A stretch of 64,000 nucleotides of DNA from NCBI GenBank assembly GCA_040902205.1, contig JBBDXR010000008.1, positions 49,677 to 113,676 on the forward strand, given 5' to 3'. A program made the translations under genes and the position numbers. The notes under the pieces were generated by a model. That model did no database searches. It was given only the letters and a program-made list of their open reading frames with translations, and was not told the origin of the DNA. The stretch comes from Anaerolineales bacterium. Lineage in GTDB: Bacteria > Chloroflexota > Anaerolineae > Anaerolineales > UBA11579. This document shows positions 1 to 64,000 of this stretch, piece after piece (position 1 is the stretch's first letter; each line of letters begins with the position of its first letter).

Positions 1-1044
1 GCGAACGTGCTCATTTCTGCCGAGGAAGGCCGCCTCAAACTCTCCGCCACCGACCGCGAACTGGGCATCACCGCCTGGATCGGCGCCAAGATCGAAGAAC
101 CCGGCGCCACCACCGTCCCCGCCCGCACCCTGGTCGACCTGGTCTCCACCTTCCCCAGCGACACCATCCACATGGACCTCGTAGTGCGCACGCAAACCCT
201 GCAGCTCAAAGCCGGCCGCTCCAACGCCGAGATCAAAGGCATCGACGCCCAGGAATTTCCGCCCATGCCCGAGCCCGACAAGGCCGGCGGCATCGAAATG
301 ACCGCCGGCGACCTTAAAGAGATGATCGGGCAAGTGGCCTTCGCCGCTTCCAAAGATGACGCCCGCCCCGTGCTCACCGGCGTGCTGGTCACCGTCGAAG
401 GCAAGACCATCACCATGGCGGCCGCCGACGGCTTCCGCCTCTCCGTGCGCACCGCCGAACTGCCCGCCGCGGTGGATAAACCCATGCGCGCCATCGTGCC
501 GGCCAAAGCCCTGCACGAGCTGGCCCGCATCGCCACCGACGACAAAGAGCAAGTGCGCATGATGCTGCCCACCGGCCGCGGCCAGGTCATCTTCAGCCTG
601 AAGAACGCCGAACTGCGCTGCCAGTTGGTCGAAGGCGCCTTCCCCGATTACCAACAGATCATTCCCGGCGGGCACAAAACGCGCACCGTCGTTTCCACCG
701 AAGCCTTCCTCAAGGCCGCCAAGCAATCCGAGATCTTCGCCCGCGAAAGTTCCCACATCGCCCGGCTGGACATCAAGCCCGGCGAGGGCAAGAGCCCCGG
801 CACCGTGGAGATCTCCGCCCAATCTGAGGAGACCGGCTCCAACGACAGCAAGATGGACGCCATCGTAGATGGCGTGCCCGTGGTCATCGCCTTCAACGTG
901 CGCTTCCTGCGCGAAGCGCTGGACGTGATGAAGACCGCCGACGTGGCCATCGAGACCAGCGCGGCCGCCGCGCCCGGCGTCATGCGCCCCGTGGGCAAAG
1001 ACGATTTCCTGCACGTCATCATGCCCATGCACTTGGGCAAATAG
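1..1044 (+). CDS. dnaN: DNA polymerase III beta subunit (sliding clamp), 5' end outside window
   Basis: Frame 1 is open from the window edge. The translation shows clamp hallmarks (LKLSATDRELGI, AADGFRLSV, EGAFPDYQQIIP, C-terminal FLHVIMPMHLGK). Stop TAG at 1042-1044. Confidence 0.93.
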   Translation, partial: ANVLISAEEGRLKLSATDRELGITAWIGAKIEEPGATTVPARTLVDLVSTFPSDTIHMDLVVRTQTLQLKAGRSNAEIKGIDAQEFPPMPEPDKAGGIEMTAGDLKEMIGQVAFAASKDDARPVLTGVLVTVEGKTITMAAADGFRLSVRTAELPAAVDKPMRAIVPAKALHELARIATDDKEQVRMMLPTGRGQVIFSLKNAELRCQLVEGAFPDYQQIIPGGHKTRTVVSTEAFLKAAKQSEIFARESSHIARLDIKPGEGKSPGTVEISAQSEETGSNDSKMDAIVDGVPVVIAFNVRFLREALDVMKTADVAIETSAAAAPGVMRPVGKDDFLHVIMPMHLGK

Positions 1045-1103
1045 TCCCCGTTCTTATCGTGCCATCCTGAGGCGGCACCTTTCGTCATTGCGAGGAGGGC
1101 GCC

Positions 1104-1126
1104 CAGCTTCGCCTTTAGCGAAGCTG
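1104..1126. other. Perfect 9-bp stem / 5-nt loop hairpin (CAGCTTCGC-CTTTA-GCGAAGCTG) downstream of dnaN
   Basis: Inverted repeat read directly from the sequence. No T-tract follows on either strand, so it is not a canonical intrinsic terminator. Confidence 0.6.
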
Positions 1127-1219
1127 CCCGACGTGGCAATCTCAAACACGAATTGCTATTGAGTACTAGCCTGGGGTGTCACTCATGCGGCACGCGGATT
1201 ACAATGCTTTGAAATCTGC

Positions 1220-3553
1220 ATGACGCTCCCGCTCACTTCCCTCGATCCCACCTACCGCATCTACCTGACTCTGGCGCAGTACCCGCTGCTGCGGCGGCGC
1301 ATCCGCAGCAAGATGCGCCAGGAACTGTTCAAGCGCGGCATCCTTTCCGCCGAAGCCCTGGAGGAGCTGGTCAACCAGCAGGCCGCCGATTCACAGGTAC
1401 GCGAAGGCATCACCGGCGGGGCGAACGAAGAAGCCAGCGACGATTGGAAGCAGCGCCTCGACACGGTGCGCGAACACCTCACCGACCTGCACTTCGCCAA
1501 CAATCTCCCCTACGACATCTTCGAAGACCTGGTCAAACAGGTGCTGGCCGAGCGCGGCGCCGAAAGCGAAGACCTGCAGCGCACCTTCAACCCGGAATTG
1601 GCGCCGCAGGAGGCGCTGTTCGATCAGGCCGGGGTGATCGCCAACCTGCCGCCCAAAGAGCGCGCCCGCCACGAAGCCCGCGAACGCGAGATCAAAGTCG
1701 TACTGATCCGCTCGATGATCTCGGACCAGCTGGCCTACCTCAACATCGCCAAAGAATGGTTCTCGCTGGACGATTTGCTGGCCATCCGGCGGCACAAGAT
1801 CGGCAAGGGCAAGATAGGAGGCAAGGCGGCCGGCATGCTGCTGGCCCTGCGCATCCTGCGCAAGGTGGCCGAGAAGGACATCGCGCTGAACGTCACCATC
1901 CCCGAATCTTATTTCGTGGGCGCGGACGTGATGTACGCATTCATGGCGCACAACGGCATGATCCACTGGGCCGACCAGAAATACAAAGAAGTCGAGCAGA
2001 TCCGCGACGAATACCCCATCATCCAAAAGGAATACGCCGCCGGCACCTTCCCCGATGAGGTCAAAAGCGAACTGGCGCAGTTGTTGGAGCGGGTGGGCAG
2101 CGCGCCGATCATCGTCCGCTCTTCGAGTTTGCTCGAAGATAACTTCGGTTCCTCGTTCGCCGGCAAATACGCCAGCTACTTCTGCCCCAACCAAGGCACG
2201 CCCGAAGAGAACCTGAACGCCACCATGCGCGCCATCGCCGCGGTGTACGCCAGCGGGCTGAACCCCGACGCGCTGCTCTACCGCCGGGCGCACGGTTTGC
2301 AGGACTACGATGAGCGGCTGGCCGTGCTCATTCAAGTGGTGCAAGGGGAAGCGTACGGCCGCTATTACTTCCCGCACCTGGCCGGCGTGGCCTTCAGCCG
2401 CAACCTGTTCCGCTGGTCGCCCAAGATCAAACGCGAGGATGGCTTTCTGCGGCTGGTGACCGGGCTGGGCACCCGCGCCGTGGAGCACGTAGGCAACGAT
2501 TACCCGCGCCTGGTGGCCCTGAGTCACCCTGAATTGCGCGCCACCGCCGACGTGGATTCCCTGCTCGGCTATTCGCAACACAGCATGGACGTGGTCGACC
2601 TGCAAGAGAACAGCTTCAAGACCTTGCCTATCGGAGAGGTCCTGGATGCGAAGCATCCCCATTTGAGGCTGCTGGCCTCGGTGTACAAGGACGGCGAGCT
2701 GCGTCCCATTCGTTTGGGGTCGGATAGCGAAGGGGGACGGCTGGTGCTCACGTTGGACGGCGTACTGCGCTCCACGCCGCTGGCCGAGCGCATGCGCCGG
2801 GCGCTCAAACATCTGGAGAAGTACTACAAGTCGCCGGTCGACATGGAGTTCACGGTGCAATTGCAGGCGGGCAAGGGCAGCAAAACCGAGACGCGGCTCT
2901 TCATTTTGCAGTGCAGGCCGCAAAGCCACCTGCAAGAGGAGGCCGTGAAGCTGCCGGAGCGCCTGGACCAAAAGCAGGTGATCTTCGCGACCAGCAAGAT
3001 GGCGCCGCACGGCAAGGTGACAGGCATCCGCTACGTCCTGTTCGTCCCGCACGAGGGCTATTACGCCTTGCCCACTGCCGAGGCGCGCCACGAGTTGAGC
3101 CGCGCCATCGGCCGCCTGAACAGCGTGCTGAAGGGCGAGAGCTTCATCTGTGTGGGGCCGGGGCGCTGGGGCACGGTAAACGCGGACCTGGGAGTGAGCG
3201 TGTCCTACGCGGACATCTATAACACCCGCGCCCTGGTGGAGATCTCAGGCAAAGGCGTCGGGTCCGCCCCGGAACCCTCCTATGGCACCCATTTCTTCCA
3301 GGACTTGATCGAGTCGAACATCTTTCCGGTGGCGGTGCATCTGGATGACCGCGACTCGGCGTTCAACCGGGGGTTCTTTTATGATAGCGCGAACAGCCTG
3401 ACCAAGTGGCTCCCCGAGTTGGAAAGCCTGCAGAACACATTGCGCCTGATCTCCGTTGATGAAGTTACGCGCGGGCATGTGATGGAGCTTATAATGGATT
3501 CAGATGCGGGGCGCGCGGTAGCGTTTCTAAAACCGGAGGACCAGGACGCATGA
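1220..3553 (+). CDS. PEP/pyruvate-binding (PPDK_N-type ATP-grasp) domain protein, function unknown
   Basis: 777-aa ORF with motifs KIGGKAAGMLL, IIVRSSSLLEDNFGSSFAGKY, LAGVAFSRN and ILQCRPQ, typical of the PEP synthase / PPDK nucleotide-binding domain. No GGxTSH swivel-histidine motif is seen. A distinct C-terminal module is present (GPGRWGT...YGTHFFQDL). Confidence 0.75.
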   Translation: MTLPLTSLDPTYRIYLTLAQYPLLRRRIRSKMRQELFKRGILSAEALEELVNQQAADSQVREGITGGANEEASDDWKQRLDTVREHLTDLHFANNLPYDIFEDLVKQVLAERGAESEDLQRTFNPELAPQEALFDQAGVIANLPPKERARHEAREREIKVVLIRSMISDQLAYLNIAKEWFSLDDLLAIRRHKIGKGKIGGKAAGMLLALRILRKVAEKDIALNVTIPESYFVGADVMYAFMAHNGMIHWADQKYKEVEQIRDEYPIIQKEYAAGTFPDEVKSELAQLLERVGSAPIIVRSSSLLEDNFGSSFAGKYASYFCPNQGTPEENLNATMRAIAAVYASGLNPDALLYRRAHGLQDYDERLAVLIQVVQGEAYGRYYFPHLAGVAFSRNLFRWSPKIKREDGFLRLVTGLGTRAVEHVGNDYPRLVALSHPELRATADVDSLLGYSQHSMDVVDLQENSFKTLPIGEVLDAKHPHLRLLASVYKDGELRPIRLGSDSEGGRLVLTLDGVLRSTPLAERMRRALKHLEKYYKSPVDMEFTVQLQAGKGSKTETRLFILQCRPQSHLQEEAVKLPERLDQKQVIFATSKMAPHGKVTGIRYVLFVPHEGYYALPTAEARHELSRAIGRLNSVLKGESFICVGPGRWGTVNADLGVSVSYADIYNTRALVEISGKGVGSAPEPSYGTHFFQDLIESNIFPVAVHLDDRDSAFNRGFFYDSANSLTKWLPELESLQNTLRLISVDEVTRGHVMELIMDSDAGRAVAFLKPEDQDA

Positions 3554-4215
3554 AGCATTTCGTGGCGGTGGCAGGCAACATCGGCGTGGGCAAATCCACG
3601 CTGGTGGGGAAATTGTGCGCCCGCCTGGAATGGCAACCCTATTACGAACCGGTCGCCGAAAACCCCTACCTGGAAGATTTCTACGAGAACATGAAGGCCT
3701 GGGCCTTTCAATCCCAGGTGTTCTTCCTTTCACACCGGCTGCGCATGCACCTCTCGCTGCTCGAAGATGCAAAATCCGTGGTGCAGGACCGCTCGGTGTA
3801 CGAGGACGCTGAAGTCTTCGCCACCAACCTGTTCCGTCAAGGGGAGATCAGCGAACGGGATTACACGACCTACCGCAAGCTGTACAAGCTGCTGTGCGAC
3901 ATGCTGCACCCGCCGGACCTGGTCATCTACCTGCGGGCTTCGGTGCCCACGTTGCAGCGGCGCATCGCGGCGCGCGGCCGCGATTTCGAGAGCGGCATCG
4001 AGCCGGAGTACCTGCAACGACTGAATGATCTCTATGAGCAATGGATCGCGAATTTTTCGCTATGCCCAGTGCTGACCGTGCCTACGGATGAAATGGACTT
4101 TGTGGCGCATAACGGGCATTTGGAATTGATCACCCAGAAAATGGGTGAGAAGCTGATGGGGAAAGAGGAAGTGGTGTTTTCGCCGGAAGAAGTGCGCAGT
4201 TTCAGCGATTTATAG
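3550..4215 (+). CDS. Deoxynucleoside kinase family protein
   Basis: N-terminal P-loop AGNIGVGKST, then DRSVYED and YLRASVPTLQRRIAARGRDFE (dNK-family motifs). ATGA start/stop overlap with the upstream ORF at 3550-3553. Confidence 0.85.
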   Translation: MKHFVAVAGNIGVGKSTLVGKLCARLEWQPYYEPVAENPYLEDFYENMKAWAFQSQVFFLSHRLRMHLSLLEDAKSVVQDRSVYEDAEVFATNLFRQGEISERDYTTYRKLYKLLCDMLHPPDLVIYLRASVPTLQRRIAARGRDFESGIEPEYLQRLNDLYEQWIANFSLCPVLTVPTDEMDFVAHNGHLELITQKMGEKLMGKEEVVFSPEEVRSFSDL

Positions 4216-4225
4216 CAAAGATCTT

Positions 4226-5341
4226 CTAATGCCGAAGCCCGCGAGTCTCTAAGGCTGCCTGGGTCATTGGGCGGAAATCCCGGCCAAACGTGCAGGTGCG
4301 AGTAAAGGTCTTCAGGCTGAATTCGTTGCGCTCACGGTGATATGAGCGCATCGCCGTGTCCCAATCTTTCTTCCCCTGCAAATACTCATTGAGTCGCTGA
4401 GCCAAGATCACGGCGTGAGTTGACCCCTGGTCGATCCCCTGGCCGGACCAGGGGTCCATGGCCATGGCGGCATCGCCCACCAGCGCCCAGCCGTCGCCGT
4501 ATGGTATACGCAGGTAGCCGGGGATGCTGCCGGTGCCGCGCACCGGCCCTTCGCGCACAGCTGCCGAGAGGCGCGGAGAGATTTCGATCATGGCGTGCAA
4601 CTCGCGTTCCAGCCGCCCTTGCGGGTCGCTCTTGAACTCAGCGAATTCGCCAATGGGGACAGAGGCCGCCAACAGGGTCAAGCCATCGTCGCAAGGGAAG
4701 CAGTAGACTAAATGGTTACCGCGATAATGGAATTCAGCGGCAGGCCCTTCGTTCGGAGCCAGCCCGCGGTAATAGGAGTAGTACATGGCCCGGTTGACAG
4801 GTTCTTCTTGTTCGGCTTTAGCGTCCACCCATTTGGCCACCGAAGAGCGGATGCCGTCCGCGCCGACAATCACTTTCCCCGTGGCCTGATGCTTTTCATC
4901 CTCGGCTTGCCACGAGACGCCGATAACCCGCCCACTTTCTCGCAGTAGCGCATCGACCTTGGCGCCTTCGCGGAAATCGACGGCAGGGATGTGTCGAACG
5001 CGACGCACCGGGATCTGATCCAGCGTGATCCTGCGCACGCACATATAGAACGGGAATTCCTCGGGGCGGTCCACGGGTTCCGGAAAAACAATGCCATCGA
5101 TTACATTGAAATTCACTTTGAGGTGAGGCGCACTGGCCAGCACTTCGTCGAGAATCCCGGCCTGCTTGAAAGCGCGCAGCGCCGGGGCGCGAAAGAAATG
5201 AGTGGAGAGCGTATCGCTGGGGAATTTGGTGCGGTCCAGTAAGAGTACGCGGTGCTTCTGCTCGCCCAGCAGGATGGCGAGCAGCGATCCTGCGACGCGA
5301 GCTCCCACAATGATCACATCGTAATCAGGGCTGGCCTTCAT
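4226..5341 (-). CDS. FAD-dependent oxidoreductase (geranylgeranyl-reductase / aromatic-ring hydroxylase-like)
   Basis: N-terminal dinucleotide-binding motif YDVIIVGARVAGS...LLLDR, then VGADG and LVGDAAMAMDPWSGQGI motifs. Confidence 0.8.
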   Translation of the reverse strand: MKASPDYDVIIVGARVAGSLLAILLGEQKHRVLLLDRTKFPSDTLSTHFFRAPALRAFKQAGILDEVLASAPHLKVNFNVIDGIVFPEPVDRPEEFPFYMCVRRITLDQIPVRRVRHIPAVDFREGAKVDALLRESGRVIGVSWQAEDEKHQATGKVIVGADGIRSSVAKWVDAKAEQEEPVNRAMYYSYYRGLAPNEGPAAEFHYRGNHLVYCFPCDDGLTLLAASVPIGEFAEFKSDPQGRLERELHAMIEISPRLSAAVREGPVRGTGSIPGYLRIPYGDGWALVGDAAMAMDPWSGQGIDQGSTHAVILAQRLNEYLQGKKDWDTAMRSYHRERNEFSLKTFTRTCTFGRDFRPMTQAALETRGLRH

Positions 5342-5373
5342 TGTTCTTTTTGAGGAAAAGAGCCAGGCTAAGG

Positions 5374-5652
5374 TTAGTTTTTGTGATCCTGGGCGGCCGT
5401 TTTCATTTCTTCAGGCCCGAATCTTTCGACCTCGGTAACCTTCGCCACGGCCCGAAATGCCGGTGGCAAAATGGTCAGCGCCTCTTGCCGGCTGCCGATC
5501 TCAAGCAGGATCCACGCCTTGTGCTCGTTGTCGTGGCAGCCCCATTCAGCATTGGTTACAAAGTGAGAGCCCGTGGCCATAAAGGTCTGGATGGCGCGGT
5601 TACAGGCTTCTTCGGTATTCTCGTGCGGGACTTCGATCAGAAAACGGGGCAT
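5374..5652 (-). CDS. Hypothetical small protein (92 aa)
   Basis: ORF lying 32 nt upstream of, and co-directional with, the FAD oxidoreductase. No family recognised. Confidence 0.45.
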   Translation of the reverse strand: MPRFLIEVPHENTEEACNRAIQTFMATGSHFVTNAEWGCHDNEHKAWILLEIGSRQEALTILPPAFRAVAKVTEVERFGPEEMKTAAQDHKN

Positions 5653-5701
5653 GTGTACTCCTTAGACGAAAAGTGACGGAGATAATACCACTGCGCCTTT
5701 G

Positions 5702-6016
5702 CTATTCAGCAGGTTTTTCAAGAGCGGGTGGTTCCGATGGGGTGGCCGGAGCTGGCCCGCGCAATTCGACGACGAGTTTGATGGCGGTGCGCACTTTGCC
5801 ATCGATCTCCACATCGGCGAATTCGGGGGCGCAGATCACATCGTAGCCATCCTCTTTCAAGTAGCCACGCGCCAGGATCAGCGCCTTGACCGCCTGGTTC
5901 ACGGCCCCGGCCCCGATGGCCTGGACTTCAGCGCGCTTATTTTCGCGGAAAACGCCGGCTATGGCGCCGGCGACAGCGGAGGTACGAGAGGAACCCGAAA
6001 CCTTGATGATGTCCAC
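5702..6016 (-). CDS. spoVS: SpoVS-family protein
   Basis: 104 aa. MDIIKVSGSSRTSAVAGAIAGV...VQAIGAGAVNQAVKA..ARGYL matches the SpoVS family along its length. A GAGGA Shine-Dalgarno lies upstream. Confidence 0.9.
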   Translation of the reverse strand: MDIIKVSGSSRTSAVAGAIAGVFRENKRAEVQAIGAGAVNQAVKALILARGYLKEDGYDVICAPEFADVEIDGKVRTAIKLVVELRGPAPATPSEPPALEKPAE

Positions 6017-6202
6017 GTAGGTCCTCTACCAAAGGGACGGATCGGCAGTGATCCACTCCGACCCGCCTGGCCAGACATCAATTTGCAGAAATAATACAGG
6101 GTTTGCGCCGGGGAAGCAAGAATACGCGAATCGTATGCGTGAATTCTGGCGCAAACGAGAGCGCCAAAGCGCCTGTTTTACCCCTGTGATAGACTGGACG
6201 CG

Positions 6203-8578
6203 ATGGACGAAAAAGCGCTGAAGACGCTGGAATTCCATAAAGTCCTGGAGCGATTGGCGCGCCACACGGCATTTTCCTTGTCGGCCGAGTTGGCGCACGA
6301 CCTGCGCCCGCACGCAACCCTGGAAGAGGCGCAACGCCAGCTGCGCATCACCTCCGAGGCGCGTGCACTGCTAAAGGAGCAGCCGCAAACGGGAGTGGGC
6401 GGCGCTCGCGACCTGCGCGGCTATCTGGAAACAGCCAATCGGGGACAGGCGCTGATCCCTACCGAACTCTTGGATGTAAAAGGCACCTTGATCGCCGGGC
6501 GCAACCTGGCGCGCAAGTTATCGGATGGGCAGGCGGAGCTTCCTCTGCTGGCGGGGATGGCAGCCGCCATGCCGAACCCAAGCGGCGTGGTGGATGCCAT
6601 CAGCAAGGCCATTTCGGCCCGCGCGGAGATCCTCGATTCAGCCTCGCCAAAACTAGCCTCGATCCGCGGCGAACTGGGCGTGGCGCACGAGCGCTTGCTG
6701 GCGCGCATGAACAAACTGCTGACCAGCGAACCCTTCGCCAAAGCGCTGCAAGAAGCCATCGTCACGCAGCGCGATGGCCGCTACGTACTGCCTATCAAAG
6801 CCGAAGCCCGTTCGCGGGTGAAAGCCGTGGTGCACGACCAATCCGCCTCCGGGGCCACCTTGTTCGTGGAGCCATTAGCCGTAGTGGAGCTCAATAACCG
6901 CTGGCGCGAACTGCAACTGGCGGAACGGGATGAGGAACAGCGCATTTTGATGGAATTGAGCGCCCTGGTTTCGGAGCACGCCGAGGAGATCAACGCCGTG
7001 CTACAGGGGTTGGCTGCTCTGGACCTGGCCTTCGCCCGGGCCAGATACGCGGAAGAACTTGGCGCCAACTCCCCAGAGCTGGTGGCGATGCGACCGGCGA
7101 AAGACGAACTGCACCCGGGCGTGGCCATGCGATTGTTGGGGGCCAGGCACCCGCTGCTGGACGCCATCAGCGTGGTGGCCCTGGATATCGAGCTATTCCC
7201 GGGGAATTACTGCCTGGTGATCACCGGACCCAATACGGGCGGCAAAACCGTGACCTTGAAGACCGTGGGCCTGATGGCCTTGATGGGCCAGAGCGGGCTG
7301 CACATCCCAACCGACACCGGCAGCCAGTTGTCGTTTTTTGAGAACATATACGCAGATATTGGCGATGAGCAGTCGATCGAGCAATCTCTATCCACGTTTT
7401 CCGGCCATATCACTAATATCGTTCGCATTCTGAAGGCGGCCGATCAACGCTCCCTGGTAGTCCTGGATGAACTGGGCGCAGGCACCGACCCGCAGGAGGG
7501 TGCGGCGCTGGCCCGCTCCCTGCTGGATCATTTGGTGAAGCGCGGCATTACCACGCTGGTGGCCACCCATTACCCGGAACTGAAATCCTACGCGCATGCC
7601 ACCAAAGGCGTGGTGAACGCCAGTGTGGAGTTCGACCTCAAGACGCTAGCGCCGACCTACCACCTGGTGGTGGGCTTGCCCGGAAGGTCGAATGCTTTGG
7701 CAATCGCCACGCGATTGGGCTTGCCTACAGAGGTGATCGAAGCGGCGCGCAGCACCATCGACCCCAGCGAATTGCAGGCTGAAGACCTGCTGGACGAGAT
7801 CCATCGTGAGCGGGAACGCACGCGCCAAGCGCGCGGCCGCGCCGAGGAAGCGCAGCATACGGCGCAGGCGCTGAAAGCAGAGCTCGCAGGGCGTTTGGAG
7901 AAGATCGAGGACGAGCGCCTCGATGTGTTGGAAAAGGCGCGGGTGCAGGCGCAAGGCGAACTGGATGGATTGCGCGATGAGATCGGCAAATTGCGCGTGG
8001 ACCTGGCGCGCGCCGGGCAGTCCCTGGATCCTGTGCGCCAGGTGCAGGAGACGGCTGAAGAGCTGGAAGAAAAGGTAGAAGAACCGGTACGGCGTAAGGC
8101 CGTGGCCGAGTCAGCCCCGGACCGGCCCTTGCGGCTGGGAGACGAAGTGCACGTACGCAGCCTGGGCCATCGCGGCATTGTCACCGCGCTGGGTGAGGCC
8201 GAAGCCGAGGTGCAGATCGGTGCGCTGCGGGCGCGGGCGCGACTGGGGGACCTGGAGCTATTGCCGAAGGGCGAAAATGGCGATGAAGGCCGCGAACAGT
8301 GGAGCGGAGTGCAGATATTTGCCGAATCGCCGGGCGTGGAGCTTTCATTGCGCGGCCAACGTTTCGAGGATGCGGTGAATTCGCTGGACCATTATCTGGA
8401 CGAGGCTTACGCGGCAGGATTGCGTTCGGCGCGTATCATCCACGGCAAGGGCACGGGCGTGCTGCGCGAGATGGTGCGCAGCGAGTTGAAGAAGCGCAAA
8501 TACATCGATCGATATGACACTGCCATGCCCCATGAAGGCGGCGAAGGCGTGACGGTGGCTTACTTCAAAGAGAACTAG
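6203..8578 (+). CDS. mutS2: Endonuclease MutS2 (MutS ATPase + Smr domain)
   Basis: 791 aa with Walker A GPNTGGKTV, STFSGH and DELGAGTDP, a long E/R/A-rich coiled-coil, and a C-terminal Smr domain (ARIIHGKGTGVLR). Confidence 0.93.
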   Translation: MDEKALKTLEFHKVLERLARHTAFSLSAELAHDLRPHATLEEAQRQLRITSEARALLKEQPQTGVGGARDLRGYLETANRGQALIPTELLDVKGTLIAGRNLARKLSDGQAELPLLAGMAAAMPNPSGVVDAISKAISARAEILDSASPKLASIRGELGVAHERLLARMNKLLTSEPFAKALQEAIVTQRDGRYVLPIKAEARSRVKAVVHDQSASGATLFVEPLAVVELNNRWRELQLAERDEEQRILMELSALVSEHAEEINAVLQGLAALDLAFARARYAEELGANSPELVAMRPAKDELHPGVAMRLLGARHPLLDAISVVALDIELFPGNYCLVITGPNTGGKTVTLKTVGLMALMGQSGLHIPTDTGSQLSFFENIYADIGDEQSIEQSLSTFSGHITNIVRILKAADQRSLVVLDELGAGTDPQEGAALARSLLDHLVKRGITTLVATHYPELKSYAHATKGVVNASVEFDLKTLAPTYHLVVGLPGRSNALAIATRLGLPTEVIEAARSTIDPSELQAEDLLDEIHRERERTRQARGRAEEAQHTAQALKAELAGRLEKIEDERLDVLEKARVQAQGELDGLRDEIGKLRVDLARAGQSLDPVRQVQETAEELEEKVEEPVRRKAVAESAPDRPLRLGDEVHVRSLGHRGIVTALGEAEAEVQIGALRARARLGDLELLPKGENGDEGREQWSGVQIFAESPGVELSLRGQRFEDAVNSLDHYLDEAYAAGLRSARIIHGKGTGVLREMVRSELKKRKYIDRYDTAMPHEGGEGVTVAYFKEN

Positions 8579-8587
8579 ATTGTTGAT

Positions 8588-9043
8588 CTAACCCCACAGC
8601 CTGGGCTTCACCGTCATCAGGAATTCGATCAGAACCACCAAAAGGATCACCAGAATACCGATCCGATTTGTGCGTTCCTCGGCGGCCAGGTATTCAGGGC
8701 TGGTGGCCTTATCGGCCAGCGCGTTCTGCTTCTTTTGAACGGGAATGTAGAGGACGCCGGCGATGAAGCCAACCACGGCAAAAAGGACGAGGCTGGAAAG
8801 CACCCAAGGGGTGGACCAGGGGATGTTGCCGACGAGCAGCATGGCGACGCCGGTTAGGAACAGAAGCGCATAGCCGAGGTTGGCAACCTTCTCTACAGAC
8901 TCAATGCCGTGCAAGGTGAATCGAGTGGCGACGGGATCGCGGCGGGCCAGGCGCAGCCAGATGGGGTAAGTGAAATTGGCGCCCAAGGCGGCGATGGCTC
9001 CCAGGATGTGCAGCCATTTGAGGTAGGGCAAGAGCGCAAGCAT
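8588..9043 (-). CDS. Small integral membrane protein (DUF2269-like, family name from memory)
   Basis: Start moved to ATG 9043, preceded by GGAGGA plus a 5-nt spacer. Four hydrophobic helices. The upstream 42 codons of the track ORF have no support. Confidence 0.55.
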   Translation of the reverse strand: MLALLPYLKWLHILGAIAALGANFTYPIWLRLARRDPVATRFTLHGIESVEKVANLGYALLFLTGVAMLLVGNIPWSTPWVLSSLVLFAVVGFIAGVLYIPVQKKQNALADKATSPEYLAAEERTNRIGILVILLVVLIEFLMTVKPRLWG

Positions 9044-9103
9044 AGTATTCCTCCAGGCGAAGCTTCGTAGATTGTAACGGAGTAGTCGACTTATAATTAC
9101 GAA

Positions 9104-10714
<1,611 letters not shown>

Positions 10715-10720
10715 GAATGC

Positions 10721-11032
10721 ATGGCTGAACAGAACGAAAAGGTGCAGTTCGTGGTGTTCCATCGCCCGGGGCCGAAGTGGCAGCCGGGCGTCGATTTCCG
10801 CGAGCAGCCGGGGGTGATGGAACATGTGCAACATTACGCCAAGCTGCACGCCGAAGGCAAGCTGGCTGCGGGAGGCCCCTTCCTGGAAGCAGACCGCGGG
10901 GGGATGATGGTGGCAAAGGCGGAAGTGAGCCGCGAGGAGATCGAGGCTTTCGCCGCGGCCGACCCGGCAGTGAAGACCGGCCTGCTAGTGTATGAGGTCG
11001 TGCCCTGGTATACGCCGATGAGGGCGGGGTGA
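10721..11032 (+). CDS. YciI-like (YCII-related) protein
   Basis: 103 aa. The pattern FVVFHRPGP...H..Y...L...GKLAAGGPF fits the YCII domain. Confidence 0.65.
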   Translation: MAEQNEKVQFVVFHRPGPKWQPGVDFREQPGVMEHVQHYAKLHAEGKLAAGGPFLEADRGGMMVAKAEVSREEIEAFAAADPAVKTGLLVYEVVPWYTPMRAG

Positions 11033-11778
11033 CGCTGGGAAAACGGATAGCAGGGTTGCTGCTGATGGCCTGGGTTCTGGCGGCCTGCGGCCCAGCCCTT
11101 GGCATTCCGCAAGGTGAATACGACGCGCTGCTCGCCTTCTATCAGAGCACGGGCGGCGAAGGGTGGTGGGACCAGCGGGGCTGGATGAGCGCGGAGCCGC
11201 CCTGCACCTGGTACGGCGTGATGTGCGAAGGCGGGCACGTGGTTAGCTTGACCATGAATTGGAACAATCTGCGCGGCGAGCTGCCGCCGGAATTGGGTGA
11301 CTTGAACAAACTGCGTGCACTGGTGCTGTACTTCAACGGATTGGAAGGGCCGCTGCCGGCTGAGTTGGGCAGGCTTACCAAATTGGAGACGCTGATCCTG
11401 CACAACAATTGCTTTGAAGGCGGCATTCCCGCGGAATTTGGCGGACTGCGAAACTTGCGAAAACTGGACCTAGAACACAGCTGCTTGACAGGCGAACTGC
11501 CCGCGGAATTGGGAACCCTGAGCGAGTTGGAGATGTTGAACTTGCGCGGCAACCAGCTTAGCGGACCACTGCCGGAAGAACTAGGCAGCCTCACCAAGCT
11601 GCAGGGTCTGCTGTTGAGCACCAATAATTTCAGCGGACCAGTCCCGGATGAATGGACCAATCTGACCCAATTGCTGATGTTCAGCATTTACGGCAATCCG
11701 CTGATCACCACTGTGCCAGCGCAACTTGAAGCCTTGCCTCGGACCGGATTAGGCGACCTTGCGCCTCTGGGCCAATAG
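11029..11778 (+). CDS. Leucine-rich-repeat lipoprotein with plant-type (24-residue) LRRs and an LRRNT_2-like cap
   Basis: GTG start overlaps the YciI stop (GTGA). Signal peptide with lipobox LAAC. Cap sequence EYDALLAFYQS...CTWYGVMC is followed by six to seven 24-aa repeats of the form L..L.L..N.L.G.LP.ELG.L..L. Confidence 0.85.
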   Translation: MTLGKRIAGLLLMAWVLAACGPALGIPQGEYDALLAFYQSTGGEGWWDQRGWMSAEPPCTWYGVMCEGGHVVSLTMNWNNLRGELPPELGDLNKLRALVLYFNGLEGPLPAELGRLTKLETLILHNNCFEGGIPAEFGGLRNLRKLDLEHSCLTGELPAELGTLSELEMLNLRGNQLSGPLPEELGSLTKLQGLLLSTNNFSGPVPDEWTNLTQLLMFSIYGNPLITTVPAQLEALPRTGLGDLAPLGQ

Positions 11779-11786
11779 GTGAAAGC

Positions 11787-12146
11787 ATGACAACAAAGAA
11801 AGAGGTCCAAGCCTGGCTGGAATCTTACGTGAAGGCCTGGAAGAGCAATAGCCCGCGCGAGATCGCCAAGCTGTTCACCGAGGATGCATACTACTCCACT
11901 GGGCCTTTCGACGAGCCGTGGATCGGGCAGGAGGCCATCATCGATGGCTGGATCGCTTTGGGCGACCAGCCGACCGATTGGACCTTCGAGTACGAAGTGC
12001 TGACCGCGGATGACGACCTGGGCGTGATGCAGGGCACCACGGTGTACAAGAGTGCAGGCACCTTCAGCAACATCTGGCTAATGCGCTTCGCCAAGGACGG
12101 GCGCTGCAAAGATTTCCGCGAGTGGTTTGTGAGGAAGCGGGAATAG
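11787..12146 (+). CDS. NTF2-like / SnoaL-like fold protein
   Basis: 119 aa. The N-terminal pattern VQAWLESYVKAWKSNSPREIAKLFTEDAYY is typical of the SnoaL/NTF2-like family. Confidence 0.6.
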   Translation: MTTKKEVQAWLESYVKAWKSNSPREIAKLFTEDAYYSTGPFDEPWIGQEAIIDGWIALGDQPTDWTFEYEVLTADDDLGVMQGTTVYKSAGTFSNIWLMRFAKDGRCKDFREWFVRKRE

Positions 12147-12156
12147 TAAGGCCGGT

Positions 12157-12666
12157 TTACCAGTCCCCGGCGTAGCCGAAGTCGTACGGCTGAGCGGCGC
12201 GAGCGGTGAGCGCGCGGTGGAGTTCCACGAGTTGGCGCAGATGGTGGTGGTCGTGGGTGACCCAGGCGGCGAACATGTCCCCGGCGCGCATGGTCCCGAA
12301 TTCAGACGTATACGCGATGTCCCAGTCCACCGGGTCCAGGGAGGCCAGCCATTCAATCGAGACGCGGCGTTCGCGGAGGAAAGACTCCAGGGATTCGGCT
12401 AGATCGCGCTGGTTGTAATTTCGCTGGGTAACCCAGCCAACCGGATCGATAGGTTCCCATTCTTTGCCTTGCGGGTGCAGAATGAAGCCGAGGTGGGAGC
12501 GGAAATCGTGGATCTCTTCGTCAAGTAGATGGTTGACAACCTCCAGCACGGACCAGGAATCGGCGGCGGGCCGGAAACGAGCCTCCTCCTGGCTGAGGCC
12601 TTCCACCAAGGGGCGGATGCGCTGAGGGTTATCGTTAAACTGGCGTTGCAGGAATGACAAGTCCAT
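12157..12666 (-). CDS. DinB-family protein
   Basis: Start taken at ATG 12666 (AGGAG SD upstream). Shows the DinB four-helix pattern with conserved histidines (VVNHLLDEEIHDF, THDHHHLRQL). Confidence 0.75.
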   Translation of the reverse strand: MDLSFLQRQFNDNPQRIRPLVEGLSQEEARFRPAADSWSVLEVVNHLLDEEIHDFRSHLGFILHPQGKEWEPIDPVGWVTQRNYNQRDLAESLESFLRERRVSIEWLASLDPVDWDIAYTSEFGTMRAGDMFAAWVTHDHHHLRQLVELHRALTARAAQPYDFGYAGDW

Positions 12667-12713
12667 AGGGCGCTCCTGGGCTGGCAAATGAATTACCATT
12701 AATATACGCGAAA

Positions 12714-14759
12714 ATGACAAATCATCAAAGTAAGCGGAAACCCCTTTTTGATTCGCGGGTGAATCGGATATGGAATTTCGTCATTCGGTATCAATTTCCG
12801 CTTGTAAGCCTAACGTTTTGCGTGCTGGCTTATGGCCTGCTGATCCCGTGGCTGGGTTTGTATTGGGACGATTGGGCGCTGACCTGGTTCTCCCACGAAT
12901 ACGGCCCTTCCTATTTCATCAACTTTGCGCCTTATCGCCCCGCTTCAGGGTGGCTGTATTATTTCTCGTTCTCGCTGTTAGGCGAGTCCGTCTTCGCCTG
13001 GCAGATCTACGCGGTGCTGTGGCATTGGGCCAGCGCGCTGGCGTTCTGGTGGCTGCTGAAATTGCTTTGGCCGCGGGTAGGCCGCGTTGCGGAAGCTGCC
13101 GCGCTTATTTTCCTTGTGTACCCGGGCTTCAGCCAGCAACCCATCGCGGTCACGTACAGCCTGTATTTCCTGTATTACACCTTGTTCCTAGCCTCGCTGG
13201 TGCTGATGGTGCTGGCGCAGCGTTCCACGGCTCGCAAGCTTCCGCTGACCCTGGCCGCGCTGGCGCTTTCAGCGATCGTGATGCTATCCACCGAGTACTT
13301 CTACGGTCTCGAACTCTTGCGGCCGGTCTTGCTTTGGCTTGCCTATAACGATGCAAAAAAGGAGCGTGCGCGCACTGTTTTTATGCGCTGGCTGCCGTAT
13401 TTGCTGGTGGCAGTAGGCCTATTTGGCTGGCGTTACACCGCCGCCTACGCCGCCGAATCGCTATACCAGCCGTTCCTGGTCTCACACTTCATCGCACAGC
13501 CCCTCGCGACGATCTTCGCGCTGATCGCTACCATGCTCGGAGATTTCGTCGAGGCGGGCGTGCTGGCCTGGACGCGGCTGGTCGCGATCTGGGGCCAACT
13601 GCGGTTCCCCTCGGCAGCGCTGATCGGTTATGCCTCCGTCGCCCTGCTCGGCGGCGGCATCGCCGCGTTCGCCTTCTGGCCGAATAAGAAGAAGGAAGCA
13701 GCCGAGGCGAGTTGGCTGCGGCAGGCCGCTTTCCTGGGGCTGGTGGCCCTACTGGTCTCCGGGCTTTCGTTCTGGCTGGCGGAGCTACCGCTGCGGCTCA
13801 ACTTCCCGTTCGACCGCTTCACGCTGCCGATGGCCTTCGGCATTGCGCTGTTAGCCGCCGCGGGCTGGCAAGCGTTGCGCGTCCATCCCATGGCCAAAAC
13901 CTTGCTGTTGGCCGCAGTGATCGGGCTGACGGCCGGCTACCACTTTTTCAACGGCAACTTGTATCGCGAGGAATGGGACCGGCAGCAAACCCTGTTCAGG
14001 CAATTGCAGTGGCGGGTTCCCGGCCTGCGGCCGGCCACGGCGCTGCTGACCGTGGAGCTGCCCTTGGAACATTACACTGATAATTCGCTGACCGCGCCGC
14101 TGAACTGGATCTATGCGAGCGGGGACACTTCGACGACCTTGCCGTATTACCTGGCTTATCTGGATCTGCGCGAAGACGCCGAGCTATTCGGCCAGGGCAG
14201 CGGCGTGATCCGCAAGAAATATCGCGATAGCCAATTCGTGAGCGAGAGCGGGGACGTGCTGCTCTTCCTGTATGCGCCGCCGGCCTGCTTGCGTATTTTG
14301 GACCCGCAGCTGGACCCGTATTTTCCACAACTGCCCGGGCCGCTGGCAGATTCTGCGGCGCGTTCGAATCTAAGCCGCATCCTGCCCGTAGGCGAGGCCA
14401 ACACCATCCCTTATTGGGACGCCAACCCGGACGGCTCCTGGTGCTATTATTTTGAGCGCGCCGAGCTGGCGCGGCAGCAAGGCGACTGGCAGCAAGTGGC
14501 CGAGCTGGGCGACCTGGCCTTTGTGCTGGAGGACGCGCCCAATCACCCGGCAGAGCGCATCCCGTTCATTCAGGGCTACGCCATGGTGGGCGAATGGGAC
14601 AAGGCGGTGCGCCTGACCGCGGAGGCGCTGGAGATCAACCCGCTGATGCAGCCGATGCTGTGCGCGACCTGGGCGCAGGTGGCCGATCTGGATGCGGGCG
14701 AGGGGATGCAGGCGGCGGTTGAGGAAGTAAATTCGCTATTAGTCTGTAATCAGGAATAG
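12714..14759 (+). CDS. Large polytopic membrane protein, GT-C-like (putative lipid-linked-sugar-dependent glycosyltransferase), soluble C-terminal domain
   Basis: 681 aa with more than 10 hydrophobic helices and an acidic first-loop motif (LYWDDW). The C-terminal roughly 200 aa are hydrophilic. Stop TAG abuts the ATG of the next gene (TAGATG). Confidence 0.5.
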   Translation: MTNHQSKRKPLFDSRVNRIWNFVIRYQFPLVSLTFCVLAYGLLIPWLGLYWDDWALTWFSHEYGPSYFINFAPYRPASGWLYYFSFSLLGESVFAWQIYAVLWHWASALAFWWLLKLLWPRVGRVAEAAALIFLVYPGFSQQPIAVTYSLYFLYYTLFLASLVLMVLAQRSTARKLPLTLAALALSAIVMLSTEYFYGLELLRPVLLWLAYNDAKKERARTVFMRWLPYLLVAVGLFGWRYTAAYAAESLYQPFLVSHFIAQPLATIFALIATMLGDFVEAGVLAWTRLVAIWGQLRFPSAALIGYASVALLGGGIAAFAFWPNKKKEAAEASWLRQAAFLGLVALLVSGLSFWLAELPLRLNFPFDRFTLPMAFGIALLAAAGWQALRVHPMAKTLLLAAVIGLTAGYHFFNGNLYREEWDRQQTLFRQLQWRVPGLRPATALLTVELPLEHYTDNSLTAPLNWIYASGDTSTTLPYYLAYLDLREDAELFGQGSGVIRKKYRDSQFVSESGDVLLFLYAPPACLRILDPQLDPYFPQLPGPLADSAARSNLSRILPVGEANTIPYWDANPDGSWCYYFERAELARQQGDWQQVAELGDLAFVLEDAPNHPAERIPFIQGYAMVGEWDKAVRLTAEALEINPLMQPMLCATWAQVADLDAGEGMQAAVEEVNSLLVCNQE

Positions 14760-16256
14760 ATGCTTTCCAAAATCATTTCGCCTCTGCTCATCGCCAACCG
14801 CGGGGAGATCGCCGTCCGTGTCATCCGCGCCTGCCGCGCGCTGGGCATCCGCTGTGTGGCGATGTACTCACAGGCCGATGCGGGCGCAATGCACACCCGG
14901 TTGGCGGATGAAGCCATCGAGATCGGCCCGGCGGAAGCCGGGCTTTCCTATTTGAATATCGAGCGCGTGCTGAATGCAGCCAAGCGCAGCGGCGCGCGGG
15001 CTGTCCATCCCGGTTACGGGTTCCTGGCGGAGAACGCGGACTTTGCAGACGCTGTGTTGGCTGCCGGGCTGACCTGGGTCGGGCCGCCGGCGGCGGCAAT
15101 GCGCGCCATGGGAGATAAGGCGGGCGCGCGGGCGCTGATGCAAAAGGCCGGCGTTCCCGTGTTGCCCGGTTATCACGGTAACGATGACGCGGCCTCGCTG
15201 AAGAAGGCCGCGGGCGAGATCGGTTACCCGCTGCTGGTGAAAGCAGCTGCGGGGGGCGGCGGCATGGGGCAGCGCGTGGTGAATGCGGCCGGTGAGCTGG
15301 CCGAAGCCATCGATAGTGCGCGCCGCGAGGCCAAGCACGCCTTCGGCGATGAGCGCCTGATCCTTGAGAAATATTTGCCACGGGCGCGCCACGTGGAGTT
15401 CCAGGTGCTGGGCGACCAGCACGGAGAGCTGCTGCACTTGTTCGAGCGCGAATGTTCGCTGCAGCGCCGCCGACAGAAGGTCGTAGAGGAGAGTCCATCG
15501 CCGCTGTTGGACGAGAAGCTGCGCGACGAGATGGGCGCGGCGGCCGTAGCCGCGGCGGCCGCGGTGGACTACGTGAATGCGGGCACGGTCGAGTTCCTGG
15601 TTGACCCGGAGTCGCGGCAGTTCTATTTCCTTGAGATGAATACGCGCGTGCAAGTGGAGCATCCCGTGACGGAAATGATCACTGGCATCGATATCGTGCA
15701 ATGGCAGCTACGACTAGCGGCCGGTGAAAAACTAACATTCGATCAGAGCGATGTGAAGAGCAGCGGACATGCCATCGAGAGCCGGATCTACGCCGAGGAT
15801 GCGGCTGCGGGTTTCCTGCCGCAAGCGGGACGCGTGCTGAAGCTTCTGCTTCCTGGCAACCTCGTACGAGTCGATGCGGGTGTGGCGGAAGGCGATGAGG
15901 TTGGCTCCTATTACGACCCGCTGCTGGCCAAACTGATCGTACATGGCAAGGACCGCGCAGACGCGTTTACCCGCATGCAACAGGCGCTGAAGAAAACCGC
16001 CTTTCTTGGGCTGACCACCAATATCGAATTCCTGCAGGATGTGTTGGCCCATAAGGATGTGCAAGCAGGGAACTACGATACGCGCTTTATCGAGCGCGAA
16101 TTCTCCGACTGGTCTGGCTCTGGCAAATTGCCGGCCGAGGTGCTGGCCGCTGCGGCCCTCGCCGAGGTGGGGACTGCGCAGGAGGGCGAGGCGGAGGGCG
16201 GGGACCGCTATTCGCCCTGGGCAGCCGGCAGCGGGTTCCGCATGGGGGAGCGATGA
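14760..16256 (+). CDS. Biotin carboxylase (BC) subunit of acyl-CoA carboxylase, MCCase alpha type, without a biotinyl domain
   Basis: IANRGEIAVRVIRA, HPGYGFLAEN, KAAAGGGGMGQRVV and EMNTRVQVEHPVTE are biotin carboxylase ATP-grasp motifs. The ORF ends inside the BT-linker region. Confidence 0.92.
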   Translation: MLSKIISPLLIANRGEIAVRVIRACRALGIRCVAMYSQADAGAMHTRLADEAIEIGPAEAGLSYLNIERVLNAAKRSGARAVHPGYGFLAENADFADAVLAAGLTWVGPPAAAMRAMGDKAGARALMQKAGVPVLPGYHGNDDAASLKKAAGEIGYPLLVKAAAGGGGMGQRVVNAAGELAEAIDSARREAKHAFGDERLILEKYLPRARHVEFQVLGDQHGELLHLFERECSLQRRRQKVVEESPSPLLDEKLRDEMGAAAVAAAAAVDYVNAGTVEFLVDPESRQFYFLEMNTRVQVEHPVTEMITGIDIVQWQLRLAAGEKLTFDQSDVKSSGHAIESRIYAEDAAAGFLPQAGRVLKLLLPGNLVRVDAGVAEGDEVGSYYDPLLAKLIVHGKDRADAFTRMQQALKKTAFLGLTTNIEFLQDVLAHKDVQAGNYDTRFIEREFSDWSGSGKLPAEVLAAAALAEVGTAQEGEAEGGDRYSPWAAGSGFRMGER

Positions 16257-16690
16257 TCTTCCATTACAAGTATCAAGGCAAGGTGCATCGCATCGAACTG
16301 CTGCCGAAGAATGGCGGCTATATGGCCATTGCAGACGGTAAGAATATTGACATTGAGCCGGGCGGCGCAACCGTTGCCCGGCAGGGCCGCGCGGTTTGGG
16401 TGCACTGGGAGGGCAGGAGCTTTGCCATCGAGAAGACCGCGGCCCTGGGCGAACGGGAGCAAGGAGGGCACAGTGAACGCATTTTGCGGGCACCTATGCC
16501 CGGGCAGGTGCGCCAGGTGCTGGTGAGCGAGGGGCAGCAGGTCGAGGCCGGACAGGTGCTGGTGCTGCTGGAGGCCATGAAAATGGAGATCCGCATTCAG
16601 GCGCCGCAGGCTGGAAAAGTGGCGCGGGTCGCCGTTTCGCAAGGAAGCAGCGTTGACAAAGAGCAAACCCTTGTAGAATTGGAAGCATGA
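16253..16690 (+). CDS. Biotin carboxyl carrier (BT remnant + biotinyl/lipoyl domain)
   Basis: 145 aa with the C-terminal biotinylation motif LEAMKMEI. ATGA overlap with the BC gene. Confidence 0.88.
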   Translation: MIFHYKYQGKVHRIELLPKNGGYMAIADGKNIDIEPGGATVARQGRAVWVHWEGRSFAIEKTAALGEREQGGHSERILRAPMPGQVRQVLVSEGQQVEAGQVLVLLEAMKMEIRIQAPQAGKVARVAVSQGSSVDKEQTLVELEA

Positions 16691-17148
16691 GCGGCCGCTA
16701 TTATGACGACCTGCAGGTGGGGGAGCGCATTGTGCATGGCCGCGGCCGCACGGTGACGGAGACAGACAACCTGCTGTTTTGCGGCCTGACCCAGAACACG
16801 CAGCCCCTGCACCTGGACGATGGATTCGCCCGCCAGGCGGGCTTCAGCGGACGCATCGTGAACGGCATCCTCACCCTGGGCTTGGTGGTGGGGATGACTG
16901 TGCCGGATCTGACCGAGGGCACCATCGTGGCCAATTTGGGTTACGCGAACATCCAGCATCCCAACCCGGTCTATCCCGGAGACACCCTCTCGGTGGAAAC
17001 TGAAATCCTGGAAAAACGGCCTTCGGAGAGTAAGAAGGATCGCGGCGTTGTCCATTTGCGGCACGTAGGCCGGAATCAAAAAGGCGAAGTGGTCATCGAG
17101 CTCGAACGCACGGTGATGTTCCTGATGCGACCGGGGAAGGCGGCATGA
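16687..17148 (+). CDS. MaoC-like (R)-specific enoyl-CoA hydratase/dehydratase (hot-dog fold)
   Basis: 153 aa. FCGLTQNTQPLHLD and GRIVNGILT are MaoC dehydratase motifs. ATGA overlap with the upstream gene. Confidence 0.8.
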   Translation: MSGRYYDDLQVGERIVHGRGRTVTETDNLLFCGLTQNTQPLHLDDGFARQAGFSGRIVNGILTLGLVVGMTVPDLTEGTIVANLGYANIQHPNPVYPGDTLSVETEILEKRPSESKKDRGVVHLRHVGRNQKGEVVIELERTVMFLMRPGKAA

Positions 17149-17999
17149 TGCGAGCCAGACGCGCGTTGTTATACGTCCCCGGCAGCGACTGGCACAAGGT
17201 GGAGAAAGCCGCCGGCCTAGGCGCGGATTGCGTGTGCATCGACCTGGAAGACGGAGTTGCGCCTGAGAAAAAGATCGAGGCCCGCCAACAAGCCATCCGC
17301 GCCCTGAAGGAACTGGATTTTGGGCGCAGCGAACGGCTGGTGCGCATCAATGCGGGCGACCTGGGTGAGGCTGACCTGGATGCCGTAGTCCCTGAACGGC
17401 CGGATGGGATCGTGGCGCCCAAGGTGAGCTACGCGGAGCAAGTACGCAACATCAGTGAAGCCATTGTGTTGCACGAAGAGAAGCAAGGCTGGCGGACAGG
17501 GACGGTGCGGCTGATCGCGCAGATCGAGAGCGCCATGGGCCTGGCCAACATCAAAGAGATCGCCAGCGCAGACCCGCGGCTGGACGCATTGATCTTCGGC
17601 GCGGAAGATTTCGCCAGCGACGTAGGCGCCAAGCGCACAGCCGCAGGCGATGAGGTTTTTTACGCGCGCAGCGCAGTGGTAGCGCACGCCGCCGCCTTCG
17701 GGTTGCAGGCCATCGACATGCTGTGGACGGATTTCAAAGACGTCGCCGGGCTGGAACGTGTGGCGCGGCAGGGCGCCGTGTTGGGCTATAGTGGCATCCA
17801 GGTGATCCATCCGGACCAGATCGCTCCGGCGCAGCGAGCCTTTACGCCCAACGCAGAGGAATTAGCCGCTGCCCGGCGTGTCGTGGATGCCTATGAGCGC
17901 AATCTGAAGGAAGGCCGCGGCGCCTTTGCGCTGGACGGCAAGATGGTCGATCTGCCTATTGTGAAGGCCGCGCAGCGCGTGCTGGCGCGCGGCGGATAA
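17145..17999 (+). CDS. HpcH/HpaI-CitE family beta-hydroxyacyl-CoA lyase (citrate lyase beta-like)
   Basis: 284 aa with RRALLYVPGSD, DLEDGVAPEKK, ESAMGLANIKEIA and FGAEDFASD, as in the CitE / malyl-CoA lyase family. ATGA overlap with the MaoC gene. Confidence 0.85.
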   Translation: MMRARRALLYVPGSDWHKVEKAAGLGADCVCIDLEDGVAPEKKIEARQQAIRALKELDFGRSERLVRINAGDLGEADLDAVVPERPDGIVAPKVSYAEQVRNISEAIVLHEEKQGWRTGTVRLIAQIESAMGLANIKEIASADPRLDALIFGAEDFASDVGAKRTAAGDEVFYARSAVVAHAAAFGLQAIDMLWTDFKDVAGLERVARQGAVLGYSGIQVIHPDQIAPAQRAFTPNAEELAAARRVVDAYERNLKEGRGAFALDGKMVDLPIVKAAQRVLARGG

Positions 18000-18145
18000 T
18001 CAGCTAGGAGCCAGGGTACGAGATTGCCAGATCTGATTCATTATGAGCGGCTTCTTTGTCCAGGTTAGTTACGGGGCTCCATAAGCCCTGATAGAATATA
18101 GCCGTTTATCTTTCACTATCCCGACCATGTACGTGATGCAAAGTC

Positions 18146-19852
18146 ATGCAATTTCGCACCAAAGAGTCGGTTACGATTAGTCTTACTCAGGAGTCGCTCG
18201 TGCAAAGGCTTGCACGGCTAGGAAGAAACGCAAAGTCAGACTGGTGGATAATCGCAGCCGTAGGGTTGCTTTTCATCCTAATTGCTGCTTTTAGTGGACT
18301 GATCCAGAACTTTCTCAATAGTGAAGAATTCCTTATTTATAGCTACGCCAACAACTTTCCACATGACCAAGCCTGGCTGGCCTTTTTCCATAGATTCGGG
18401 AGGCCGATCGAAGCTATTTATTGGACTTATCAATACAAATTGATTGGCTTCAACCCATTGCTCAACCACACCCTTTCTTTTGTTCAGCTTCTCAGCATCT
18501 CCATACTGGCTTCGGCTTGCTTCCTTAATGCCTGGCCTCCAAGCAAGCGCAGCAAGTTTCTGCCTTATGTTTTTGTGTTTTCGTTGTTTATTAATTGGGT
18601 CTCTACCTCGAGCATATTAAGGCTGTCGTACGACAACGGACGAATTTCTCTGATCTTCTTTTTTCTTGCCGGGCTGGCATTGCAGCGTTGGGCGGTCCAT
18701 CAGCGCACCCGCTGGTTGATTTTGAGCTTGGCTTTGTTCCTGATCTCGGTGCTTACCTACGAGAACGCGGCTTTCTTGTTCCCTGCGCTAGTGCTCCTAG
18801 CAATGCCGCTGCTGCCTGCTCCTCAAACGAACCCAGTACGCTTCAGATTGGTTTTGTTTGCTGGACTGAGTGCGGCAAGCGGCCTTATTTTAGTGATTAC
18901 GCGCTGGCTGTATAACTACGTCTTTCGCCCTGTCGCCACACCTGCATTGGATCTGAAATTAGGCGATCTACCCATTCGACTGATTGAAAAAGCCCCCTCA
19001 GTCTATTTGCAGTTTGGCCAGATTATTAACTCCAACACATTTCCGGTGAATTCGCTAATCGCCATTGGCCTGTTATTGACACTGGTTCTATCCTCTCTAT
19101 GGATTGTTCGCACATACTCTAATCGCGATCTTACATATACAACCGAAACGAGATCATATTGGTTGCCCATCTACATGGCTTCGCTCTGGTTACTGATCTT
19201 CGGACCGATGCCTTATGTCTTGCTCGGTTATGACGTTGGTGGCCGCGTTTATTCATCGGCGGTTTTCGGCGTTTTCCCATTAGTGCTAATGGTGTATCAA
19301 ACCGCCCGAAGTCAATTCCTTCGCAGCATAGGAGTTTTCCTTTTGCTGATGTTTGCTGTATTTGGCCTCCTTATGGTGAGAAACGAGTCGGTACTCTTTA
19401 ACCAATGGGAGGCTCCGCTAAATGTCTTCTATCGAGGCTTGAAGGGCGCCGTTCCATATGTAAGGCAGGGAACAGTCTTTATATTTATTGATGGCCCTGT
19501 AGGTAATCAGGGTTGCGCCCCCAGTTTACAGATGCTCTACAACAAAGACGATTTAGATTGCCTTGTCGTCTACCCAGATTTTGAACAAAACGGTATTCGC
19601 CGTGCTACTGAGTTAGAGGCGTTCGGCAAAGACGTGAATACAGAGAATTCCATTTTTCTCATCGTGACCAACAATTTCCCCAGTGTGGTGGATGAGTTGA
19701 AGCCTGGCGACTTTAATCTGTTCATCACCTGGGAAAGCACTGAACCAATGCAGACGGATTTCGGGAGGATAGTGACCAGGGAAATCCCACCCCCAAGCGA
19801 CTTTTACCTGCATTTGCTCGAGCGAGCTAAGGTTTTGTTTCCTGATAGATGA
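18146..19852 (+). CDS. Large polytopic membrane protein, distant paralogue of 12714-14759 (GT-C-like), AT-richer gene
   Basis: 568 aa with more than 10 hydrophobic helices and a soluble C-terminal domain. By-eye shared motifs with the 12714 protein: acidic first loop, ..RP.. motif, TYE/TEY helix start. Confidence 0.45.
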   Translation: MQFRTKESVTISLTQESLVQRLARLGRNAKSDWWIIAAVGLLFILIAAFSGLIQNFLNSEEFLIYSYANNFPHDQAWLAFFHRFGRPIEAIYWTYQYKLIGFNPLLNHTLSFVQLLSISILASACFLNAWPPSKRSKFLPYVFVFSLFINWVSTSSILRLSYDNGRISLIFFFLAGLALQRWAVHQRTRWLILSLALFLISVLTYENAAFLFPALVLLAMPLLPAPQTNPVRFRLVLFAGLSAASGLILVITRWLYNYVFRPVATPALDLKLGDLPIRLIEKAPSVYLQFGQIINSNTFPVNSLIAIGLLLTLVLSSLWIVRTYSNRDLTYTTETRSYWLPIYMASLWLLIFGPMPYVLLGYDVGGRVYSSAVFGVFPLVLMVYQTARSQFLRSIGVFLLLMFAVFGLLMVRNESVLFNQWEAPLNVFYRGLKGAVPYVRQGTVFIFIDGPVGNQGCAPSLQMLYNKDDLDCLVVYPDFEQNGIRRATELEAFGKDVNTENSIFLIVTNNFPSVVDELKPGDFNLFITWESTEPMQTDFGRIVTREIPPPSDFYLHLLERAKVLFPDR

Positions 19853-19929
19853 AACATTGCCAGTTTGATTGACCTAGAGACGATCCCGTCTTAATACCTC
19901 ATAAAAAGTTAACCACAGCTTCAGGCCTC

Positions 19930-19965
19930 AAATAAAAAGCGGGCCGGCGTATTCGCTGGCCCGCT
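19930..19965 (-). terminator. Intrinsic terminator for the DUF4349 gene (possibly bidirectional)
   Basis: 12-bp stem AGCGGGCCGGCG / CGCTGGCCCGCT (one G.T pair) with loop TATT. On the minus strand it is followed by TTTTTATT. Only TTT follows on the plus strand. Confidence 0.75.
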
Positions 19966-19980
19966 TTGGACGGATTGTAC

Positions 19981-20916
19981 TTATCGCTTTGTGCTGCCTT
20001 TTTTGGGAAGCAAGCGCTTCAATCGCCAAGCTCGCAGGCCAAGGCCGATCAACAGGATGGGGAGCCCGACTACCAGGATCACCGGCAGGACGTACAGTAA
20101 GAACCAGACCAGCGCCTCTGCCAGGCCTTGCAGGGACTTCACCAGGGCTTCGATGGCTTGCTTGGCAACTCCGCTAAGGTCCCACGGGTCGACCTTGATG
20201 GGCTGCACGGCCTCATTGGCGATCAATTCTACGGAGATGGCGGAGAAGGCGGCCGATTCCTCGTAATACTTGATCTGGCCCTTGAGCACTTCGATCTGCT
20301 CGGTAATGTAGTTGAGCTGATTGAAGGCATTCAGCACATCCTCCGTATCGGTGGCCTCTTCCATGATCTGGCGTAGCATGACTTCAGCGCCTTCCAGGTT
20401 GCGCAGACGGGATTGCAGGTCGGTGTATTCTGCGGTCACATCCTGCCCGGATTGGGTGTCGGTAGGAACGTCGATGGCGCCGGCGCGGATCTCATCCAGG
20501 GCCTGTTGGAAGGTGGCGCTAGGTACGCGAATGGTTATATAGGCGCCGGGAACCTCGATACCGCGTTCATAGCCGGTTTTGTAAATGCTAGAGGAGACCA
20601 CGAAGCCGCCCAAGCGTTCAGCCAGGGCGCCGATCTCGTTCAAGCGCTGTTCGGGGACGTCAACGACAATGGAAAGGTTGGCGGTCTTGATCACCAGGCG
20701 ATCGGGCGCCTGAGCCGCAGGCGCTTCGGCTGCGGATCCTGCCCGCATACTCTCTTCGGCGTCCGAAAACATGACATCAGGCGCCCCCAGGGGTTGAGCC
20801 TGGGGATACTCCAGCCCATCGTTGGGCATGGAGGTTGCCGCCGCCCCACAGGCGGAAATCAAAATGGATAGGGCAAGGAAAGCGTAGAACAGGGGGGATG
20901 AAACGGTCTTCTTCAT
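19981..20916 (-). CDS. DUF4349-like lipoprotein (family name from memory)
   Basis: Start taken at ATG 20916 after a GAGGAG SD. Signal peptide with lipobox ISAC, a central coiled-coil-like region, and two C-terminal hydrophobic helices. Confidence 0.6.
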   Translation of the reverse strand: MKKTVSSPLFYAFLALSILISACGAAATSMPNDGLEYPQAQPLGAPDVMFSDAEESMRAGSAAEAPAAQAPDRLVIKTANLSIVVDVPEQRLNEIGALAERLGGFVVSSSIYKTGYERGIEVPGAYITIRVPSATFQQALDEIRAGAIDVPTDTQSGQDVTAEYTDLQSRLRNLEGAEVMLRQIMEEATDTEDVLNAFNQLNYITEQIEVLKGQIKYYEESAAFSAISVELIANEAVQPIKVDPWDLSGVAKQAIEALVKSLQGLAEALVWFLLYVLPVILVVGLPILLIGLGLRAWRLKRLLPKKGSTKR

Positions 20917-21017
20917 GGCTCGCTCCTCATTATGCGATTGGACATAAGACGAAGGCAACGGGGCTTAAGTTCCCATGAGAAATCATCTAGATGCAACAGG
21001 TGAATACACTTCGTGGT

Positions 21018-21740
21018 CTACCAGCCGGAGGTTAGCCGGGCGATGTGCTTATCCGGCAAACCTGCCGAGCGCATGCGCGCCTGCACCCCGGCGACGTCGT
21101 ATTCCACGCGGCGAGAATCCCAGGTGGCGGTTTCGTCGTCAAAAATGGCAAAGGCAGCCCGCGGATCGCGGTCGCGGGGCTGGCCCACCGAACCGGGGTT
21201 GGCAATACAGCGCGGCTTCAGCACCACCCGGGTATTGGTACCCGGCACTTGCAAGTCAACCAGTTTGGTGTGGAGGAAAAAGATGACAGGAACGTGCGTG
21301 TGGCCCACGAAGCAGAAATCGGTGCTGAAATATTCGAAGTTCTCCCTGGCAGAATAGGCGTCGAGCAAATACTCCAGCATGGGTTGGCGCGGGCTGGCGT
21401 GGGCCAGAGTTACCCCGTTCACCTCAAGGCGCGGCTGCAGGTTTTGCAGGAAGGCCAGGGACTCTGTGGAGAGGCACCCCCGCAGCCACTCGATAGAACT
21501 GCGCGCGTCGAGATTGAACCCCTCCAGGCTTAGGTTCCCGACAGCGGCCGCGTCATGGTTGCCCTGCAGGCAAACCAGGCCGGTCAGCTGTTTCAGGCGG
21601 GCGATGCACTCGTTTGGATCGGGGCCGTAACCTACCACGTCACCCAGGCACCAAATGGCATCGACCTGGCCAGCGCTATCCAAGACCTGGTCCAGCGCAG
21701 ACGCGTTGGCGTGAATGTCACTTAGGATGAGCGTGCGCAT
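21018..21740 (-). CDS. Metallophosphoesterase (calcineurin-like)
   Basis: Motifs LSDIHAN (DxH), GDVVGYGPDP (GDxxxxG), GNHD and GHTH. Confidence 0.85.
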   Translation of the reverse strand: MRTLILSDIHANASALDQVLDSAGQVDAIWCLGDVVGYGPDPNECIARLKQLTGLVCLQGNHDAAAVGNLSLEGFNLDARSSIEWLRGCLSTESLAFLQNLQPRLEVNGVTLAHASPRQPMLEYLLDAYSARENFEYFSTDFCFVGHTHVPVIFFLHTKLVDLQVPGTNTRVVLKPRCIANPGSVGQPRDRDPRAAFAIFDDETATWDSRRVEYDVAGVQARMRSAGLPDKHIARLTSGW

Positions 21741-21756
21741 AAAAGAGGCAGCGGGA

Positions 21757-22167
21757 CTAGAGAGCCGCTTTCAGATTCTGGGGACCAAAGGCGCCAGGCA
21801 GCAAATCCGAAACGGTATCTTGGCGAAGCACCTCCCCCTTATCATTGGCAATGATCACGGTGGCCGCCAGGGCGAATTCGGCCAGCACCTGACGGCAGGA
21901 GCCGCAGGGAGTGCCGCCATCTTCTGTAACCACGGCTATGGCCAGGAATTCGCGTTCACCCTCGGTTACGGCCTTGAACACAGCCACGCGCTCGGCGCAA
22001 ATCGAATCCGGGTAGGCGGCATTTTCCACGTTGGCTCCGGAGTAGATCTTGCCGGATGCGGTGAGCAAGGCAGCGCCCACTGGGTAGTGGGAGTAAGGGG
22101 CGTAGGCCTGGCCGCGGGCGCGCTGGGCGGCTGCCAGCAAATCCGCTTGCTGGGTTTTATTTAGCAT
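21757..22167 (-). CDS. cdd: Cytidine deaminase
   Basis: Zinc-binding motifs CAERVA and PCGSCRQ. Start taken at ATG 22167. Confidence 0.88.
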   Translation of the reverse strand: MLNKTQQADLLAAAQRARGQAYAPYSHYPVGAALLTASGKIYSGANVENAAYPDSICAERVAVFKAVTEGEREFLAIAVVTEDGGTPCGSCRQVLAEFALAATVIIANDKGEVLRQDTVSDLLPGAFGPQNLKAAL

Positions 22168-23434
22168 TCGTTTCCTTTTCTCCGGGAGGATGGATCGCCT
22201 CGGCATGTTGAGCCCGCACGCGGCGAATGCGGCGGCCGGTCAGCTGGTCGATGGTGAGCACGAGACCTGCCTCCTGCCACTTGTCGCCTACCTTTGGGAG
22301 GCGGCCAATGCGGCCAAAGAGATAGCCGCCCAGAGTGTCGGCATCTTCGCTGCTTAGTTCGCTGCCCATCACTTCATTGAAATCGTCCAGGTGGATATGG
22401 CCGTCAAACAGGAATTCATCCTCGGCGACCTTTTCATATAAGGACTCCTCGCCATGATCATATTCATCCTGGATCTCTCCGACGATCTCTTCAACCATAT
22501 CCTCCATGGTGACCAAACCAGCCACCCCGCCGTACTCATCCACGATGATGGCAATATGGATGCGGCCGCGCTGCATTTCGGCCAGCAAGTCATCCAGTTT
22601 TTTAGATTCCGGCACAAAATTGGCTGGGCGCAATAATTCGCGCAGCGACGTAATCTCCTGCGGGGAGCGCCAGACCTTCAGCAGGTCTTTGGCATACAGC
22701 AAACCCACGATGTTGTCGATGGTCTCTTTGTACACCGGGACGCGCGAATAACCGGATTCCAGCAGGGAAGCCCCGGCTTCACTAATAGGTGTGTCGACAT
22801 CCAGGGCAAAGATGTCAATGCGCGGCACCATGATCTCGCGGACCAAGGTATCGCCGAACTCGAAGATGGAGAAAATCATCTTGCGCTCATCCTTTTCCAG
22901 GACACCCTGTACCTGGCTGGCGTCGACAAAGGAGCGCAGTTCTTCTTCGGTGATGGTGACCAATTGCTGTGGTTCCCCGCCGCGGCGCGCGGTAAGCCGG
23001 GCGGGAAAGGCCAGTAGGGGGCGGGTGATGAAAGCCACGGCGCGGGCCAAGGGAGTGAGCCGCAAAGCCCAGGCCTCTGGGTTGCGAGCTATACGGCGCT
23101 CGACAACGTATTCAAATAACCAAATGGAGATGCCAACCAATAGCAGAAAGAGGGCCAGATCCCGGAGAGGAAGGGCAGCGGTTTCGAGCGGGATGAGGAG
23201 GGCCAGAGCCAGCCCGGCGATCATGAAGCGCAGCAAGGCGAGCGAAAGACGCAATCCATCACGCAGGCTGGCGCGCCGCTTCAACAGCTCAAGCGCCTGA
23301 TCTGCTTTTTGACCCTGTTCTTCGCTCAAGGAGACCAGGCGGGCATAGCGGGCGTTTAAGATGCCGGCGCGGGCCGCGGTGATCACCAAATCAATTGCCA
23401 GTAAGAGGACGAGAAGAATTACTAAGGTACTAAT
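22157..23434 (-). CDS. CNNM/CorC-family protein (DUF21 membrane domain + CBS pair + CorC_HlyC)
   Basis: TM region, CBS-pair region and a C-terminal transporter-associated domain (GRIHIAIIVDEYGGVAGLVTMEDMVEEIVGEI). The start is uncertain: no ATG/GTG/TTG precedes TM1 outside glmU. Coordinates assume the ATT at 23434 with a GGAGGA SD. Confidence 0.8.
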   Translation of the reverse strand: MSTLVILLVLLLAIDLVITAARAGILNARYARLVSLSEEQGQKADQALELLKRRASLRDGLRLSLALLRFMIAGLALALLIPLETAALPLRDLALFLLLVGISIWLFEYVVERRIARNPEAWALRLTPLARAVAFITRPLLAFPARLTARRGGEPQQLVTITEEELRSFVDASQVQGVLEKDERKMIFSIFEFGDTLVREIMVPRIDIFALDVDTPISEAGASLLESGYSRVPVYKETIDNIVGLLYAKDLLKVWRSPQEITSLRELLRPANFVPESKKLDDLLAEMQRGRIHIAIIVDEYGGVAGLVTMEDMVEEIVGEIQDEYDHGEESLYEKVAEDEFLFDGHIHLDDFNEVMGSELSSEDADTLGGYLFGRIGRLPKVGDKWQEAGLVLTIDQLTGRRIRRVRAQHAEAIHPPGEKETNAK

Positions 23435-24785
23435 CGGATTCCTCCAGCTTGCGGATGGCGCGGGCCGGCACGCCGACAACCACCGTGTGGGCGGGCACGT
23501 CCTTGGTGACGACGGCGCCGGCGCCGGTGCGAGCGCCTTTGCCGATGTGCAACGGAGCCACAAGCATGGTGTCGCTGCCAATGAACACATCGTCCTCGAT
23601 CACCGTCGGATTCTTGGTGGTGCCATCGAAATTCGCGGTGATCGTGCCGGCGCCGATATTCACGTTGGCGCCGATGGTGGCATCCCCGATGTAAGAGAAG
23701 TGGCCCATTTTGACGCCAGGACCCATTGTGGAATTCTTCACTTCACCGAAGTTGCCCATGTGCACGCGGTCTGCCAGCTTGGCGCCTTTGCGCAGATGGG
23801 CGAAGGGGCCGATATCGACGTGGTTCTCGATGATGGCGCTTTCGACCACGGCAGCCTCGATCTTGCAGGCATCGCCGATGCGACTGTCGCGCACCACGGT
23901 GTTAGGCCCCACCGTACATTGCTGCCCAACGTGCGTGTCGCCCAGCAGCATGGTGTTGGGCCAAAGCACCGTGTCCTGGCCGATGGTCACGTTTTGTTCG
24001 ATATAGGTTGACCGGGGGTCCAGCAGGGTGACGCCTTCCAGCATCCAGTGCCGGTTGATGCGCCGGCGCAGAGCGGTTTCGGCCTCGGCCAGGTGTTCGC
24101 GGGTGTTGATGCCGATGGCCTCTTCGGGGTCGTCCAGAACCACTGTGGCCACGCGTTTGGCGGACTTGGCTGCAAGCTCCAAGAGATCGGTCAGGTAGTA
24201 CTCTTTCTTCTTTGGAGATGGCTTGAGTTTTTCGAGGGCGGGCCACAGCCACTCCGCCCGGAAGCAATAGGCCCCGACATTCAGCTCATCGATGGCCAGT
24301 TGTCTGGGAGTCGCTTCGGCTTCTTCGATTATGGCAAGGACGCGGCCGGATTTGTTGCGCTTGACGCGCCCAAAGCCGCGGGCTTCCTTCTGCTTAAGCA
24401 CCAGCATGGTGAAGGGCCCCTTGTTCTTTTGCTGCGCGTCCAGCAGCATTTGAAGCGTTTCGGTTTTGAGGAGCGGAAGGTCGGCGTTGCTTACAAGGAT
24501 CAGGTCCGCCTTGCCCCGCAGTAGGTTTTTGGCTTGCAGAAGGGCATGGCCGGTGCCCAATTGCTCGGCCTGTTCGACGAAATCAGCCCTGGGGCCAACT
24601 GCGGACCGGACGGCCTGCGAACCATGGCCGACTACCAGAACTGGCAAACCGGAGCGGAGGGCTTCGGCGGCCTGCACGGCATGCAGGACCATGGGCAGGC
24701 CACCTAAGGGATGCAACAGCTTAGGGATCCGCGAGCGCATGCGGGTGCCCTTGCCGGCAGCCAGTAAGACCATTCGGGCTTTCAT
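23430..24785 (-). CDS. glmU: Bifunctional UDP-N-acetylglucosamine diphosphorylase / glucosamine-1-phosphate N-acetyltransferase
   Basis: N-terminal LAAGKGTRM nucleotidyltransferase motif and C-terminal hexapeptide-repeat beta-helix. Start taken at ATG 24785 (24773 is also possible). Confidence 0.9.
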   Translation of the reverse strand: MKARMVLLAAGKGTRMRSRIPKLLHPLGGLPMVLHAVQAAEALRSGLPVLVVGHGSQAVRSAVGPRADFVEQAEQLGTGHALLQAKNLLRGKADLILVSNADLPLLKTETLQMLLDAQQKNKGPFTMLVLKQKEARGFGRVKRNKSGRVLAIIEEAEATPRQLAIDELNVGAYCFRAEWLWPALEKLKPSPKKKEYYLTDLLELAAKSAKRVATVVLDDPEEAIGINTREHLAEAETALRRRINRHWMLEGVTLLDPRSTYIEQNVTIGQDTVLWPNTMLLGDTHVGQQCTVGPNTVVRDSRIGDACKIEAAVVESAIIENHVDIGPFAHLRKGAKLADRVHMGNFGEVKNSTMGPGVKMGHFSYIGDATIGANVNIGAGTITANFDGTTKNPTVIEDDVFIGSDTMLVAPLHIGKGARTGAGAVVTKDVPAHTVVVGVPARAIRKLEESD

Positions 24786-24918
24786 TGACGAAGATCCAGA
24801 TAGCAAAACTGGCAAAGAGGCAAGGAGACTGCCTTATCCGCCAGAGCAGAGAATCGAAATATGTTTACTAGAGGTGGTTCTTCGAGAAGAGGGATCGGCA
24901 TTCGTTCAGTGAACCAGG

Positions 24919-24989
24919 TCGGGGCGCCTGGGCTCGAACCAGGATCCACGGCTTCAAAGGCCGGTGTGCTACCATTGCACCACGCCCCA
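24919..24989 (-). tRNA. tRNA-Gln (anticodon UUG), CCA not encoded
   Basis: Hand-folded cloverleaf of 71 nt. Acceptor TGGGGCG/CGCCCCG, D stem GTGC/GCAC with loop AATGGTA, anticodon loop CTTTGAA, T stem CCTGG/CCAGG with loop TTCGAGC. Confidence 0.85.
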
Positions 24990-25091
24990 GCTTACCTGCG
25001 CTGGCAGGCAACGGGGGCAAAATTGTAACATGCCGAAACACGAGCCCGATTCAGGGCTACTGAGCTTATCCGCTAGACAGGCAAAGTTAGG

Positions 25092-26132
25092 CTAAGAGTC
25101 CTGTGGAGCCAGCCCAAGCTGAACGGCTTGCTCATAGGTGAGCGCGCCGGGGCGCGGGACCGGTTGGGGTTCCGTTTCTTTTTTCTTCCAGTATTTGTCG
25201 GTCTGGCTGCGGCTCAGCGGTTTGGTCTCGGCTCTATCCAAAAGATGTTCAAGCTGCGGATCCGTGTCGCCCATTTTCTTGTGCGGTTTGCGGCTAGCGT
25301 GCGGAGCTGCCGCGGCTACTACCTCGAGTTTGCTCAACTCCAGGCTGACGCGGGGGATGGCCTTCTGCAGCGCTTCGGCGTGGGCCGCCATGCGCGCCGG
25401 GGCCAGCGGTTTGGTGGCCACTAGCAAGCCATAGGTCGGGCTCACGCTGCACAAGTGCAGGTGATAGCCCTTGCCGCGGAAAAGCTGGAAGTCATCCGGG
25501 TGAGTTGATTTGGTAAAGGCGGCAATGCGGCCGGCGGCAAAGAAGGCGGACATGAGATGGGGCATGAGCGAGGTTTCGATTTCCTGGTCCGGGAAGGCGC
25601 CGGCGCGCGCCAGGACCTGGCCGCGTTCGTTGATGAGTGCAACGCAAATCGCCTGTAGGTTGAAGCGCAATTCGGCTAGCTGCTCGGAAACGTGTTTGGC
25701 CGAGCGGTCCGACCGCGCGCCCTCATCCTGGATGGCCGAGAGTTCGGAGGGCAAGAAGCTGGAAGCCAGCCCAAACAAGCGCTCCACGGCGTCAAGCAGA
25801 TCGGCCAACTCCACCGGTTTGAAGAAGAAAGCATCCGCCCCGGAGCGGGCGACCTGTTTGCGGATCTCTAGATCGTGCACGCCGCTAACCAGGATGGCTT
25901 TGGTATCCGGGTTGCGGCGGCGGAAACGCGCCATCAGCTCCAGGCCGGAGATGCCAGGCAGCAGGACGTCGGCCATCAGCAGGTCGAAGTTGGAGGAATC
26001 GAGGGCTTTGAGGGCGGCTTCGGCGGAGGCGACGGTGACCACTTCGAAGCCGTGCTCGAGGCTTTCCAAGCCGGCGCGAAATACTTCAGCGCTTTCTTTC
26101 TGGTCCTCAACAAGCAGAATCCGTTTGGGCAT
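25092..26132 (-). CDS. Response regulator: REC domain + Roadblock/LC7-like domain + low-complexity basic tail
   Basis: The REC domain has acidic pocket LVEDQ, phospho-acceptor LLMADVLLPGISG, ILVSG and FFFKP. The central segment (AICVALINERGQVLARAG...YHLHLCSVSPTYGLLVATKP) resembles Roadblock/LC7 by eye. Confidence 0.8.
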   Translation of the reverse strand: MPKRILLVEDQKESAEVFRAGLESLEHGFEVVTVASAEAALKALDSSNFDLLMADVLLPGISGLELMARFRRRNPDTKAILVSGVHDLEIRKQVARSGADAFFFKPVELADLLDAVERLFGLASSFLPSELSAIQDEGARSDRSAKHVSEQLAELRFNLQAICVALINERGQVLARAGAFPDQEIETSLMPHLMSAFFAAGRIAAFTKSTHPDDFQLFRGKGYHLHLCSVSPTYGLLVATKPLAPARMAAHAEALQKAIPRVSLELSKLEVVAAAAPHASRKPHKKMGDTDPQLEHLLDRAETKPLSRSQTDKYWKKKETEPQPVPRPGALTYEQAVQLGLAPQDS

Positions 26133-26197
26133 GGTGCGGGCATTCTAGCATCAAGAGCCGCGAAGGGCGGTAAAGGAGGGCTGCGAATTCTGCCAGA

Positions 26198-26962
26198 CTA
26201 CAGCACGATCCAGGGTGTTCCGTGCCGGGGATTGCGGTGAACTTGCAGGGGGACGCGGTAGGCTTCCTGGAGGATCTCGGCGGTCAGAACTTCGGCGGGG
26301 GTACCCGAGGCGCGCAGCCGGCCGCCGACCAGGAGAAGCAGGCGGTCGGCGTAGAGGGCGGCCAGATTGAGATCATGCATGGCGACGAGAACAGCGATGC
26401 TGTTCTCCTTGGCGGTACGGCGCACGAGGTCAAGCAGGGCGACCTGGTGATGCAGATCGAGGTGGGCGGTGGGCTCGTCGAGCAGCAAGATGGGGCAATC
26501 CTGGGCGAGGGCGCGGGCCAGCAATACGCGTTGCTGTTCGCCGCCGGAAAGTTCTGCGGTGCGGCGCTCGGCCAGCGGACTGATCTCGCAGGCGTCCAGA
26601 GCGCGAGCGATCAGATCGAGGTCACGCGAGCCGAGCTTGCCGAGCCAACTTAGATGAGGCGTGCGACCCAGCGCTACACATTCGAAGACGGTGAAGGCGG
26701 GGGGCAAGAGCGCGGATTGAGGGACGACGGCAATTTGGCGGGCGCGTTCTTGCTCCGAGAGTTGCGAAAGATCCCTGCCGTCCAATTGGATATGGCCCGA
26801 TCCTTTCTCGACCACGCCGCTCAATGCCCGAATCAAGCTGGTCTTTCCTGAACCATTGGGACCAATGACTGCCAGCAATTCGCCGCGGGCGAGATCAAGG
26901 TCGAGACTGTGTAGAGCCTCGGTGGGACCATAGGAGACATGCAGGGCGCGGGTGGACAGCAT
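26198..26962 (-). CDS. ABC transporter ATPase, iron-siderophore/cobalamin (FecE/BtuD) type
   Basis: Walker A GPNGSGKTS, signature LSGGEQQRV, Walker B LLLDEPTAHLD. Start taken at ATG 26962, 2 nt after the permease stop. Confidence 0.88.
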   Translation of the reverse strand: MLSTRALHVSYGPTEALHSLDLDLARGELLAVIGPNGSGKTSLIRALSGVVEKGSGHIQLDGRDLSQLSEQERARQIAVVPQSALLPPAFTVFECVALGRTPHLSWLGKLGSRDLDLIARALDACEISPLAERRTAELSGGEQQRVLLARALAQDCPILLLDEPTAHLDLHHQVALLDLVRRTAKENSIAVLVAMHDLNLAALYADRLLLLVGGRLRASGTPAEVLTAEILQEAYRVPLQVHRNPRHGTPWIVL

Positions 26963-26964
26963 GG

Positions 26965-27963
26965 TTACCAGATCATCTGGTTCCTGGCGCGGCGCAGCAA
27001 CCACAAGAAGAACGGCACTCCTGCCAGGGCGGTGAGGATGCCGACGGGCAACACTTCGGGGGCAAAGAGCGAGCGCGCCAAGAGATCGGCCAGGAGCAGC
27101 GCGGTAGCGCCGCCCAGGACGGAGAGCGGAAGCAAGCGGCGGTGATCCGCCCCCCAGATAATACGCAAGGCGTGGGGAACGATGAGGCCTATGAATCCGA
27201 TCATGCCGGAGAAGGCCACCGCAGCGGCGGCGGCCAGGGAGGCCGCCACGATCAGCAGCACCTTTAGGCGCTCGACAGGCAGGCCCAATTGCTGCGCCTG
27301 CTCTTCTCCCAGTTGAAGCACGTTCAACTGGTGACCGGAAAACAAGAGGATGCCGAGGCCGACGGCCACGTAGGGAAGGATGGCCACAACCGGCTGCCAG
27401 CCGCTCAACGTTGAGCCGCCCAGCAGCCAGCCGATGGCGCGGCGCAATTCATTTTGGGAATGCAGCATCAGGAATGAACTCAGGGCGGTGGTGAAAGAGC
27501 TGACGGCCACGCCAGCCAGGAGGAGCGTGGTGACCGGGATCGTTTTGCCCAGGCGCGCAATGGCCATGACGACGGCCACCGCAATCAGGGCGCCCAGGAA
27601 GGCGGCTGCCGGGATGGTGTAAAAGCCCAACAGGGTCTTGGGCCAGGCGCCTGCCATTACGGCCACGGCGCCCAACCCGGCACCCGAGGCGACGCCGATC
27701 AGGTAGGGATCAGCCAGCGGATTGCGGAAGAGACCTTGGTAAGCGGCGCCGCTGCCGGCCAAAGCAGCGCCAGTGATGGCGATCAGCAACATGTGCGGCA
27801 GACGGATATCGAAGAGGATGGTGGCCTGAGTGCGCTCCGCGGCGCCGCCGAGCAAAGCGCGCAGCAGGTCCGCGGGTGGGATGAACACGGAGCCGATGGC
27901 CACGCTTAGCAAGGCGGCCAGAGCCAGCAGTAGAGAGTTGACCAGGAACGGATGCTTGCGCAA
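26965..27963 (-). CDS. FecCD/BtuC-family ABC permease
   Basis: 332 aa, about 10 TM helices, with a glycine-rich FecCD-family pattern (PLADPYLIGVASGAGLG, IGFIGLIVPH). Confidence 0.88.
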   Translation of the reverse strand: MRKHPFLVNSLLLALAALLSVAIGSVFIPPADLLRALLGGAAERTQATILFDIRLPHMLLIAITGAALAGSGAAYQGLFRNPLADPYLIGVASGAGLGAVAVMAGAWPKTLLGFYTIPAAAFLGALIAVAVVMAIARLGKTIPVTTLLLAGVAVSSFTTALSSFLMLHSQNELRRAIGWLLGGSTLSGWQPVVAILPYVAVGLGILLFSGHQLNVLQLGEEQAQQLGLPVERLKVLLIVAASLAAAAAVAFSGMIGFIGLIVPHALRIIWGADHRRLLPLSVLGGATALLLADLLARSLFAPEVLPVGILTALAGVPFFLWLLRRARNQMIW

Positions 27964-28002
27964 AACGCCTCACTGAACGGCAGTTGGGTCGCCGCGGTTA
28001 GA

Positions 28003-28980
28003 TCAATTGAAGAGATCCGGATGCAGCAAGCGGGCTAATTCTTCGAGGGCATCGACTAGGCGCGGGCCTGGCCGGGTGGCCTTATTGGGATCGAAGGGAA
28101 TGACCGATCCGTTCTGTACGGCGGATAGTTCGCTCCAACCGGCGCGCTGGCCAACAGACTCGACAGTGACGCCGTACAGCGCGTCGCCCAGCAGGATGAA
28201 ATCCGGATCCTGGACCAACAGGGCTTCGATGCTCATTTGGGCGTAAGCGCCCTGCAAGCCTGCAGCCGCATTCACGCCGCCAGCGCCGGTGATCAGAAGA
28301 TCGATAAAAGTTCCCGTACCCGAGGTCCACGGTGCGGCCGGGTCGCTGGCATCGATCTCGTAGAACACGGTGGGCTTTTCGGTCACGCCCGCCAAGGTCG
28401 TTTCGACGGCGGCGACGCGCGCCTGCAATGAAATCGAAAGTTCAGCCGCTTCATGTTCGCGGCCGATCATTTGACCTACAGTAGCTAGATTGGCGTACAA
28501 GCCAGCGAAATCGACAGGGTTGGCCAACCAAAACACGTTAATGCCCAGCTGTTCCAGCTGCGATACCTGTTCAATGGGCGTGATCTCGGCGGCAAGCACC
28601 AGGTCAGGCTCAGCGCTGATAATCAATTCGGTGTTGAGCTCCAGGAAGGTGTCGCCGATATCCGCGATCTGCAGGGCCGCTTCGGGATAATCCGAGGAGG
28701 CGTCGCGGCCGACCAATTGGGATTCGGCACCGAGGGCAAAGAGGATCTCAGTGTTCGAAGGCGCTAACGAAATAATGTGTTGGGCCGGGGACTCCAAGGT
28801 GATGGTGCGGCCCAGGCCATCCGTGACAGTCAACGGAAAGACCACAGCGGGGATGGGGGTAGCCGTGGCCTGGGCGACGCTTACTTCGGGGGCCGGCAGG
28901 GTAGGGGTGGGCGTAGGGGCGGCGCAAGCGGCCGCGAGCAAAGCGATAAGAAACAATACGGGAAATTTCATAGGCTTCAT
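28003..28980 (-). CDS. Periplasmic-binding-protein (BtuF/FhuD class) lipoprotein, probable corrinoid-binding component
   Basis: Lipobox LAAAC. ISLAPSNTEILFALG is typical of cluster-A binding proteins. AAGGAG SD. Lies immediately downstream of a cobalamin riboswitch. Confidence 0.82.
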   Translation of the reverse strand: MKPMKFPVLFLIALLAAACAAPTPTPTLPAPEVSVAQATATPIPAVVFPLTVTDGLGRTITLESPAQHIISLAPSNTEILFALGAESQLVGRDASSDYPEAALQIADIGDTFLELNTELIISAEPDLVLAAEITPIEQVSQLEQLGINVFWLANPVDFAGLYANLATVGQMIGREHEAAELSISLQARVAAVETTLAGVTEKPTVFYEIDASDPAAPWTSGTGTFIDLLITGAGGVNAAAGLQGAYAQMSIEALLVQDPDFILLGDALYGVTVESVGQRAGWSELSAVQNGSVIPFDPNKATRPGPRLVDALEELARLLHPDLFN

Positions 28981-29005
28981 GGTTACTCCTTAAATACGCA
29001 GGGTT

Positions 29006-29034
29006 AAAGAAAATCCCCTGCTCGATGGCAGGGG
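29006..29034 (-). terminator. Riboswitch expression-platform terminator
   Basis: Minus-strand RNA reads CCCCUGC-CAUCGA-GCAGGGG followed by AUUUUCUUU, 25 nt upstream of the btuF-like start. Its 5' arm shares CCCC with an upstream competing hairpin. Confidence 0.75.
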
Positions 29035-29237
29035 AGAGGCAAGCCGCAACTTGTTGCGGCCGCCGCACCCCCCTTCCGCGAGGTTGTGCGATGCTGCGCT
29101 GGTGCGCGTAGGCATCTGGGCCGGCGACCTGGCTTGCCGCTCGAGGCGGATCACAGTTGCGGGACAGCGCCGGAGTCTCACCGGCTTCGCAGTTGCCGCT
29201 ATTTGAAGCGGCCACCCAAATGCAATGCTAAGCTGTA
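29006..29237 (-). promoter_or_regulatory. Cobalamin (B12) riboswitch, transcription-attenuating
   Basis: The minus-strand RNA contains GAAGCCGGUGAGACUCCGGCGCUGUCCCGCAACUGUGA, matching the conserved cobalamin-aptamer core (GGUGA..UCC...C.G..CCCGC.ACUGU.A). A B12-box-like AAGCCAGGUCGCCGGCC follows. The element sits upstream of a BtuFCD-type operon. Confidence 0.8.
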
Positions 29238-29243
29238 GGGCGT

Positions 29244-29272
29244 ATTGTACGGGATGGAATGGACAGAGTCAA
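29244..29272 (-). promoter_or_regulatory. Sigma-70-type promoter for the riboswitch-btuFCD operon
   Basis: On the minus strand, TTGACT (29272-29267), a 17-nt spacer, then TACAAT (29249-29244). Confidence 0.6.
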
Positions 29273-29296
29273 GTTTTTGAGGTTATATTTCCCTTA

Positions 29297-30220
29297 ATGA
29301 TTAAGGTGTTCAAAGATCTGATTCGTAAGGCCTTCTTCTATCCATTTGGCTATGACATCGTCCCGCTTAGGAGGCCAAAGGTTTCAGCTCCTTTGCCATC
29401 CCCGCCACCAATAGTCAAATTGGGGAGCGAAAACCTAGAAGTCTATCGCGCCTGGTTTGGCGAGGAGGCCTTGCGCGAAAGGCGTTTCTACAATGTGGGT
29501 GCGGAAGCACAATTCAGCCATCCCGCGTGGACGAGGATCAATCACCCAAGCGAGCACTATGGCAGCGAGAATATCGATATTCATATGGATTTAATGGCTA
29601 GGACTCGCTTTCCGGTTGAAGATGGAAAAGCGAAAGTAATCTTCTCGCGGTATACACTTGAGCATATTACTGATGAGATGGTGCAGCACTTTCTGGCTGA
29701 AGCTTATCGTGCCTTAGCCGAGGATGGCTTTTTGCGCTTGATCGTGCCGGATATCGATATTTATTACGCGGCTTACCGCCTGAAGGACGAGGCGTTTTAT
29801 TATCGGCCCAAACATGACCTAAACACTTTTCCGAACGAGAATTTCCTTTCCAATATCAACGAGGCGTCTTTCGAGCAGAAATTTCTATGGAATTTCGCGA
29901 GTAGCGCCAGCGAGTTGCACCCCGAGGGAGCCATTAGGGTATCGGACGTGGAATTGCGCAAGGTGCTGGCAGAGTTAAGTTTTGAAGAGGCCCTGAACTA
30001 CTGCACGGCGAAATGTTCAGTGCAGACACAGCAACGCCATCCCGAGAATCACATCAATTGGTTCAATGCCTCTAAGCTGGGGGGCATGGTAAGCAAGGCT
30101 GGCTTTACGCAGGTGTATCGATCTGGGTATGGGCAAAGCCGATGCCCGGTGCTGCGGGATACGCAATTGCTTGAAGCTCGCCAACCCGAAGTCGGCCTCT
30201 TCCTGGAGGCCCAAAAGTAA
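29297..30220 (+). CDS. Putative class I SAM-dependent methyltransferase-like protein
   Basis: Start moved to ATG 29297. FYNVGAEAQFSHPAWTRINH and SRYTLEHITDEMVQHFLAEAYRALAEDGFLRLIVPD resemble MT motif I and the post-II region. The gene is AT-richer than its flanks. Confidence 0.45.
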   Translation: MIKVFKDLIRKAFFYPFGYDIVPLRRPKVSAPLPSPPPIVKLGSENLEVYRAWFGEEALRERRFYNVGAEAQFSHPAWTRINHPSEHYGSENIDIHMDLMARTRFPVEDGKAKVIFSRYTLEHITDEMVQHFLAEAYRALAEDGFLRLIVPDIDIYYAAYRLKDEAFYYRPKHDLNTFPNENFLSNINEASFEQKFLWNFASSASELHPEGAIRVSDVELRKVLAELSFEEALNYCTAKCSVQTQQRHPENHINWFNASKLGGMVSKAGFTQVYRSGYGQSRCPVLRDTQLLEARQPEVGLFLEAQK

Positions 30221-30257
30221 CGACGTTGTATCTTTTCCGGCGCCATTTCCCCCAGTG

Positions 30258-30296
30258 TTGACATTCGGTCTCCTGTATGTCAGAATTCACATTCTG
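30258..30296 (+). promoter_or_regulatory. Candidate promoter with overlapping palindromic operator at the head of the glycan locus
   Basis: TTGACA (30258-30263), a 17-nt spacer, then TGtCAGAAT (extended -10; hexamer at 30281-30286). Perfect palindrome CAGAAT-TCAC-ATTCTG at 30281-30296. Confidence 0.55.
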
Positions 30297-30305
30297 AATG
30301 CTGAT

Positions 30306-30764
30306 ATGAAAGAGCGAGAATACAGGCTCCTGGAAGCCATTTCTGCGGATGAACAGGTGACGCAAGCCGGGCTGGCCACGCACCTGGGCATCGCCGTGGG
30401 CAGCGTGAACTGGTACATCAAGCGGCTCATCGGGCGCGGCTACTTGAAGGCCACGCGCATGGACCGCACCCGGCTGCGCTACAACCTTACACCGGCGGGG
30501 ATGTCGGCCTTTACGCGCAATGCGCTCCAATATGTAAAAGGATCGTTGGAGGTCTATCGCTCCTTGCGGTCCAAGGCGCAGGCCATGACCGAGCAATTAC
30601 GCCACAGGGGGATCCAGGAAGTGTATTTGCAAGGCAGCGATGACGTGATGGATATCCTGCGTCTCACCTGCATCGAGGCCGGGATCCGCTTGGAAGACAA
30701 ACCGGGAAAGTGGTCAGTTAAAGCCAATGGCCGCGGCTACGAATTGAAGGAAAATACCCGGTAG
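30306..30764 (+). CDS. MarR-like winged-helix regulator (EPS-locus-associated type)
   Basis: 152 aa from ATG 30306. REYRLLEAISADEQVTQAGLATHLGIAVGSVNWYIKRLIGRGYLK is a wHTH like the MarR-family EPS-associated regulators that head polysaccharide loci. Confidence 0.65.
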   Translation: MKEREYRLLEAISADEQVTQAGLATHLGIAVGSVNWYIKRLIGRGYLKATRMDRTRLRYNLTPAGMSAFTRNALQYVKGSLEVYRSLRSKAQAMTEQLRHRGIQEVYLQGSDDVMDILRLTCIEAGIRLEDKPGKWSVKANGRGYELKENTR

Positions 30765-30768
30765 GCCC

Positions 30769-31443
30769 ATGGAAGAACAAAAACGCTGGGACCTTTACAA
30801 CCAGTTCTCCTTGTGGGGAGACCTGGATCGATTCACCAAGCTGCTGGCCCGCTATGAACTCTACAAGCTGATCGCAGGCAAACCGGGCGATATTGTTGAA
30901 GGGGGCGTGCTGAAGGGAGCCGGGCTGTTGTACTGGGCCAAGCTGATCGAGATCTTCGATCCCCAATCGCAGCGCAAGGCAATCGGCTTTGATACATTCG
31001 AAGGCTACCCAGAAGATGGGGCTAAGGAACATGATCGCAAGACAGCCAAAGACTTCAAACAGATACAAATCCAAAAGAGCGACGACGTCACCGCGGAAAC
31101 CATTGCCGAGGCCGCCAAGCAACAGGGCCTAGGGAAGCGGATCGAATTAGTTAAGGGCAAAGCTGAAGACAGCATGGCCAAGTATGTGAAGGAACACCCC
31201 GGGTTCAGGGTGGCGTTGCTGGACCTGGACTTTGTTTTGTACGAGCCGACGATGGCCAGCTTGCAGCACCTGTACGATCGCGTGATCCCGGGTGGAGTTG
31301 TGGTGCTGGACGAGTATGGGCTGCCAGGCTTTGGGGAAACGGAAGCAGTGGATGAGTTCTTTGGTGGACGAAAACCAATGATGCTTGCTTTTCCCTGGGC
31401 GAAGAGCCCCACGGCCTATTTTGTGAAAGAGTCCCAGGCGTGA
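30769..31443 (+). CDS. TylF/MycF-family SAM-dependent O-methyltransferase
   Basis: GDIVEGGVLKGAGLLYWAKL and DLDFVLYEPTMASLQHLYDRVIPGGVVVLDEY are the macrocin-O-methyltransferase-family motifs. Confidence 0.8.
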   Translation: MEEQKRWDLYNQFSLWGDLDRFTKLLARYELYKLIAGKPGDIVEGGVLKGAGLLYWAKLIEIFDPQSQRKAIGFDTFEGYPEDGAKEHDRKTAKDFKQIQIQKSDDVTAETIAEAAKQQGLGKRIELVKGKAEDSMAKYVKEHPGFRVALLDLDFVLYEPTMASLQHLYDRVIPGGVVVLDEYGLPGFGETEAVDEFFGGRKPMMLAFPWAKSPTAYFVKESQA

Positions 31444-32489
31444 CGCACACTGAGATCGCCATCGGTAAGCGCAAGGTCGGACCTGGCCATCCGGCCTTGA
31501 TCATCGGCGAGGTGGCGCAGGCGCATGATGGCAGCCTGGGGACGGCGCACGCCTTCATCGATGCGATCGCTGCGGCGGGAGCCGACGCGGTCAAGTTTCA
31601 AACGCATATCGCCGAAGCCGAGAGTACGCCGCAAGAAAAGTTCCGGGTCGCTTTCAGCAAGCAGGATGTAACGCGCTTTGATTATTGGAAGCGGATGGAG
31701 TTCAGCGAGGAACAGTGGCGCGGACTGGCGCAGCACGCCAGGGAGAGCAAGCTGCTGTTTTTGAGCTCGCCGTTTTCGGTCGAGGCAGCCGAACTGCTGG
31801 AGGGCGTGGGGGTGCCGGCCTGGAAGGTGGCCTCGGGTGAAGTGTCGAATACGCCGATGCTGGAAAAAATCGTGGCCACGCGGAAGCCCGTGCTGCTTTC
31901 AGCAGGGATGAGCCCGTGGGAGGAATTAGACAGAGTGGTGGCCCTCATTAAAGGAAAGTCGCCGTTGGCGATCTTTCAATGCACAACGGCCTACCCTTGC
32001 CCGCCGGGGGAAATCGGCTTGAATGTCATGGAGGAAATGCGGGCGCGTTATGCCGTTCCTGTCGGACTTTCGGACCATTCGGGCAAGATTTATGCGGGGC
32101 TGGCGGCGGCCAGTTTGGGGGCTAACCTAATCGAAGTGCACGTGACCTTGAGCAGGGAGATGTTCGGCCCGGATGTGCCTGCCTCGCTAATGCCGACCGA
32201 ACTGGGGCAACTGGTGGAAGGCGTGCGCTTCATTGAAGCTGCGCTGGCCGCCCCTGTGAATAAAGACAAAGCCGCCGGGCGAAGCGCCGAATCGCGCCGG
32301 CTATTCTTCCATAGCATCGTGGCGAAGCAGGACCTGCCGGCCGGGACCGTGCTGGCCAGAGAGCATCTGACGACCAAAAAGCCGGGGACCGGCATGGCCC
32401 CCGAGCGTATGGCGGAATTGGTCGGCCGCACATTGGCGCGGGATGTGAAGCGCGATCAACTACTGGCCGAAAAGGACCTTGCCCGATGA
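31440..32489 (+). CDS. neuB: Nonulosonic (N-acetylneuraminic-type) acid synthase with C-terminal SAF domain
   Basis: LIIGEVAQAHDGSLGTAHAFIDAIAAAGADAVKFQTH, KVASGEVSN, VGLSDHSG and IEVHVTLS match the NeuB family. GTGA overlap with the upstream MT. Confidence 0.9.
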   Translation: MTHTEIAIGKRKVGPGHPALIIGEVAQAHDGSLGTAHAFIDAIAAAGADAVKFQTHIAEAESTPQEKFRVAFSKQDVTRFDYWKRMEFSEEQWRGLAQHARESKLLFLSSPFSVEAAELLEGVGVPAWKVASGEVSNTPMLEKIVATRKPVLLSAGMSPWEELDRVVALIKGKSPLAIFQCTTAYPCPPGEIGLNVMEEMRARYAVPVGLSDHSGKIYAGLAAASLGANLIEVHVTLSREMFGPDVPASLMPTELGQLVEGVRFIEAALAAPVNKDKAAGRSAESRRLFFHSIVAKQDLPAGTVLAREHLTTKKPGTGMAPERMAELVGRTLARDVKRDQLLAEKDLAR

Positions 32490-33640
32490 CGCGTAAGGTT
32501 GGATTGGTGGTTACGGCGCGGCCCAGCTATGCACGCATCAAGACCGCGCTGCGCGCCATTAAGCAACATGGCGATCTCGAGCTGCAGCTGATCGTAGCAG
32601 CTTCGGCCTTGCTCGACCGCTACGGAAGCATCGTGGAATACATCGAGCGAGACGGGTTTGAGATCGCGGCGCGGGTCTTCATCGTGCTGGAAGGCGAGAG
32701 CCTGATCACCTCGGCCAAGTCTACAGGCTTGGGGATCATGGAACTGGCCACTATTTTTGACAATCTGCGGCCCGATGTGGTGGTCACGGTGGCGGATCGC
32801 TACGAAACCCTGGCTACCGCGGTAGCGGCCTCTTATATGAATATTCCCCTGGCCCATGTGCAGGGCGGGGAGGTCACCGGCTCTATCGATGAGAAGGTGC
32901 GCCACGCGGTAAGCAAACTGGCCGATCTGCATTTCGCCTCCACCCAGGGAGCGGCCGAGCGGTTGATCCGCATGGGGGAGGATGCCAAGAGCGTGTTTGT
33001 CACCGGTTGCCCCTCGATCGATCTGGCCGCGGATGTGTTGCGGCAACCGGAACTGGGCTTCGATCCCTTCCGGAAATACGGCGGGGTGGGCTCGGTCAAC
33101 GATCTCTCGGATGGGTACGTGGTCGTGATGCAGCACCCGGTCACCACGCAGATCGCCGAATCGCGCGCCCAGATCACCCAGACACTCGAAGCCGTGGAAG
33201 CGTTGGATCTGCCGGCGCTCTGGTTCTGGCCCAACGTGGATGCCGGCTCCGATGGCATCTCACGCGGCATTCGTATCTTCCGCGAACAGGGGCGGGGCAA
33301 GAAGTTCCATTATTTCAAGAACATGGAGCCTGAAGATTTCCTGCGTTTGATCTACAACAGCAAGGCCATTGTGGGCAATTCGAGCGTAGGGATCCGCGAA
33401 TGTTCCTTCCTTGGAGTGCCGGCAGTGAACATCGGCGAGAGACAGGCCGGGCGGGAACGCGGGCGAAACGTGATGGACGTCCCGTACGAGGCGGCGAGGA
33501 TCAGGCAGGCGCTGGATCGCCACGTGGCCAATGGCCGCTATCCCTCCGAATCGATCTACGGCGACGGCCAGGCCGGAAAATGGATCGCCGACCTATTGGC
33601 GACGACCAAACTGGGCATCACCAAGCAGATCACTTATTAG
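32486..33640 (+). CDS. neuC: UDP-N-acetylglucosamine 2-epimerase, hydrolysing type
   Basis: VVTARPSYARIK, VADRYETLA, AHVQGGEVTGSIDEKVRHAVSKLADLHF and VTGCPSIDL match the NeuC-family pattern. ATGA overlap with neuB. Confidence 0.88.
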   Translation: MTRKVGLVVTARPSYARIKTALRAIKQHGDLELQLIVAASALLDRYGSIVEYIERDGFEIAARVFIVLEGESLITSAKSTGLGIMELATIFDNLRPDVVVTVADRYETLATAVAASYMNIPLAHVQGGEVTGSIDEKVRHAVSKLADLHFASTQGAAERLIRMGEDAKSVFVTGCPSIDLAADVLRQPELGFDPFRKYGGVGSVNDLSDGYVVVMQHPVTTQIAESRAQITQTLEAVEALDLPALWFWPNVDAGSDGISRGIRIFREQGRGKKFHYFKNMEPEDFLRLIYNSKAIVGNSSVGIRECSFLGVPAVNIGERQAGRERGRNVMDVPYEAARIRQALDRHVANGRYPSESIYGDGQAGKWIADLLATTKLGITKQITY

Positions 33641-33642
33641 CC

Positions 33643-34581
33643 ATGGTAAGCCACCAAGCCCAAACGGATCGCACGCAGCGCATCGCCGCGCTGGCGTACC
33701 GCTATGCCGACCAACCCAAGGAATGGACCGAGCGCTGCAACTTGTGCGGGGGTAATTATTTTGTGCAATTGTGCGACCATGACCGATACGGGTTCGAGGC
33801 CAGCGCATTAGCATGCGCCCGTTGTGGACTCGTGTTCCTGAACCCGCGCTTGACTCGCGCGGGCTATGGCGATTTCTACGCGACCATCTATCGCCCTCTG
33901 GTGAGCGCGTATCACGGCCGGCTCATTGACGCTAAGAGCATTCAAAGAGAGCAGGGCGACTACGCAAATGAACGCGCCGTGTTCGCCGCCCCGTTTTTCG
34001 ATCAACGACCCGGTAGGCGGTTCTTGGATATCGGTGGCTCCACGGGAGTCGTGGCGCAACATTTCGCCGAGCGCTTCAACTATTCGGGCGTGGTGCTGGA
34101 CCCCTCCGCCGAGGAGCTCGGTGAGGCAAAGAAACGCGGCCTGGCCACCGTCCAGGGGCTGTTCGAAGAAGCCGATTTTGGCGGCGAAAAATTCGAGCTG
34201 GTGTTGTTGTGCCAGACCGTCGACCATCTGCTGGACATTGCCCTAACCCTGGCGAAAGTGCGGGAGTGCTTGACGAAGGACGGGATCTTCTTCATCGATA
34301 TCGTCGATTTCCGGGCGGCTTACTTGCGCAATTGGAGCGTCAGTGAAGCGATAAAGATCGACCATCCTTACTATTTGACCCAGGAGACGATAGAAGGTTA
34401 CCTGGGGCAGAAGGGATTCAGAATTTTACGCAAAGGATATGCGGCTGACCGACTGCATATCAGCTACATTTGCACAGCGGGCAAAGCGGACGCAGGCCAG
34501 CTGCCCGGGACTGAAAGTGTTGAAGGGCTGCTGCGCGAGATCCGCACAGTGCAAAATGCGCCGCGGGGCATGGCGCCATGA
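33643..34581 (+). CDS. Class I SAM-dependent methyltransferase with N-terminal Cys4 zinc-ribbon
   Basis: Start taken at ATG 33643, 2 nt after the neuC stop. CNLCGG...CARCGLVFLNP ribbon, motif I FLDIGGSTG, then ELVLLCQTVDHLLD. Confidence 0.8.
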   Translation: MVSHQAQTDRTQRIAALAYRYADQPKEWTERCNLCGGNYFVQLCDHDRYGFEASALACARCGLVFLNPRLTRAGYGDFYATIYRPLVSAYHGRLIDAKSIQREQGDYANERAVFAAPFFDQRPGRRFLDIGGSTGVVAQHFAERFNYSGVVLDPSAEELGEAKKRGLATVQGLFEEADFGGEKFELVLLCQTVDHLLDIALTLAKVRECLTKDGIFFIDIVDFRAAYLRNWSVSEAIKIDHPYYLTQETIEGYLGQKGFRILRKGYAADRLHISYICTAGKADAGQLPGTESVEGLLREIRTVQNAPRGMAP

Positions 34582-35294
34582 AGGTGCTTGGGATGGTTCC
34601 GGCGCGGGGCGGCTCAAAGGGTATTCCTAATAAGAATCTGCGCGAGCTGGCCGGAAAACCGTTGCTGGCCTATACGCTGGAAGCCGCCCGGAGTTCGGGC
34701 GTCATCGACCGGTTGGTGTTGAGCACCGAGTCGCCGGCCATTGCTGACCTGGGGCGCAGCCTGGGCATGGAGGTGCCGTTCATGCGGCCAGAGGAACTGG
34801 CCGGGGATGAGAGCCCGATGCTGGGCGTGGTGCAACACGCAGTCGTCGAACTGGAACGGCTGGGCTGGCGGCCCGATATCATTGTGCTCCTGCAGCCCAC
34901 ATCGCCATTGCGGCGCGGGGAGCGCATACGCGAGGCTGTGGAGTTATTAAAGGGCAACGATTGCGATTCGGTGGCCAGCGTTGTGGAGATCCCGGATCTG
35001 TATTCTCCGCAAAAGGCAATGAGACTCGAAGGCGGCTTCCTGAAATTTTGGACGGATAACGGGAAGGCGGTCACGCGCCGGCAGCAAGTGCAGCCAGCTT
35101 ACGCCCGCGAGGGAACCGTGTATGCCTGCAGACGGGACGTGCTGATGGAAAAAGGCAGCCTGTATGGCGATAGGTGCCTGCCTCTCGTGGTTTCCCGCGA
35201 GGAGGCGATGAGCCTGGATACGGTGGATGACTGGCGGCGAGCGGAAGAGGCAATTGAAGGCGACGGTGATCTAAAAGGGTCTCGGTGGCGGTAA
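34578..35294 (+). CDS. neuA: Acylneuraminate cytidylyltransferase (CMP-nonulosonic acid synthetase)
   Basis: VPARGGSKGIPNKNL, LLAYTLEAA and LLQPTSPLR are CMP-NeuAc synthetase motifs. ATGA overlap with the upstream MT. Confidence 0.9.
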   Translation: MKVLGMVPARGGSKGIPNKNLRELAGKPLLAYTLEAARSSGVIDRLVLSTESPAIADLGRSLGMEVPFMRPEELAGDESPMLGVVQHAVVELERLGWRPDIIVLLQPTSPLRRGERIREAVELLKGNDCDSVASVVEIPDLYSPQKAMRLEGGFLKFWTDNGKAVTRRQQVQPAYAREGTVYACRRDVLMEKGSLYGDRCLPLVVSREEAMSLDTVDDWRRAEEAIEGDGDLKGSRWR

Positions 35295-35296
35295 GA

Positions 35297-37225
35297 ATGA
35301 AACTAGAAGAAAAGGCTGCTACCTCCTCTGAACAAAGAAGATTTCTCCAGATGGTCATTAAATATTTACGACCATACACGGGGTCCGTATTGTTGCTGCT
35401 GCTGGTATATGCCAGCTTTACCGTGCTAACGGCTATACAGCCGGTGATCCTAGCCCCAATTCTTGACATCGCCATTAACAAAGGTTTGCCCCAAGGAACA
35501 AGTCAAGGCGTAAGCCTTGGCGACGTGGATTTGAATAACATCGGCCAGTATATTTTAGGTGTACTTGGGCTGAATGAGGAATCCCCGCTTCAAGTTGTCC
35601 TGATCCTGGCCATCGCTTACCTGGGAGTGTCCATTGGGACCGCGGGACTTAATTTTCTCAATTATCTTCTGTCAATTCGGATCAGAGCGACGGCAGGCCG
35701 CGATATCCAACTCGATTTATTCAGCCATCTGTTTTCCCTGTCGCTGGATTTCTTTAACAACGAGCGCACCGGGGAGATTATTGCCCGTCTCGATCAAGAC
35801 ACACGGAATGCAATGGCTAGCCTGGAAGTCTCATTGCGTAACATGCTGATCTCCCCTTTGTTGATCCTTTATTACGGATATCTTATGCTGATCACAAATA
35901 TCACATTAACGATATTTGTTGTGGCCGCGGCCCTAATGCATTACTTGTTGACCCGGGCTTTGCGCAGACCTATCCGCCGACGGACTCAAGAGCAGGTCAA
36001 CATCGGGGCCGAGGTCACGGCATATCTGCAGGAAAAATTGGCCAGTGCCCGAGTGGTAAAGACATTTGTCGCGGAAACTATTGAGACAAATAACCTCCGC
36101 AATTTGATAAACCAATTTAGGCAAGCCAACATTAAGTTCGGATTCTTTAAGCATCTGGATGACCCTGTTACCGCCTCGATAAATGCGGTTATCAACGTCG
36201 GTATATTGCTGTTTTCGATAAACGAACTATTCAGCGGAAGGTTAACAGTAACCGGCTTTCTCCTTTATCTTTTTATCGGGCGATCAATCTTAACTCCGCT
36301 AACTACGCTGACTCAATCATACAATTCTATCCAGTCTACCTTGGCGATAGGTGTGCGGGTGCGCCAATTGTTTGATATCGAACCATCAGTACGCTCCGGG
36401 ACCGAATCCATCCGTGAGTTCAACGACTCCATTCGCTTCGATAATGTATTTTTTAGCTATAAGGATTTCCCCGTTCTCCATGAGATTAGTTTCGAAATCG
36501 AAAAAGGGAAGACGACGGCGCTGGTGGGGCCCAGTGGCGGAGGAAAGTCTACAATCACCGATTTGTTATTGCGTTTTTACGACCCGCATTTAGGAAAGGT
36601 CCTAGTAGATGGTGTAGATTTGCGGGCACTTAACCTCTCGCAGTACCGCAGGCTTTATGGAGTAGTGGCGCAAGAGAGCATCTTGTTTAACGCATCCATT
36701 TCGGCAAACATAGCTTACGGATATCCCGACTTAACTAAAGAAGAAATTCAAGAAGCCGCGCGTATTGCCTATGCGCACGAATTTATTGGAGATCTGCCGG
36801 AAGGATACGATACGTTGGTTGGGGACCGCGGTGTTCGCCTTTCGGGCGGACAACGCCAACGAATTGCTATAGCCAGGGCGATTGCTCATCGTCCAAAAAT
36901 ACTCATTTTGGATGAAGCGACAAGCTCCCTGGATACTGAGGCGGAACAAAAGGTTCAATTGGCGGTTGACCGCGCTATACAGTCTACAACTGCCATCGTG
37001 ATCGCTCATCGGCTGTCAACAGTCGTACGGGCCGATCAGATTATTGTGATTGATGAAGGTCGAGTGGTGGATAAGGGTACACATCAAGAGCTTATGAGTC
37101 GTAGCAAACTGTATAAAACCCTGGCCTCTCTCCAATTCAATTCCCAAGTAGATGTCTCCGGACCGCGTGAGCGCACGCAAGGTGTAGCGCTCGGCGAAGC
37201 AGATCATTCTGAAGCGAAAGACTAA
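35297..37225 (+). CDS. Fused TMD-NBD ABC exporter (MsbA/PglK-like)
   Basis: Start taken at ATG 35297. Six N-terminal TM helices, Walker A GPSGGGKST, signature LSGGQRQRIAIARAI, Walker B ILILDEATSSLD, H-loop IAHRLST. The gene is AT-richer than its neighbours. Confidence 0.88.
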   Translation: MKLEEKAATSSEQRRFLQMVIKYLRPYTGSVLLLLLVYASFTVLTAIQPVILAPILDIAINKGLPQGTSQGVSLGDVDLNNIGQYILGVLGLNEESPLQVVLILAIAYLGVSIGTAGLNFLNYLLSIRIRATAGRDIQLDLFSHLFSLSLDFFNNERTGEIIARLDQDTRNAMASLEVSLRNMLISPLLILYYGYLMLITNITLTIFVVAAALMHYLLTRALRRPIRRRTQEQVNIGAEVTAYLQEKLASARVVKTFVAETIETNNLRNLINQFRQANIKFGFFKHLDDPVTASINAVINVGILLFSINELFSGRLTVTGFLLYLFIGRSILTPLTTLTQSYNSIQSTLAIGVRVRQLFDIEPSVRSGTESIREFNDSIRFDNVFFSYKDFPVLHEISFEIEKGKTTALVGPSGGGKSTITDLLLRFYDPHLGKVLVDGVDLRALNLSQYRRLYGVVAQESILFNASISANIAYGYPDLTKEEIQEAARIAYAHEFIGDLPEGYDTLVGDRGVRLSGGQRQRIAIARAIAHRPKILILDEATSSLDTEAEQKVQLAVDRAIQSTTAIVIAHRLSTVVRADQIIVIDEGRVVDKGTHQELMSRSKLYKTLASLQFNSQVDVSGPRERTQGVALGEADHSEAKD

Positions 37226-37233
37226 AATAATCC

Positions 37234-37926
37234 ATGAGTTTGTACAAATATGAGAGTCGAGAAGAATATCTTAGGGCACAGATCAGTCGGAGTCGTAAAA
37301 AGAGCGCTTACTGCAAAGTCTTTTTTCGCGACGTAATTCGTTATCGCCAACTGCTCAAAATGGGGCAGAAACATGCGGAAACGTTCGATCCTATTCTGTG
37401 CCTGGGTGTGCGCACGGGAGCCGAAGTGAATCTGTTTCGCTCCACCTTTTTTGGACCACTAATGAAGTTTGCAGCTATCAGGGCTATTGCGATTCGCCGA
37501 GACACAACCAATCTGGGCAGCAGCAAAATTCACCTGGCTCGTTACTTCGGCGTAGGAAGTGGAGGTGTACAAGATGGAAGAGTAATTGGTGTTGAGTTGG
37601 CTCCTGAGACGCCGCGGCCAGATATCTGGATAGGCAGCTTCGACGACTTACCAGCCGAATGGGTAGGCCGCTTCCGGCTGCTCTATTCAAATTCCTTTGA
37701 TCATTCGCAGGATCCCATGCGGACGGTAGCGGAATGGAAACGAGTGGCAGCCCCAGGGGCTTATGTTATTTTGGCGTATGCTGCTAATTATTCCCCTACC
37801 CCGAGTGATCCGTTCGGGGGCATGGAGCTTGCGGAGATCATGGATCTTTGGAAGTCTCCGGTGATTTTTTGCAGCGAAACTTGGAATGAAGTGGGCTACA
37901 AGGAAATATGCTTCCAGCTGCAATGA
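37234..37926 (+). CDS. Putative SAM-dependent methyltransferase-like protein with an insertion after motif I
   Basis: ILCLGVRTGAEV (motif I-like), VIGVELAP, LLYSNSFDHSQDP and AAPGAYVILAY. The family call is by eye only. Confidence 0.4.
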   Translation: MSLYKYESREEYLRAQISRSRKKSAYCKVFFRDVIRYRQLLKMGQKHAETFDPILCLGVRTGAEVNLFRSTFFGPLMKFAAIRAIAIRRDTTNLGSSKIHLARYFGVGSGGVQDGRVIGVELAPETPRPDIWIGSFDDLPAEWVGRFRLLYSNSFDHSQDPMRTVAEWKRVAAPGAYVILAYAANYSPTPSDPFGGMELAEIMDLWKSPVIFCSETWNEVGYKEICFQLQ

Positions 37927-38723
37927 ATAAACGAGGGCAACGCCTGGCCCTGCGGCTCGATGACGTGGGCGCCAGTACCAAGAAATATGAGGTGTATTCG
38001 CAGAGCGAGTGGCGGGCTGGCCCTTTGCGAGTTTCGGCCAATTGGCTCTTCCTCAAATACCTTTCTCCTTTTAGGGCCTGGGGACCTTATCGCGAGATGA
38101 GTGCCTCTGAATGGGAACAAGTGCTTGACCTGCTGGCGCGTTACAAAGCCAAACTCACAGTGGCCGTCACCGCTGTGTGGGTAGAGGAGGAGGACTACCT
38201 GATCCCGTTCCCACAGCGTTTTCCAGCTCAAGCCAAAGTCTTAAAAGCAGGCCGGGAAGGTGGATTGCTGGAGATAGCCAACCATGGGCTGACGCATTGC
38301 GTGCTGGCCAATAACGCCTTTAAGCCCAGACTCTTTGCGGGGAACCGGGAATCGCATCGTGAGTTCGGCCCGCAAATAAACGCTGAAATCCAGGATGAGC
38401 ACTTGCGACGGTCCCAGGAGATCTTACAGGAGTGGCTTGGCGCTGAGGTGATCACGTTTGTCCCGCCTGGGAACTTGTTCACCGAAGAGACCCTGGATTT
38501 GGCGGCTCGTCATGGCCTGCGCTTTGTTTCTTGCGATGCACCAGCCAAGCCAGGCGGGGTACCCAGGGTGCTAGGTAATGAACATACGATCGCGTTCCAC
38601 GATCGTGATATTGTTTTGCATGGCATCAAATGGCTTGAGGAGCAGCTGGAGGCCCATCGAGGAGAGGACTTTTCCTTTGTTCGCGAACTCGGCACGGAGA
38701 TGGTGAAGGTAAATGGGCGTTAG
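37923..38723 (+). CDS. Polysaccharide-deacetylase-like (DUF2334/NodB-related) protein
   Basis: Start taken at ATG 37923 (ATGA overlap). LRLDDVGAS, LEIANHGLTHC and PPGNLFTEETLDLAARHG resemble predicted carbohydrate deacetylases. Confidence 0.5.
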   Translation: MNKRGQRLALRLDDVGASTKKYEVYSQSEWRAGPLRVSANWLFLKYLSPFRAWGPYREMSASEWEQVLDLLARYKAKLTVAVTAVWVEEEDYLIPFPQRFPAQAKVLKAGREGGLLEIANHGLTHCVLANNAFKPRLFAGNRESHREFGPQINAEIQDEHLRRSQEILQEWLGAEVITFVPPGNLFTEETLDLAARHGLRFVSCDAPAKPGGVPRVLGNEHTIAFHDRDIVLHGIKWLEEQLEAHRGEDFSFVRELGTEMVKVNGR

Positions 38724-39504
38724 CGATGCTCCTCACTTCGCCTGGCTGAATACGGCGAGCGAGCCAATTCGCGAGCAAGTTCGCGCGTCGATCCCGGAGA
38801 GGCCGCAGGTGCTGGGATTGGGCGAGCAAAAACCCAGCCCGTTCATAGAGCACCTTTTGGAGGCCAAGGAGTTCGACTACCATGCTTGCGATCTATTCCC
38901 TCGCTCCGCGGAGGTGATTGCCTGCGACATGAACGATCTTTCCCCCCTGTTTGGCCGTATTCGGGCGGATGTTGTTTGCTTATTCCGTTCTTCCTATTTC
39001 ATCCGAAATAAACACGACTTCTTTGATCAGATCAAGAAAATCATGGCGCCCGGCGGCTACCTCTTCATGGATTTCCTAATCGGTTCTTCGGATCTGCCTG
39101 TCTTGGATTTCCGCTATGGCGATGTGCAGGCTGCGTTTGCCTATGACAAAGATCATCCCGCCTTCTTTCAAACATCTTTCTATGACGATCGTTTGGTGCA
39201 GGAGTTTGCTGACGATGTGGAGCCCTTTTGCCGCCACTCTCGGCGTTGGCCGTTGAGTACAAGGATCAGCTATTTGCGCAAGGCTGGCCGGTATTACCTT
39301 CGGGACGTGGGCGCCCTAAAAGATCTTACGAGCGCCAATCTGGGCGAGCAATTGCACGCCTTACTGCCGCAGGAGAATGTGTTTTCCTTGGCAGACTTCA
39401 GGGCGGATGGATTTGAAATCATCGCCTTTGGCGCCAAGTATTTCTACCCCCTCGTGAGGAAATTCAACTTGTATTGCTTTGTGGGAGCAAGGTTAGGAAC
39501 ATGA
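38713..39504 (+). CDS. Hypothetical protein, possibly a degenerate methyltransferase fold
   Basis: 263 aa. The ordered segments VLGLGEQ, ACDL, CDMNDL, ADVVCLFRS and MAPGGYLFMDF mimic class I MT motif order, but motif I is degenerate. Confidence 0.3.
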   Translation: MGVSDAPHFAWLNTASEPIREQVRASIPERPQVLGLGEQKPSPFIEHLLEAKEFDYHACDLFPRSAEVIACDMNDLSPLFGRIRADVVCLFRSSYFIRNKHDFFDQIKKIMAPGGYLFMDFLIGSSDLPVLDFRYGDVQAAFAYDKDHPAFFQTSFYDDRLVQEFADDVEPFCRHSRRWPLSTRISYLRKAGRYYLRDVGALKDLTSANLGEQLHALLPQENVFSLADFRADGFEIIAFGAKYFYPLVRKFNLYCFVGARLGT

Positions 39505-40586
39505 GAGCGGCCAGTGTTATTACTTTGATCGTTGGCGCGCGGCCCAACTTCATGAAGGCGGCTCCGCTGTGGCGCGCCCTGCAGAATGATGGCCGGGTGA
39601 CAGTGAGACTGATCCATACCGGGCAGCACTTCGACGAAAACATGTCGAAGGTGTTCTTCGATCAGCTGGGTCTGCCGAAACCGGATGCCGACCTGAATAT
39701 TCATACAGGCACACCGGCCAATCAGGTCGCGCAAGTCATCACGGCTTTAGGCGACGAATTTACGGGCTATCGGCCTCGAATGGTGGTTGTTTTTGGTGAC
39801 GTCAATTCCACGCTGGCTGCAGCCATTGCAGCTAACAAGATGGAGCTGCCACTGGCTCATGTCGAGGCAGGCTTGCGCAGTTACGACCGCTCCATGCCGG
39901 AGGAACATAACCGCGTTGTTACGGATCAGCTCTCCGACCTGCTCTTTACGCCATCCCCGGAAGCCGACAAGAACCTTCAGAAAGAGGGGATCCCGCTTGA
40001 ACGCATTCATAGGGTTGGCAACATCATGGTGGATAGCCTCATGGCCTTCAAGCCGCGCGCCGAGAAACTGAATACCGTTTCTCAATTCGGGCTGAAGAAG
40101 CAAGATTATGCCCTGGTTACCCTGCATCGCCCATCCAATGTGGACGACCCCGTCGCGTTACAGGGAATTCTCGGAACACTGGAAGAGGTGGCAAAGGAAT
40201 TGCCGGTGCTGTTTCCGGTGCACCCGCGCACCCGCCAGCGGATCGCCGGCCTTCAGGCGGGCAAAAAGGGGCGCACACAACTTACCGAGCCCTTGGGCTA
40301 TCTAGACTTTTTGAATCTGATGATGAATGCAAGGCTGGTGCTAACCGACTCGGGCGGGATCCAGGAGGAGACCACGGTGCTCGGCGTGCGGTGCCTGACG
40401 CTGCGGGAAAATACGGAGAGGCCCATTACCATCAGCGAGGGGACGAACCAATTGGTGGGCAACGACCCGGCGCGAATCGCGGCCGGTGTTAAGGCTACCA
40501 TAAGCGCCCAGCCAAAGCCTGCGGTCATCGACCTATGGGACGGGAATACGGCTGGGCGGATCGCCAAGATCCTGTGTCCGGCGTAG
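39501..40586 (+). CDS. wecB: UDP-N-acetylglucosamine 2-epimerase, non-hydrolysing
   Basis: Start at ATG 39501 (ATGA overlap). GARPNFMKAAPL, HTGQHFD, GDVNSTLA, HVEAGLRS, EEHNR and TDSGGIQEE. Confidence 0.9.
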   Translation: MRAASVITLIVGARPNFMKAAPLWRALQNDGRVTVRLIHTGQHFDENMSKVFFDQLGLPKPDADLNIHTGTPANQVAQVITALGDEFTGYRPRMVVVFGDVNSTLAAAIAANKMELPLAHVEAGLRSYDRSMPEEHNRVVTDQLSDLLFTPSPEADKNLQKEGIPLERIHRVGNIMVDSLMAFKPRAEKLNTVSQFGLKKQDYALVTLHRPSNVDDPVALQGILGTLEEVAKELPVLFPVHPRTRQRIAGLQAGKKGRTQLTEPLGYLDFLNLMMNARLVLTDSGGIQEETTVLGVRCLTLRENTERPITISEGTNQLVGNDPARIAAGVKATISAQPKPAVIDLWDGNTAGRIAKILCPA

Positions 40587-40594
40587 TGGATGCG

Positions 40595-41878
40595 ATGAGG
40601 ATCGGGTTCTTGTTGTTGCGCGACACTTTTTTCAAGACCATGGGAGAGCTGATCGAGGCTAGCGTAGAACGAGGACATACTGCTTTGCTGCTCTATTCCG
40701 AAGAGACGGCTGGTGGGCCAAAAGCGTATCAACAAGTCACGAAGGAGAAATTGGCGCCTTTCGCAAAGCTGGGCGGGAAGGGCACGCCGTTTCAGCTAAG
40801 TGAACTCGCCCAGCTCAAGGAAAAGTTCCAGCTGGATGTGCTGGTAACCCATGAGGGCTATTACTTTTTAACCGGGCATCTCAAGGATCTGGGCATGTCC
40901 AGAAGAGAAGGTGTCCTGGCGGTTTCCCTCTCCCATTTCTATGAGAACATCCGCCATCCTTTGGAATCATTGCTTTACTTTGATAAGACCTATTACCTCA
41001 GTGACTTCAGCGTGGACACGCATTTTGCGATCGCCAATGGCGGGAAAAGGAGAGAAGAATTTGCCGGCCTTTACGAGGCGAGCGGATCTCCTATGTTTGA
41101 TCAGCTCATGGGGCTGAAACGTGACGAGGCGCGGCGAGAACTGGGCATCCCGGAGGGAAAGCGCGTGGTGGTCTTTTTCGCGCCGGTGATCGTCCGCGAA
41201 ACACGCTGGCGGCACCTGATCCTGCGGCACTCCTCCAGGATCGAGAGGATCAAGCGAGTGCTTAAAGCGGGCAAGTGGAGATATGTTTGGGCCGCCCTTA
41301 CCTCGCCGGATCTGCTGGAAATCGCCCAGGCCATTCGGGAATTCTGTGATCGCAACAACGCGTACCTGATCATCAAATCGCGGGCCAAACAAACCGGGAA
41401 TGACATCTTCGACCAAATCGCTGACCGGTATATGACCGGAGAAAATGACAGTTATTATCCCGTTTTCACCAGCTATAAGCTGCTGGCCTCCGCCGACCTT
41501 TGTATTACGGCGATGAGCATGTCCGCGTTGGAAGGCGTTGCTACCGGAGTCCCAGTATGGAACATCTATATCCCTTATTCGGAATATGAAGCGCCGGCCG
41601 CGAGGGAATCACATGGGAGGCAATACTTCCGCGCCGTGATGGGGCGCGACAAGGAAGGCCCGTTCAACTACCGGGACTGCGTAACCAATATCGATCCAAA
41701 GCGAGTCCTCGGCGTGCTGCGCAGAAAGAGCCTGACCGAGGCCTTCGTGGATCCTCAAGCGGCCCGAGAGTATGCCAGGTTGTTTCTCGGCATCAAGCGG
41801 GAGCCAAGCAGCGAACGGATTCTCAATTCGCTTGAACAGCTATACGCAACGCGCCCGCGTACGGAGCAAAAAGGTTAG
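40595..41878 (+). CDS. GT-B-fold transferase-like protein, TagF/CDP-glycerol-phosphotransferase-like by eye
   Basis: Start at ATG 40595. GSPMFDQLMGLKRDEARRELGIPEGKRVVVFFAPV resembles the TagF-family G.P..D...lgi...k.vlYAPT motif. C-terminal ASADLCITAMSMSALEGVATGVPV is typical of a GT-B C-domain. Confidence 0.4.
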   Translation: MRIGFLLLRDTFFKTMGELIEASVERGHTALLLYSEETAGGPKAYQQVTKEKLAPFAKLGGKGTPFQLSELAQLKEKFQLDVLVTHEGYYFLTGHLKDLGMSRREGVLAVSLSHFYENIRHPLESLLYFDKTYYLSDFSVDTHFAIANGGKRREEFAGLYEASGSPMFDQLMGLKRDEARRELGIPEGKRVVVFFAPVIVRETRWRHLILRHSSRIERIKRVLKAGKWRYVWAALTSPDLLEIAQAIREFCDRNNAYLIIKSRAKQTGNDIFDQIADRYMTGENDSYYPVFTSYKLLASADLCITAMSMSALEGVATGVPVWNIYIPYSEYEAPAARESHGRQYFRAVMGRDKEGPFNYRDCVTNIDPKRVLGVLRRKSLTEAFVDPQAAREYARLFLGIKREPSSERILNSLEQLYATRPRTEQKG

Positions 41879-41881
41879 CCA

Positions 41882-42634
41882 ATGACAAAACTGATCTCAA
41901 GAGCCATGCTCTTGCTGGCTAAGCGTTTCCCCCAGGCTCGGTTGGAAGAACTTATCCTTCGTTTGATCCAGAAGCGGGCGAGCTCTTTGCCGCCCGATGA
42001 AAGCCTGCGGTTCCTATTTCGCCTGGACGCGGCGCTGTATGCCCTGCAGGGGCCGCTGGCCGTGGCCTACGGAGGCGGCAAGCATACGAAACATCGCCAC
42101 ACGTCGTATCACGACTTCTTTGTGGCGCGCGTTGGCGCCGGGGAGCGTGTACTCGACATTGGCTGTGGCACCGGGGACGTTGCCTACGACCTAGTCACAA
42201 AATCGAATGCTATCGTTGATGGGGTGGATCTTAATCCGGCGAGTATCGCCGAAGCCAAGAAGAGATATACGCACCCCAATCTCCGCTTTGCAGTTGGAGA
42301 TGCCAAGGAAGTGAAACCCGAAAAACCCTATGACGTGGTCTTGCTCTCGAACGTGCTGGAGCACCTGAACGGCAGACCACAGTTCCTGCGGGAGATCGTT
42401 CGTCTGACCGGCGCAGGACGTGTCTTTGTTCGTGTCCCGCTTTTCGAGCGCGATTGGCGTGTGCCTTTGAAAAAGGAACTCGGTGTCGAATGGCGCCTGG
42501 ACGAAGACCATAAGACCGAATACACGCTGGACAGCTTTGAAAGCGAAATTAGCGAAGCGAGTTTACGCATCAAGCACCTTGAAGTGCATTGGGGAGAGAT
42601 CTGGTCCGAGTTGGCCGCTGGGCCAGGAAAGTAA
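41882..42634 (+). CDS. Class I SAM-dependent methyltransferase
   Basis: Motif I VLDIGCGTGDVAYDL, then DLNPASI and VVLLSNVLEHL. Confidence 0.85.
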   Translation: MTKLISRAMLLLAKRFPQARLEELILRLIQKRASSLPPDESLRFLFRLDAALYALQGPLAVAYGGGKHTKHRHTSYHDFFVARVGAGERVLDIGCGTGDVAYDLVTKSNAIVDGVDLNPASIAEAKKRYTHPNLRFAVGDAKEVKPEKPYDVVLLSNVLEHLNGRPQFLREIVRLTGAGRVFVRVPLFERDWRVPLKKELGVEWRLDEDHKTEYTLDSFESEISEASLRIKHLEVHWGEIWSELAAGPGK

Positions 42635-42636
42635 GC

Positions 42637-43626
42637 ATGCGTATTTGCATTCCTATTGAGTTTCGTCCGGAGGGAGGCGGCTTCTACTTCCTTGACCATT
42701 TCGCCAGTTACCTTGGCGAGATTGGCTGGGACGTGACTGCCGACCTTAAGGGCGAATACCAGGTGTTATTCACCAATCATTGGATGACCCCCTATCGGAA
42801 CATCATGCAGGCCATTAGGCGAAACCCGTCAGTACGGATCGTGCAGCGCATCGACGGCGCGGCACAGAATTACGGGCGGGATGCAGAGGCCGACTTGCGG
42901 CAGGGCAGGGTCAACCGGATAGCCGATTTGACGATCTTTCAGAGCGAGTATGCGCGTTACAGCACGCGCGAGCTGTTCCCGGTCATAAGCCAGGACGGGC
43001 CTGTCATTCATAACCCCGTCGACCTAAAGATGTTTTCTCCTGAAGGGGACCGGCAGGAATTCCATGGAAAAACCCGAGTCGCCTGTGTTACTTGGAGCAC
43101 GAACCCGTACAAAGGTAAGAAGCATGTTTACGAGGTTGCCGAGAGGAATCCGGCCATTGATTTCGTGCTCTGCGGCAGCTTTGAGGATGCACCAAGGTTG
43201 AAGAATATATTGAGGCTGGGGGTTCTGGATCGAGCCGACCTGGCAAGCGCTCTTCGCTCGTGCCAATTCATGCTAACGTTTTCGAGGAATGAAGCCTGCC
43301 CCAATCACGTGTTGGAGGCGCTGGCCTGCGGGCTCCCGGTGCTCTTTGAGGATAGCGGAGCCATGCGCGAGGTGATCGGGGACTGCGGTTTGCCGGTGAC
43401 GGTGGATAGCTTCGCGCGGCAAGTGGAAGCGCTAAGACCAAATCTGGCTGGATTGTCCAAGGCAGCCCGCCAGCGCGCGCGAGATCTTTTTGCGCCACAG
43501 AAGAAGTTCGGCCAGTATGTTGAGGCCATAAAGGGCGCGTTGGATAGGCGTCCACGTGTGGCGTCCGTTTGGCGAAGCCTGTTGGCTTGGAGCTATCCGG
43601 CGCGACAAGGTTTGGGCCTGGCATGA
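42637..43626 (+). CDS. Glycosyltransferase, GT4-like (GT-B)
   Basis: Start at ATG 42637. C-terminal E-x7-E-type motif SRNEACPNHVLEALACGLPVLFEDSGAMREVI. Confidence 0.8.
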   Translation: MRICIPIEFRPEGGGFYFLDHFASYLGEIGWDVTADLKGEYQVLFTNHWMTPYRNIMQAIRRNPSVRIVQRIDGAAQNYGRDAEADLRQGRVNRIADLTIFQSEYARYSTRELFPVISQDGPVIHNPVDLKMFSPEGDRQEFHGKTRVACVTWSTNPYKGKKHVYEVAERNPAIDFVLCGSFEDAPRLKNILRLGVLDRADLASALRSCQFMLTFSRNEACPNHVLEALACGLPVLFEDSGAMREVIGDCGLPVTVDSFARQVEALRPNLAGLSKAARQRARDLFAPQKKFGQYVEAIKGALDRRPRVASVWRSLLAWSYPARQGLGLA

Positions 43627-44702
43627 TCCGTTCATTCCTTGAAAAGATAATATCTTTGGCTTGGCGGCAACCCCCTCGCCTTCATTACATTTCCCCGGGT
43701 ATTAACTGGTCGCTGGATTGGGATGGATACTACATCACCCGCGAGGTAGAGAAACAATTTGGCTTGAAGGCGCAGGTTGCACAGAGCGCAAAACACCTCT
43801 CTGGGCAGATCATTCATTATGGCTCCTTATGGGATATGGCGGCTAATGCGGGCGCTCCGCATAACGACCGAAATACTCCTGTAGGAACCATATTTCATGG
43901 AATAAAAGACGACCCATTGTTCAAAGAAGCTTTCGATAAGGTGCTTTCATCTGAAGCGAAATTTGCCAAGATCCATACTGCAAGCTCGATCATGCAGCAG
44001 CGTTTATTAGCCTGGGGCGTCTCAGCGCAGAGATTGGTTCGCATTCCGCTAGGCGTCGACCTAAAAGCGTTCATACCCGCTACCGAACAGCAAAAAAGCG
44101 AAAGGCGTCGCGAGTTGGGTATACCCGAGAAGGCATTTTGCATCGGGTCTTTTCATAAAGACGGAGTCGGTATGGATGCCGGAGATGAACCCAAGCCCAT
44201 TAAAGGTCCCGATATCCTCCTGAAGGTTGTGGAAGGCGTAAGCCGGCAGCATCCCGTTTTTGTGCTGCTAAGCGCCCCTGCCCGCGGCTATGTGAAGGCG
44301 GGATTGGAGCGCCTGGGCGTTCCATACGCGCATGTTGTCCTTGACGATTATTTGCAGATGCCCCGGCTTTATCGGGCGATCGACCTCTATCTGCTCACCT
44401 CGCGCGAAGAGGGTGGGCCGAAAGGAGTGCTTGAATCGCTGGCGAGTGGGATCCCGATCGTGGCGACGCGGGTTGGGTTGGCGCCAGACGTGATCAGACC
44501 GGGAGAGAATGGGCTCCTGGCCGATAGTGAAGATGTGCCATCCTTGGTGGGCCATGTCATGGACCTGATCGAGAGTCCCGGACTGCGCACGCGATTCGCA
44601 GTGAATGGGCTAAAAACCATCACCGACTATGATTGGTCATCTATTGCCGCCCGCTACTACGCCGAGATCTATAAGCCGATCTTGGAGCAGTCGGCCAAAT
44701 AA
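43623..44702 (+). CDS. Glycosyltransferase, GT4-like (GT-B)
   Basis: Start at ATG 43623 (ATGA overlap). TSREEGGPKGVLESLASGIPIVATRVGLAPDVI. Confidence 0.82.
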   Translation: MIRSFLEKIISLAWRQPPRLHYISPGINWSLDWDGYYITREVEKQFGLKAQVAQSAKHLSGQIIHYGSLWDMAANAGAPHNDRNTPVGTIFHGIKDDPLFKEAFDKVLSSEAKFAKIHTASSIMQQRLLAWGVSAQRLVRIPLGVDLKAFIPATEQQKSERRRELGIPEKAFCIGSFHKDGVGMDAGDEPKPIKGPDILLKVVEGVSRQHPVFVLLSAPARGYVKAGLERLGVPYAHVVLDDYLQMPRLYRAIDLYLLTSREEGGPKGVLESLASGIPIVATRVGLAPDVIRPGENGLLADSEDVPSLVGHVMDLIESPGLRTRFAVNGLKTITDYDWSSIAARYYAEIYKPILEQSAK

Positions 44703-44708
44703 GGCGCC

Positions 44709-45836
44709 GTGGGAAACCTTAACGAACCACCGACCGAGCAGATAGAACTCGCTCTATTTTTCACGGAGGGGGTCTCCCTCGGAACCTGGGATGAAGCGGG
44801 CATGTTTTCGAGGGAAATAGCCCTGTATCAAGCCTTGCATCGCAGCGGTGTTGAAGTCACCTTCGTAACCTATGGGCGCAGGGAGGAGGTGCGGTTTGCG
44901 ACCGAATTGGCCGGAATTCAAGTGCTGGCGAATCGAATGGGTCTGTCCCTGCGCCTATACCAGAAAGCATTGAAGCTTCTCCCACCCCGGGGCAATATAT
45001 TCAAAAGCAACCAGGTAGCGGGAGCCGATGTTGCGCTGACGGCCGCGCGCCGCCGAGGCGCTAAATTCATCGCCCGTTGCGGCTATTTACTGTCAGAATT
45101 CGAGGCACACAAACATGGGGCAGGCTCGTCAGAGGCGGAAAGAGCAAGGCAACTAGAACTAAAGGTGTTCGCCTCTGCAGACCGCGTTGCCGTCACCACT
45201 GAAGCCATGTCTAGAGCCGTTATCGATCAATATGGAATCGGGCGAGAAAAGGTGAAGATCCTCCCCAATTACGTGGAGACGAAAAGGTTCAAGCCAATGG
45301 CCAAGGAGCCATCCCCAGGATTCCGCATCGGATTTGTTGGCCGTATGGATGAGCAAAAGAACCTGATGGCCCTGATCGAGGCAACTTCAGACTTGGATAT
45401 CGAGCTTTTGTTGGTGGGACAGGGACCGCAGCTGGATGTCCTTGTGGCTGCCGCCAAGCACGGCAGAGCCAAGGTGCATTTCAAGGGTAAGATGCCTAAC
45501 GCAGAATTGCCGAAATTCCTGAACACATGCGATCTATTTGTTCTACCTTCGCTATACGAAGGCCATCCCAAATCGCTGCTGGAGGCCATGGCCTGCGGGC
45601 TGCCGGTGATCGGGACACGCGTGCCGGGGATCCGGGAGTTGATCGCCGATGGCGAAAACGGATTGCTGTGCGACACGGACGCGAATAGCCTTCGTGAGGT
45701 CATCCAGCGGGCAATGAATGACCCGGCTTTGCGCCTTAAAATGGGAAAGCGGGCCCGCACATACATTGAGAAGAACTTTTCTCTCGAGCGAGTCGTAGAC
45801 CTGGAACTCTCGTTGTATCGGGAACTTATCTCGTAA
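44709..45836 (+). CDS. Glycosyltransferase, GT4-like (GT-B)
   Basis: GTG start. PSLYEGHPKSLLEAMACGLPVIGTRVPGIRELI. Confidence 0.85.
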   Translation: MGNLNEPPTEQIELALFFTEGVSLGTWDEAGMFSREIALYQALHRSGVEVTFVTYGRREEVRFATELAGIQVLANRMGLSLRLYQKALKLLPPRGNIFKSNQVAGADVALTAARRRGAKFIARCGYLLSEFEAHKHGAGSSEAERARQLELKVFASADRVAVTTEAMSRAVIDQYGIGREKVKILPNYVETKRFKPMAKEPSPGFRIGFVGRMDEQKNLMALIEATSDLDIELLLVGQGPQLDVLVAAAKHGRAKVHFKGKMPNAELPKFLNTCDLFVLPSLYEGHPKSLLEAMACGLPVIGTRVPGIRELIADGENGLLCDTDANSLREVIQRAMNDPALRLKMGKRARTYIEKNFSLERVVDLELSLYRELIS

Positions 45837-45839
45837 GCG

Positions 45840-46856
45840 ATGCCAAAGATCACTGTATTGATGGCCGTGCATAACGGAATGCCTTACTTGCCCGAGGCTG
45901 TGGACAGCATTCTGCGCCAAACCTTCAACGATTTCGAATTCCTGATTATTGACGACGCGTCAACCGACGGCAGCAAAACTTTTCTCCTTTCACGCCAAGA
46001 TACCCGCATTCGTTTGGTTTTTAACCGCCATCATCTTGGGTTGTCCAAGTCGCTCAATAAAGGTCTCGACCTGGCGAGCGCAAAATATGTGGCCAGGATG
46101 GACCACGACGACATCAGCCTTCCGGATCGGCTTGGAAGGCAAAAAGCGTTCCTGGATGCCAACCCGCAAATCGCCGTGCTGGGAACTTGGGCGAGAACAT
46201 TTGGTCCGCAGCGGAAGCAGATCTGGCGGTACCCGATCCGGGATAGCGAGATCCGCAGCGAATTGGTCTTTAATTCGCCCCTGGTGCATAGCTCGGTTAT
46301 GCTGCGCAGATCCACATTCAATCGTCATCACCTTCGATATGATGAGAAGGTGAAACGCGCCCAGGATTATGAGCTATGGACGCGAGCGGCACCGAGCGTC
46401 CAGTTTGCCAATTTGCCATATGTACTGTTGAATTACCGGCTTCATGCGGGGCAAGTTGGGCGCATCCACGGAAGCGAGCAGCAAGCGGTTGCCGACATGG
46501 TTCGGCTGAGAGAAATCCGAAAACTTGGGATCACGATTAGCAGGAAAGAGCTGAACCTCCATAACGGGGCAGCGCGGTGGGGATTCCCGTCCTCGCGCGC
46601 CGGATTACAGGCATTGGAACGATGGTTTTTGAAGCTATGCGCCGCCAATAAAGGCTCGCGATATTTCGAAATGGCCACCCTGGACCAGACTCTACAACGG
46701 CGCTGGTGGGCTGCCTGCAGGTCAAATGTAGGCATGGGACTTGGCGCTTGGCGGCTGTATGCCGGTTCGCCCCTGGCCGGGGGTGCCGGGCACCCGGCAG
46801 CCGCGCGTTTTTGGGTCAAGGCATTGATCCGCGAGCTGGGCTGGAGGCGAAGGTAA
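45840..46856 (+). CDS. Glycosyltransferase family 2
   Basis: ITVLMAVHNGMPYLPEAVDSILRQTFNDFEFLIIDDASTDGS, plus a DHDD acidic motif. Confidence 0.85.
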   Translation: MPKITVLMAVHNGMPYLPEAVDSILRQTFNDFEFLIIDDASTDGSKTFLLSRQDTRIRLVFNRHHLGLSKSLNKGLDLASAKYVARMDHDDISLPDRLGRQKAFLDANPQIAVLGTWARTFGPQRKQIWRYPIRDSEIRSELVFNSPLVHSSVMLRRSTFNRHHLRYDEKVKRAQDYELWTRAAPSVQFANLPYVLLNYRLHAGQVGRIHGSEQQAVADMVRLREIRKLGITISRKELNLHNGAARWGFPSSRAGLQALERWFLKLCAANKGSRYFEMATLDQTLQRRWWAACRSNVGMGLGAWRLYAGSPLAGGAGHPAAARFWVKALIRELGWRRR

Positions 46857-46857
46857 T

Positions 46858-47886
46858 ATGCCCCGCGTAAGCTTTGGGATCATCGCGCTCAACGCGCGTC
46901 CCTTTTTGGAGTACAACCTGCGCGCCCTCTATCCATTTGCGCACGAGATCATCGTTGTCGAGGGCGCAACCCGGGCGGCGAAATCACTGGCAACTGCGGG
47001 AGGCCATTCCACGGATGGCACGCTGGAGATGCTGCATGAATTTAAACGGGGGCAAGACCCAGACAAGAAGATTCAAGTGATCACCGCGGCGGACGAAGGT
47101 TATGCGGACGGGTTTTGGCCGGAAAAAGAGGAAATGTCGGGGGCATATGCCCGGCGAATTTCCGGCCAATGGTTGTGGCAGGTGGATAGCGACGAATTCT
47201 ATTTGGAGGCTGACATGGCAGCTGTTTTGTCCCTTTTGGAAGCCGAGCCTGGAATTTCGACAATCTCATTTCCCTATTTTGAACTCTTCGGCGGGTTCAG
47301 CAGCACCATAACCGGCTCCTGGCATTTGCACCAACAAACCCTATGCCATCGTATCTTCCGCTGGGGAGAAGGCTATCGCTACTCGGCGCATCGCCCGCCC
47401 ACCGTTACCGACGCGGACGGCAAAGATCTGCGCAAGGGCCATTGGGTTTCGTATCCGCAAAATGGAGCCAAGCCTATTTATATGTTTCACTATTCTTATA
47501 TTTTTCCCAAGCAGGCGCATCAAAAAGTTGGCTACTATTCGAATGTCCACTGGACCTCGGTTTTTCGCAAAAATGAGCAATGGATGGAGGAAAGCTATCA
47601 GCGTCTGAAAAAGCCGATGTTCTTGGGCGAAAAGGGCTGGCCAAACCTGCAATGGCTAGAGCCTTATCGCGGCGAACACCCCGAGGCCATCATGGCCCTG
47701 CAAGAAGATCTGGCGTCGGGCAAGATCGCCGAGCCGACGCGCGACACTAAGGACATCGAGCGGCTCCTAAGGTCGCCCGTTTACGCGATGGAGAAGAGAT
47801 TAGCGCGCGTCTTCCTGGCTGTCTATTGGCCCTTGCGATCGGCATGGAAAAGACTCCGTGGGTTAGTGATGCGGCCCTCTGCCTAA
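46858..47886 (+). CDS. Glycosyltransferase family 2-like
   Basis: VSFGIIALNARPFLEYNL...IIVVEGA...STDGT and VDSDEF (DxD-like). Confidence 0.65.
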   Translation: MPRVSFGIIALNARPFLEYNLRALYPFAHEIIVVEGATRAAKSLATAGGHSTDGTLEMLHEFKRGQDPDKKIQVITAADEGYADGFWPEKEEMSGAYARRISGQWLWQVDSDEFYLEADMAAVLSLLEAEPGISTISFPYFELFGGFSSTITGSWHLHQQTLCHRIFRWGEGYRYSAHRPPTVTDADGKDLRKGHWVSYPQNGAKPIYMFHYSYIFPKQAHQKVGYYSNVHWTSVFRKNEQWMEESYQRLKKPMFLGEKGWPNLQWLEPYRGEHPEAIMALQEDLASGKIAEPTRDTKDIERLLRSPVYAMEKRLARVFLAVYWPLRSAWKRLRGLVMRPSA

Positions 47887-47902
47887 GGTAAACTTCCCAG
47901 CC

Positions 47903-48628
47903 ATGCGCCCTGAAGGAAGTGAAGTCTCCATTGTTGTCCCAACCTACAATGAAAAGGAACATATCGCCGCGCTGATTGGCGACCTGTATACCAAGATCGC
48001 CGCGCCCCTCGAAGTGATCGTAGTGGATGACGCCTCCCCAGATGGGACGGCCGATGTGGTGGCCGGCCTTAACCATCCAAATCTGCAACTGATCCGCCGC
48101 AAAGCGCGCGGCCTTGCGGCGGCGTTCCATCGTGGCATCCTGGAGGCCAGTGGCGACATCATTGGCTGGATGGACGCCGATGCAACGATGCCTCCCGAGG
48201 TGATGAATAAGCTTATCGCTCAGCTTGACGAATACCACATTGCCGTAGGTTCGCGTTACGTAGAAGGGGGAAGCGATAACCGCCACCCGCTACGCACGCT
48301 GGCCAGCCGGGCCATCAATTGGTTGGCGCGCATGGTACTGGGTGGGAATATCCGAGACTACGATAGCGGCTTCATCGCCATTCGCAGAGAAGTTTTCGAC
48401 TATGTCACGCTGATCCCGTTTGGCTACGGCGATTACTTCATTGAGTTCATCTATGACGCCAAGCGGGCAGGCCTAAAGATCAAGGAAGTCGGTTACGCCT
48501 TTCGGGATCGCAGTGTGGGGATTTCCAAATCTGCGCCTTCGGTCTTCCGTTTCTTTCTTACCGGCCTGCGCTATGTACTGCGCATCTTTAGCCTACGGCT
48601 ACGTTTTTTGACAGGACGCGATAGGTGA
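47903..48628 (+). CDS. Polyprenol-phosphate glycosyltransferase (Dpm1/Ppm1-like GT2)
   Basis: VSIVVPTYNEKEHI, VIVVDDASPDGTADVV, DADATMPPE and GSRYVEGG are the pattern of dolichyl/polyprenyl-phosphate mannose or glucose synthases. Confidence 0.8.
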   Translation: MRPEGSEVSIVVPTYNEKEHIAALIGDLYTKIAAPLEVIVVDDASPDGTADVVAGLNHPNLQLIRRKARGLAAAFHRGILEASGDIIGWMDADATMPPEVMNKLIAQLDEYHIAVGSRYVEGGSDNRHPLRTLASRAINWLARMVLGGNIRDYDSGFIAIRREVFDYVTLIPFGYGDYFIEFIYDAKRAGLKIKEVGYAFRDRSVGISKSAPSVFRFFLTGLRYVLRIFSLRLRFLTGRDR

Positions 48629-48746
48629 TGCGCTGGCTGCTCAACCCAGGTCAGCTGGATGCCTTTCTGTACACGGTAACCAACGTGGAGATCGTGCCGG
48701 TTGAAGCGGAACTGGCAACCAACTGCCAGAGCTAACCCAAATCTAG

Positions 48747-49484
48747 ATGCGATCTGAAGAATACGAGCATTTGTCCAAAGCCGAGAATCGCCTATGGTGG
48801 TTCCGCGCCATGCGCCTTTTTTTGGCGCGCCTACTGCCGCCGCAGCCGCATGGCGGCGCATCGGTCCTCGATATTGGGTGCGGCACTGGCGGATTGTTGG
48901 CGTCACTTTCCTCCTCGGCATATCGACCCATAGGGCTTGACTTCTCCGCTGTGGCGCTGGGTTATGCCGGCGAAAAAACCAACCGTGGCTTGGTGCGCGC
49001 TTCCGCCAACCACATCCCATTCAAATCTGCATTTGACCTGGTGATCTCCGTGGATGTTCTGGAAGTGGGCAGCGTGGACCCGGAAAAATTAGCAGCCGGC
49101 GCGTTGAGGGCGCTAAAGCCTGGCGGCCACGGCTTGTTTGTGATGGCTGCACACCAATGGCTGCTTAGCGAACATGACCGTGCGGTTAATTCTGTGCGAA
49201 GATATAACCTGAGCCAGATGAGATCGCTGTTCAGCGCATCGGGCGCCCGGATCCTGCGAGCTACCTACTTATTTTTCCTGGTGTTTCCGTTAGTTGCGCT
49301 GCGCAAGCTGATCAACCCCAGCCGGAAAGAGGACAACCGGAACCCGGTGTCCGATGTCAAGATCCCTCCCGCAGTTGTTAATGGGCCGCTATACGGTATA
49401 TGCTGGCTGGAAGCCCAGCTCCTGTCTCGGTTAAACATGCCCATCGGCTCTTCAGTAGCTGTATTGGTGAAAAAGGATGGCTGA
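48747..49484 (+). CDS. Class I SAM-dependent methyltransferase
   Basis: AENRLWWFRAMR N-terminal motif and motif I VLDIGCGTGGLL, followed by LKPGGHGLF. Confidence 0.85.
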   Translation: MRSEEYEHLSKAENRLWWFRAMRLFLARLLPPQPHGGASVLDIGCGTGGLLASLSSSAYRPIGLDFSAVALGYAGEKTNRGLVRASANHIPFKSAFDLVISVDVLEVGSVDPEKLAAGALRALKPGGHGLFVMAAHQWLLSEHDRAVNSVRRYNLSQMRSLFSASGARILRATYLFFLVFPLVALRKLINPSRKEDNRNPVSDVKIPPAVVNGPLYGICWLEAQLLSRLNMPIGSSVAVLVKKDG

Positions 49485-50091
49485 ATTAACCTGGCTGGAT
49501 CGCCTGGAAGCCACCCGACTGTATCAGCGGTTGCGCTACGCGATGAACCGCGGCTTGGTGGCCTTCTTTAGGCGGAATGTTTTTGCCGCTCGTTCGGGCC
49601 TGCGGGTGGCCGAAATGGCTTGTGGCAGCGGCTACGGCGCCCATTTATTGGCACAAGAGGAAAGCGTGGCGTTGAGCCTCGCCGCCGATCTCAATCTTGA
49701 GGATTATTCCCAGGCCAATATTCAGGCGTACCAGGCATCTTTCGTACTTCTGGATCTCTTTCGTCCGGCCCTGGCAAGCGGATCACTGGACCTGGTCTGG
49801 AACAGCTCATCCATCGAGGAACTAGACAACCCGCAGCAGGCTGTTGCAGCTATGACTCGACTTGCCAGACCTGGCGGCTGGGTGTTTGTGGGGGTGCCGA
49901 ATAAATACGGGCCAGCCGCATGGTTGCGGCTTATCCCCAACCGAAGGACGAGAGCCTGGCTAGGGCGGGTGTATAGCCGCCCTGATTTGCGGAAGCTGTT
50001 AGCCTCCGCCGGACTGGAAATCCAGGCGGAGATGAGCTATTTAGGTGGAGTTTTCATTGGGATGCTGGGCAGAAAACCCGATACTATATAG
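49477..50091 (+). CDS. Class I SAM-dependent methyltransferase
   Basis: Motif I VAEMACGSGYGA, then DLVWNSSSIEEL and ARPGGWVFVGVPN. 8-nt overlap with the upstream MT. Confidence 0.8.
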   Translation: MAELTWLDRLEATRLYQRLRYAMNRGLVAFFRRNVFAARSGLRVAEMACGSGYGAHLLAQEESVALSLAADLNLEDYSQANIQAYQASFVLLDLFRPALASGSLDLVWNSSSIEELDNPQQAVAAMTRLARPGGWVFVGVPNKYGPAAWLRLIPNRRTRAWLGRVYSRPDLRKLLASAGLEIQAEMSYLGGVFIGMLGRKPDTI

Positions 50092-50129
50092 TGCGATAAG
50101 CTCAAATAATTATAGAAAGTATCAAAACA

Positions 50130-50894
50130 ATGAGCCAATTGGGCGATTTCAAGCGCGAAATCAGCGAAGCAGCCGAGACCTCTAGGAATACATTTTTCAC
50201 ATGGTTTAACGCCGCGGCCAATGCGGATGCCTCTTTCGTTTCAGGAATGTGGGATTTTGGTGTGCATATCGCTTACCCGATGGCGAAATATCTCAAGGTA
50301 CCCGACCGCCTGGTCTGTCTTGAAATTGGGCACGGAGGAGGGAGATTGTTGGCTGCGGCAGCCCAGAGCTTTGGGAAAGCTATTGGTATAGATATTCACG
50401 AGAACAATGAATTAGTAAAGAAGGAATTGGCCGCGAGGGGCGTCAAAAATGTTGAGTTGTTTTCGTCCGATGGTATGACATTTCCGCTGCCTGATTCAAG
50501 CATAGATTTCGTTTATTCCTTTATTGTCCTTCAGCATGTGGGGAAAATTGAGGTTTTTAGATCATATCTGGCAGATTCATTGCGCCTGCTGAAACCTGGA
50601 GGAGTCGGGATTCTATACTTCGGGCGAAAGGTCAAATACTCGGCCAACAAGAAGTCGCCATTGCTTTTTAAGCTTGACTCAATACTGGAGGGAATTTGGC
50701 TGCCAGAAGGCTATCTAGAATTTTCGGCCGAAGTGAATCATACGAATCTGATAGTCACACGGGCCTATGCTAAAAGACTAGCGCAATCCATAGGGTATAA
50801 AGTTCTAGGATTTACTGTTTCATATAAGAAAGTCCCTGACGGATTTGGCAGTTTTGGTGGCCAGCATGGCATTATGCTTAGGAAACCCTTGTAG
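50130..50894 (+). CDS. Class I SAM-dependent methyltransferase (AT-richer gene)
   Basis: Motif I CLEIGHGGGRLL, then GIDIHEN, FVYSFIVLQHV and LKPGGVGILYFG. Confidence 0.8.
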   Translation: MSQLGDFKREISEAAETSRNTFFTWFNAAANADASFVSGMWDFGVHIAYPMAKYLKVPDRLVCLEIGHGGGRLLAAAAQSFGKAIGIDIHENNELVKKELAARGVKNVELFSSDGMTFPLPDSSIDFVYSFIVLQHVGKIEVFRSYLADSLRLLKPGGVGILYFGRKVKYSANKKSPLLFKLDSILEGIWLPEGYLEFSAEVNHTNLIVTRAYAKRLAQSIGYKVLGFTVSYKKVPDGFGSFGGQHGIMLRKPL

Positions 50895-50900
50895 GTACGG

Positions 50901-51314
50901 ATGTCCATCGAAGTAATTGAATATAACGGCATCAAATACGCTGAGATCATCTGGGCGGACACGAAGGTGGAGAAAACCACCTTCTTTTCACCGCCCGATT
51001 CTTCATTCCAATTTGGCCTATTGGCCCATACAGCTGGCTTTGTGGAGCCGCCGCACTACCACAAGCCGGTGACGCGCCCGATCAGTGACTTGCAGCAGAT
51101 GTTCATGGTGCAGCGGGGCGTAGTGGTCGTTGATCTATACAGCGACTCGGGTGATTTGCTGCGGGAGATCGAGATGCATTCGGGTGATGCTATCGTGCTT
51201 ATCCACGGCGTGCACGCCATCCGTGTGCTTGAGGACATGCAATGCATCAGCGTCAAACAGGGTCCATACCTGGGCGAGGAACAAGATAAGGTCTTTGTGG
51301 ATGTGAAGAAATGA
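50901..51314 (+). CDS. Cupin-fold protein (possible NDP-sugar ketoisomerase/epimerase)
   Basis: 137 aa with cupin motifs (PPHYHKPV...GDAIVLIHGVHAIRV). The position directly upstream of a DegT aminotransferase (ATGA overlap) suggests an FdtA/Tyl1a-like role, but the motif match is weak. Confidence 0.5.
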   Translation: MSIEVIEYNGIKYAEIIWADTKVEKTTFFSPPDSSFQFGLLAHTAGFVEPPHYHKPVTRPISDLQQMFMVQRGVVVVDLYSDSGDLLREIEMHSGDAIVLIHGVHAIRVLEDMQCISVKQGPYLGEEQDKVFVDVKK

Positions 51315-52426
51315 TCCCTGTATTTGAACCCGTCATCAGCGAAGACGAGATCGCCATGGTGGTCGATGCCCTGCGCACGGGACAGGTTTCGGGCACCTAT
51401 GGCAACTATATCGAGGACTTTGAGAGTGAATTTGCAGCCTATGTAGGCTGCAAATTCGGCGTTGCGGTGAATAGCGGCAGCTCGGCACTGCACTTGGCGG
51501 TGGCCGCGCTGGAGCTGCAACGCGGCGACGAGGTTTTGGTTAGCGCCAGCACCAATATTGCTACGGCACTGGCCGCGCTGCACAACGGCGCTATCCCCGT
51601 CCCAGTCGATTCCGAGCCAGTCACATGGAACCTGGATCTCGACCTGATCGATGGTCTGGTAACACCCAGGACAAAGGCGATCATCCCCGTCCATTTGTAT
51701 GGCCACCCCGTGGACATGGACCGTTTGATGGACATCGCGGATAGGCACAAACTGATCGTTATCGAGGATTGCGCCGAATCGCATGGAGCCACAGTGCGCG
51801 GCCGCATGACAGGCGGCTTCGGCCACATGGCCTGTTTTAGTTTTTACGCCAACAAAGTGATCACCACCGGTGAAGGCGGCATGATCACGACGAACGACGC
51901 GGCCTTTGCCGAGCGCCTGCGTTTGCTGCGCAACTTGGCTTTCACCGAGCCGCGCTTCCGCCACGAGATGGCCGGCTTCAATTTTCGCATGCCTGGTTTT
52001 GTGGCCGCCCTGGGCCTGGCTCAATTCCGGAAGATCGACAAGATTGTCGAAGAGAAACGGCGCGTGGCTCACAGCTACAGCCAGAAGTTGAAAGATGTGC
52101 CGGGCCTGCAGCTGCCGGCCGAATTGGATTGGGCCAAGAATGTTTATTGGATGTACGGTATTGCGCTGAAGCCGGAGTTTGGCACCAGCAGAGACAAGCT
52201 CACCGAAGCTCTGGGGGAAAGAGGTATCCAGACGCGCACCTTCTTCTGCCCTATGAACCAGCAGCCTGTACTACAAAAAGTGGAGGGATTTCGAGAAGTA
52301 CCCTGTCCCGTTGCCGATTCGCTCTGGGAAACCGGGCTCTACCTACCTTCCACCTGGAACCTGGAAGAGGAGAAGATCACATTCATAGCGGACGCCATTC
52401 GCCAGGCACCAAACTGGGAGAAGTGA
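51311..52426 (+). CDS. DegT/DnrJ/EryC1/StrS-family PLP-dependent NDP-sugar aminotransferase
   Basis: VAVNSGSSALHLA, DCAESHGA and FSFYANKVITTGEGGMI (PLP lysine). Confidence 0.9.
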   Translation: MIPVFEPVISEDEIAMVVDALRTGQVSGTYGNYIEDFESEFAAYVGCKFGVAVNSGSSALHLAVAALELQRGDEVLVSASTNIATALAALHNGAIPVPVDSEPVTWNLDLDLIDGLVTPRTKAIIPVHLYGHPVDMDRLMDIADRHKLIVIEDCAESHGATVRGRMTGGFGHMACFSFYANKVITTGEGGMITTNDAAFAERLRLLRNLAFTEPRFRHEMAGFNFRMPGFVAALGLAQFRKIDKIVEEKRRVAHSYSQKLKDVPGLQLPAELDWAKNVYWMYGIALKPEFGTSRDKLTEALGERGIQTRTFFCPMNQQPVLQKVEGFREVPCPVADSLWETGLYLPSTWNLEEEKITFIADAIRQAPNWEK

Positions 52427-52432
52427 CCGCGG

Positions 52433-53200
52433 ATGAGCTCCTACACCGGCAAGCATGCCGAGTATTATGATGTCTTCTATCAAGATAAGCCTTATGCCAA
52501 GGAGGCAGCCTTCGTTCACCAAGCCCTCCAGAAACATGCGAACGGGAACTACCAGCGCCTGCTGGAGCTAGCCTGCGGCACCGGGGCGCACGCCTTCGAG
52601 TTAGAGAAGTTGGGGTACGAGATCGTGGCTACGGATTATTCCGAAGATCTCTTAAAAGTGGCGAGGCGCAAGGCGAAGGAAAGGAAATCGGCCGTAGATT
52701 TCCGTCTCCAGGACATGCGAAGCCTTTCGATACCCGATGGACCTTTCGATGCTGTTTATTGTTTGTTTGATTCGATCGGGTACGTGCAAACGAACGCAGC
52801 GATCCGGGCGGTGCTGAATGGCGTGCACGCCAATCTGCGTGCCGGCGGGCTGTTCCTGTTCGAATTCTGGCACGCCGCGGCCATGTTAAGGAGCTTTGAG
52901 TCCTCTCGAATGAAGCGCTGGAATACAGTGGACGGCGAATTGATCCGCAAATCCAGCACGCGCCTGGATGTGGCTAGACAATTGGCCGAAGTCACGTACG
53001 ATATCGATGAGGTCACCAGCAACGGACATTCCGCGCATTTGCAGGAAACGCAGGTCAATCGTTATTTCCTGGTTCAGGAAATGGCTGCGTTTTTGGAGAG
53101 TTGCGATTTCGAACCTCTGGAGTTCCTGCCTGCCTATGAGGGGAAAGCAGAGATCACTGAAAATACCTGGCACATCCTGGCGATCGCAAGGCGGCCATAA
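52433..53200 (+). CDS. SAM-dependent methyltransferase, TylM1/DesVI-like (NDP-aminosugar N,N-dimethyltransferase type)
   Basis: AEYYDVFYQDKPYAKEAAFV...LLELACGTGAHAFEL...ATDYSEDLLKVARRKA...RLQDMRSL aligns by eye with the N-terminal half of TylM1/DesVI-family enzymes. Confidence 0.7.
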   Translation: MSSYTGKHAEYYDVFYQDKPYAKEAAFVHQALQKHANGNYQRLLELACGTGAHAFELEKLGYEIVATDYSEDLLKVARRKAKERKSAVDFRLQDMRSLSIPDGPFDAVYCLFDSIGYVQTNAAIRAVLNGVHANLRAGGLFLFEFWHAAAMLRSFESSRMKRWNTVDGELIRKSSTRLDVARQLAEVTYDIDEVTSNGHSAHLQETQVNRYFLVQEMAAFLESCDFEPLEFLPAYEGKAEITENTWHILAIARRP

Positions 53201-53203
53201 CCC

Positions 53204-54382
53204 ATGAAGATCGGCGTATACCTGGATAGCTATCGGCCGGAGGATGGCGGCGCCTACACCATGCAGGCCGACATCCTTGGCGCCCTCTGCAAACTTGCTG
53301 ACAAGAGCTCTCACACTTTTGTACTTGTGTCTGCTCCAGACAAAGAGATAGAGACGCAGGTCAGGAACGCGGGATTGAGCTGGTTGCCTTATCGTGGGCT
53401 GAACTTGGGCGAGAAGATCAGGGGCTCATTGGTGCGCGGCTTCCCCAGCCTGCGGGGCCGCCTGCGCAGGCAAAGCGCAATCGAGTTCCAGCTTCGCAAA
53501 GTTGGCGTGGAATTTGTGTGGTTCCTGGGCCCGCGGCCCTTGGAAATAGACCTCCCCTACCTGACTATCGTGCTGGATCTACAGCACCGCAAACAGCCTT
53601 GGTTCCCCGAAGTGAGCGAAAACATTGAGTGGGATACCCGCGAACGACGGCTGACGCCTTTCTTGAGGCGGGCCGCGGCCATTATCGCCGGCACGCAAGC
53701 CGGGAAAGAAGAGGTGATCCAGTTTCTCCAAGTGCCCGCCGAGCGCATCCATATCCTGCCCCATCCCACACCGTCATACGCCCTGGAAGCAAAGCCGTCC
53801 AAGCTGAATATTGCCGGATTGCAGCCAGGTTACCTCTTCTACCCGGCCCAGTTTTGGGCACATAAAAACCACGCCAATCTGCTGCTGGCGCTGAAGCAAT
53901 TGCGTGACAAGGGTTTACAGATCCCGTTGGTCCTGGCCGGATCCGATTACGGAAACAAAGAGCATGTCGAAAACATGATCACTGGGCTGAAATTGACTGA
54001 TCAGGTACGGCTGTTGGGTTTCGTCGACGCAACGCAACTGGTTGCTCTGTATCAAAACGCGCTGGCATTGACCTATGTGAGCTTTTTCGGGCCCGAAAAT
54101 CTGCCGCCGCTCGAGGCTTTTGCCCTGGGCTGCCCTGTGATCGCCGCAAAGGTAGACGGCGCCGAAGAGCAATTCGGAGATGCGGCGCTGCTGGTGGACC
54201 CGGCTAGCCCGGAAGAAATAGCCGCTGCTACCCGGAACATGTATGAAGATAAGGGGCTGCGCGCCAAATTGACCGCCCGGGGTAAAAAGCGGGCCGGGGA
54301 ATGGACTGCCGAAGATTTCGTGCGCGGCGTTTTCGAAATCCTGGACCGCTTCGAGCCTATCCGGCGTACCTGGAAAAGCTGA
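53204..54382 (+). CDS. Glycosyltransferase, GT4/GT1-like (GT-B)
   Basis: FYPAQFWAHKNH and VSFFGPENLPPLEAFALGCPVIAAKVDGAEEQFG. Confidence 0.82.
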   Translation: MKIGVYLDSYRPEDGGAYTMQADILGALCKLADKSSHTFVLVSAPDKEIETQVRNAGLSWLPYRGLNLGEKIRGSLVRGFPSLRGRLRRQSAIEFQLRKVGVEFVWFLGPRPLEIDLPYLTIVLDLQHRKQPWFPEVSENIEWDTRERRLTPFLRRAAAIIAGTQAGKEEVIQFLQVPAERIHILPHPTPSYALEAKPSKLNIAGLQPGYLFYPAQFWAHKNHANLLLALKQLRDKGLQIPLVLAGSDYGNKEHVENMITGLKLTDQVRLLGFVDATQLVALYQNALALTYVSFFGPENLPPLEAFALGCPVIAAKVDGAEEQFGDAALLVDPASPEEIAAATRNMYEDKGLRAKLTARGKKRAGEWTAEDFVRGVFEILDRFEPIRRTWKS

Positions 54383-54416
54383 TGCTTTTCCTTGCCCCGC
54401 GGCATAATCCCTGCTG

Positions 54417-55367
54417 ATGGCCTTTGCTCCTTCCCTAAGCGTCCTGGCCTCGGTATACCGGGGCGAAGAATACCTGCCCGGTTTCTTCGAGAACCTGGGC
54501 GCTCAAACCGTGTTCCCCGAGCTCGAATTGGTCCTGGTGCTCAACGACCCGAGCCCACGCGAGAAAACTCTGGCGAGGGATTTCACGGCCAGGCACCCGG
54601 ACCAGGTGCAGATACTTTTTTCTCCCAAACTCGAGACTCTCGGGGCTTCGTGGAACCGCGCCTGGCTGGCGGCGAGGGCTCCTTACTTAGCCATCTGGAA
54701 CGTGGATGACCGGCGGGTTATCGATTCGCTTCAGCGCCAGTTGGCGGCATTGGAGGAAAACCCGGAGGCGATGCTGTGCTACGGGGATTACGTGTCAGTC
54801 GGGCGATACGGCGAAGAAGAAGGACCGCGCCGCCATACTCCGCCTTATGGCGTGGGTCATTTCCGGCGCGCCTTGGCCCAAGGCGGGGCGTTCTGGTTAT
54901 TGCGCCGAAATGTTTCAGAGCGGATCGGTTATTTCGATGAGCAGTTTCGCATCGCGGCCGATATGGAATTCTCTTTTCGCCTAGCGGCGAAGGGCCTGCC
55001 TATGGTCAGGGCCCAAGGATTGCTGGGGTTTTTTACCAATGCAGCGCAAGGCTTGAGTACGCGCGACGGAGTTCAAGCCTCCGCCCCCGAGCGAACGGCC
55101 ATTCAACTGCGCTACGGAGTTTTTGACAAGGTGCGCAGAGAATTCCTGAATCCTGCCTCGGCGTATCGCCTGGATGCCATCAAAATCTCGGGGGACTGGA
55201 TCCCACTGACCAGCTACCTTCCCGAGCACGAAGCCTACCTACGGATCAGGCGGCCGCTTTGGATGCTGGGATCTATGCGTAATGCGATGCGGCGCCTGTT
55301 GCAGCGGCTGGGGCTTCTTCCGGCGCTGCATAAGGCTCAAGATAAGTACTTAAAGCGGGAAATCTAA
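54417..55367 (+). CDS. Glycosyltransferase family 2
   Basis: LSVLASVYRGEEYLPGFFENL...LVLVLNDPSP and an IWNVDDRR acidic motif. Confidence 0.75.
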   Translation: MAFAPSLSVLASVYRGEEYLPGFFENLGAQTVFPELELVLVLNDPSPREKTLARDFTARHPDQVQILFSPKLETLGASWNRAWLAARAPYLAIWNVDDRRVIDSLQRQLAALEENPEAMLCYGDYVSVGRYGEEEGPRRHTPPYGVGHFRRALAQGGAFWLLRRNVSERIGYFDEQFRIAADMEFSFRLAAKGLPMVRAQGLLGFFTNAAQGLSTRDGVQASAPERTAIQLRYGVFDKVRREFLNPASAYRLDAIKISGDWIPLTSYLPEHEAYLRIRRPLWMLGSMRNAMRRLLQRLGLLPALHKAQDKYLKREI

Positions 55368-56323
55368 TGACGCCAACCCCCGCTATCAGCGTGGTCATAC
55401 CCGCCCGTAACAGGGCTGGCTATATCCTCGAATCGATCGAGAGCGTTTTTGCGCAGACGTTCAAGGATTACGAGATCGTGATTATCGACGATGGATCCAC
55501 GGATGAGACCAAGAAGGTGTTGGCGCCGCTGATCGAAGATAGAAGGATCCGCTATGCGTTCCAGGAGCACAAGGGCGTATCCGCCGCCAGGAATCACGGG
55601 GTCCGCCTGGCGCACGCCCCGTACATTGCTTTTCTTGATTCGGACGATCTGTTTCTGCCCACCAAGTTGGAAAAGCAGATGGCGGTGTTTGAACAGAACC
55701 CCGATCTCGGCTTCGTGCACTGCTCGTTTTCCAAATTCGACGATCAAGGCAACGATCTCGGCATGCGGGATACGACCCGCTTCCAAGGCCGGCTCTATCC
55801 TCATATCCTCCTGGAGTGGTCTGTGTTGATGGCCATGCCGTGTATCCTGGTAAAGACGGCGGTGATGAAAGAGGTCGGAGGATTTGACGAGAGCATTCCC
55901 TGGGCTGAAGACCTCGACCTGTGGCGGCGCATTGCGCGCCATTACTCCATCGGCGTGGTTCCCGAGTCCCTGGTGAAGGTTCGCGTGCATGCCGCCAGCG
56001 CTTCTTATTCGCGGGGCGGCGGCGCACGCTGGTTTGAGAATTACATGGAAAAGGCCTTCGCCGAGGACCCCGGTCTTAGCCCAAGGTTCAAACGCTATGC
56101 CCTGGCGCGCATGCATGAGAAGCTTGGCCAAAATCTTCTGGGCGAAGGCGGCGCCGCGGAAATGAGGCAGGCCCGCCAGCACAGTCTGAAAGCATTGGCG
56201 GCCTGGCCCTTCCAGGCAGGAGCGCTAGTCACGCTATTCTCCTCCTTCTTACCACGGGAAGTGCGGCACGGTTTTGCGGCCTGGCTGCGGCGTCTGCGCT
56301 ATCCGAAGATGAGCAGCGAATAG
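55367..56323 (+). CDS. Glycosyltransferase family 2
   Basis: ISVVIPARNRAGYILESIESVFAQTFKDYEIVIIDDGSTDET and FLDSDD. 1-nt TAATG overlap with the upstream gene. Confidence 0.87.
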   Translation: MTPTPAISVVIPARNRAGYILESIESVFAQTFKDYEIVIIDDGSTDETKKVLAPLIEDRRIRYAFQEHKGVSAARNHGVRLAHAPYIAFLDSDDLFLPTKLEKQMAVFEQNPDLGFVHCSFSKFDDQGNDLGMRDTTRFQGRLYPHILLEWSVLMAMPCILVKTAVMKEVGGFDESIPWAEDLDLWRRIARHYSIGVVPESLVKVRVHAASASYSRGGGARWFENYMEKAFAEDPGLSPRFKRYALARMHEKLGQNLLGEGGAAEMRQARQHSLKALAAWPFQAGALVTLFSSFLPREVRHGFAAWLRRLRYPKMSSE

Positions 56324-56344
56324 CTATAATCGACCCGCTTTCAC

Positions 56345-57502
56345 ATGGCACCAAAAGAAGGGACGCTATCTATCGTCCTGCTGGGCACGCAAATGGAAGT
56401 GGCTGGCTCGCAGCGCAATCTGCTCGCCCAGGCCCGGTGGTTTCACCTACAAGGGCATCGAGTCAAAGCCGTTTTTTTCTACGATAAGCAAGGTCTGCAC
56501 GAGAAGTGGCAGGCCGAATCCGCCTTCCCCGTCGTCTCATTGAATGGTTGGAAATCGGGATCATCGGGCTTCCGCAATTACCTAAGGCTGGGACCAGCTC
56601 TCCTCAGGCTATTTCGATTGCTTAGGGATGACGTGGACGTGATCGTCGCCTTCACGCCGCACAGCAATTTGCTGGGGCTTCCCCTGGCATGGCTGGCGGG
56701 GGTACCGGGCCGCATTGGGTCGCACCGCGGTTATATCGAAGGTTCCTCAAAGTTTATGCAGCGGCTGCACGGCCGCCTGACAAATTCGCGCCTGTGCGGC
56801 GCCATGGTGGCGGTCTCCTCACAAGTAAGAGAGAATGCCATCCATGAGGAAGGCGCGCGGCCAGAACGCGTCGTGGTGATCCCGAATGGCATCGATCCCC
56901 CGGCCTTCAAGGCGGGAAAACGGGATGCCACACGTACGCAACTGGGGGTACCGGAGAGTGGACTGCTGCTGATAACCGTGGGCCGCTTGACCATCCAGAA
57001 GGGACACACCTATTTGCTCGATGCGATCGCGCAAATGGCTCCCCGGCATCCCGAACTTCGCTTCGCCTTCGCGGGAGAAGGCCCCCTGCGCGCCGAACTG
57101 GAGGCCAAAGCACAGCAGCTGGGAATTTCCAAGAGCATATTATGGCTGGGGATTCGGGAGGACATCGGGGATCTGCTTTCCGCTGCAGACGTATTTGTGC
57201 AACCCTCGCTTTGGGAAGGATTGTCGCGAGCGCTGTTGGAGGCGCTTTTTGTCGGTTTGCCGGTCTTGTCCACCAACGTGGAAGGGGTAACCGACGTGGT
57301 TGAAGATGGAAAGAGCGCCTTGCTCATTCCCGCGGGAGACGTCCCCGCGCTGGCGAAGGCGATGGAACGCATGGTTGGGGATGCCGAGCTACGCAAGCGC
57401 CTGGCCCGCGCCGGGCAGGAGAAAGCGAAGGCACAGCACAGCCTGGAAGGCATGTGCATTGCATACGAGGCTCTCATGCGCAAGGTATTGGATGCCAGCT
57501 AA
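56345..57502 (+). CDS. Glycosyltransferase, GT4-like (GT-B)
   Basis: QPSLWEGLSRALLEALFVGLPVLSTNVEGVTDVV. Confidence 0.85.
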   Translation: MAPKEGTLSIVLLGTQMEVAGSQRNLLAQARWFHLQGHRVKAVFFYDKQGLHEKWQAESAFPVVSLNGWKSGSSGFRNYLRLGPALLRLFRLLRDDVDVIVAFTPHSNLLGLPLAWLAGVPGRIGSHRGYIEGSSKFMQRLHGRLTNSRLCGAMVAVSSQVRENAIHEEGARPERVVVIPNGIDPPAFKAGKRDATRTQLGVPESGLLLITVGRLTIQKGHTYLLDAIAQMAPRHPELRFAFAGEGPLRAELEAKAQQLGISKSILWLGIREDIGDLLSAADVFVQPSLWEGLSRALLEALFVGLPVLSTNVEGVTDVVEDGKSALLIPAGDVPALAKAMERMVGDAELRKRLARAGQEKAKAQHSLEGMCIAYEALMRKVLDAS

Positions 57503-59552
57503 GAGATCCTCGAGAAACGCAAGGCTAGCTAAGATAGCGCTGCTGGTTGCACTTGCCTTCTTGCTGCTATTGGCCGGCGCCGAGATCTTTAATCTTGGCT
57601 GGGGCTCCGGATCCTGGCTGGGCAGATTGTCGGCTAAATGGGCTGTTACCTTATTTGCCTTCTATGTCTTTTTTGCGGGATTGTTCGCACTTGCGTATGC
57701 CTGGCTGTTTTCTCCGCAATGGACGGGGTTGGAGAAGCGCATCATAGGCGCGCGCAAATCGCTGTGCCAGTGGCGCTGGTTGCCCGCGGTGCTTGCCGCG
57801 CTCACCCCGGCCTGGTTCGTGTATTACTCGCCCTGGGGGGCGTTGTTCGTGGGGTTATTTTTCCGCATCCTGGTTTTCGGCATCGCCGTATTACTTGTCG
57901 CCTATTTCCTTGCGCGCAGCGAAACCAAACTGATCACCTGGCAGACTTTTCTGCTATCCGGTCTGGCGGTTGGGACGTTTCTAGTTTTGGCTGAATCCTT
58001 TGTGCTGGTTACAGATTATCCGTTCGCGCTGCACTGGTCTGAGGGGAATCGTTTGTGGGACTACTCGGTACTCTTCGGCCGCGATCGATACAACTATTCG
58101 GGGGAGGGGCCAATCCTCGCCCGCATCAATCCCACGCGCCAGTGGTTGTGGGGATTGCCCTTTCTTATCCCACAGTTGCCTATCTGGGCGACCCGCCTAT
58201 GGGGCGCCGTCCTGGTTACCATCCCGTACGCGCTGTTGGGTTGGGCCGCGTTTTGGCCGGGGATCAAGTATCGCGGCCCATGGATACTGGCCGGATTCTG
58301 GGCGCTCATCTTCCTGAACCAGGGACCTATCTACACCCCGCTCGTGCTGGCAGCGATCATTGTGGCGCTGGCCCGCCGCGGTCCGTGGTGGCTGGCCCTG
58401 CCGCTGGTCTACCTGAGCGGCATCTATGCCAGCATCAGCCGTTATACATGGAGTTTCGCCGTTGGCATCTGGGCGGTCGTTTTGAGCCTGGGAGATGCCG
58501 TGCTGGAGCATGGGAAACTGATCTGGCGCGATTGGCTGCGCAGCGCCGCGTTGGGGTTAGCTGGCATCTGGAGCAGAGGTTTGCCGATCCTTATTGGGGT
58601 AGCGATTGGCTTCTTCCCCTTTTTGGTTGCGGGCGATGCAGGCGCGCCCAGCCTGCCATCGCAATCTGTTGAAACGTTAGAGGGTCTACAGGCCGTAACT
58701 ACCCGGCAACCCTTCCTTTGGGACCGTTTGTTTCCCAACGGTATCTATCCGCCGGGAATTTTATTGGGGCTTTCGCTAGCCACGCTCCCGCTGATTTTGT
58801 TGCTTTATTACCTGGCAAGAACCGGGAAGTGGAAAACTACGTTTTTAGAGCAACTTGTCACGATAGCTGGCTTGGGGTCCATGCTGCTCGTGGGCGTGAT
58901 CGCCAGCGCCAAAGTGGGTGGGGGGACCGACCTGCATAACATGGACATGTTCCTTGTTGGCCTGGTGCTGGTGGCTGGCTTGGCGTGGGAGGGCGGACTG
59001 GCCTCAAGGCTGGCTGGACTGTTCAAGACCTCCGCCGCTGTCCGCTGGCTGCTGGCGGCGACGATCATCATCCCAGCCTTTATGCCCATGGTGGCGGGCA
59101 GGCCGCTTGAGCTGCCGTCAGCCGAGCGCACAGAATTCGTCCTCGGTCGGATTCAGGATTATGTGGCCTGCGCCCGCCAGTATGGCGACGTGCTATTCAT
59201 GGACCAACGCCAGCTCATTACCTTCGGCCTGGTTGGGGATGTGCCGTTGGTGGTGGAGTACGAAAAGAAATTCGTCATGGACCAGGCCCTGGCCGCCAAC
59301 GAGGCTTATTTTGCGGAATTCCGTTCCGATCTGGCGTCGGGACGCTTTTCGCTCATCGTCACCGAGCGCGAGGCGCTTCTATATAAAGAGCCAGACATCG
59401 AAAGCATTGGGGACGATCTAATCGAAGAAAACAATGCCTGGGTTACGTGGGTAACCACGCCGCTCTTGGCGTATTATGAATCGGTGGCCGATTTCAAAGA
59501 TGCGGCGATAGAACTGTTCTTGCCCAAAGAGCGCAGTTTTGACTGCCCATAA
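57492..59552 (+). CDS. Large polytopic membrane protein with C-terminal soluble domain (possible GT-C enzyme or polymerase)
   Basis: Start taken at ATG 57492; the upstream part of the track ORF overlaps the preceding GT4 gene. About 15 or more hydrophobic helices. The last roughly 150 aa are hydrophilic. No family motif recognised. Confidence 0.45.
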   Translation: MPAKRSSRNARLAKIALLVALAFLLLLAGAEIFNLGWGSGSWLGRLSAKWAVTLFAFYVFFAGLFALAYAWLFSPQWTGLEKRIIGARKSLCQWRWLPAVLAALTPAWFVYYSPWGALFVGLFFRILVFGIAVLLVAYFLARSETKLITWQTFLLSGLAVGTFLVLAESFVLVTDYPFALHWSEGNRLWDYSVLFGRDRYNYSGEGPILARINPTRQWLWGLPFLIPQLPIWATRLWGAVLVTIPYALLGWAAFWPGIKYRGPWILAGFWALIFLNQGPIYTPLVLAAIIVALARRGPWWLALPLVYLSGIYASISRYTWSFAVGIWAVVLSLGDAVLEHGKLIWRDWLRSAALGLAGIWSRGLPILIGVAIGFFPFLVAGDAGAPSLPSQSVETLEGLQAVTTRQPFLWDRLFPNGIYPPGILLGLSLATLPLILLLYYLARTGKWKTTFLEQLVTIAGLGSMLLVGVIASAKVGGGTDLHNMDMFLVGLVLVAGLAWEGGLASRLAGLFKTSAAVRWLLAATIIIPAFMPMVAGRPLELPSAERTEFVLGRIQDYVACARQYGDVLFMDQRQLITFGLVGDVPLVVEYEKKFVMDQALAANEAYFAEFRSDLASGRFSLIVTEREALLYKEPDIESIGDDLIEENNAWVTWVTTPLLAYYESVADFKDAAIELFLPKERSFDCP

Positions 59553-62178
59553 ATCAAAATTGCTTAAGAACCCGAAGAGCGGCGCGGCCCAGCGGCTGCG
59601 CGCCTTTACGCTCCTGGCGGCCCTGGAGGCCATGGGGGCGATCGGCCTGATATTCAGCGCGCCCAGCGAGGGGAGTTCGGCCTGGCTGCTCGGCCTGTCA
59701 CCGGCGCGTTGGTTATTGCTGGCCGCCCTGCTGGTTATTGCGGCGTCGTTCGCGGTCCTATACTGGCTGAATTTGAAGGGCCACAAAGTTTGGCAGAGCA
59801 TTGAAAAGAGAATCCTAGCCGCGGTTGCGCACCCGGTTCTTTATGCAGTGATCATCGGCGCGGCTTTGCTTTTATCGGTCCTTTCTTTTTACCTCTGCAT
59901 CCTCACCTATAAATTCACTGACGAGTTCGTCCACGCCTGGCTTCTGCGCCTATTTCCAGCATTGGCCTGGCTCCTTCTGTTCAGCTTGCAAACCCTGGTC
60001 TTTGCGCCTTTGCTGCGCGCCTCCAAGAGCGAGGCTTTTAATATCAAGGCCTGGCTGCCTGGCGGATATGCCTTAGTCGTCATCGCGGCCGTTGCCCTCT
60101 TCATGTGGGGCACGGGCCTGGGTTTGCAACCGGACCGGGCGGGCTGGGACACGCCAGGTGTTCCACTTTTGGCCACGCAGGTCTTGTTGGCCTCGTTTGG
60201 GGCTGGGCTGCTCTATCTGCTTTTGATATTTATCGAACGACGATTCGGCTGGCAACTTTCTCGTGTGGACCTGATCGCCGCCTTTGTCTTGTGGGTGCTT
60301 GCCATTTGGATCTGGCAGGCTCAATCCCTTACGCCCACCTTCTTTTCACCAACTCCGCGGGCGCCGAATTTCGAATACTATCCACAATCGGACGCAGCCA
60401 CGCACGACCTTTCGGCCCAAAGCCTGTTGGTCGGAGAGGGATTCAACGACGTAATCGAAAAACCGCTTTACAGTTTTTTCTTAGCCATCCTGCACACGCT
60501 GGCAGGGCAGGGCTATCTGAACGTGGTCGCCGTCCAGATCGTGGTGCTGGCGCTCTTCCCCGCAATACTCTTCTTGCTGGGCAGCCAGCTGCACCACCGC
60601 CTCACGGGTTTGCTTTTGGCGCTGGCCGTCATCCTGCGCGAGCAAAATGCCATCGCGCTCTCCGGGGATATCAACGTTTCGCATTCCAAACTGCTGATGA
60701 CCGACCTCCCGGCGGCGTTGGGCATGGCTCTCCTGACGCTGCTCGTGTTGCGTTGGTTCCAAGCGGACCGGCGCGATTTACGATGGCCGCTGTGGGTGGG
60801 CGGTGCACTCGGCTTGTTGCTGCTGCTGCGCTCGCAGACGCTCATCTTCTTGCCGGTCGCCCTGATCCTTGCCTTTTGCCAGGCGGGCAAGATCCTGCGC
60901 ATCCGACTGCAATATGCGGGGCTGCTTTTGCTCGGCTTTCTGTTGGCCGCACTCCCGTGGATGTTCAGGAATTATCAATACACAGGGCAATTTGGATATT
61001 CGCAGCCGCTACAGGCCTTGTACCTGGCCAAGCAATACAGCCTGACCCCTGAATTGGGTGATCCGGGTTTCCCTGAGGGGACACCCGTGTCGGATTACGT
61101 GTCGTTGGGCTTCTCCAAGGTGGCCCAGTTCACTCTTACATATCCCGGTGAGGTGGCGCGCTTTGTCGTCGCCCACTTTTTCCACAATGAAGTCTCCGCA
61201 TTGTTGGCGCTGCCGATGCGTTTTGATCTGACTGACAAGATCGTCACGTTCTATAACTTGCGGCCTTATTGGCTGGGAGCTGAGGATCGTTTGTGGAGCG
61301 AATGTTGTTCGCTGGATACCTATGTCAGTGATACGCCCTATTGGCAGAACTGGGATGGGCAGATCCCCAACGATGCGTGGCTGCCGTTGGCGTTCAACCT
61401 GACTGTCGTCGCTATTGGGGTAGGCGCCGCGTGGAGGAAAACGGGCTGGCTGGTCCTGGTGCCGCTCGGAGTGCACGTTCTGTACAACTTGAGCACGGCG
61501 GTGGCCCGCGTGTCGGGCTGGCGCCTGATCCTGCCTGTGGACTGGGTACTGACCCTTTTTTATTGCGCGGGGTTAGCTCAACTGACGTTGTGGGGCTGGT
61601 CCTACCTATTTGAATCCAGGCAGGCCAAAGCCGAAAAGCGCGCGCGGCCCAGGCCAACGAGCCGGCGGCAACAGCGGTTGCCGCAGTGGGCCGCGGCTAT
61701 CTTGCTTGCCGGCCTGCTGCTTCCAGTGGCGGAGCTAGCGGTTCCCGCCCGCTTCCCGGTCTTGGACGCGGCCACGGCGCAAGCCCAATGGGAAACTTCC
61801 GATCTGGCGCAGATGACCGGCCTGAACCTGCAAGGCTTCCTCGGGCAGCCGGGGGCCAAGGCCATCTGGGGGCGGGCGCTCTATCCTCGCTTCTATGCCA
61901 CCGGGGTCGGCGAATCGGGAGGCGAATCCGCATCCAATCCCCTGCCCTTCTCCAGGATGGCTTTTCGGGTCGTGGGTCCTATGAGAGACCAGGTGGCCCT
62001 GCCGTTGGCTGCGCCTCCGGGATTTTTCCCCAATGCCGTGGATGTACTGGTCCTGGGTTGTTCGGAGGAAACCTATTTTCGAGCGGCCGCGGTTGTCTTT
62101 TTGAATTACGAAGGACAGGATCTGCTGGCGGATAATTCCGACGCATTCATTTGTGCGGATAGTGAAAACTTTCAGTAG
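59539..62178 (+). CDS. GT-C-family (ArnT/PMT_2-like) polytopic glycosyltransferase with large C-terminal domain
   Basis: 879 aa with many TM helices. An early-loop acidic segment (YPQSDAATHDLSAQSLL) is followed by PLYSFFLAILHTLAGQGY, resembling PMT_2/ArnT-family signatures. Confidence 0.55.
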   Translation: MTAHKSKLLKNPKSGAAQRLRAFTLLAALEAMGAIGLIFSAPSEGSSAWLLGLSPARWLLLAALLVIAASFAVLYWLNLKGHKVWQSIEKRILAAVAHPVLYAVIIGAALLLSVLSFYLCILTYKFTDEFVHAWLLRLFPALAWLLLFSLQTLVFAPLLRASKSEAFNIKAWLPGGYALVVIAAVALFMWGTGLGLQPDRAGWDTPGVPLLATQVLLASFGAGLLYLLLIFIERRFGWQLSRVDLIAAFVLWVLAIWIWQAQSLTPTFFSPTPRAPNFEYYPQSDAATHDLSAQSLLVGEGFNDVIEKPLYSFFLAILHTLAGQGYLNVVAVQIVVLALFPAILFLLGSQLHHRLTGLLLALAVILREQNAIALSGDINVSHSKLLMTDLPAALGMALLTLLVLRWFQADRRDLRWPLWVGGALGLLLLLRSQTLIFLPVALILAFCQAGKILRIRLQYAGLLLLGFLLAALPWMFRNYQYTGQFGYSQPLQALYLAKQYSLTPELGDPGFPEGTPVSDYVSLGFSKVAQFTLTYPGEVARFVVAHFFHNEVSALLALPMRFDLTDKIVTFYNLRPYWLGAEDRLWSECCSLDTYVSDTPYWQNWDGQIPNDAWLPLAFNLTVVAIGVGAAWRKTGWLVLVPLGVHVLYNLSTAVARVSGWRLILPVDWVLTLFYCAGLAQLTLWGWSYLFESRQAKAEKRARPRPTSRRQQRLPQWAAAILLAGLLLPVAELAVPARFPVLDAATAQAQWETSDLAQMTGLNLQGFLGQPGAKAIWGRALYPRFYATGVGESGGESASNPLPFSRMAFRVVGPMRDQVALPLAAPPGFFPNAVDVLVLGCSEETYFRAAAVVFLNYEGQDLLADNSDAFICADSENFQ

Positions 62179-62219
62179 GTATAATCCTTTGGCGCGCCTC
62201 GTCTGAGGCGTTCTTGTTT

Positions 62220-63704
62220 ATGTCCATTGCCCTGATCAATCCCAATCTCGTGGTGCAGCGCAGCGATCCATTTACAACCGGGATCGTGTATATGCCGATC
62301 AGCCTGGCGTATCTGGCGGCCGCCCTGCGCCAAGGCGGCCATGCGCTCCAGGTGATCGATGCATATGCGGCCGCGCCGCGCCGGAGCCGCGCCGAAGGCA
62401 AGTTCCAGTTCTTCGGCCTGACCGAAGCCGAGATCGTTGGGCAATTGCCCAGCGAGCTGCGGGCGGTCTTCGTGTATGCCATCAACCTGACCAACCATCT
62501 TTCGACGGTGTCGATTGTCAGCGCGGTCAAACAGGCCTTTCCCGCCGTGCCCGTTATCGTGGTCGAGAACACCCAAGCCGTGACGGCCTATGCTCTTTCC
62601 CAGGTCGCCGAAGAGTTCTACGCGGCGGGTGCCGATTACATTCTGACCGGTGAACCTGAACGACGGGCGATCCAAATACTCGAAGCACTAGTTGGCCAGG
62701 CGAACGAGGCCGATTTGCGGAAAATCGACGGGCTGGGTTCGCCTGCTTTTTATAATCCGCCAAGCAGAGTTCTTTCTGAGGAAGAGCTCAATACGCTGCC
62801 GTTTCCCGCCTGGGATCTGTTCCCTCTCGAGAACTACTGGTCGCTGCGTTTCGCCCATGGGCCGCTTTCGGCACGGCGTTATTTGCCCCTGCTTACTTCG
62901 CGCGGCTGCCCCTACCCGTGCGGTTTTTGCGTAGTGCCGGCCACCAACAATCAGAAGTGGCGTCCGCGCTCGGTGGGCAACGTGGTCGATGAACTCGAAC
63001 ATTTCGTCACCACACTGGCTGTCCGCGAATTCCACATCGAGGACCTGGACCCCACGATATCCGACGAGCGCATTCGGGGCATTTGCGGCGATATCATCCG
63101 CCGGGGTTTGAAGGTAACCTGGAAGATCGCCGCGGGCACGAAAGTGGAAACGATGCGCGACGAGGAGACGATCGACCTGATGGCCAGGGCGGGATGCCGC
63201 TACATTTCCATCTCTCCGGAGACCGGGTCGGCGCGCCTGCTGAAGTTAATGCGTAAGCCCTTCAATTTGGAGCATGCGGTTCGCCTGGTGAAGCGCATGG
63301 ACCAGGTCGGCATCCGCTCCCAGGCCTGCTTCGTCCTGGGCTATCCCGGGGAGACGGAAGAGGATCTGCAGATGACTTGGAACCTGGTGCGCGACCTTAC
63401 CCGCGTGGGCGTGGACGAGATCGCCCTGTTCATCGTCACCCCAGTGCCTGGCTCCTCGATCCACGAAAAGTTTTCCGGATATACGACTCTATCGGAACTG
63501 AACTTCAGCCCCACCTGGCGCGGCGACTACGCCGGGCTTAATCGTTTCCGAGTACGTTTGTATGCGCACTTCCTGTGGTGGAAACTGCGTTATCATCCCC
63601 TCAAATTGCTGCGCCAGCCCTTGAATTTCTTGAGGCGCCGCTTTGAGACCAAGATGGAAATGGTGCCTTACCGAGCGTTGGTGCTGCGCTGGCTAAGCCG
63701 ATGA
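62220..63704 (+). CDS. B12-binding-domain radical SAM protein (class B rSAM)
   Basis: Start taken at ATG 62220. N-terminal B12-binding-like Rossmann segment, radical SAM cluster motif SRGCPYPCGFCVV (CxxxCxxC), and ISISPETGS. Confidence 0.82.
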   Translation: MSIALINPNLVVQRSDPFTTGIVYMPISLAYLAAALRQGGHALQVIDAYAAAPRRSRAEGKFQFFGLTEAEIVGQLPSELRAVFVYAINLTNHLSTVSIVSAVKQAFPAVPVIVVENTQAVTAYALSQVAEEFYAAGADYILTGEPERRAIQILEALVGQANEADLRKIDGLGSPAFYNPPSRVLSEEELNTLPFPAWDLFPLENYWSLRFAHGPLSARRYLPLLTSRGCPYPCGFCVVPATNNQKWRPRSVGNVVDELEHFVTTLAVREFHIEDLDPTISDERIRGICGDIIRRGLKVTWKIAAGTKVETMRDEETIDLMARAGCRYISISPETGSARLLKLMRKPFNLEHAVRLVKRMDQVGIRSQACFVLGYPGETEEDLQMTWNLVRDLTRVGVDEIALFIVTPVPGSSIHEKFSGYTTLSELNFSPTWRGDYAGLNRFRVRLYAHFLWWKLRYHPLKLLRQPLNFLRRRFETKMEMVPYRALVLRWLSR

Positions 63705-64000
63705 TGGCCAGACAAGCTGCTTCGACAAAGCGGGCTCATTCATATGGAGAGCAGCGCACCTTCCGCGGGCTGGAGAATTTTGCCATCCGCCGCCGCTTAT
63801 TACGCGCCCGTTTATTTCTCGACCTTTTGGTTGTACAAAACCCTGGCAAGCAACTTCATTGCCTCGAACTGGGCTGCGGGTATTGGGGGCGCAACCTAGT
63901 TGCGCTAAGCCGGGATTATCCGGGAATCGAGTTCAGCGGAGTGGATCTGTCCGTTTCCAAAGAGGCCAGCGGGTTTGAGCTTATCGAGGCAGACCTGACC
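63701..64000 (+). CDS. Class I SAM-dependent methyltransferase, 3' end outside window
   Basis: Hand translation gives MMARQAASTKRAHSYGEQRTFRGLENF...LHCLELGCGYWGRNL...GVDLS, with motif I LELGCG. ATGA overlap with the rSAM stop. Confidence 0.65.
   Translation, partial: MMARQAASTKRAHSYGEQRTFRGLENFAIRRRLLRARLFLDLLVVQNPGKQLHCLELGCGYWGRNLVALSRDYPGIEFSGVDLSVSKEASGFELIEADLT

Follow-up and report, generated by a model that had tools for sequence, protein, structure and literature searches.

B12-type radical SAM (rSAM) enzymes form more than 100 groups, most of them without known function (PMC12931638). Among the members that act on sugars, GenK, GenD1, Fms7, and MoeK5 are cobalamin-dependent C-methyltransferases of aminoglycoside and moenomycin pathways (PMC12931638; for GenK, PMC4039129 and PMC4340712). 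Non-methylating members are indistinguishable from the methylases by sequence or structure (PMC12931638), and both AprD4 and ArsL lie inside the B12-rSAM network yet bind no cobalamin, so the B12 fold alone is insufficient for cobalamin binding (2026 review, PMC12931638). AprD4 (PDB 6FD2) is a 1,2-diol dehydratase working on the paromamine sugar ring. QCMT (MgmA; PDB 9CCB), TsrM, TokK, OxsB, and CysS, class I B12-dependent rSAM enzymes of known structure, share the two-domain architecture of the protein described below and act on peptides, beta-lactams, tryptophan, and nucleotides. In the formation of the hopanoid side chain, the pair HpnI/HpnJ, a GT2 plus a B12-type rSAM enzyme, remodels a lipid-linked sugar.

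Herein we focus on an rSAM gene at the far end of a glycan locus from an Anaerolineales bacterium. The window, i.e., the whole stretch of DNA analyzed, is 64,000 nucleotides long, and its glycan locus includes NeuB/NeuC/NeuA-like genes, DegT, several GT2 and GT4 glycosyltransferases, and about ten methyltransferases. The features needed below are as follows.

62220..63704, forward strand: rSAM gene, 494 aa, class-B architecture (ORF, Pfam, homologs, AF2, Foldseek, family profile).
62907..62930, forward strand: CX3CX2C motif for the [4Fe-4S]/SAM cluster, with Cys230, Cys234, and Cys237 within SRGCPYPCGFC (sequence, alignment).
62565..62597, forward strand: clade signature ENTQAVTAYAL (aa 116-126) in place of the canonical GGxH, including a 7-residue insertion (alignments).
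59539..62178, forward strand: polytopic membrane protein of 879 aa, a candidate GT-C/GT39-like transferase with a polyprenyl-phosphate sugar as its donor (Pfam, homologs, Foldseek).
62180..62185, forward strand: TATAAT (-10-like) box, invariant as GGTATAAT (conservation).
62194..62211, forward strand: conserved 7-bp leader hairpin GCGCCTC-GTCT-GAGGCGT (conservation, z = -2.4).
63701..64000, forward strand: first 100 codons of a gene for a small class I methyltransferase, its start overlapping the rSAM stop as ATGA (ORF, synteny).
29102-29234, reverse strand: cobalamin riboswitch (59.1 bits).
26198-28980, reverse strand: BtuF/C/D-like importer.

The open reading frame extends from 62214 or 62220 to 63704 on the forward strand, and homologs together with an identical database protein fix ATG 62220 as the start. 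That protein (P0001, 494 aa, "MAG: radical SAM protein [Anaerolineales bacterium]") is 100% identical to the one in the window. Residues 226-240 read TSRGCPYPCGFCVVP, and the three cluster cysteines are kept in 55 of 56 aligned homologs. The Pfam Radical_SAM profile PF04055 scores 71.1 bits (E 1.6e-19), above its gathering score of 29.5. The AF2 model has a pLDDT of 95.8 and matches many rSAM structures at a Foldseek probability of 1.00. A Rossmann-type N-terminal domain (aa 1-160) is followed by a linker, the TIM-barrel rSAM core, and C-terminal helices closed by a conserved FETKMEM. By motif, profile, and fold alike, the protein is thus a member of the radical SAM superfamily, as the preliminary description had proposed from the reading frame and its cluster motif.

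Upstream, the 879-aa membrane protein is kept directly next to the rSAM gene in Chloroflexota. It scores 24.6 bits against PMT_2, under the 26.1 cut-off, and its homologs often contain PF13231 and in some cases bear the name GT39. Its Foldseek matches with a probability above 0.5 are mostly GT-C enzymes, at E values of at least 0.0095 and TM scores of 0.2-0.3. Twelve of the related Anaerolineales loci carry the TATAAT box about 39-50 nt before the rSAM start, and its conservation suggests that the rSAM gene may head its own transcription unit. Between this box and the start codon sits the leader hairpin; no GAGG precedes the ATG other than the one in its 3' arm.

Downstream, the rSAM stop codon TGA (63702-63704) overlaps the ATG at 63701 of a methyltransferase frame that carries LELGCG and runs off the window. 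Its full-length counterpart in the related locus L001 (208-209 aa) matches Methyltransf_23. The noted overlap with a class I methyltransferase is therefore real. The proposed functional coupling fares less well, since this small gene occurs only in nine closely related Anaerolineales loci and is an accessory gene limited to close relatives. The constant methyltransferase partner is another one, MT310, which lies beyond the window.

Orthologs of the rSAM protein, 41-86% identical, occur in at least ten phyla, including Chloroflexota, Planctomycetota, Nitrospirota, Omnitrophota, Bdellovibrionota, and Proteobacteria, with at least one cultured carrier (Fluviispira multicolorata, NZ_WFLN01000010.1). 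Across 45 loci, the Zn-ribbon methyltransferase MT310 is found nearby in 41, and a glycosyltransferase (GT2c) together with an FAD enzyme in 30. About 12 loci show an alternative neighborhood of HAD, NTP-transferase, CofD::GT2, and a small GT2, and Dpm1-like GT2s are seen in about 8-11. In the Chloroflexota-type order, the GT-C-like membrane transferase precedes the rSAM gene, which is followed by the small methyltransferase (in some loci), an AglJ/Dpm1-like GT2, the Zn-ribbon methyltransferase, and a flavoenzyme of the UDP-galactopyranose mutase (UGM) type. In the present genome, where the window ends at 64000, GT2c, MT310, and the FAD enzyme are assigned solely by synteny with the 86%-identical locus L001; the Dpm1/AglJ/GtrB-type GT2 beside the rSAM gene is present in relatives and is likewise placed here by synteny. 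The order expected past 64000 is the small methyltransferase, a GT2 of about 310 aa with two C-terminal TM helices, MT310, a flavoenzyme of about 473 aa, and then GT-C-like membrane proteins.

In L003 and L011 the five-gene cassette alone is conserved; the rest of the glycan locus is missing and housekeeping genes adjoin it. One protein (P0123) fuses the rSAM enzyme to a Dpm1-like GT2, with a methyltransferase and the FAD enzyme downstream, and GT-C/PMT_2-like proteins border the cassette in several phyla. The small ORFs beside the cassette encode a response regulator, a CBS protein, or spurious frames, and a GtrA-type flippase was not found among them. We did not find the cassette or its rSAM clade described in the literature.

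The partner enzymes point to sugar chemistry at a lipid carrier. GT2c reaches 217.9 bits against the AglJ model (cut-off 325), matches the Pyrococcus Dol-P-Man synthase 5MLZ, and carries C-terminal TM helices. The flavoenzyme aligns over its full length to the UGM of A. fumigatus and keeps the equivalents of His63, Trp167, Trp315, Arg327, Tyr419, Arg447, Tyr453, and Asn457. TylC3 and TcaB9, which C-methylate NDP-sugars, align with MT310 (310 aa) over the Zn-ribbon as well as the methyltransferase domain, weakly so in the case of TylC3 (E 6.7e-6).

Because enzymes that handle sugars are the conserved neighbors across the 45 loci, drawn from many phyla, a sugar is the best reading of the substrate, in line with the glycan locus that the preliminary description had recognized. 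The gene is predicted to encode an enzyme that tailors a surface sugar by radical chemistry, and to head a self-contained, horizontally mobile cassette, a joint reading to which we give a probability of roughly 0.5. The substrate is most likely a lipid-linked, probably furanose, surface sugar, and it is the fixed partner set that narrows it to this. "Furanose" may not apply to all cassettes, as the proteobacterial-type variant has no UGM-like enzyme.

The pathway could run as follows. The mutase would produce an NDP-hexofuranose, of which an unactivated carbon would be functionalized by the 5'-deoxyadenosyl radical of the rSAM enzyme, and the Zn-ribbon methyltransferase may add a further methyl group. 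GT2 would then load the tailored sugar onto polyprenyl phosphate, and after flipping, the GT-C protein would transfer it to the glycan (or glycoprotein) that the remaining genes of the locus assemble. In the simplest case, the radical step would be a methyl-cobalamin-dependent C-methylation as in GenK-type enzymes. This is the weakest link of the proposal because of an altered B12 site.

The N-terminal domain is modeled as a five-strand Rossmann fold, and in a family profile it lines up with part of the cobalamin domains of QCMT (9CCB, 110.9 bits over 80-479), TokK (88-381), OxsB (63-371), and CysS (76-298). Pfam B12-binding (PF02310) scores 16.7 bits, below its cut-off of 32.1, over profile positions 12-86 of 121; this match covers the first two-thirds of the domain and stops before the ENTQAVTAY site. 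The Gly-Gly(-x-His) that follows strand beta-4 in the aligned TokK, QCMT, and TsrM is replaced in every ortholog, whatever its phylum, by ENTQAVTAY (E116-N117-T-Q plus the 7-aa insertion). At this position the QCMT/TsrM/TokK/OxsB/CysS group reads VVGGP, VVAGGPH, VVGGG, or VGN, whereas the clade has V(E)NTQAVTAY. His93 co-varies with the signature, and a polar cluster occupies the expected corrin position. Paralogs and sisters of the clade keep GGxH, with 60-66 bits and full-length PF02310 matches in the sister proteins. A methyltransferase and an FAD-enzyme homolog also adjoin one GGxH-type sister (P0155); of the three sisters inspected it is the only one with a similar context, those of P0150 and P0157 being unrelated to the cassette. 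"B12-binding-type," as the domain had been called, is thus correct as a label of fold and homology, not as a sign of cobalamin binding. With the site altered, the proposed cobalamin dependence is doubtful and methylation a candidate chemistry only.

The same cassette and sugar may therefore be served by an enzyme that has lost cobalamin and catalyzes a non-methylating radical reaction, such as an AprD4-like 1,2-diol dehydration (e.g., at the exocyclic C5-C6 diol of a hexofuranose), an epimerization, or a ring rearrangement. We regard this as possible but on balance doubtful. Besides the altered site, it is favored by structure, as AprD4 leads the Foldseek list with TM scores of 0.68/0.73, and by the lack of corrinoid genes or riboswitches near the cassettes examined (63 and six loci, respectively; see below). 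The resulting keto-sugar could be C-methylated by MT310, which resembles the enolate-type NDP-ketosugar C-methyltransferases, and this would explain why MT310 is the constant partner. On the other hand, the structural scores of QCMT, TsrM, and OxsB are nearly equal to that of AprD4, AprD4 has 18% identity, and at the sequence level its likeness ends with the rSAM core (query 178-422), while the N-terminal domain aligns instead to the cobalamin domains named above. Moreover, no AprD3-type partner reductase is among the conserved neighbors in the 45 loci, and the resemblance of MT310 to TylC3 is, as mentioned, weak.

Named families give little guidance here. We scored NCBIfam models including the Sden_1168 and PhpK P-methyltransferases, BchE, HpnJ, HpnR, TsrM, QCMT, BzaD, ApyD, KedN5, and the ladderane rSAM enzyme, and no curated whole-protein cut-off of a named B12-rSAM family was reached. 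Sden_1168 is the best of them (141.8 bits vs 575), followed by BchE (115.1 vs 481), ApyD (102.9 vs 750), HpnJ (98.5 vs 577.6, core aa 220-417 only), PhpK (93.8 vs 600), QCMT (76.3 vs 360), AprD4 (NF033070, 71.1 vs 500), TsrM (53.4 vs 500), and HpnR (50.8 vs 650); the GenK and Fom3 models had no listed match. With every model far under its cut-off, assignment to a named family was dropped, and by sequence the family is an uncharacterized group. The sugar C-methylation put forward in the preliminary description thus finds no backing in these scores, and the top structure, AprD4, is a non-methylating enzyme. A phosphonate role, prompted by the top P-methyltransferase matches, was rejected as well: no PEP-mutase family is present among the Pfam-annotated neighbors in L001-L003 or L067.

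It is unlikely that the enzyme targets the lipid carrier, another lipid, or a peptide (HpnJ/HpnP/HpnR-like, or RiPP/protein methylation as by QCMT and ApyD), with the glycosyltransferases acting on its product. The scores of HpnJ, ApyD, BchE, and QCMT, which are of similar order, and the family-profile match to 9CCB can be read in this way, and HpnI/HpnJ provide a precedent for a GT2 joined with a B12-type rSAM enzyme on a lipid-linked sugar. These scores are, however, far under cut-offs of 360-750 bits, and squalene-hopene cyclase, precursor-peptide, and tetrapyrrole genes were not seen among the Pfam-annotated neighbors. In L003, mevalonate-pathway genes do precede the cassette by 6-10 kb, but in this one lineage only, and a hopanoid or lipid role was dropped. 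The conserved partners are instead nucleotide-sugar and polyprenyl-phosphate-sugar enzymes. Neither does the protein cluster with BchE/HpnR-type enzymes, and its downstream genes are, by synteny, glycan genes.

Among bacteria that salvage corrinoids, BtuFCD operons under riboswitch control are commonplace, and one is indeed present at 25-29 kb, directly next to the gene that opens the glycan locus and divergently transcribed from it. That it supplies the locus with its own B12, as the preliminary description had suggested, is very improbable: 33 kb and about 30 genes separate it from the rSAM gene, the 10 kb around the ortholog contain no BtuF/BtuC homolog in any of 63 loci, a search of six diverse cassette loci for cobalamin riboswitches gave none, and the cassette stands by itself in L003 and L011.

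The group is tractable, being very conserved and widespread, with a sequence signature at the cofactor site and a cultured carrier. Knowing its reaction would add a new envelope sugar modification for Chloroflexota, Planctomycetota, Nitrospirota, and other phyla, and would tell if a B12 domain can take on another task inside one enzyme lineage. If the enzyme is an ordinary C-methylase, GenK-type chemistry would be modestly extended, to structural glycans. More speculatively, it might perform an as yet undescribed radical change (dehydration, rearrangement, or unusual alkylation) on a nucleotide- or polyprenyl-phosphate-linked furanose, with the TylC3-like methyltransferase acting on a keto product; many mostly uncultured phyla would then carry a new branched or deoxy sugar.

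Finally, we compare the cassette with the known systems. The polyprenyl-phosphate-sugar systems (GtrB/GtrC, ArnC/ArnT, PpgS/Rv3779, Ppm1/Pmt, and the AglJ type) combine a GT2 synthase with a GT-C transferase, and the cassette resembles them in having a Dpm1/AglJ-like GT2 with C-terminal TM helices beside PMT_2/GT39-like polytopic membrane proteins; to our knowledge, an rSAM enzyme, a Zn-ribbon methyltransferase, and a UGM-type mutase are not fixed partners in any of them. HpnI/HpnJ show the same pairing of GT2 and rSAM enzyme, although hopanoid genes are absent near ours. AprD4 offers the best structural fit, a sugar substrate, and a B12-like N-terminal domain that binds no cobalamin. The GenK, GenD1, Fms7, and MoeK5 group, the model behind the preliminary description, has an N-terminal B12-type Rossmann domain and a CX3CX2C TIM barrel, as our protein does, and is likewise surrounded by sugar-modifying enzymes and glycosyltransferases. 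A family-level sequence relationship to this group was not detected, and our clade carries ENTQAVTAY in place of GGxH. Whereas the GenK-type enzymes belong to actinomycete antibiotic clusters, the enzyme described here sits in a primary surface-glycan cassette found in many phyla.

The radical SAM (rSAM) gene is overlapped at its end by a second reading frame.

The rSAM gene and its overlapping neighbour
62214/62220-63704, forward strand: rSAM reading frame, from ORF calling
ATG 63701 to past the window end, forward strand: small methyltransferase reading frame with LELGCG inside, overlapping the rSAM TGA (63702-63704)

Because the homologs and P0001, a 100% identical 494-aa database protein from a 194.6-kb Anaerolineales MAG contig, begin MSIALINP, the start is placed at ATG 62220. 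The preliminary description had read an rSAM cluster motif here and a stop overlapping the start of a class I methyltransferase, and both readings hold: Cys230, Cys234 and Cys237 lie in TSRGCPYPCGFCVVP, Pfam Radical_SAM scores 71.1 bits (cut-off 29.5), and the methyltransferase has a full-length counterpart at the syntenic locus L001, of 208-209 aa and matching Methyltransf_23. None of the curated NCBIfam families reaches its cut-off on the rSAM protein.

NCBIfam scores of the rSAM protein (bits; cut-off in brackets)
Sden_1168 P-methyltransferase: 141.8 (575)
BchE: 115.1 (481)
ApyD: 102.9 (750)
HpnJ: 98.5 (578)
PhpK: 93.8 (600)
AprD4: 71.1 (500)
TsrM: 53.4 (500)
HpnR: 50.8 (650)

Among 1.84 billion representatives, 1278 proteins are related at E <= 1e-30, and a word-indexed search returned at least 120 homologs of 67-100% identity, nearly all from Anaerolineales or Chloroflexota and with generic annotations only. 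Seven relatives (P0164, P0176, P0186, P0193, P0196, P0199, and P0213) are giants of 1800-2600 aa with 2-4 tandem stretches related to the family. In the AF2 model (56 homologs; pLDDT 95.8, pTM 0.94), aa 1-160 form a five-strand Rossmann domain, which a linker joins to the rSAM barrel; helices follow at the C-terminus. By Foldseek the best match in the PDB is AprD4 (6FD2; TM 0.68/0.73), a radical SAM 1,2-diol dehydratase of the paromamine sugar, followed by the cobalamin enzymes QCMT/MgmA (9CCB), TsrM, OxsB, and CysS, and the family profile reaches into part of the cobalamin domains of QCMT (110.9 bits, query 80-479), TokK (88-381), OxsB (63-371), and CysS (76-298); its match to AprD4 begins at residue 178 only. 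Given the model and these matches to cobalamin enzymes, the protein has a class-B-type architecture, with an N-terminal domain homologous to true B12 domains.

The B12-binding-type domain proposed earlier thus stands as a Rossmann domain with this homology, whereas its GGxH motif has been replaced. After strand beta-4, profile alignments give VVAGGPH in TokK, VVGGP in QCMT, VVGGG in TsrM, and VGN in OxsB; at the same aligned place the rSAM protein has V-E116-N117-T-Q-A-V-T-A-Y. The pattern (V/L/I)EN(T/S)QAVT(A/G)Y, together with an insertion of 7 residues, occurs in all genome-derived orthologs (41-100% identity, all phyla), and the EN motif, which co-varies with His93, in all 120 close homologs listed and in many representatives down to ~32% identity. 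LGGPH is retained by distant paralogs that share a locus with these orthologs. Sister proteins (35-40% identity) have GGxH and lack the insertion; with the EN clade (the orthologs carrying the replacement motif) they have in common the linker ENYW..AHGP, the cluster motif SRGCPxxCxFC, and a C-terminal FETKMEM. Two GGxH sisters match Pfam B12-binding over the whole profile, at 60.2 and 66 bits; the window's N-domain and another EN member reach 16.7 and 32.8 bits, each covering only profile positions ~12-86 of 121. According to a 2026 review (PMC12931638), AprD4 and ArsL sit in the B12-rSAM network without binding cobalamin, and non-methylating members of that network are indistinguishable from methylases. 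In view of this review, the altered site, and the Pfam match, cobalamin binding and methylation are no more than candidate activities of the EN clade.

We scanned one genome per species and found 63 rSAM ortholog loci, distributed over Anaerolineales, other Chloroflexota, Planctomycetes, Nitrospirae, Omnitrophota, Bdellovibrionota (including the isolate Fluviispira multicolorata), Alpha- and Deltaproteobacteria, Magnetococcales, Elusimicrobia, Nitrospina, Synergistaceae, and Actinomycetota. ORFs were called and clustered and gene order was mapped per locus, 45 loci having sufficient flanking DNA. MT310, a 310-aa methyltransferase, lies a few genes or less from the rSAM gene in 41 of these 45. 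The order rSAM, GT2c (a glycosyltransferase of ~310 aa with two TM helices), MT310, and a FAD enzyme (~473 aa) recurs in 30/45; in the source genome the last three are expected past base 64000, by synteny with L001. A proteobacterial type (~12/45) runs rSAM, MT310, a beta-phosphoglucomutase-like HAD protein, an NTP-transferase, a CofD::GT2 fusion, and a small Dpm1-like GT2. Two loci (L003 and L011, rSAM 76% identical) are without the big glycan locus and keep, among housekeeping genes, only an 863-aa membrane protein, rSAM, GT2c, MT310, and the FAD enzyme; the five genes thus form a self-contained cassette, which is not a property of the window's glycan locus. The small methyltransferase overlapping the rSAM stop, by comparison, occurs at nine loci only (eight close Anaerolineales relatives and L015, a more distant Chloroflexota MAG), where it sits between rSAM and GT2c, so the coupling once proposed between the two is not supported for the cassette at large.

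Several variants deserve mention. A CofD-like domain fused to GT2 (~670-690 aa, at most 925 aa) lies downstream of rSAM in L030, L037, L041, L043, L048, L052, and L060, accompanied by a GlmU-N/IspD-like nucleotidyltransferase and the HAD protein; to our knowledge, a phospho-transfer (CofD) domain and a glycosyltransferase in one protein are an unusual combination. Three Nitrospirae MAGs (L031, L032, and L056) carry three rSAM paralogs per cassette, with GT2c, MT310, and the FAD enzyme in between: the EN-clade ortholog, a second copy of 498 aa, and a 470-aa canonical LGGPH B12-type copy. In a 2.2-Mb Anaerolineales genome (CP075526.1, L003:1-3300), mevalonate-pathway genes (for HMG-CoA reductase, HMG-CoA synthase, and thiolase) precede the cassette by 6-10 kb, a possible link to polyprenyl carrier supply in this one lineage.

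The partner enzymes are of sugar type. GT2c scores 217.9 bits against the AglJ model TIGR04182 (cut-off 325) and also matches dolichyl-phosphate hexose transferase and PpgS models and the Pyrococcus Dol-P-Man synthase 5MLZ, so that by sequence it is assigned to the polyprenyl-phosphate glycosyltransferases. The FAD enzyme matches Pfam GLF (30.2 bits, threshold 26.3) and the 'PRK07208' family, and can be aligned from end to end (10-455) with the Aspergillus fumigatus UDP-galactopyranose mutase (UGM). Among what we take to be the UGM active-site residues (PDB chain residue types agree with this numbering at offset +3), His63, Trp167, Trp315, Arg327, Tyr419, Arg447, Tyr453, and Asn457 are kept and Asn163 and Tyr317 are changed. 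MT310 carries an N-terminal Cys4 ribbon and, generic methyltransferases aside, aligns with both domains to the NDP-sugar C-methyltransferases TylC3 (4RV9, residues 15-252, E 6.7e-6) and TcaB9. P0123 (801 aa; L067:45-2450) is a natural fusion of an EN-clade rSAM with a Dpm1-like GT2; genes for a methyltransferase, a UGM-like FAD enzyme, and a protein of 682 aa come after it on the contig. The GGxH sister P0155 adjoins a methyltransferase and a FAD-enzyme homolog (27-28% identity, E ~1e-44), hence the rSAM/methyltransferase/FAD association predates the GG-to-EN change.

Large membrane proteins precede the rSAM gene.

Membrane proteins
59539-62178, forward strand: 879-aa protein upstream of rSAM, 14-16 predicted TM helices
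57300-59552, forward strand, and L001:15487-19629 (by synteny): further polytopic proteins

The 879-aa protein reaches 24.6 bits with PMT_2, below the 26.1 cut-off, and many of its homologs carry PF13231, some being named GT39. Most Foldseek matches of its AF2 model (pLDDT 90.9) with probability > 0.5 are GT-C enzymes (STT3/AglB, DPY19, ArnT, ALG3, Pmt1-Pmt2, and AftB/AftD), with weak E-values; PMT/PMT_2- or YfhO-like membrane proteins stand beside the cassette in other phyla too. Around the Anaerolineales cassettes we also observed polytopic proteins of ~690, 860, and 500 aa, the first without a Pfam match and the last with weak PMT_2; a single locus may therefore hold several GT-C-type transferases.

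The 41 nt that precede the rSAM start contain TATAAT (62180-62185) and a 7-bp hairpin (62194-62211, MFE z = -2.4). Ahead of the ATG there is a single GAGG, a likely Shine-Dalgarno sequence, and it falls in the 3' arm of the hairpin. GGTATAAT and the hairpin GCGCCTC-N4-GAGGCG (one wobble variant) recur at the same place (window 62179-62219) in 12 of the related Anaerolineales loci examined (L001, L003, L005-L012, L033, and L042), even where the flanking sequence differs, and three further related loci have TATAAT at a different offset. The box may be an internal promoter, and the stem-loop may stabilise the 5' end or mask translation; rSAM probably heads its own transcription unit instead of forming the distal tail of a long locus.

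Bases 1-24,800 are housekeeping (PPDK-like, MutS2, carboxyltransferase, biotin carboxylase, CNNM/CorC, and GlmU).

Cobalamin and glycan genes
29102-29234, reverse strand: cobalamin riboswitch (59.1 bits)
28980 down to 26198, reverse strand: BtuF-, BtuC-, and BtuD-like genes, after the riboswitch
from 29225 onward, forward strand: glycan genes, ~33 kb
31440-32489, forward strand: NeuB
34578-35294, forward strand: CMP-transferase
35285-37225, forward strand: fused ABC exporter

The label of glycan locus was apt: besides these genes it holds two UDP-GlcNAc 2-epimerases, a deacetylase, DegT, several GT4 and GT2 genes, ~ten class I methyltransferases, and two large membrane proteins, and together with the sugar-type partners this bears out the sugar context claimed for rSAM. 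A TylF-like O-methyltransferase accompanies the class I methyltransferases and the nonulosonic-acid set in 29225-57500 (forward strand), pointing to an unusually heavily methylated glycan. The riboswitch 5' end overlaps the listed start of the first methyltransferase ORF (29225) by ~10 nt; the true start probably lies downstream. ORFs 32486-33640 and 33400-34581 (forward strand) overlap by ~240 nt, and since the methyltransferase domain of the latter begins near aa 198, it probably starts later or has an unannotated N-terminal domain. The riboswitch-controlled importer, 33 kb from rSAM, had been read as fitting a cobalamin-dependent glycan maturation. No BtuF/BtuC homolog lies within the 10-kb flanks searched at any of the 63 loci, none of six diverse cassette loci has a cobalamin riboswitch, and in L003/L011 the cassette occurs away from such genes. 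That importer and rSAM occur together in the window is best taken as coincidence.

From the gene, its fold and motifs, the cassette, and the fusion we infer a sugar-tailoring scheme, to which we assign a probability of roughly 70-80%. The mutase would bring a nucleotide hexose into furanose form, the rSAM enzyme and the Zn-ribbon methyltransferase MT310 would tailor the furanose, and the GT2 would load polyprenyl phosphate with the tailored sugar; after flipping, a GT-C enzyme would transfer it to a surface glycan or glycoprotein. Within this scheme, the methyl-cobalamin-dependent C-methylation favoured earlier, with N-domain homology and GGxH sisters in a similar gene context on its side, has slightly less than an even chance. 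A cobalamin-independent radical step, such as AprD4-type diol dehydration, has a somewhat lower chance; the remodelled cofactor site and the top structural match speak for it. So does its attractive coupling to a C-methyltransferase of TylC3 type, for which a keto-sugar is required.

Whichever chemistry applies, the EN clade is an rSAM of class-B architecture whose cofactor site is remodelled and which is a constant member of a lipid-linked-sugar cassette; neither clade nor cassette is described in the literature searched, and both gain in interest if the clade proves cobalamin independent or makes a new sugar.
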